A stretch of DNA of 64,000 nucleotides from assembly GCF_033153115.1 (NCBI RefSeq), contig NW_026889779.1:5022001-5086000 (forward strand). Direction: 5' to 3'. The notes under the pieces are model-generated. The model was not told the DNA's origin. It worked only from the letters and a program-made list of their open reading frames with translations, and ran no database searches. This document shows, in pieces, positions 1 through 64,000 of this stretch. The position numbers were made by a program, and so were the translations under genes. This stretch comes from Saccostrea echinata (lineage: Eukaryota). Positions within the stretch are counted from its first letter, which is position 1. Every line of letters begins with the position of its first letter.

Positions 1-2476
1 AAAAACAAAATAACTTTCGCTGCCTGAAAGGAGAAAATAATTCAATTTTTTTTTACGAGATATTATCGAAATGTGTCCCTAATACCTCATTGGCCCTGTC
101 CCCATCCCGATCTAAAAGGACGTCCCATTCCTTATGGAAAACATGTAAAAAGACATATGGGGTTGGGGTATTTGATATAGAAAACCAAGATTATTTCAAT
201 ATACAACCAACTTAATGTTTACAAGATTATGAAAACCAGTGAGCTCTCTATCTAAACTATAATATTCATTACCCCTAGAATTCCTATAAACAGTACAAAT
301 CAAGAACAGGGCAAAAACACAGATCTCTGGAAACACTATAGGGGATCGGGTGCCAAGGGGGAGTATATATCCCCTCTCGACCAATTGCATCCGCCTTGAG
401 CCCTCTATATTGATTTGGTAAATAAAGTAAGTTAGTTTGAAACATATTCAAAATTTGAACCTACGATAGTTAACCAGTAAATCAACGACCCAAGATCTGT
501 TAAGCAGTAATCTTAAGTCATTGGATCAGTTTCACTGGGATGACAATTTTTAAATGTGTTTTGGAGTGACTTCACTGCTCAATAGCTAAAAGTTTCTTAT
601 ACAGGTCTAAATTTGCAATCATTTACCTGCAATTAGTAGCGTCCTTACATGAGTAAAATAGTCTTGAAGGGACGTAAAAATAACAAACAAACAATTTAAT
701 AAGTAAGTATCTTCTTCATCTGCAAGGGGGATATGAATCCAGCGATAAAGCATATTTCATTGTTTTTCTGATGAAATGTTTTGTCAGAAAATAAACGAAA
801 TTAATGCCCTACAACATTTCCAGCAATCAAGTAACACGATTAATTCAAATCAAATATTTTTACTTAAAAAATGATCACTTAACCTGCGGAACACCTGACA
901 GTGTGAAAATTGGTAGTTTTCCCTTGCTGGTAATTTCTACAGAAAATCTCAACTTTTATACATCCTACTTTTATACATCTCTGAAGGAAAATAGGCTCGT
1001 GATAATTAAAAATATCGAAAAAAGGACAGATTGGGTAGACATGGGTAGATCACATTAAGAGACAGGGCCTATACCGGTGCTTAGAGTATTCAGTTTCAAG
1101 GAAGGGTATTTTTCAACATTATTTTAATTTCTATATTGCATCATCGAAATCCTCCCCAAAACAAAGCATTAAATTTTCATATTATAATGAAAAAATACTC
1201 AAGGAACGAAATTTTGAATTTGTTTCCATCACTGACCTTTAGACCATGTGGATATTTAAGATCTCAAAATTTTCAACGGGATGGATACCTGAGAAGTCAA
1301 ATTCATGCTTCTTAACCTAAGGAAAAATTATGCGTACCACAAACAACGAAGATGAAGTAATATTTGATAAGGAAAAATAGATTTCTGGGGATTTAACTGT
1401 GGTTGTTTTTCAAATCCAGACAGATTGCAAAATAAATTTTTAAGAATATGTTGTTCCTTAGAGGAAAAGTTGTCATATATTCTCAATCAAACTTTGCGCC
1501 CCATTCTTTTATGCCTTAAGGACCGTGCTTTACACAACCTTGAATTTGCACTAACAGAGTATTCATCACCTATTGTTCAAGAAAAGAAAAATGTCCAGTC
1601 CTTTTTGTATATACCAATATGAATATTAACCATTAATTATATTAAAAATATAGTATATAATTTTATGTTTTTTTAAAAAAAGATATGAAATGACAAAAAG
1701 TTCAATTCTATGTGTTAATTCTTAAGGTATTCACAGAAAGGTTAATTTCGCAAAATTCGGGATGATAAACACTTTGCCAAAAGTTCATTTTAACAAAACA
1801 TTTGTATTATGATATCTTGATCACATTCCCCAACCTCTACCCCACAATTTATGCTTTAATAGAGCCTCGGAATTTTGCTTTATCTATGCATTCTCTAGTT
1901 CATTTAACAATTCATAGAAAAGAGAATTGCTTGACATACAGGTGTATTTTTTTCTATATCGTGAAGCAGATTCGTATAGTTAGAAAATTAAAAACCTCAG
2001 ATCTTACAACCAAAGTGAAAAGTCAATTAAAATGCAATTTGGCGAGGCACGAAAGTCAGAAAGACAAATTTTTCCCTATCTTCTTTTTTCTCTAATTTAA
2101 GAAGTTAAAATTTAAAATCCTGTTCCTCTGAGATGAACGAAGCATACATAATGCCGAGTATCTACCTCAACACTAACTTCTACAAAAGAATTTCCACAAA
2201 AAATGACTTAACAACACACAGCAACCTGCCTCTTAACATACTTAAAGGAGAAAAATACTCTAAATGATTTCTTGTTCCCTGAAAATGAGCAGCCTTTTGT
2301 TTGAAAACAATTGAACGCTTTACAAAAGGATACTTTCGGCGATGTTTGGATGATACTTTTCCAAACTTTTTTTAGGAGCAGTCGGCGAAGAGAAGAGTTC
2401 ACATAGGATACAAAAGACAACATTCTAAAAAAAACTCTCCGATAAAACAAGCATTTATTTGATCTAATTATGGTAG

Positions 2477-3996
2477 ATGAAATATATGGAGATAACGAAC
2501 AGTATTCAAGCTCAAAAGTCCATTAAACAATACAAAATAGGAGCAGAGCAAACACGGACCTCTAAACATCAGAGGTGGGATCAGGTGCCATGGAGGAGTG
2601 AGCATCCCCTGCCGACCGGTCACACCCGCCGTGTGCTCCTTGTCATGATCGGGAAATAACGGAAAAATCCGTCGACAATTCAGTGTGTAAATAATGGCCT
2701 AACAATTAGTATGCAAAACGTCAGTCAGCATATGCCTCAAAGATAAATTGTATTTGCTGACAAGGTCATTGTATCGACCATAGAACTTACGAAATGATGA
2801 CTTTAAACGAGACAGCTGATATTCTTGTTTCATCAACTTGTTTGTCAATAATTCACCTCGTTTTAGAAACTGTTCATACGTAGAGCATGCTCTTGCGTAT
2901 CGAATCAACTGAGAGATATATACCCCGTATGCAGGTGATGAAGGTATATTGCTGCATAAGTAAGGGAAGTTGACGATTGAAAAGTTAAAGTCATCACGTT
3001 TATCATAAAGCTTGGTTGTTAGATTACCATTAACGTCTTTTTCAAGTAAAATATCCAAATATGAAACAGATGTGTCAGACTCTGTAGTATCTTTTATCTC
3101 AAGTTCACCAGGATATATCGTATCGACATAAGAATGAAAATAGCCATTGTTAATTGACAATACATCGTCGATATATCTAAATGTCGAGTTGAAGGCCACA
3201 GCAAGTGTTTTCTTCTTTTCACGTACAAGATTTTGGACAAATTCTGCTTCATATGAATACAAAAAAAGGTCTGCTAATAACGGGGCGCAATTGGTACCCA
3301 TGGGAATTCCAATAGATTGTTGGAAGACCTGGTCTCAAAAAACCACATAGATATTGTCAATCAGAAACTCAAGCATCTTTTTAATGTCAACTTCAGAGTA
3401 CTTGTGTGTACAATCAGAATGTTTTTTAACAAAATAATTTTGCAAATGACCAATGACAAGGTAAGTATATTTACGAGTTCCATTTTTATTGAAAAAGCAG
3501 CTGTCAATGATATCAAAAAGCCTGGACTTTAATTTATCGTGGGGAATGGTTGTGTATAAAGTAGAAAAGTCATAAATTTTTAAGCTGTTGATTTTGGTAA
3601 AATCTTGCGATTTCAAATTTTCAAAAAGTTCCTTGGAATTTTTAAATATCCACATCTGATTTACACCACTTCTCGAATATATTGTTGCACAGTACTCTTG
3701 AAGTTTCTCCTTCACCACTGTTAATATCTTAGTGAGGAGTAAAGAAAGAGGCTTGGTTGAACATTTACTGGAACCCGGTATGTATCTTTGTTTGTAAGGA
3801 TTTTTATGAAGTTTCGGAATCCAATATAAATATGGTAATTCAAATTCATTTTGGTTGTTTGGAATATTCAAAATATTCAAAACTGACATATGATTTTGAA
3901 GAATTTCTTCCTTAGAAAGGGAACTACGAGTATAAGTTGGATTACCACTCGTAGAATTAAATCCAAGTTCCTCTAAAATACATTTGATATAATGAG
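2477..3996 (-). mobile_element. Penelope-like retroelement (Naiad-type), 5'-truncated: RT plus 3' UTR
   Basis: ORFs 3335-3889 and 2699-3301 share one frame, split by a single TGA (GGA in the copy at 24.7 kb). PLE RT motifs: LPYLYWIPKLHK, YDFSTLYTTIPH, GIPMGTNCAPLLADL, FRYIDD, LYDKRDDF, YGVYISQLIRYAR. Confidence 0.93.
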
Positions 3997-4738
3997 ATAC
4001 AGGTTAAAGACGAGCGTCACGATAAGGACATCTCTGAAATTGTCCTCATCATTTGTTTAAAACAAATTCTCATCAAAGTAAAATCTGACAGCCTTGTTGT
4101 CAGTTTTGTGGTTATCCAGAAGATACAGTCATAAATTCTCAGATTTTTACATAATTTGAAACATAACAAGTTGATATTAGCATTTTTGATCACCTTCCGC
4201 AATTCTATTTAATGTACATTTTGTTATATATATCTAACCACTCACAACAAATTCTATTAGTTTAGTTATTTAATTTGGTATATGATTATGTATTTTCCAT
4301 AAATAGTAAGAAGGGAAGTACGACTCTGCCTAATTAGACCTTAAAATCAATGTCATTTGTTTTAATCAATAATCAAAGTGAAATTTGAAATTTAATTTTA
4401 AAAAAAGATGAAATTACTAAAGTAACCTAATACGGTTTTAAAAAACATGCATAATTTCTCATAGTTTCAAACAAATGATATCGACTGGATAAAATTAAAA
4501 AAAAAATCAATATAAGTATTACCTTGTCAACAGCTGTGTATGTCGCTAACACCTGAAGAAGTTTAAAAATATGTGCAGGTAACGACGACCCTAGGGCGCT
4601 TTGCTTATTGGAGTAAGTTAACATGCATCAGGAAATTTTATATTCATAATTAAATGTATGCATAATGTTGCAGCCATAAATGGATGGTTATTTTTTATGT
4701 ATCCAACATCAAAATAAATACAGAATGTGAACAGATTT

Positions 4739-4779
<41 letters not shown>

Positions 4780-4824
4780 CAAAATTGATGCTATTCGGTG
4801 ATGATTAATAACATCCCTTTTTAA

Positions 4825-5157
4825 GGACATACGCAACGTAGTTTGAACTTTATTGTCTATTTCCCTTGAGTTGAAGAGTTCCAATACTTAAAGGAACTGT
4901 GTGCTACATTTTAATGTTTATACCATTGTACACTTCTTCTAAAACAAGTTTGGATAAACAAAACGTCTTGAATATATGTTTAGTAATTTTTGTATATTTT
5001 TCTTTGAATTACACAAGAATTTTCATCAATTGATATCTTTTCAAAACCCCTGGTAAATCTTGTTGATTTTTTGTCTACGAACATCTGATAGCACTATAAT
5101 CTTAAATTAAGAATATCTTGAAAAATTATTAGTAGGTAAGGTACGTTGCGTATGTCA
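4825..5157. mobile_element. Non-autonomous TIR element (Kolobok-like MITE)
   Basis: TIRs ggacatacgcaacgta / tacgttgcgtatgtca, with TTAA on both flanks (4821-4824, 5158-5161). Confidence 0.8.
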
Positions 5158-5400
5158 TTAAGTGAAACATTCTTTTGCACTTTTCTTTGATGTACCAGCA
5201 CCTAAAATGAATGATTATTTTTTTTTCTTCTTTTTTTCTTACACAAAAACTCAAATTATAGTAGCTTTTTTAGATTTTGTACAGGACCTATCAGTCGTTT
5301 TCGAGATGAAATCCTATGGCCATTACTTGAAGTAGATGCTACTATAGTCAGTTTCCATTTTGCATCATTTGCTTACTTATTACACACTCATTTACAATAT

Positions 5401-5518
5401 CAAGAGCGACATGGCAGTAACTTTTGGGATAACAATGTTTGATTTTATCTTGTTTCTTTCAAGAGCGACATGACAGTAACTTTTGGGATAACAATGTTTG
5501 ATTTTATCTTGTTTCTTT
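5401..5518. repeat. Direct tandem duplication of ~59 bp
   Basis: caagagcgacatg(g/a)cagtaacttttgggataacaatgtttgattttatcttgtttcttt occurs twice in succession. Confidence 0.95.
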
Positions 5519-6039
5519 CTGTTCTTTTATGTCAGCATCCATTAAAAAAATACACTACATTTACACTGTAAACTTGGAGATGTTTGATCAAGGGTAATTT
5601 TTGCGTATTTTGCTATCAGAAACACTTTGTAAAAATGATTACTAAGCACAATGTTCTATAAACAAGTCTTAACGATTTCTCTACATGAAAGTCAAGAACG
5701 ATCACTGAAAATTACTATAAATACATGTATACTTCGTATATAAGACATTGTATTGGTAGAGGAAGACACGATAGAGTTCGGAGGGAAAGAAGGAGGAATA
5801 CACCGTTTATGATCTCTTAAATCATATTTCTATTCTTGAGGAAATAAAATACTTTACTCACGTAATGTGAATTTTTTACGCTTAAAATTATTCAGATTAT
5901 TGTCTTTTTTTAAAAAAATATAAAAGGGAAAAAATGTGAATTTTTTAATCAACACACTTTTTACAAGTTAAATGACATACTTGAGTGAAAAAACGATTTT
6001 TTTTTAAACTTGACAGCATGACTTGACTGTCGTTCTGAT

Positions 6040-6140
6040 TCAGTGGTGTATCATAATATTCGTCCTAGCAAATCGTGCCCAGCCATTCCATTCACTGCTC
6101 ATCTGTTTACCTGTGATAGTATTTGATGATACACATATAG
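6040..6140 (+). other. Putative non-coding exon 1 of microprotein gene 1
   Basis: Ends in donor AG|GTAAGT (6141). Homologous to 19090-19227 and 32240-32376, which also end in AG|GTTAGT. The 5' boundary is approximate. Confidence 0.55.
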
Positions 6141-6235
6141 GTAAGTTGTAAAATATTAATTTTTATTTATTTATCTACGTTGTTTCTTAGAAGAAATTTT
6201 TCTTATAAAAAAGTCTAAAAATATACCAAATGAAC

Positions 6236-6429
6236 CACAGGCACTTGGGACATGGACTGATATGTCAGTCGAAAACGAGATATTTAAAAACAGCTCCCAG
6301 AGACAAAAGAGTTACATTATCTATAACATGTAATCCATATTAAAATGCAAAAATAGGGAAAAGGTTGTCAAGCTCCGATTTAAAAAGAAACAAAATTGAA
6401 AGGGGGGGTCTATGCCCCAAGTGCCTGTG
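6236..6429. mobile_element. hAT-like MITE
   Basis: TIRs cacaggcacttgggacat / atgccccaagtgcctgtg; 8-bp TSD aaatgaac / caatgaac; absent from the paralogous position near 19310. Confidence 0.8.
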
Positions 6430-6554
6430 CAATGAACTGCCATCCTTATGTAATATTTGATTGAAATTAATTAGTTCTTAGATGAAGACATCACGCAATG
6501 GAGTAAGGCAATTTACCTATTTAAGAAGTAGGTACGATAAACATTGGTTTATGC

Positions 6555-8514
6555 CAAGTTCAATTTCAAGTTCATTTATTCACTCAAAACCATCTAATAT
6601 ATAAATGGTACATGAGGACAATGAAAAATATTTGCAACATATAAATTCCGGTCAGAGGTACAAGTATATGATATACTTATTCAGAAAATGAAAGTGAAGG
6701 AAGACAAAGAAAAAAAGATGAATACATATAATACATATGTTAATAGTATAAACGAGGAAAAATCATGGAGGACAGACTAGCTCATATATTTTTAATATAA
6801 AAGTACAGAGTTTTTTCCGAGTTTTAGCATCTTGTTTTGTCATTAATTGAGAAAATTTAAGTATATTTGGTCTAGCAAAGTAGTATTCATTTATATACTT
6901 TTTCCTAATGTTTGACAATGAAGTGCATTCATACGGAAGCCGGTAGGTGCCAGGTAGAAAAATATTTTATCTGGCGGCCGCCAGATAAGTTTCTGGCGGC
7001 CGCCAAATAATTATCTGGCGGCCGCCAAATAATTATCTGGCGGCCGCCAAATAAATAACTGGCGGCCCCCAGAAACTTATCTGGCGGCCGCCAAATAATT
7101 TTCTGGCGGCCGCCAGATACAAAGATCTGGCGGCCGCCAGAAATTATCTGACGGCCGCCAGAAAGTTATCTGGCGGCCGCCACATAATTTCTGGCGGCCG
7201 CCAGATAATTATTTGGCGGCCGCCAGATAAGTTTCTGGCGGCCGCCAGTTATTTATGTGGCGGCCGCCAGAAAGTTATCTGGCGGCCGCCAGATAAAATA
7301 TTTTTTCTACCTGGCACCAACCGGCTTCCGTACATTCAAGTATAAAATGGAATTTATCGGCAACATGTTTAGCTTTACAAAGTGTACATAATCTTTCATT
7401 TAGTGGTATACCTGCCCATCTTCCCAGTTCAACTGGTAGACGGTGATTAGAAGTACGAAATTTTACAAGTATTTTTCTAAATTTTAATGGCAAAATGCTT
7501 AAATACTTTTCACATTCAAAGCTTGTTTATACACACCTTTGGATGAACTACATGTATTAATTTTAGCATTCCATTTTTGTATAAATTGATCCTGTATAAT
7601 CGTTGCTTTAGAGCAGTAGTAACCCAATCTTGATTAAGACTATAACAAAACTGTTCATTCCAAATATTAGATAGTCCGCATGAGTCAAAAATGCGATACA
7701 CACAGTCAATCCATGGATTCTTACCAATTTCAGATTGTGAATTAGCGATTAAATATTTATATAATATACATGAAGTTTTGTTTCCGGGGGTATTAATTAA
7801 TTTACACTTACACCAATATGAAACTATTCTAGAATAAACAAGGGCAGATAATGGAAAGCGTCCTGTTTCACCATAAACCATGAAAATTTGGGGTACTACT
7901 TTTCAAGTAAAGTATATGTTTCAAAAATTTTAAATGAACACGTTCAATAATGTCTAGGTTTTCAAAACCCCAGATTTCACAACCATAGAGTACACTGGTA
8001 CAACCATTTATCGAACAATTCAAATTGACATGCTATAGGGCGGTTGAATTGTCTAATTTTTCTGATTACACCATACATTGCTTTTTAGACTTGCTCACAT
8101 AGATGTTTCTTGGCTTTTAAAAAGGAGCCAGATCTTGAAAAAATGATACCAAGATATTTAAATTCTTACATTTTCTAGACTCTTGTTATTGTAGTAAAAT
8201 GTTCTCTTGAATAAAGGACCTTTTGAAAAAATTAATATTTTGGTCTTGTCAATATTAACATGCAATTTTCACTCTGTACAATAGCATTCAAATTCATTCA
8301 AAGCATTCTGTGGATCATCAGGAGTTTCTGCTAAAATGACAGTATCATCGGCATATAAAAGTATTAAAAGTTTCAAATACATACATGTACCTAATTCGTG
8401 TTCTATTGAAGTAGTAAGACTTTGTAGACTAATTATATTTTTATCAACAAGATAATTTTCTAAGTCATTAATGTACAGGGAAAATAAAAAGGAGGATAAG
8501 TTTTCCCCTTGCCG
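6555..8514 (-). mobile_element. 5'-truncated, degenerate LINE (RTE-X-like) in intron 1 of microprotein gene 1
   Basis: Minus-strand motifs RQGENLS..LFSLYINDL, ILLYADDTVIL, MVYGETGRFPL, KFRTSNHRLPVELGRW..ERLCTLC..HFILEC. The 3' end has AATAAA followed by a short-repeat tail near 6555-6580. Confidence 0.85.
6932..7332. mobile_element. Non-autonomous TIR element with internal palindromic minisatellite (IS3EU-like ends)
   Basis: TIRs tacggaagccggtaggtgccaggtagaaaaa / tttttctacctggcaccaaccggcttccgta. The 6-bp TSD cattca (6926-6931, 7333-7338) splits the LINE codons LEC|TSL. The interior is an array of ~20-21-bp units containing tggcggccgcca. Confidence 0.85.
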
Positions 8515-10026
8515 AAACAGTCTATAGCTGGCTGTGTAACTATAATAAATTAGTTAACAAAGTTAAAATTAAGGTAGCTAATTCGTTCCAAATTTCTATC
8601 AATCATTTTTTTATTTGAATTGCTATAAAATAACTCGTATTCTAACTAAAAGGACCATACAAGACATACCTATTTATGCTCATTTTTATACAATGTGTTT
8701 TAGAGCACATATCCCTGAAAATTCAAAGATATACAGATTTCATTCAGTTTTGCATCAAAATACATAATTTAAGGTTGTATTTCATAAAATCAAAAGATCA
8801 CTAGATTCACTTGTAAAGAGACTTCTTAAAACTTTTCAAAAAAAACCTAAATAAATTGAGGTTTAATCAGTTTACTACCTTCAGAAAAAATAAGATACAA
8901 TGTAATGAAATGTTCGTCCTACATGTAAAAGGAACGTAGAACGAAGCTGGGATGTCCTCCAGTTGAAATTTTTTTTTCTTGTTATTTTTTTTCTGGCTGT
9001 CCCCTTTGAAAAAGCAGTGTTACTGTGTATGTTCCCACTAAAGCTACGGAAACATCATATTTTCGATTCCATATCGCTAGGCAAATTAATAACCGGATAA
9101 ACATAGACAATTTTTCAAATCAAAATATTTTTAAAATACTGTGCTCGAACTTGCGCTGCAATTCATAGATTAAGCTTTACGCTAATATGTATAATGAGTA
9201 ATCAATGATAATTCACATTTATTATAGTGGAAAATGGCTGTATAAAATTGTCTTTATCAACACATTTCAATCCACGTGAAGCAATTCTGTTTTTTTTATT
9301 GCTTTTTCCATATAGTAATGCATCAGTAAAGCACAGATGAACAGATTTGATACAGTCAACTTTCACATGATAAAAAGATCACTTTATAAAGTATGCTAAG
9401 TAAATTCTGGTCGAAGTTATTTTGTTGGTAGCTTTATCATTGCAGAGTTATCCCAAAGGAAGAGTTATATAATGATCAAATAAGTTTAATTAAAATAACG
9501 TGAGTATGCCTTTAAATTCAATGGTTATGTTTAATGTCTTTGTCAATCTAATTTTGCAGTACATAAAAAGATCCAAATAGCAACAAATTTCTAAATATTC
9601 CATACGATTTTTTTAAAAAGATGCGGAGAAAATTAGTCAAGATGAATGTATAGGTACAGTACACTTAAATCTTCTAGCAGATGAATAATTTCTGGAAGCT
9701 CTTTGTATCAGATGTTGGTATCTAGCGAAGATATACAATTGAATATGAAATAAATAACATCTAGATCAAGCGGTTCAAACAATTAGCTTAACTTCTTTTC
9801 GCTTTTTCTATCCAAGGAAAAAATTGGTATAGGCAGAAAGGATGAAGTTTATTAATAATATTAGTGATCTACTTTGGTTCAGAACATTCCGTATGGAATA
9901 GAGAAGAAAAATTCAACGAAAGGCACCCAACTAACTATGTCACTATTTTTTTTTTAGAGTCGAACAAAACACGATGTTTCCAGGATACTAAACTTGTAAG
10001 GGAACAGCGTATCCTAAAAAGGATTT

Positions 10027-10275
10027 ATGATTAAACTCGGCAAGATGCACGCCATCGAGATTGACTCGGCAGAACGAGAAAAAATCCCCATGATTCTGGT
10101 GCAAGTATTCATGTTGGGGATGATCTTTCTAGGATTCATCGTCATTTGGCAAATCTACATCATGAATCAATTTCTCTCAGAAATCAGCGAGGAGCTGGGA
10201 AATGGGAAAATACAGCTACAGATGAAGGGTGTGAACAAAGACAGAATCTTAAGAAAAATTATGAATTTAGATTGA
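10027..10275 (+). CDS. Small type II single-pass membrane protein, paralog 1 (82 aa)
   Basis: Charged N-terminus, ~20-aa hydrophobic helix, then WQIYIMNQFLSEISEEL...MNLD. Upstream branch-like actaac and polyT-AG acceptor (exon starts 9958). Frame and motif are conserved in three close paralogs. Confidence 0.8.
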   Translation: MIKLGKMHAIEIDSAEREKIPMILVQVFMLGMIFLGFIVIWQIYIMNQFLSEISEELGNGKIQLQMKGVNKDRILRKIMNLD

Positions 10276-12278
10276 TTTCTTTAAAATATTTTGATGTTTT
10301 TCTTTGCAATTCCCGATCTGATTTAAATTTTTAGAACAAAGCCTATAATAGCTGCAGATCTGTAGCTCACTCGTCTTGTACAAAATGGGATGGACGACCA
10401 TGAATATCTATTTAGATCAAAGTGCTGACGAGTAAGGAACTGTAGCTCAGAGATCGTCCATTTCATTTTTTTTTTTTGCAAGCTAAGTCCATAATAGAAG
10501 GAATACTTAAGTTTTTACAGCATGTAGCTCTCTCTCAGTTACAACAGTTTTAAAACATTCACTTACTTCTAACGTGCTTTTATGTAATTGCTTTAAGGAA
10601 ATATAAGGAGAAAGTTGTCCTTAATCTATTTTAATGCTGAAGTCATAAGCTGGAATCAAAGGTACAGGTATGTACACGCAGATAGTGTAAATGTTATACA
10701 CTACGACTGTTATTAATGAATGTATTGAGTGTCTTGATCTAGAGCTCGGATGCTGTTTACTTGATTCTTGAAAAAATGTTTTGCTCAGAATACTTCGATT
10801 TTAAAGATCAGTTTCCAATACCTTTTTAATAAACAAGATTTTCTAAGGTGTAAAAACATGTATCAAACACATCTATCGTGAAAGATATCTAAAGCCAAAA
10901 AAGAATGCGTTCCTTATAGGCCTCTAACTTTTAATTGTTCCACGACATTGTTCCTTTGGTCAAATACTTTTCTTTTTTAGAATTTAAAATAAGACAAGGC
11001 TAATTTTTTTCCCTATTTCTTCATTAACTGACACGGATATCCACGAAATGTAAAAAGTCGTCCATGTGTTTGAAAATGAATACATCTAGCTAATAAACTT
11101 AAAGCAACTTTTCGTATATAGCAATACTACTACCTTTGTATAATGGCACCAATTCCATTTGTAACAGAATTAACGTTCCCTAGTGTACCCACAATACACG
11201 AAGAGTAACTCATTGATATTTATTAGTAGTTAGTTTCTTTGGAATGTCTGAAAAACCTTCCCTCCCCTCAACAGAAACATAAATTTGCCATTCACCAGGA
11301 GTTCAGATATAACTTTGACTGCTCTTAAAGAGAATATATAATTCAGTGTTTTGTTTATGATCACAGAGTAAAGCTTATTCAGTTGTGAGTAAAATGTATC
11401 ATTAGTAATATTTGAAAATGCATCATATTTACATGGGAACATCAAGCAATAGAATTTGAAAAGTATGTATGATTAGCATTGACTTTTGTTCCAAAATCTA
11501 AAGGAGGTTGCGTAAAGCCGATGATTGAAAATCTAATAATGTTATCTAGAGTCTAAAAGTTTTCAAGATTTTGATTTATTTTATCACATTTTTTTTTTTT
11601 TTTTTTTGAATATTGTGCTCGAACTTACGATATGATTTGTACTTTAAGCTTTATGGTAATATGTAAATGCGTAACCAATGATAATTCACATCTATTAGTG
11701 CAAAATGATTGCATAAAATTGCTTTTATCAAGATATTTCAATTCACTCGTAGCAATTTTGTTTTTATTGCTTATGTCTACATACACGCATGAGTTACACA
11801 GATAAAAAGATACTGAACAGTACAATTTAAAAACTTTAAAAAAGAAAAAAAAAGCACGATTATGCCTTCAAATTATCTAATTATGGTTAATGTTTTTGTA
11901 CTCAATTTAAGTTTGAAGAATATAAAAGCAATATAAACAGATATGCTATACCATTTTCAAAAATAGTCGGAGAAGAAAATTAGTCCCGTCGAATTTTTGA
12001 GGAGACTACACTTTAAATCTTGTACTAGATGAATAATTTCTGAAAGCTTCTTGTATCAGATGGCACAGAATGAACAGGACAAAACTACTTACTATCGAAT
12101 AAATGACACCTTGGCCAAGCGCTTCTTGAGTACTAGTATTAAGAATGGAGGAAATAAGAAACATCAAGCCACTCACATCAATTATGCAACTATTTTTCTA
12201 GAGTCGGATAAAATATAGTATGTTCTAGGAGGATCCTAAATTCAAAAGAAGCCAGTTATCCTGTCCAAAAACGGATAA

Positions 12279-12527
12279 ATGGTTAAATTCGGCAAGGAAC
12301 AAGTGAAGGAGACTGGCCCAGTACGTAAAGAAGGAGAGAAATTCCCGGCGATTCTGGTGCTAGTATTCATGTCGGTGATGTTCTTTCTAGCGCTTGTCGT
12401 CGTTTGGCAAGCTCACAACATGAATCAGCTTCTCTTAGAAATCAACGAGGAGATGGAAAATAGGAAATTTCACGCGAAGGATGTGAACATGGACAAAACC
12501 TTCAGAAAAAATATGAATTTAGATTGA
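12279..12527 (+). CDS. Small type II single-pass membrane protein, paralog 2 (82 aa)
   Basis: Same architecture (WQAHNMNQLLLEINEEM...MNLD); acceptor tttttctag|AGTC at 12201/12202. Confidence 0.8.
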   Translation: MVKFGKEQVKETGPVRKEGEKFPAILVLVFMSVMFFLALVVVWQAHNMNQLLLEINEEMENRKFHAKDVNMDKTFRKNMNLD

Positions 12528-23843: not shown

Positions 23844-26560
23844 TGAAATATATGGAGATAACAAACAGTATTCAAGCTCAAAAGTCCATGAAGCATTACA
23901 AAATAGGTGCAGAGCAAACACGGACCTCCAAAACATCAGACGTGGGATCAGGTGCCATGGAGGAGTGAGCATCCCCTGCCGACCGGTCACACCCGTCGTG
24001 TGCTCCTTGTCATGATCGGGAAATAACGGGAAAATCCGTCGACAATTCATTTTGTAAATAATAGCCTAACAATTAGTATGAAAAACGTCAGTCAGCATTT
24101 GACTCAATGATAAATTGTACTTGCTGACAAGGTCATTGTATCGACCGTAAAACTTACGAAATGACAACTTTAAACGGGACTTCTGATATTCTTGTTTCAT
24201 CAACTTGTTTGTCAATAATTGACTTCGTTTTAGAAATTGTACATACGTAGAGCATGCTCTTGCGTATCGAATCAACTGAGAGATATAAACCCCATATGCA
24301 GGTGATGAAGGTATATTGCTGCATAAGTAAGGGAAGTTGACGATTGAAAAGTTAAAGTCATCACGTTTATCATAAAGCTTGGTTGTTAGATTACCATTAA
24401 CGTCTTTTTCAAGTAAAATATCAAAATATGAAACAGATGTGTCAGACTCTGTGGTATCTTTTATCTCAAGCTCACCGGGATATATCGTATCGACATAAGA
24501 ATGGAAATAACCATTGTTAATTGATAATACGTCGTCGATATATCTAAATGTCGAGTTGAAGGCCACAGCAAGTTTTCTTCTTTTCACGTATCAGATTTTG
24601 GACAAATTCTGCTTCATATGAATACAAAAAAGGTCTGCTAATAACGGGGCGCAATTGGTACCCATGGGAATTCCAATTGATTGTTGGAAGACCTGGTCTC
24701 CAAAAACCACATAGATATTGTCAATCAGAAACTCAAGCATCTTTTTAATGTCAACTTCAGAGTACTTGTGTGTACAATCAGAATGTTTTTTAACAAAATA
24801 ATTTTGCAAATGACCAATGACAAGGTAAGTAAATTTACGAGTTCCATTTTTATTGAAAAAGCAGCTGTCAATGATATCAAAAAGCCTGGGTTTTAATTTA
24901 TCATGGGGAATGGTTGTGTATTAAGTTGAAAAGTCCTAAGTTTTTAAGCTGTTGATTTTGGTAAAATCTTGCGATTTCAAATTTTCCAAAAGTTCCTTGG
25001 AATTTTTAAGTATCCACATCTGATTTACACCACTTCTCAAACATATTGTTGCACAGCACTCTTGAAGTTTCCCCTTCACTACTGTTAATATCTTAGTGAG
25101 GAGTAAAGAAAGAGGCCTGGTTGAACATTTACTGGAACCCGCCATGCATCTGTTTGTAAGGATTTTTATGAAGTTTCGAAATCCAATATAGATATGGTAA
25201 TTCAAATTCATTTTGGTTGTTTGGAACATTAAAAATATTCAAAACTGACATATGATTTTGAAGAATTTATTCCTTAGAAAGAGAACTATGAGTATAAGTT
25301 GGATTACCACTTGTAGAATTAAATCCAAGTTCCTCTAAAATACATTTAATATAATGAGCCTTACAAAGACAATGTTGTTACCTGCTTTGTCGGCAGGGAG
25401 TACGTACGTACTGATCATGTAATCTATCTAATTCTTTTTTCACTTCTGGATTATTGAATACAGAAAGATAGATGGTTCTCATATTGCCCTTCAGTCTTTT
25501 AATGGGCTATTTTAACATACATCTGATACATTTAATCCATTCTGACAAAGTTTCAAGGTCTTCTTTTACATGTCTGGCCCATCGCCTGGCGTAATCCTCT
25601 ACAGAATCCATAATATTTATGAAATTCGGACGCCAGTTGAAGGATCGGGGTTCCCTATATTAAGGACCTTTAAAAATTAGTGATCTAAGGTCCTCATTAT
25701 TAACTATATTTACGTCACCAGTAATAACGTGTCCAGCAGGACTATAGTTACAGGGTGAAAAAGAACATGAACACGATGGAGGATTATGTTTCAGATATTC
25801 GATATCCAGGCACTCTAAAGTTTTCTTGTACTTAAGAATTTGGAAGTAATAGTCGATGTATATTTGTAGGAAATACAAGGTCTAGTCTTTAACTTGAAAT
25901 ATGGTGGAATACAAGACTGGACCTTTTTGTTATTAAGAATATTACTTATATTAACCGCGTCATTTCCTTTGTTGACATATTGAAGTTTTAAAAAAAACGG
26001 ACTGTTTTAGCTGTTTCTTCTTCAGTAAAACTCGGGGGGTTAAAAAGCCTATGATTTGCAATATCCAAAATCACAGATCCGAGCCTATATTCTGGTGTCG
26101 AGTAATCAAAAAATGGACTTTCCTTGACGTTTTCAAGAAGACTATGTAAAAGTTTCAAAGGGACAGAATAAAGTTTGGTGCGAATAAGATGTAGACCTAA
26201 CTGTTGATTTACGTAAGGTAGTAATGAATCAAAAGAGACATCGTGTATTAAAGGTTTATTGTAAAGACCGATGCCCATGACTACGCTTACGTCTCTGTGT
26301 ATGGTTAAAAAGTCCCATCACATTTACATTGTTACACTGTGGACTGGAAAGATTTCCAACACTATCGACATTGTCATTACATCCATAAGGAAAGGCAGTC
26401 CCTAGTTTTCTAATCCAAAATTTTTCTCGTTGTCTACGGAAAGGTGTACTCAGTGATGGACTGTTTGTATGGTGGTAAATTTTTTCTAGAATTCTAACTT
26501 TCATTGACAAAATTGAATGATCAGGTAAAATAAAGTGCTTGTAGAGAAGCTGCTGGCCCC
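23844..26560 (-). mobile_element. Naiad-type Penelope-like element: N-terminal GIY-YIG remnant, CxC linker, RT; frameshifted and 5'-truncated
   Basis: Order on the minus strand: ILEKIY..RRQREKFWIRKLGTAFPYGCND, then PPSCSCS..PAGHVITGD, then RT (GIPMGTNCAP, FRYIDD). Empty site in unit B at ~35638. Confidence 0.93.
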
Positions 26561-26599
26561 TAAATGTTTTATTATTGGTGACAAGTATTTAATTCTGTA

Positions 26600-27241
26600 A
26601 AGCACAGATAAACTACTTTATCTTTTATTCATAATTTTAAACCAGAAGTCTTTGATGAGATTGTTATTTTACTGGTTTATACTGTCATAAATACAAAAGG
26701 AAGCGAAAAGTACTACAAGAACTCAGGATACCTTTTTATAGTTTGACATTTACAGAATTATATATGTATTCTGATAGTTTTTAATCTTGTTAACTAAGAT
26801 TTGTTACCATCAAAAACAATTTTTAAAAATTAGAAGATATACGCAAGAACTTATTAAAGGAATACCTGAGGGCAAAGTGAAGTGAATTGAAGAAGGGAAA
26901 AAGATAACAGAGTATTTTTAAGTTTGGCAAAAAGAATTTCATAAACACAACTAAACAAACTTGTTCAAGACAGTGGTATTATAAAAATAGAGCAATCTGA
27001 AATCCGTACAGAAATTGAAAACGTTCATAAAACTTTATATCTATGTTGTGATGATAAATAAGATGATATTGACTTAAAAGTACATGTGTTTACAATATTG
27101 AGTATATTAAAATCTGAAATCAAGAAACATTGTATCAAGCGGGATTAACAATAATCAAAACTGGAGCTTAAACAACACGTAAGAATATGATAAATGATAA
27201 AAGCCCAGAAACCAATGAATTTACAGCCGAGTTTGATAATT

Positions 27242-27284
<43 letters not shown>

Positions 27285-27816
27285 AAGATATTAGACAGTT
27301 TCTTATCATATCAATAAATAATGGATTCCAATTAAAAGCAAGGAATTGTATAAATTTTTACCAAAATGAGAAAATTAAGAAGTTATTTTAAAAGTCTTCC
27401 AGTATCTTTGCTCAATGTTTTATGCAAAATTGCTTCTACATTTATTGGAAATAGAATGAACCGTATGTTGAATTATCAAACATAGCGCTCCAAAAGGATT
27501 TCTTAAGAATAGATTTATTGGTGAAAATATACGTATAATTTATTATGTACTCCAAAGTGTACATATAAGGAATATACTAGAATTCATTTTGCTCATATTT
27601 ATTTTGAAAAAGGTTTTGATTCAATGTTTTGGAAATATATTTACGAAACACTTTTAAAAAAAAAAATTTGGTTCTGATCTTATCAAATGGATATATGTTC
27701 ATATATAATCTAACTCAAAAATGTTCAATCGAATATGATATATTGTCATTATTTTTCAAAATCTGGTAACAAGGGAATGTCACCAATTGCAAGGGGATCC
27801 TCTCTTTCTCTCTCTG

Positions 27817-27865
<49 letters not shown>

Positions 27866-28360
27866 AGAATAAAGAGAGATGAGGAAAAGTATTTTTACTT
27901 CAATATGCAGATGACACGGTAAAGTTTCTAGATGGTTCCGGAAAAAACCGTAAAGGCGCCTTAGATCTTCTAAATTTGCAGGACTTGAACCAAATATTAT
28001 TAAAACAAAAGCTGCATGGTTTGTTTCGGAAATCACTTGTGGAAACACATTATTTAGTGAAACAGGGCTTCAGTGGACAGTTGAACCCATCACAGTCCTT
28101 GACGGTACATTCATGCTGATCTGGAAAAAGAATATGGAAAGACTAAATTTTGAGAAGTGTCTTCAAAGCATGAAATAGGAGACTATTTCATGGTCCAAAA
28201 GAAATCATATACCTCCATTTGGAAAATTACAGCATTAATAAATTTACTTTTATCTTAACTTACATATTTGTTTATTGTTCTTCCAAAGCCAGACAGAAAA
28301 GGACAAAAGGATAGGAAAAACGTTCCTATAATTTTAATTGGAATAACGAAACAGAACAAA
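26600..28360 (+). mobile_element. Degenerate L1/Tx1-like LINE ORF2 relic (unit A copy)
   Basis: Remnants GFLKNRFIGENIRIIY, FEKGFDS..WKYI, QGDPL, QYADDT, AGLEPNIIKTKA.W. Confidence 0.8.
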
Positions 28361-28374
28361 AAATTAAGATCGAT

Positions 28375-28567
28375 TAATTGATTGTATGTTTTTTATATCC
28401 CGTTCGAGAATTTTTAACTCATATAGAGACTTTTTAAGCTCTCATCCGAAAGGCCTGCAACTTTCACTTCAGAGTGCTGAGCGCTTGTCGAGGGAACAAT
28501 TGCTGCCTTTTTTATCGACTTATGTCAGTCGCGGCCGTGATTCTAACACACGACCTTCCGATCACGG
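28375..28567 (-). mobile_element. Internally deleted tRNA-SINE at the duplication junction
   Basis: Matches 37415-37685 but lacks its central part. Confidence 0.8.
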
Positions 28568-29553
28568 AGATATCAGCAAGTGGAAAATTAGTGGCCGATT
28601 TGACGCATTGCATCGATACATTATGGGGATTACCAAAGGAGGAATATTTGCTCAAATTACCTTCAAAATTTACTCAAGAACAATTCACATAAAAACGGAC
28701 GTTCGTGTTGTCATGTTTTTGTGTGTTTAGCGTGTAAATGAAGCGATACAGTAATTTGTTTCTATGTAATTTTAAATACAAATTTTGAAGTTATTTACAA
28801 ATCTGACCACTATTTTAGAATTGTACTTAATCTATGTTCAATATATCTTTTATTTATCCTAGAGAATTCTATTATGGATTAATTACTAGTATGCCTTTGA
28901 CGTAAATAGTAAGAAAGTGCTTACGAATGTATCTAATAATGAATTTTATGATCATTGTTCTCCGATTTTCCCAAACATCCAAGTAGAATTAAATTTCGAT
29001 TTTAAAGATATAGATAACCTTATCGGGTTTAAAACATACTGTATTTAAATTCTCTTCACCGTAAAACAAAGACTGTTAAATGAATAAAAGGGTAAAAATC
29101 AAACACAAAAATATACAAATATTTCGAATGTAAATATTACCTTGTTAATAGCTGTTTTCTCTAACACGTGAATTAAACAAGTAATGAGGGCCCAAGGGCT
29201 CAGTGGAATATGTCAGTTTGCCTATATGCTCCACAAAATTTGCATTCATATTAAAACGTCTGCAACCATGTGTGACGATGCAAATTTTATGTCTATTTTT
29301 TTTTAAAATCTAAAGTATGTCATTACATTTTAATTTCTCAGAATCTATCAAAATCGGTAATACAAACAGTATCCCGTGATAGTGATGGTATGGAGACAGC
29401 CGTAATGAACAGCATCCCATAATAGTGATTGTATATAGATAGCCGTAAGAAGTTATTTCAGATTTTTTATATACGTTTTCCTTTGATATATCACCACCCT
29501 GTGAGATTTGCTTATCCCAAATTTAAAATATTTTTTTTTAATTCCATGGTTTG

Positions 29554-29857
29554 GTCGCCCGCTGGCGCAGTGCTTAGAGCGTCTGCTCTAGAGTCGCGAA
29601 GTAAGGAGTTGATCCCTACGTCGCGGGTTCGAATCAAACTGTGGGACGTGGAGACCGGCCCTTCGGATGAGACAGTATAAACCGAGGTCCCGTGTCGCAG
29701 TAGGTGATGGCACGAAAAAGATTTCTCACTGCTCAATGGCCGTAAGTGCCGAGTATAGGACAAAACTTGCAGCCCTCCACCGGCAAGTGGTGGCGTCTCC
29801 ATACGAGTGAAAAATTCTCGAGAGGGACGTGAAACAACATACAAACAAAACAAAAAC
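29554..29857 (+). mobile_element. Full-length tRNA-derived SINE
   Basis: A-box tggcgcagtgcttagagc, B-box gggttcgaatc, (caaaa)n tail, 14-bp TSD aattccatggtttg (29540-29553, 29858-29871). Empty site at ~16972. Confidence 0.95.
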
Positions 29858-31588
29858 AATTCCATGGTTTGTACAGTGGAAAATTTCATGAGATAACATC
29901 AAAGTTATGCTAGGTATATTTCAATTTCTATGATAATCTTTTGATGATTTCTTAATCAAATGCTGTATTCATGTTAAAAACAATACTGAAAATCATTTTC
30001 CTTAAGTCAGAATCAACATCACATTACCTAGTACCATATTTGATCATTTTTCCCCCATTCCCATTTTTTCCTATCCCCGGTCGACAGGGAATGTTTACTT
30101 ATGTTTTTGGAGGTACGTATTTGCTCTGCTCCCGATTCGTATTGTTTCAATGGACTTTTAAGCTTAATTACTGTTCGTTATCTCCATATTTCACATAAAG
30201 TTTTATTTCTTGTTCACTATGTAAAATCAGATCAAAAGAGCTTGCAGAGATTATTATGTTTTATCCACAAATTAAACCTGATCAACTTTCTCTAATCAAC
30301 CTTTTTTCCCTTTTTTTCAAAAATGGTATTGAAATTCTGTTTGTATTATGTTGACTATGTTCTTCAGAACTACTATGCATTGAGAAAATATATATATATA
30401 TATACATGTATATATAACATATAACCGGTAGATTTAGAGGCTAATTGTACTCTTGTTTAATCATTTTATTGTATTCATTTCCGATTTACTCTGCATGAAA
30501 AATAGCAACATAGCATTGACTTACTGAAGTTTATATTTTGTGTCCAGAAGCAAGAAAGTTTTGGTATATTTGCAAAAATAAAATGGAGTTGTATAACTTA
30601 ATTATTTATTTTATAACTTATAACTGTTTGTTATCTACAAGCCAAGGGCTTTCTATGCGATCTGCTTCCAAAGGACTGAATACCCTTGACTTGAATATTT
30701 GTCATTAGAAATGAAATTAGCAAATTAAAATTAAAATCATTTTTCCACCTACCGGTAAGTTACCAAAAATAGAGTTCAAATTCTTTTCATGTTACTCGTG
30801 CATTGATATATTGTTAGAGCAATAGATCAAAATTGCTTAGTGTGATCTGATTGTCTGACAAAGGCAATTTTAAGCAGTGAATCTCTAAAAATACTCGTAT
30901 CTGTGCTTAATAGTTGGTTACTCATATATATACACTGTAATATTAGCAAAACACTGCATAAAGAATAATATTTCTAATTAAATGCTTTAAACGAAAACAA
31001 AATCTTGATCAGGGATGGGGAAATTTAAAGAAAGGGATTGTAACTGACCGTACTAAAATGCTTTTTTTTACGTTATAAAATGTACTTTGTTATTTTAAAA
31101 AGATTTTTTTTTAATTTCAAGCATAAAAATATCCATTTAATTAATATTCAATTAAAATCTTATGAAATTACGATTAGATTTTCAACAACTTTGAATTCCA
31201 TTTCTTAGAAAAATTGTTAAAACAAAAGTATCCAGATGCTTCAAGTTGACTCATTTACTAGTAAATTTATTTAATGAATGAACAAATTTATTTATAACTT
31301 ATAATTGTATCAATATTTATGAATTAATAAATATGCTGTAGTAGGTGTTATTTAATTATCATATACATGTTATAACCGGCCTTTGGCTAAGATCAAAGGG
31401 TACTCTCTCTCTCTCTCTCTCTCTAAAAATGAATTTGTAAGATTTTTCAACATCAACAGCTAATCTGATGTCAATCAGAACTAAGTTAATCTTGTCATGT
31501 CCTAGTAGTTTGAAGAAATTATTACCTTTGCGATCTAGAAAAAAGTTTTTGTGATCCTTTTTATTGGACAACTTCAAACTTCAACTGA

Positions 31589-31798
31589 NNNNNNNNNNNN
31601 NNNNNNNNNNNNNNNNNNNNNNNNNNNNNNNNNNNNNNNNNNNNNNNNNNNNNNNNNNNNNNNNNNNNNNNNNNNNNNNNNNNNNNNNNNNNNNNNNNNN
31701 NNNNNNNNNNNNNNNNNNNNNNNNNNNNNNNNNNNNNNNNNNNNNNNNNNNNNNNNNNNNNNNNNNNNNNNNNNNNNNNNNNNNNNNNNNNNNNNNNN
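31589..31798. other. Assembly gap (210 N)
   Basis: Run of n. Confidence 1.
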
Positions 31799-32239
31799 AT
31801 TACTTTTATATCACAACTTCTTATTCAAGATAAAGTAAATGATCTATTTTTCTTTCAATGAATTAAAAACAAAAAAGACAACGCCAGATGCATTGGATTT
31901 ACATATTTTAACAATTATCTTCCAAGAAATCAAGGAATCAGCTAACTTACATAAATACGTATTTGATGTATTTGTAGGGGAAGACGAGGACGAGATAGAG
32001 TTCAATGGAAAGGGTATCCTTTTGTGGAGAAGAATGATCACAGTTTGTGATCTCTTATTCTACTTCTATTCGCGTAAATCAAAACAAATTTTTCAGATAA
32101 ATAGGCATAAAAATAATTTATTACAGAAATAAAAAGTGTTGTAATAACCTTTTTTTAACAAGGTCAGTGACTTTTACTTACGTGTAAGTCGATTTTTTTA
32201 ACTTGACAATATAGACTGTCACTCTCTTTACAATGATTT

Positions 32240-32376
32240 ACCCTGTGGCGTATCATTAAATTCATCCGAGCAGAACGGTTTCAATCGTACATAGTTTTCA
32301 CGTTTACCTGTTATAATTATAACGAGGTCTACTGAAAGTTGCTGAGACAAACTACGCATCGAATGAAAATTTTAAG
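32240..32376 (+). other. Putative non-coding exon 1 of microprotein gene 4
   Basis: Near-identical to 19090-19227; donor GTTAGT at 32377. Confidence 0.55.
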
Positions 32377-35168
32377 GTTAGTTGTGATGTATTAATTCTG
32401 CATTTATTAATCTAGGTTGTTTCCCGGGGGAAATAAAAAAAATTGTGTCAAATAAAGCAATGATCCGCCAAGCTTATGTACATGTAATTTGCTTGACATT
32501 AATTAGCATAAACATCATGCAGTGTGGTAATGTGTTTAACTTGTATAAGAAGTTGTTATGATCACTACATTTGTCTCTATATCTAAATTAATATTATTGC
32601 GTAAATCTGAAGTTAACAGGAATAATAAGAAATACATGTATTTCTTGACCAAATGCATATTAATTGTTATTGTTTAATTCGTGAATCTATGCTATCGTTT
32701 TTAACATTAAATTAAGTTATAAATATATACATGTATCTCTCTTTCAAGACGTCGATATAGATTTATCGACTAAGAGTGACTGTATATAATCACTTTTATG
32801 AAGACATTTCAATCCAATTTTGTTTTTATTGCTGTTATTATGTTTTAATGCATCAGTGATTTAGGTTAAAATGCACTGAACTTTACTTTTTAAAGTTAAT
32901 CTTAAATAGGCCGGAAAAATCATTAATTATCTGGAAGACAAAACGATTTGACGATAAAAATCAAATGCAATGATCCCAAACAGTTCCGTCTTCTTAAATC
33001 AAGGGTTTAGGTCCCCTCCGCTCCCCAGGAAGCGGAGTTGATTAGAAACCCTTAGTTTAAGAGGACGGAACAATTAGAATTCAAATGTTAGAATTTTAGC
33101 TCTTTTACATTTATGTTAATATCAGATTTTCTTATTTCTAGAAACTTATTGTAAGTACTTTAAATCAATGCAACAGTTGTGTTTCCGTCATTATCTTATG
33201 CAAAGTAAATTTAATATAATTCAAAGGAATGATTCTACAAGAATAATTACATGTATATGCCTGAAGGTGCTCTCCCCCTCACACTTTTATGGATTAAAAG
33301 ATGATAAACGGGATAAATTTCCACTCGATACTGGGCGAAAAAAATGCTGAGAATCCCAAATCTTATTGACAATGTTTGATAATTACTGATTCTCTGCTGT
33401 TCTTCATGATAAATTCTGATATATACTAATATTATTACTGTTGTTTTTGATAATTATAGTAGTTTCTGATAAATACTGTCGTCTTTACTGTTGAGTCTGA
33501 TAAATACTATTGCTGTGCTGTCGGTGCTGAAATTTACTAAGAATTACTGTGATTATTGTTCTTGAGCTCAAAAGGTGCTAAAATAAAACCGAGGGCAATG
33601 AAAACATTCTACAATTATTTCTTTCTTTTTTTTTAAATTTAATTATCGCAACGATATTTTCATATTTCTTAAAAACCACTGCTTGTGACAAAAACTCTGA
33701 CAGTGATCTCAGTAAGCATAAGGTTATGAAAAACTTTGACAAATATAATTAAACCATTGAATGAAATTGTCAGTTTTATTTCTACAAGTAAATGTTTTGT
33801 ACGAATTTATGATAATAGTAAGAAGAATAAATTTATATTACAATAATTACAATTATTTTGCAGCTAAAGGGGTCTCGGTTTGATCACAGAAAATTTATAG
33901 GTTAACACTAGAGAATCCCCCACAACTGTTTCATACTGACTATAGACGTAAATTACCAACTACTAACTTTACTGCATGATAAAAGGGATGACTTGGGCTT
34001 TTCCACAGTCAAGTTCCCTCTTATGTAGAAATTTTCCAAAATCACCTGCATATAGTGTTTATAAATGTCTCCCAAGTACCGGGGTAATTCGATACGCAAC
34101 AGCATGCTCTGAGTATGATCCGGCTCACGGCGGATGTGACCGGTAACCAGGGGATGCTTACACCTCCTATGCACCTGATCCTACCTCTTTTGTTTCCAGG
34201 GGTTCGTGTGTTTGCCCTGTTCTGTTCAAATGGAGTTGCACAGTTTCACTTTCACAACAATTTATTGCCCTATTCTTTCAGTCGGTCTCTTTTTTTGTAT
34301 ATACTTAGAAAAACCGCTTCTCTCTTTTATTACACTAAGGACCGGAAAACCTTTGCGTCTCTGATACAGAGACCATTGTGCCGCCTGTGTCAAAACAGCC
34401 ACCATTTTCCAACAAGTAAGATTCCAAACCGATTCATATAAAATACTATAAATTGATATCGATAAAAGAGTTAACTATATAATATATTTTTTTTATTTTT
34501 ACCTTTTGTGGCATTTTTAATATGATATACCGATTTTCAATTGCAATATTTGGTATTGCGCCGCCCTCTTTAATAGGGTTCATCTGTGTTTTAATTAATA
34601 TTTGTCAATTATTTCATTAATTATTGGTGGTTTTATCTATAAAGTTTCATTAATTTATGACATCGTGTTCATATAAAACAAAACTACGTTTGTCTACGGA
34701 ATTTTGGGACAACCCTCTTATATAGAGTGAAAAATGTAAAACTTCACGAACAGAAATGCTACGTTAGAAATATTCATTTGATACTCAGAATTCGATTAAA
34801 GTAGGGATTCAATTTTTGTTACTTCACGACCCCTTGGAGTTAAGGGATCTTTTTTTTTTCATTGGAATATACTTAGAAGGAGAAATGGTGGCTCGATGAG
34901 TGTTGTGGCCCTTGGGTCTTTTGTTTTCATTTGTAATTCACTAGATGTACACTTTATATAAACAAGAAAAGAATCTTGATTTACTATACATGATATATTT
35001 TTATTATTGGTTTAATGTGAAATTATTCAACTCCTTATATAATATACATAGTTGTTTCCGATCTCTCTTTTTCCATCAATAGAAAGAAAACTTTTTCATT
35101 CCTTTTTGCAGAGTCTGACAAAATGTAATACATTTCAAGGATACCAAACTCAAAAGGATATAGCTATT

Positions 35169-35411
35169 ATGCCCGAACACGGATTAATGGTTGAACACAG
35201 TGCAGAGGAACAATTCAAGAAGAATAACTCGGCAAAACAAGAGAAATCTCCGGTTTTACTGGTGCGAGTATTTGTGTTGGTGATGCTATTTGTGGGAATC
35301 GTCATCGTTTGGCAAGTCCATATTATGAATCAACTTCTCCTGGATATGAACGAAGAGCTTGCAAAAATGAAATCACTGACAAAGAATGTGAACATGAACA
35401 AAACCTTTTAA
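35169..35411 (+). CDS. Small type II single-pass membrane protein, paralog 4 (80 aa; C-terminal 7 aa lost)
   Basis: Intact acceptor tttttgcag|AGTC (35111/35112). CAA>TAA at 35409 relative to paralog 3, with the SIMNLD* codons still present downstream. Confidence 0.72.
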   Translation: MPEHGLMVEHSAEEQFKKNNSAKQEKSPVLLVRVFVLVMLFVGIVIVWQVHIMNQLLLDMNEELAKMKSLTKNVNMNKTF

Positions 35412-36824
35412 AGTATTATGAATTTAGATTGATTTCTTTCAGATAGATACATTTGATATTTCGAATTGAAAATGGATTTAATATTGTACAGAGTTGCTTT
35501 TTTTTGTTGAGATTCAAAATCTTGAACCTCTCCTTTACTTAGATATATATGTTTTTAAATGTTATTAATCATGTTTTTTGTTTCGGAATCCTCAAAAATG
35601 TGAAGCGCTAGAAATACCAAGATACTTGATTATTTATAAATGTTTCAATATTGGTGACAAGTATTTATTTCCGTAAAGCGCCGATAAACTACTTTATCTT
35701 TTATTCATAATTTTAAACCAGAAGTCTTTGATGAGATTGTAATTTTACTGGTTTATTCTGTCATAAATAAAAATGGAAGCGAAAAGTACTACAAGAGCTC
35801 CCGATACCTTTTTATAGTTTGACATTTACAGAATTGTATATGTATTCTGATGGATTTAAATCTTGTACTAAGATTTGTTACCATCAAAAACAATTTTTAA
35901 AAAAATTAGAAGATATACGCAAGAACTAATTAAAAGAATACTTGTGAGCGCAGAAGTAAAGTGAATTGAAGAGGGGGAAAAATAACAGAGTATTTTTAAG
36001 TTTGGCAAAAGATTTCATAAACACAACTAAACAAACTTGTTCAAGACAGTGGTAATATAAAAGTAGAGCAATCTGAAATCCTAGCAGAAATTGGAAACTT
36101 TCATAGAACTTTATATCCTCGTTGTGATGATAAATAAGATGATATTTACTTAGAAGTACATGTGTTTAAAATATGGAGTATATTAAAATCTGAAATCAAG
36201 AAACATTTTATCAAGTGGGATTTACAATAACCAAAACTGGAGCTTAAACAACACGTTAGAACATGATAAATGATAAAAGCCAAGAAAGCAATGGATTTAC
36301 AGCCGAGTTTGATAATTCATTTTTTTTTTGGAAGATATTAGACAGTTTCTTATCATATCAATAAATTATGGATTCCACTTGTATATATTTTTACCAAAAG
36401 GAGAAAACCAAGAGAATTAAGAAAAATGTCTTCCAGTATCTTTGCCCAATGTTTTATGCAAAATTTCTTCTATATTTATTGCAAATAGAATAAGCAGTGT
36501 GTTGAATTATCAAATGAAGCACTCCAAAAGGATTTCTTAAGAATAGATTTATTGGTGAAAATACACGTATAATTTATGATGCACTCCAAAGTGTACATAC
36601 AAGGAATATGCCAGCATTCATTTTGCTCATATTTATTTTGAAAAAGATTTTGATTCAATGTCTTGGAAATATATTTACGAAACAATTTTTTTTTAATTTT
36701 GATTCTGATCTTATCAGACGGATATATGTTTTTTATAATCTAATTCAGCTATGTGCAATCCAGTATGATATATTGTCATTAATTTTTCAAAATACTGGTA
36801 ACAAGGGGGTGTCACCAAGGAGAT

Positions 36825-36872
<48 letters not shown>

Positions 36873-37414
36873 AGAATAAAGAGAATAAAGATAGATGTCA
36901 GAGGAAAAATATTTTTACTTCAATATGCAGATGACACGGTAAAGTTTCTAGATGGTTCCGGAAAAAAACCCTTAAAAGCGCCTTAAATCTTCTAAATTTG
37001 CAGGACTTCAACCAGATATTATTAAAACAAAAGCTGTATGGGTTGGTTCGGAAATCAATTCTTGAAACACATTATGTAGTGAAACAGAACTTCAGTGGAC
37101 AGTGGAACCAATCAGAGTCCTTGGCATTACATTCATTGCTGATCCGAAAAAAATATGGAAAGACTAAATTTTGAGAAATGTTTTCAAAGCATTAAATAGG
37201 AGACTATTTCATGGTCCAAAAGAAATTATGCATCTCCATTTGAAAAATTACAGTATTAAAAAATTTACTCTTATCCAAACTAACATATTTGTTTACTGTT
37301 CTTCCAAAGGCAGACAGAAAAGGACAAAAGAATTGGAAAAAAACTTTTCTCTAAATTTAATTGGAATAACAAAACAGAGCAGAAATTAAGATTGATCGAT
37401 TGTATGTTGTTTTA

Positions 37415-37685
37415 TGTCCTGTTCGAGATTTTTTCACTCATATAGAGACATCACTATATACCTGTGAAGGGCTTCAAATTTAGACTTTTACTCGGCACTC
37501 AGAGCCATTGAGCAGTGAGGGTTCTTTATCGTGCCAACGCCTCGGGGCCTCGGTTTTTAAGGTGTCATCCGAAAGACTCACAACTTTCACTTCAGAGTAC
37601 CCAGTGCTTGGCGAAGGTACAGTTGCTTTAATTGACTTAGGTCAGTCGAGGCCGTGATTCGAACACACGACCTTCTGCTCACGGA
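37415..37685 (-). mobile_element. tRNA-derived SINE
   Basis: Reverse complement of the 29554 family; B-box complement gattcgaac at ~37657. Confidence 0.88.
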
Positions 37686-37773
37686 GAGCAAAACATTGAG
37701 AAAACAATGCATTTTCCACAGAGGATGGTGGTCTCAAAATAATAAGGTATTGACTGTTTTATCAAATCTTTAA

Positions 37774-37978
37774 GGAGGCTGGGGGGTCAACAAATTAACC
37801 ATCAGATGTAACTTAATTTTTTAGATATGATATCTTAAGCTGTCAACTATCATTTGGCAAACAAATATTTCATACATTTTAGTTTTAAAATTTGATAATT
37901 TTTGTATATCTTTATATGGAGCTCTTCTTCTAAAGGAGATCAATATAGTCTGAAAATGGCCACAACCACCCAGCCCTC
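37774..37978. mobile_element. Short TTAA-flanked MITE (Kolobok-like)
   Basis: ttaa-ggaggctgggg ... cccagccctc-ttaa. Confidence 0.65.
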
Positions 37979-38111
37979 TTAAAATTGAATTTGTTCAGAA
38001 GATTGTTAGAAACTCTGCTTAGATTCTACTGTTCACTGAAATAACAAAGTATAATATTGTACACCTGTCCCATTTTGGGCCAGAATATTCAAGAGTTAAA
38101 GCAAAGAACAC

Positions 38112-38985
38112 AATTTTTGGTTCACCTCGACGAAGTCGAGATGAGCTTATCCTATACCCCCGACATTAGCGTCAGTGTCGGCGTCCCGGTTAGGTAAGTT
38201 TTAGGAGCAAGTCCATTCCGAAGTAACTATAAGCCCTACCTGGACCAAACTTGCATGGATGCATCATCTAGGAATGAACACTACCACTCTTGCTTCGGAT
38301 GCTGGATCTGACCCAGATTTTCCAGTTGAATGACCAGGTTAAAGTTTTTGGATCAGGTCAATTCCCAAGTAACTATTAGCCCTACCTGGACCAAACTTGC
38401 AAGGATGGTGTATCTAAGGATGGACACTACCACACTTGCCTCGGATGCTGGATCTGACCTAGATTTTCCAGATGAGTGACCAGGTTAAAGTTTTCGGAGC
38501 AGGTCCATTCCCAAGTAAATATTAGCCCTACCTTGAACAAACTTGCATGGATGATGCATCTAGGGATGTGTTTGCTCTGTACCTATTTTGTAATGTTTAA
38601 TGGACTGTTGAGCTTGAATACTGTTCGTTATCTCCAAATATTTCACCTACATTTTCCAGATGAGTGACCAGGATAAGGAGTAGCTATACAACATTATGGC
38701 CTGTTATGATTAAACTTGCATAGATGGTGCATCTAAGGATGAAAACTTCCAGACTTACTTTGGATGTTGGAACTGATCAAAATTTTCTTGATTAGTAAAC
38801 AGGATAAACTTTTTTGAACAGGTCTCTTTCCAAGTAATTGTAAGTTGTACTTAAACCAAACTTGCATTGATATTGATCTTGGGATGTACATTAATTAAAA
38901 AAAAAGAATATGATGTTAAATTTGCCTTACTTAAAGATAACATTCGTCGAGGTGAGCTTCGAAATCTTTGATTACTTATGTTTTT
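38112..38985 (+). mobile_element. Helentron-associated (HINE/pearl-like) element with ~146-bp tandem repeats
   Basis: Subterminal inverted motif tcacctcgacga / tcgtcgaggtga, GTC-rich short repeats and T-rich flanks. Anchor aagtaa(c/a)ta.tagccctacc at 38221, 38367 and 38513. Confidence 0.8.
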
Positions 38986-40451
38986 TGAAAGCAATATTTC
39001 ATGTATTTTAAGATTTTTTGAGTATGATAACACGCGACTCGAACCAAGGAGATATTCTATTGGAACCTCTGTTATAATAATAAAATTATAGTTTAAAATA
39101 AGTATGTATATTCAAGACCATTGTATGAAAAGGGATTCATTTTATTTGGTAATTTGTTAGACATTAATGGTAAATTGATGAGCTCTGATGATTTGTCTTA
39201 AAATTCCCATTCATTCTATGCAAATAATAAAAAGAGCAAGAAATTTGAACATTAACTCAAGACATCAGAAAGAACAACGAACGCTAACTCTCGATTCCCG
39301 CCTACATTTTAAACCCATTTAAATCAATATAACTTGAATTGAGGCCATTAAAACTTATTTTAATACAAAGAATAGTACATAAGTAATTGATTTATTTATT
39401 TAAAACTAGCATCAAAAAGTTGTTTTATTTTACAATTCTTTTCTTAAAGGGGTGAAAGACTTTATCCATTGAAATCAGGCTCTAAAAATCAGCAAATTTT
39501 CAAATATGCATGGAAATTGATAAATGACCCTTAAATCTTTCCGTATGTTAAAATTGTGTAAAATTCAATGTACAATATTGCTAAAATACATTTTTTAAAT
39601 GTGTTATGTCATTTGAAATCGGTAAAAAATGTCCATTTTTGCTGATTTTTTGCCTGTAAACATATCCCCCCCCCCCCCCCCCCGTGAAACACAAAAAAGC
39701 TTTAATTGGTATGAATTTGTACAAAATAATACTCCATAATACCTGTAAAAAGGATTTTTTGTTTCACTGGGGTGGATATTTTTTAAATGTTTTCCGTTTT
39801 TCGTTGATTACTATAGTAAAAAAACGCAAGTTTGACCAAAATCATAGAGTTATAATTCTTTGTTTTTTTTCCAAATAAGTTATTATTTATGAAAATTCAC
39901 ATAAATATATCTATAAATATAAAAATTCATTCAAATATGTTATCTTTTAAAAATTGACTTGGAGTTAAGCGGCAGAACAATACTATCGTTCGCAGTTCAA
40001 CAAACAAATATTCACTATATTTTGAAAAGTGTACGAGTTATGTTCCATTACACATTCGGATAAAAGTCTTAGATTTTTATCCTTCACAAAAACCGATTTC
40101 TCGAGCGACTTATTGAAAAATTAAGGTTTAACCTACAGGAACAGGTGAATGCGGATGAAAATTTAAATGCAGCAGGCGTTTGCGGAAGACTTAATGAATT
40201 ATTATTAACTTTCTTGAGTGTAACATGGAGTTTGTTTGCATTTCGCAAGTGACCGTGATTCATAGCCATATCGACCCTCGCTCTATCAACATATACTCCA
40301 CTGGAAATGTAAATAAAAGATCATTCACAAAAGCAGTGTCACGTGGAGATTACAAATTAAACTGTCCCCATTATTGACTACAGAATTTATTTAAATACCC
40401 TCGTGGTTTGCCCTACTACCTCAGATTTCTTGTAAATTTTTGATATTAGAA

Positions 40452-43400
40452 ATGTCTTGGTCAGTTGTTTTAGTTTCAGCCACGATATTTGTGCAATCTC
40501 TGGCATTCAGCGATTTTCCTTCTTATGAAGACAGGTTGACATTTAAGGTCTATCCGCAAGGACTTCAAAATAAAAATGTTACAAAAGCGCTTTCCGAGCT
40601 AAAACTGTTAGTTAACAACGCACTTGATGCAGAATTTCTAAAGAACATGGCCGAATCTGGAGACAGAGACTCCTTGGGATTAAGCTCGGGGCTCTTTGCC
40701 GAAAATTACACTGTATCAGAAACCTGCCGCAGCCAGTTGAATCATACAATAAATGGATTAATTAATGGTGAATTCTGGGCTCTTAAAAGTAAGCGAACAT
40801 GTTGATTTCATTTTCACCCAAAAGATACATATTGTCAGTTCTAACATGGTCTTCCGGGTTTCTGATGATACATGTACCTTTTTTGTGTTTCCAGTGTTGG
40901 ACGCTTCAGCCAAAATAGATTCGGGTATTTTAGAAGGTAATACTATATGGCTTGGATCTTATGACGAGTGTTTCCAAATAGACGAGACTCTACCAGGAAT
41001 GCCTCCCTCCAATAGTGGAATGCAAACACATTTCTGTGCTGTCGAAATACCAATAAAAATCGCATATATTCCCCTAACTGTAAGTTTTTCTCGATAATAC
41101 CATAGAAAAGACATATTATGTATATACACACTGGCTGTGTCACTTAGTTTTTTCACCTTAATCTTTCACGCAACACTTATTTGTTAAACACAGTGTAAGG
41201 TTTTAAGTAGGTATCAAAACGAATTAGAAAATAATCAAATGCATGTAAATTTAATTGTTAGATGTTTGTGTCTATTTTACAGGTGTATGTTGCTGTATGT
41301 ATTCCTAAAGAATGTTCAACTGAAGATCTGAAATATCTCGCTAATGAATGTAAGTATTAAAGTGCGTTTTAAATCATTATATTTTATCTTGCATGAAAAA
41401 TTCAAAATGAAATCTTTATACTTACAGTGTTCTCGATGATAGAAAAACTTCTTCAAATTAAAAATTCGATTCGTATAACCAATGCCTTTTGTAAAGCAGT
41501 ACCTGAAATTGACACAAGGGCCGTTGTAGCAATGTAAGTTAATGTCCCTTTAAGTATTATACATAGATATATATCTAACTAGTACTTTGGGTATTAGAGT
41601 TTGTGATACAACAGCGTTGATCATAGTTACAACGAAAACTGTATGAAAGAAACTTATGTCCTTCTTTCTAAGCTGAATTAAGTGAAATTATCAATAAACA
41701 ATTTTTTATATAGATAATTGCTTTTGGATGGATTATCATTCGTTTTATGATTTACTTCCAGAGTCATTCTAGGAATATTTGCTGCCCTTTTAGTAGTTAG
41801 TACATTGTATGACATCATTTTCATTCAATGGCCCACGAAAAGGGACCAGACATTACAGGAGCATGCATCGACAAACGATGAAAAAACACCCCTTCTGCAC
41901 GAGAGAGAGAACTTGGTCCCCAAAAATGAATGTAAGAATAACTTTTTATATTTGGCTTTAAGTTAACATGGATTGGTTTTTCTGTTATTGTTGTTGTTTA
42001 AATAAAGCAATACACTGTTTATTTCCATTGTAATATACGATACTACATCGCACATCTTGGGAATTTTTTTCAGTGCGATTGAAGCTGAATAGAATTATTC
42101 GTTTATCTTATAACGAAATCGTGTCAAAAATTATAGACACTTCTTGTAATGAAATTGTCACAAGAATTATAGAAATTGTTTTATTTTGTTATTCATATTT
42201 TAGCTATCCTACAAAAGCTCCTTCTCTCCTTTTCGTTATATTCAAATGGGAAAAAAATCCTACAAGTCAATCAGTCTGCCGGAACATTAACTGCAGTGAA
42301 CGGAATTCGGTTCCTCAGCATATCCTGGGTTGTACTGGGCCATTCGTTTGTGTTCACAATCACCAATTTTAGGAACTACTATACAGCTGCACCAAAATTC
42401 ATGAAGCGATGGTCTTTTCAGGCTGTCCTTAATGCTTTAGTGTCAGTGGATTCTTTCTTTGCTCTTAGGTAACGTTTTCACACTCATTTTCCGTCTGTAT
42501 TTATTTATTTCATTTTTGAAACATTTTTTAATAAGAATCATCCTGACAATTGCTTAATGTTCCAAATGTCTCCTTTAGATATAAATTTAACCCATGTTGA
42601 TAAATTACAACTTTCAGAATAATTAAGAAACATTTTGCAATACATGCTGCAAACATAAAGATTTCATCATACTATTTTCATTCCTTTTTAGTGGTTTGTT
42701 AGTAGCTTACCTAACTCTCAGAGAAATGAAAAAAGGAAAGGGATTCTTCAGAATCAACTGGTTCACGTTTTACTTCCACAGATTCTGGAGGTAATGCATT
42801 TCAGTGTTATTTTATCTTTAGTTCAAAATTTATTTGATTTCAATTTCTTTAGACATAAATGTCGAATCTTGAGAAATATTTCTCTTCTTTTGTTGTAAAA
42901 TCAAAGGTTGCATTAATTTTGACATTTAGAAAAATAATAATGAATTCATATGTGTGCAAGTAACATTAAGTTGCAATTCAAGTGTTTTTCTTTTTTAGAT
43001 TGACCCCTGTGTATATGTTATTATTGATGATCAGTGCCTGTCTAAGCCGATACTTCGGAGACGGACCCTTGTGGCCAGAGCAAGGCTTCGAAAAGGATTA
43101 CTGTGAAAATACGTGGTGGAGAAACCTGCTCTACATTAATAATTTGTATAACACTGAACCGGTACGGTAATACTACATGATGCTTATCATCCTGTTTGTA
43201 AATTATTTGAAGTATATATAGTGATTTTACGAAGTTGATGAAGTATGCAGATTAACATTTTTTTTCTCTGGTAGTGCTTTGGTGTGTCGTGGTATTTAGC
43301 CAATGATATGCAGTTTTTTGTCCTGAGTCCATTGATGTTAATTCCATTGTATTTGTAAGTTGTTTTCGTTTAAATTCTTGAAAATTTCATATTTTATGTA

Positions 43401-43970
43401 CATATTTCAAAGAAGCAATATGCCTCAAACTAATATTCATGTATTCCAAACTAGTTATTACCCGCTGGGGATAGGTGTCTGTTTTGTTTGGCTGTTGGGA
43501 TCTGCTATCACACCAGGTGTGGTGTCCAGTGTTTTGGATCTCCCACCATCATCTGCAGGCGGAGGTGGATCTCCCGAGTAAGTCTAGAGCTCTACATTTA
43601 ACTTACGTCAGTCATCATTTTATTTACTTGAATGCAAAACATGATTCTTAAAATTGCACTCAGTCATCATTTTATTTACTTGAATGCAAAATATGATTCT
43701 TAAAATTGCAACATCATTTAAATCATAATACAATGTTCATATGCAACGGTTATGAAATCTTCGAGGAATATTCTTTAATTATGTCACTTTATACAGAGGG
43801 AGAGCAGATTACATGTCTGACTACTACATAAGACCGTACTGTCGAATGGGACCTTATATTGTCGGAATAATTGTTGGATCGTTATTGTACAAAACAGATT
43901 GTAAAGTCAAAATCAACAAGGTATTTGAGCAATTTCTAAAATAAAAGATTTCATTAATTTTGAAAGAGTA

Positions 43971-44004
<34 letters not shown>

Positions 44005-45074
44005 CAATTTGGATAAGAAGTTCCATTTTGCAAACCTTCTAAATTTTTCTTGTAAAATTTTCTATCCATATTCTTCATTATATTTTTCATTAGAGGGACA
44101 CGTAAAAAAGAATTCATAATTCCATCTTCTATTTTAGTACTTGAACTTGTTGCTGTGGTTCATCTTTGCAACACTTGCTATCTTAGTTCTCTATGGACTA
44201 CGTGATGCTTTTGTCTACCCGGAGGATGCCCTCAATCGTGACGTGTCGGCTCTCTACAACGCCACTCACAAAATTGTCTGGGGAGCGTGCGTGTGCTGGG
44301 TCATATTTGCATGTGCCACAGGAAATGGAGGTGGGATGTTTAGTTGATTTATATTTGCAATATTTGGTAATTAAAACATATTCCTTTAAAGCGTAGCTTT
44401 TTCTATTTTCCTATATGTACCTAAATTACGTCATTACAAAACAATATTGACGTCAAACGAAGATATTGTTACTTTTACACGTACGTGTTTATTGATGAAC
44501 GAGCAAGACAATATCACCTGACATTACTAAATATTTACACAGTTTCTGTTCGTTAGAGCTATACGTTCATTTATTTTGTGAATGGTAGGTTTTGTCAACA
44601 CTCTGCTGTCGTGGTCAGCGTTTGTGCCGCTAGCCCGTCTCTCCTACTGTATATATCTAACTCATCCTTTCATTATGTCCACCTACTCAGGGACTCAACG
44701 AACTCAGCTATACCTGGACGACTTTAACATTGTAAGTGTCCCATATCTTTGGAAGGTCTATGTACGTAAATATCGAAAATGAGAAGATTCATTTTTAAAA
44801 TAAAATATAGAAACAAATATATAGCTATGTACTTGGAATAAAGTATAATTTCTACAGTGTCTATTTTATGCGTTTGTAGCATATGTATTTTTAATAAAAT
44901 ATAAATATCTAATTGAAATCAATATGGGGGGATTTTTTTTCTTGTTCACAGGTAAATATTTTCCTGGGCCATCTCGTCCTGTCCACAATGTCAGCATTTG
45001 TAGCCTCGTTATCATTTGAGGCACCAATGATGGGTTTAGAGAAAGTTATCTTGAAAAGACAGCGGGCACAGTAA
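40452..45074 (+). CDS. Nose resistant to fluoxetine 6-like (NRF domain + acyltransferase-3) protein, copy 1; 14 coding exons, ~725 aa
   Basis: Exons 40452-40788, 40895-41079, 41283-41349, 41428-41533, 41762-41931, 42204-42468, 42692-42790, 42999-43161, 43275-43354, 43455-43577, 43797-43920, 44138-44330, 44589-44731, 44952-45074. All introns GT-AG and phase-consistent (2178 nt). Signal peptide; MLDASAK..G.LEGN..WLGSYDEC, NGIRFLSISWVVLGH, VDSFF.LSG, HRFWRLTP, WYLANDMQF, FEAP. AATAAA at ~45185. Confidence 0.93.
43609..43710. repeat. Intronic direct duplication of ~52 bp
   Basis: cagtcatcattttatttacttgaatgcaaaa(c/t)atgattcttaaaattgca occurs twice. Confidence 0.92.
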
Positions 45075-45529
45075 ACAAAAGCATTTTTAGTATTTTTTTT
45101 ATACAGAGTTACTGACACTTTGAACACTATGTGTTTTTGTTTCTTTTAATTGTTATTTTTACAATTTGTTTTTATTTTATTGTTAATAAAAAGTTTTAAA
45201 ACGTTATTTATTGCGTTGCTTTCTTGTAGAATTATGTACATGCAGATGAGAGCAAGTCGGTATTTTTAACTACTGACAGCCAAGTTTCAGTAGCATTGTC
45301 TCATTTAGATGATAGTTTTAGCTGGCATTGAGCTCAATATTAAAAGCAATATAAAATTGGTATTAATCAATTAGTAAGCAGATTTTTTTTTCTAATTTGA
45401 TATGATTTTTACGTACAGGCAATTGTTCTTGGGGATAGTAAATAGTAACCTTTACCAACAGTAAATAATCTTGTTGCAAATCAGTATTTTTGATAAAACA
45501 GAGTCACATCTAAAATCACTACACATGAC

Positions 45530-45660
45530 CAGTAATTTAAGCAAAACCCTACATAACATCGATTTTTAAGTAAAACCATACACAACATCAGTATTTTAAG
45601 TAAAACTCTTCATAACATCAGGATTTTAAGTAAAATCCTACACAACATCAGCATTTTAAA
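45530..45660. repeat. ~30-bp minisatellite, about 4 copies
   Basis: Unit resembles agtattttaagtaaaaccctacacaacatc. Confidence 0.85.
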
Positions 45661-46064
45661 ATAAGTTGAGACTATAAGGGACACTGACTCTTAGAGTTCA
45701 ATCAGTGTCCCTCGGATTATCCTCCGGGATATTACACATACATGTATGTCATATATGCAGTCTTCAGATTCACAGTTATGATATAGAACCAACAGTTCTT
45801 ACAAAAATTTGAAAGAATGTAAATTTTCTATTAGAGGTCTATTTGACAATTCCTATTCCGATCCCATATGTTCTAATTTCAAAATGTTCTGTCAAAAACT
45901 GTTAAACTCGTGATATTTTGATTACTAGCTCTTCGTTTTCTTGTAATCTTACTGGACAGAGCTTCTATACCAAAACTTGGGAAAATCTGAATTTCAAATC
46001 TTGTAATGTTGTCTACAGAATAGGATGTACCCATTGGGGGCTTATTTATGTTGTGAAAGCATGG

Positions 46065-47862
46065 GTTCACTTAAAAAAGAATATCAGGGCATAGATTTCA
46101 GATTAACAACGAGGGCCAGCAGCTTCTATACAAGCAATTTAATTTATCCGATCATTCTATTTTTTCAATGAAAGTTATGATTCTAGAAAAGATTTACCAT
46201 CAAATGAATAGCCCATCACTGAGTACATCTTTCCGTACACAACGAGGAGAATACTGGATTAGAAAACTAGATACGGTCTTTCCATATGGTACCAATGACC
46301 ATGTCGATAGTGTTTGGAATCTTTCAAGCTCACAGTGTAGCAATGTGAATGTGATGGAACTTTTTAACAGTACAAAGAGACGTAAGGGTAGTCATGGACA
46401 TCGGTCTTACAATTAAACCTATTATACACGATCAGTATGTACTGGTCTCAGACTCTCAGCTGACAAAGCAGGTAACAACATTGTCTTTGTTTGTAAGGCT
46501 CATTATTTTAATTGTATCTGCAAGTGGTAATCCAATATACCCATAGCTCCCTTTCTAAAGAGGAAATTCTTCAAAACCGTATGTCAGTTTCAAATATATT
46601 TAATATTCCCAACAATCAATATGCATTTGAATTACCATACCTATACTGGATTCCAAAACTCCATAAAAATCCTCACAAACAAAGATACATAGCGGGTTCC
46701 AGTAAATGTTCTATACTAAGCTTCTTTCTTTACTCCTCACTAAATATATACATCAGTGAAGGAGAAACTTCAGGAGTATTGTACAACAGTATATTCGGGA
46801 AGTAGTGTAAATCAGATGTGGATACTTATAAACAGCTGTTTTTAATAAAAATGGAACTTGTAAAAATACTTAGCTTGTCATTGGTCATTTGCAAAATTAT
46901 TTTGTTAAAACATTCTGATTGTACACACAAGTACTCTGAAGTTGATATAAAATAGATGCTTGAGTTTCTGATTGACAATATCTTTGTAGTTTTTGGAGAT
47001 CAGGTCTTCCAACAATCTGTTGGAATTCCCATGGGTACCAATTGTACCCCGTTATTAGCAGACCTATTTTTGTATTCATATGAAGCAGAATTTATTCAAA
47101 AACTTCTTCATGAGAAGAAGAAAACACTTGCTGTTGCTTTCAGCTCGACATTTAGATATATGGACGACGTATTATCAATAAACAATAGTTTTTTTCCATT
47201 CATATGTCGACTCGATATATTCCAGTGAGCTTGAAATAAAAGATACATAGAGTCTGACATATATGTTTCATATTTGGATATTTTACTAGAAAAAAACTTT
47301 AATGGTAACCTACCAATAAAGCTTTATGATAAACGTGATGACTTTTAATTTTTCAATCGTCAACTTCCTTTACTTATCTAGCAAAATACCCTTATCACCT
47401 GCTTATGGGGTTTTTGTCTCCAAGTTGATTCGATAGGCAAGAGCATGCTCTACATATGAACAATTTCTAAAACGAGACAATCTATTGACAAACAAGTTGA
47501 TGAAACGAGGATATCAACAGTCTCGTTTGAAGTCATCATTTTTAAAGTTCTATGGTCTAAACAATGATCTTCTCAACAAATACAATCTATCATTAAGTCA
47601 AATGCTGACTGACGTTTTTCATACTAATTGTTAGGCTATTATTTACACACTGAATTGCCCCCCCCCCCCCTTCGGATTTTTTTTTCATTTTTTCTCGATC
47701 ATGACAAGGAGCACACGGCGGGTGTGAGCAGGGGATGCTCACGCCTCCATGGCAACTGATCCTACCCCTGATGTTTTTGGAGGTCTGTGTTTGCTCTGTT
47801 CCCGATTTGTATTGTTTAAATGGACTTTGAGCTTGAATACTGTTCGTTACCTCCATATTTCA
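46065..47862 (+). mobile_element. Naiad-type PLE with internal deletions
   Basis: GIY-YIG remnant (ILEKIY..QRGEYWIRKLDTVFPYG) precedes ADKAGNNIVFVCK, LPYLYWIPKLHK, GIPMGTNC, FRYMDD and the family 3' UTR. Confidence 0.92.
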
Positions 47863-48114
47863 ATTCATTAAAACGGTATAGTATGATCAGAACATGGGTA
47901 AATCTCTTTTCTGCACTTAATATATGGACATTGACGTAAAAATACATTAAAGAACCTTTAATTTTTCTAAAGATACTGTTTATGGGGAAGAAAATCTCAA
48001 ACTTAATTTGTAGTATTCGGAGAAAAACTGTGTCAGATATTTTTTTCTTTGACTATTTTGATATCCTGGGCTACGTACTATACATAAGTTTCCTTCATTC
48101 AATGAAGCACTATG

Positions 48115-48116
<2 letters not shown>

Positions 48117-48190
<74 letters not shown>
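48117..48190. repeat. (AT)n microsatellite
   Basis: Pure AT dinucleotide run. Confidence 0.98.
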
Positions 48191-48195
<5 letters not shown>

Positions 48196-49179
48196 GAACT
48201 TGCATTTTGTAAGAAACTATAGACACGTTTTTTAAAAAAAAAAAATAAAAAAAATAAAAAAAAAAAAATCAAAGCAAAACAAAAAAAAAAACCTGCATTG
48301 CTACTTAGCATATATGACAACAAAAACGAATTTTGCCACTTCAGTGTAATTTTTTATTTGTAGTTGATATTTTACTTTCTAGTATTAAATACTACCATTT
48401 TTTGCACAAAATACAGTTGCTATGAATTTGGTTTTTGCAGAATTGTTTAATTTGAGTACTATATATTTCCGATGGAGTACCTTCCTCAGTTCGTTATATT
48501 TGAGCAAGGATCTTCTTTATTCGATCAAAATTTTTTCAATATGCTAAAATCGGGACTGTTTTCCGGCAACGGTAGTGTAGAAAATGCATTGAGAATTTTT
48601 TTTTGTACTTTTATGAGTAATGGTGTTTTTGCTAATTAATAAATACAAATAATTTTCTGCGAAATACTAAACAAGCATACATGGTACCTACATCTTTCAT
48701 TATATCTTTCTGAGTACCAGATACTTTCTCAAACCCGATGCAGTATCTAACCTCTGCAGTCGGGAAATAGTCCATTCTTAAACCCAGTTGAAAACATTTT
48801 GGGTTTGGCTATGAAGAGTGGACACGGAAAGCTGAGAATCACTTGATTTATGTTTTATTTCCGCAAATTTTGGAGGCAAATTAAAAAATCAAAATATATG
48901 TTATATTTTGTCAAAAGATATTCGTTAGTTTCTGCCGATGTATATTCATATATTCATGTATTTTACGTAAGTAAAAGGCCAAACTAAAAATTAAAACAAA
49001 AATTAAAAATGTAATGATATATTTTTACTGTTCTTGCCTTATTTCCTGCTTGAATAGAAAAGAAAGAAAAAGTTTAAAACTTTCTTTTCTTGGACAAATT
49101 AAAAACAATCAAATTAATAACAATCAATACTTTGTATACGAATCTCTTGCTTTTTTATTATTACATCTGATCCTCTAAA

Positions 49180-49217
<38 letters not shown>

Positions 49218-49457
49218 AGCAGCAATCTTCTAATTTATTGTTTTACCCATCGCTTTATGTAACATCAAACTTTTTTTTTTGGTGAATGAAAAATCTTTGT
49301 CCCCCCCCCCGTGCCTTCCTCAAACTTTAAAGCAATTTGACATATATTTTCTCTTATCTTATGCACAAAAAAAGCAAAATACAGGGTTCTTTTTAGATTT
49401 AATGACCTTCTACATTGATAAATTTTTAACAAAAAAGTTATTTTTATTTGTTTGTAG

Positions 49458-63166: not shown

Positions 63167-64000
63167 TAGATGCAATAATGTCGACATTTTGTGTACTACG
63201 TGCCTCAATGCAGTCTTCCTTCAAGTAGCTGATCTATATTTAACTCATCATTATGCTGAAATGTTAAAAAAAAAATAATGTGTTCTCTTTTCCTCTGACA
63301 GCCTATTTTATAATTTATGCTTTGAATTTGTTTTCCAACTCCCGGCTCCTCGTCACCATGGTCACTATGTAATCAAAGGGAGATCACCCGAGAAACATGT
63401 AGGCTACATCTTTATTTTCTCCCTGAGTGGCCGTGTCGGAATAGCCTAGAATATTAAACAAATTACATCGGATGCAACTAGCAAGACGTATTTATAAAGA
63501 TTGTTTTGCCACCTTACAATACATAAATGTCGTGAAGTCTGCATCGACAACATACACATGGTAAATGTTACGCAATAGAGTCTATTATAACTACATGTAG
63601 CCTATAATATAATTATAACCCATACCCAACATGCGTTTCAGAAATCGCCAGTGGCATTTTAAGACAAAAGATTAATTAATATTTATTTGTGAAAACCTTT
63701 ACTGATCCGAGACCTCTTAACATAAATTATGTTACGAAGTACTGAACCTAGAAAATTCGAGTTGACAAATCAAATAAACAATATAGATTGATTTTACAGA
63801 TCGCGTGTAATTTTTGTGATAGGCCTCTATAAGAAAAATGCCCTATATTGTATAAACGAATAACTTACTACCAAGGCAGTGACAACTCTTTATGGTTTTT
63901 AAGTAATTTCAGTCGCATGCATGCTGTGACCTAGCCAACACATGGAAAAAAAATGTCAAAGGGAGGCTACTTGCTATCTCTTTCTATTTTGAGTTACTCC

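Follow-up and report, generated by a model that had tools for sequence, protein, structure and literature searches.

A clustered, lineage-restricted family of genes for small single-helix proteins in the oyster Saccostrea echinata

A 64,000-nucleotide stretch of the Saccostrea echinata genome (hereafter the window) contains five short open reading frames that a preliminary description took for one tandem family of membrane microproteins. This raises the question of whether they form a single family, whether they are protein-coding genes and what their products might do. The reading frames were found exactly where they had been described, beginning at 10027, 12279, 23413 and 35169 on the plus strand and at 14493 on the minus strand. 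The four plus-strand copies could be aligned over their whole length, with invariant W-Q, M-N-Q, E-E and V-N, and those at 10027, 12279 and 23413 end in MNLD. Copy 1 (CDS 10027-10275, plus strand) and its tandem duplicate copy 2 (CDS 12279-12527, plus strand) each encode 82 aa. Copy 3 (CDS 23422-23664, plus strand) encodes 80 aa from the homologous ATG, and an in-frame ATG also occurs at 23413 (ORF 23413-23664). Copy 4 (35169-35432, plus strand) carries a CAA to TAA change seven codons early; its ORF (35169-35411) stops at this premature TAA and therefore ends before IMNLD, while the codons for the missing SIMNLD, and the original stop behind them, are still there in frame. This copy has probably been truncated or is in decay. 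Profile searches of the 923 Mb genome brought the total of this family (family A) to five, the true fifth member being copy 0 (C30:4996072-4996317, plus strand), which lies 26 kb upstream of the window. All five are on one strand inside one 61 kb cluster and score between E 1e-28 and 1e-32 against the family A profile. The ancestral start, MS-E-H-G-L, is intact in copy 3; in copies 0-2 the ancestral ATG is gone and the start lies six codons later.

The minus-strand reading frame (14167-14493, 108 aa), which had been counted as the fifth member, belongs elsewhere. Its product has a basic tail, one helix and then I-Y-K-S-N-Q-Y-L-N-E-L, and it has neither the [WY]-Q-x-H nor the IMNLD motif of family A. 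It has three paralogues of its own and thus defines a four-copy family (family B), one member of which is NCBI LOC133196242, a model in which ORF 14493 is joined to an exon 14.3 kb away. Families A and B are interleaved head-to-head and co-duplicated. Both encode small proteins made up of a head, a single helix and a tail that is itself helical; in both, a leader exon is followed by one CDS exon, whose acceptor lies 35-70 nt ahead of the ATG; and both contain the local pattern I-Y-x-x-N-Q-[FY]-L-x-E. In contrast to family A, the family B head is strongly basic, with 7-8 K/R in 15 residues; B also has an N-x-T site and no IMNLD, and its longer tail shows weak heptad periodicity (p 0.028). Comparison of A with B by hhalign, run twice, gave a probability of 1.4-2.9%, with the alignment limited to a 21-residue juxtamembrane stretch. 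Homology between the two families is thus not supported by their sequences.

Unnamed relatives of family A, 86-87 aa long, were predicted from public run assemblies of other samples (the P0002/P0006, P0003/P0027, P0005/P0034 and P0043-P0046 clusters), on transcript-sized contigs of ~0.9-2.5 kb. When only the five copies of the window were used as queries, a word-indexed search of proteins gave no match; the relatives came up only in a full HMM scan, with profile E-values reaching 1e-8 from the window copies by themselves and 1e-20 to 1e-30 once the relatives were added. They resemble family A in length, in an MSK[HN]GL start, in the single helix, in [WY]-Q-x-H after it and in the final IMNLD-stop; they differ from the window copies, to which they are 25-36% identical, in carrying prolines (P-Q-P) in the middle of the tail. 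The two motifs, [WY]-Q-x-H after the helix and C-terminal I-M-N-L-D-stop, are present in copies 0-3 and in all of these foreign relatives. Some longer forms in the relative clusters have W after IMNLD, which we read as a TGA stop taken as W by gene callers.

Family A was absent from the protein collection searched, although that collection contains an NCBI protein of the same chromosome; the genes are unannotated, a possibility raised in the preliminary description. Against PDB sequences the family profile gave no match below E 0.48, and the best scores of two attempts against the ESM Atlas, 0.83 and 0.79, were within the chance range. In Pfam scans that covered every member, all matches stayed below threshold and involved one member each (Ac76, FtsL, MTLN and DUF2232), and kinship to these was rejected, the matches being ascribed to helix composition. 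Baculovirus Ac76 (PF05814) reached 17.8-18 bits against a cut-off of 22.5 in one of ten members, bacterial FtsL (PF04999 / PF19579) 14.5 bits against 22.9, also in one of ten, and mitoregulin (PF22002) ~13 bits (13.3) against 27. Ac76 and FtsL do resemble family A in being small and bitopic, at ~80-100 aa, and in having a helical stretch behind the N-terminal helix that anchors them. The earlier view of a lineage-restricted, fast-evolving, small single-pass family without known kin is in keeping with the lack of any Pfam, PDB or Atlas match, and family A is confirmed as a real, lineage-restricted, unnamed gene family.

Contigs of four runs from two studies tile 9950-10805 around copy 1, with cover confined to the exon. 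Loose contig ends just before 9955 (runs X1, X2, X3 and X5) match 6108-6137 exactly, and this match is unique in the window. Copy 1 begins with a non-coding leader exon whose 3' part is at 6090-6140 (plus strand), with the donor TATAG/GTAAGT at 6140/6141. A GT..AG intron follows at 6141-9957 (plus strand), the acceptor being a T-run and then AG at 9956-9957, and the terminal exon at 9958-10805 (plus strand) comprises a 5' UTR with a short uORF, the CDS and the 3' UTR, with AATAAA at 10828-10833. The intron contains a 22-nt palindromic tandem repeat (6967-7296), and no contig from any of the four runs fell within 7400-9800. That these coded runs are RNA is a guess, drawn from the splicing seen at the junction and from cover that keeps to the exon. 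For S. echinata, two public sets of RNA-seq have been named, one of 2018 from embryos/larvae and a whole adult and one of 2025 from visceral ganglia and gonads (PMC12564202). The years of these sets agree with those of the coded runs, which may be the same; we assign the transcripts to no tissue. Single runs contain both copy 0-specific and copy 1-specific letters, and one X2 contig covers copy 2 over 12135-12518 at 96% identity. At least copies 0 and 1 are transcribed, and copy 2 probably is too.

The leader core GTTTACCTGTNATA also occurs upstream of copies 3 and 4. Alignment with the copy 1 leader, together with motif and donor searches, predicts the conserved part of a leader exon at 19153-19227 for copy 3 (plus strand; donor TTTTAAG/GTTAGT at 19227/19228) and at 32302-32376 for copy 4 (plus strand; donor at 32376/32377). 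In copy 3, TG stands at 23363-23364 in place of the homologous acceptor AG, and another AG lies 2 nt further on. No leader-type core was found between copies 1 and 2, and the nine loose letters before 12135 match nowhere in the window. The family A gene model is thus a short non-coding leader, a ~3.8 kb intron and one terminal exon with the entire 80-82 codon CDS and a ~0.55 kb 3' UTR, giving an mRNA of about 1 kb.

The absence of a leader exon of copy 2's own in the window would also be expected if these reading frames were first or alternative terminal exons of a larger gene, for example a type II receptor whose C-terminal domain is a lectin, C1q or TNF domain. Many type II receptors open with such an exon, and NCBI models the adjacent family B gene with a far-downstream exon. 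However, no joint was found downstream of the copy 1 stop: starting in the CDS, the contigs stay colinear over 530 nt of 3' UTR and end shortly ahead of the AATAAA. Splicing onward to a known domain, which the preliminary description had named as evidence against its own reading, was therefore not seen. Every copy, and the foreign relatives too, moreover keep the stop after IMNLD, and the foreign contigs are only ~1 kb long. We consider the larger gene very improbable.

The surroundings are rich in transposable elements, and the flanks of the copies are mosaics of segmental duplications and TE copies; in the tandem unit of copies 1 and 2, 9128-10335 matches 11602-12589. On the strength of the TE-rich surroundings, and of the one member with a sub-threshold match to baculovirus Ac76, it might be proposed that the ORF came with a transposable element or with an insert of viral origin. 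Such an origin is exceedingly unlikely. The dispersal expected of a TE accessory ORF was not found, since there are five copies in 923 Mb, in a single cluster and on one strand. The copies multiplied together with their flanks, through tandem duplication and the duplication of large segments, and the gene has a leader exon set off by an intron. The Ac76 match was confined to one of ten members and lay below the Pfam cut-off. The window also contains an assembly gap (31589-31798), upstream of the copy 4 leader exon that ends at 32376 and ~3.4 kb upstream of the copy 4 ORF. Its two sides match a paralogous segment in the same order and orientation. No family A ORF or exon crosses the gap, so no reading frame depends on it.

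Gaps between the copies within the CDS run to 3, 6, 6, 27 and 6 bases, all multiples of three, whereas those in the flanks (1, 2, 4, 5, 10, 11 and so on) do not keep the frame, which bears out the contrast drawn earlier between frame-preserving indels and disrupted surroundings. A dN/dS near 1 had been named beforehand as a sign against a coding family. Older paralogue pairs gave 0.24-0.5, which speaks for coding constraint; the youngest duplicates gave values of 1 or more. The two youngest pairs were at 2.3 and 1.3 (18N:2S and 11N:2S; p 0.2 against neutrality), and because values above 1 in these pairs are not significant we do not claim positive selection. For the same reason recent duplicates are indistinguishable from neutral drift and some copies may already be pseudogenes. 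One could accordingly suppose that what is transcribed is a young pseudogene or a long non-coding RNA, and that the ORFs are remnants of a once-coding gene; the loss of the ancestral start in copies 0-2, the nonsense codon in copy 4, the mutated acceptor in copy 3 and the want of any annotated family A protein would all fit. Yet three copies that are ~25-30% diverged in DNA retain full ORFs, frame-preserving indels and both motifs, and of the 15 residues that differ between copies 0 and 1, none falls within 39-50 or 72-82. Length and both ends are likewise kept in the relatives of other samples. With the constraint on the older pairs, these observations make the remnant explanation unlikely. 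Family A has evolved by birth and death, and in its youngest duplicate pairs the changes are mostly non-synonymous while the juxtamembrane and C-terminal motifs are fixed. The best explanation, which we hold with good though not full confidence, is that S. echinata has five tandem two-exon genes for single-helix proteins.

Family A proteins, at 80-87 aa, have one hydrophobic helix in their first half. The predicted product is cysteine-free, with a charged head of 20-30 residues, a hydrophobic helix of 19-23 residues (Kyte-Doolittle 2.7-3.15 over 19 residues) and a tail of ~40 residues; [WY]-Q-x-H abuts the helix, and I-M-N-L-D forms a free C-terminus that is invariant in untruncated copies. 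An AlphaFold model consists of a single long helix over residues 20-79, with pLDDT of 85-93 in the membrane part. A charge bias of the kind expected for the type II membrane topology proposed at the outset is clear in the copies of this genome, where 2-4 K/R lie on the N side of the helix and none on the C side; in the foreign relatives flank charge is about equal on both sides and leaves topology ambiguous. Judged from these sequences, a type II (signal-anchor, N-in) orientation is likely for family A. Family B is clearly N-in (flank K/R 7-8 versus 1-2). The coiled coil proposed earlier found no support: averaged hydropathy of the family A tail is without 3.5-residue periodicity (p 0.85), and the relatives carry the mid-tail P-Q-P. 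Prediction of a copy 3 homodimer gave a score of 0.02, the mark being 0.32, which counts neither for nor against self-association.

Mitoregulin (PF22002), FXYD (PF02038) and phospholamban/sarcolipin are single-pass microproteins that regulate larger membrane proteins and are often missed by annotation. They resemble family A in size and in having one helix, and serve as the model for the mode of action proposed here; they differ in having a very short tail after the helix, against 40 residues and a conserved C-terminal motif in family A. We tentatively suggest, as a possibility that we rate well short of even, that the family A protein is a putative signal-anchored (N-in) accessory subunit of a partner membrane protein. 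The helix and its polar W/Y-Q-x-H face would dock onto the partner, and the tail would act as a flexible tether that holds out IMNLD, as a short motif for binding, on the luminal or outer side. A partner that itself evolves fast, for example in immunity or reproduction, would fit the rapid change seen elsewhere than in the two motifs, and the product of the head-to-head family B gene may be one candidate. An extended version of this proposal seems improbable to us: A and B would together make up a membrane module of two components, specific to oysters, in which head-to-head B(-)/A(+) gene pairs would be co-regulated from the intergenic DNA, the two proteins would assemble through their helices and the invariant IMNLD would be the output motif. 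Positive selection, along with tandem duplication, would diversify such a module in the manner of recognition systems (self/non-self, gamete or antiviral).

The present worth of these findings lies more in annotation and evolution than in mechanism. The five family A genes are protein-coding genes absent from the protein collections searched, and three of the four genes of family B seem to be missing as well. The [WY]-Q-x-H and C-terminal IMNLD motifs, together with the model of a leader and a single CDS exon, allow the recovery of family A in other oysters. Bivalve clusters of this type, tandem, quick to turn over and coding for small membrane proteins, are candidates for a part in immunity or reproduction, and such roles are of importance in aquaculture species like S. 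echinata.

Family A is a conserved protein-coding gene, transcribed and spliced, whose product is a membrane microprotein with a single helix. All five small ORFs listed in the preliminary description, starting at 10027, 12279, 23413 and 35169 on the + strand and at 14493 on the − strand, were present in the ORF lists. The four + strand ORFs could be aligned over their full length as protein and as DNA, with W-Q, M-N-Q, E-E and V-N common to them, which confirms their kinship (copy 1, 10027-10275; copy 2, 12279-12527; copy 3, 23413-23664; copy 4, 35169-35411). Searches of the whole genome of Saccostrea echinata, an oyster of the ostreid family (923 Mb), with a single protein and with a profile found five copies of family A and no more, all on the + strand and within 61 kb. 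Copies 1-4 lie inside the window (C30:5022001-5086000), and copy 0 (C30:4996072, +, on the same contig) is 26 kb upstream of it. The proposed family was rightly recognised but miscounted: copy 0 had been missed, and the ORF at 14493 was a wrong member. That ORF (14167-14493, −) comes with its own set of three paralogues, and profile-profile comparison with family A aligned only 21 residues at the helix end, with a probability of 1.4-2.9%, so membership of this second family (family B) in family A is unsupported.

The reading frame of family A has been maintained. Gap runs in the coding DNA alignment are 3, 6, 6, 27 and 6, all multiples of three as claimed, and those in the 250 bases on each side are mostly not. 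One stop per copy occurs in the coding frame (two in the copy at 35169), with 9-10 in one of the non-coding frames and 1-3 in the other. The MNLD end reported for three copies (10027, 12279 and 23413) is in each case followed by TGA; at 35169 a CAA to TAA change seven codons before the end has shortened the protein, and the old SIMNLD-stop is still in frame downstream. Copies 3 and 4 retain an M-S/P-E-H-G-L start. The ancestral start codons are recognisable in copies 0-2, but the ATG has been lost and a stop has arisen, so that translation has to start six codons further on, at the following ATG. Small upstream ORFs are also present where the coding exon is 5′ UTR, one of five codons in copy 1 (9972-9989) and ATG-TAA pairs in copies 3 and 4 (23376-23381 and 35125-35130).

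Five sequencing runs (two studies, two organism labels) share words with 9800-12800, and four of these were compared along 6600-12599. None of the four had contigs on 7400-9800, and contigs of all four tiled 9950-10805. In each of the four runs, contigs starting at 9950-9955 extend 5′ with letters foreign to that locus, which match 6108-6137 exactly and nowhere else in the window. The leader exon of copy 1 ends at 6140, at a TATAG/GTAAGT donor, and on the acceptor side the AG at 9956-9957 comes after a run of T. From this canonical donor and acceptor at the exact junction we infer that the runs hold RNA. A retrocopy is excluded because the leader occurs only twice in the genome, once each for copy 1 and copy 0. 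Past the stop codon the contigs continue for about 530 nt with no joint, which argues against onward splicing of copy 1 to a known domain, and an AATAAA stands at 10828-10833; together with the leader splice this gives an mRNA of roughly 1 kb. Many variant letters in runs X2 and X3 are exactly those of copy 0, and the same runs also have contigs that match copy 1 fully, so both genes are expressed. Copy 2 is represented by one X2 contig (12135-12518, 96% identity), whose nine 5′ letters matched nothing in the window, and no leader-type sequence was found between copies 1 and 2. Sequence comparison showed that the leader is kept upstream of copies 3 and 4, with predicted donors at 19227 and 32376.

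Several other contigs were recorded at this locus. The X1 junction contig, unlike those of the other three runs, shows about 10 additional letters (TTAAA and a run of T) between leader and exon at 9950-9957 and a G>A change in the leader; it may represent an allele whose 5′ UTR junction differs slightly. Beyond the poly(A) signal of copy 1, contigs cover 10816-11418 and 11209-11780, and at 11461 the 5′ part of one X3 contig consists of 116 foreign letters; these contigs may reflect read-through, an independent transcript or a piece of the upstream structure of copy 2. The intron of copy 1 contains 15 copies of a 22-nt palindromic unit (consensus TTATCTGGCGGCCGCCAGATAA, 6932-7332), where three runs show contigs piled about 30-160 deep and a single X5 contig reaches 260. 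Since many of these contigs carry foreign letters on both sides, the unit is likely a dispersed, transcribed hairpin repeat.

The copies arose by duplication of blocks. A 20-25 kb segmental duplication, 91-93% identical near the genes, holds copies 0 and 1; copies 1 and 2 derive from a stretch of about 1.2 kb repeated in tandem about 2.3-2.5 kb apart; and a duplication of about 9-12 kb gave copies 3 and 4. A transposable element does not spread in this pattern. An assembly gap (31589-31798) lies upstream of the leader exon of copy 4, and the sequence on either side of it follows the same order as in the paralogous segment; as the gap is outside every exon and ORF, the frames are unaffected.

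When the five copies were used to query 1.84 billion representatives in a full HMM scan, three small proteins were found (94, 98 and 126 aa; E 1e-8 to 5e-5). Two long repetitive proteins that also scored were disregarded. The clusters of the small proteins and a second search gave eight clusters, all of them unnamed and derived from Logan and ENA assemblies; their contigs measure about 0.9-2.5 kb, the size of the family A mRNA. Relatives of 86-87 aa start with M-S-K-[HN]-G-L and end in I-M-N-L-D, and their single helix is followed by [WY]-Q-x-H; longer forms have a W after IMNLD, presumably a TGA stop misread by the gene caller. The suggestion of a lineage-specific family is borne out: family A is real and new and, in the searches run, restricted to S. 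echinata and a few relatives.

Nei-Gojobori estimates of dN/dS were 0.24-0.63 between the old lineages (copies 0-2 versus copies 3-4), 0.76-0.85 for copy 2 versus copies 0 and 1, 2.3 for copy 0 versus copy 1 (18:2 non-synonymous to synonymous) and 1.3 for copy 3 versus copy 4 (11:2). The young pairs reject an omega of 0.24 (pooled P = 4e-6) and do not reject neutrality (P = 0.2). Copies 0 and 1 differ at 8.1% of coding sites versus 3.8% of 3′ UTR sites (P = 0.014), and at about 7% in the wider flanks. We make no claim of positive selection. None of the 15 residue differences between copies 0 and 1 falls within residues 39-50 or 72-82; two motifs of the family are therefore under constraint, and the rest of the protein is free to change or is driven to do so.

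No known family had been recognised, and no match passed any curated Pfam threshold; a PDB sequence search and the ESM Atlas also gave nothing. By architecture the nearest kinds are regulatory single-pass microproteins (mitoregulin, FXYD, phospholamban) and bitopic proteins of the type of FtsL and baculovirus Ac76, but family A failed the membership tests for all of them. The helix is strongly hydrophobic (Kyte-Doolittle 2.6-3.15 over 19 residues). Cysteine is absent from the copies in the window and occurs once in each of two foreign relatives, and no glycosylation site is conserved across the family. Two to four K/R residues flank the helix on its N side and none on its C side in the S. echinata copies, a charge bias that would favour an N-in orientation; in the foreign relatives the two flanks carry similar charge. 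From an alignment of 10 rows, AlphaFold2 predicted an unbroken helix spanning residues 20-79 (mean pLDDT 70, 85-93 in the membrane part). The tail had been described as coiled coil, but it has no significant 3.5-residue periodicity (P = 0.85) and the foreign relatives carry P-Q-P in mid-tail. Instead of a coiled coil we therefore see three segments in it: next to the membrane a short helix, then a linker that varies, and at the C-terminus a peptide that is conserved. Tentatively, the protein might be a small accessory subunit whose working parts would be its two invariant patches, a polar face where the helix leaves the membrane ([WY]-Q-x-H) and the free IMNLD end. The family B protein encoded head-to-head is a candidate partner, an improbable one.

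Family B comprises four copies of 107-114 aa with a strongly basic head, one helix, I-Y-K-S-N-Q-Y-L-N-E-L and a longer helical tail with weak heptad periodicity (P = 0.028). Besides B1 (14167-14493), the paralogues L015, L016 and L017 lie on the − strand within C30:4972660-5021915 and share 56-83% identity with it; in L016 a TGA comes five codons too soon. The order B4(−), B3(−), A0(+), B2(−), A1(+), A2(+), B1(−), A3(+), A4(+) is interleaved, so the two families are head-to-head and co-duplicated. A conserved pyrimidine tract and CAG acceptor precede the B ATG by about 35 nt, and both families share the layout of a leader and one coding exon. B1 is annotated as NCBI LOC133196242 (−, 'uncharacterized protein', 123 aa). 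This model exits the ORF at R-L-Y-R-K/GTAAAC and takes its next exon 14.3 kb away, where that exon overlaps the following B gene at its 5′ end; it is likely a read-through model.

Elsewhere in the window, three copies of one repeat (2477-3996, 23843-25358 and 46832-47873; 85-95% identity) contain ORFs of 173-200 aa with no Pfam match. The second begins 180 bases after the stop codon of copy 3, and a reverse-transcriptase fragment (46956-47228) lies within the span of the third. Two paralogous multi-exon genes on the + strand (40440-45000 and 52858-58061), each with a signal-peptide exon and an NRF (nose-resistant-to-fluoxetine) domain (PF20146, E 6e-11), are tandem duplicates in which block 42985-44332 matches 55910-57582. 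Satellite-like arrays occupy 38196-38568 (146 bp unit, 2.6 copies) and 59619-60535 (138 bp unit, 6.4 copies).

That annotation could miss family A, as had been anticipated, is upheld by a collection of 15 billion proteins, in which its ORFs were absent by exact look-up and by similarity. The NCBI protein of B1, a gene next to them, is in the same collection, the only one of the four family B copies present; it therefore appears that the family A genes lack protein annotation. Family A is of moderate interest for these unannotated genes and for their birth-and-death dynamics.
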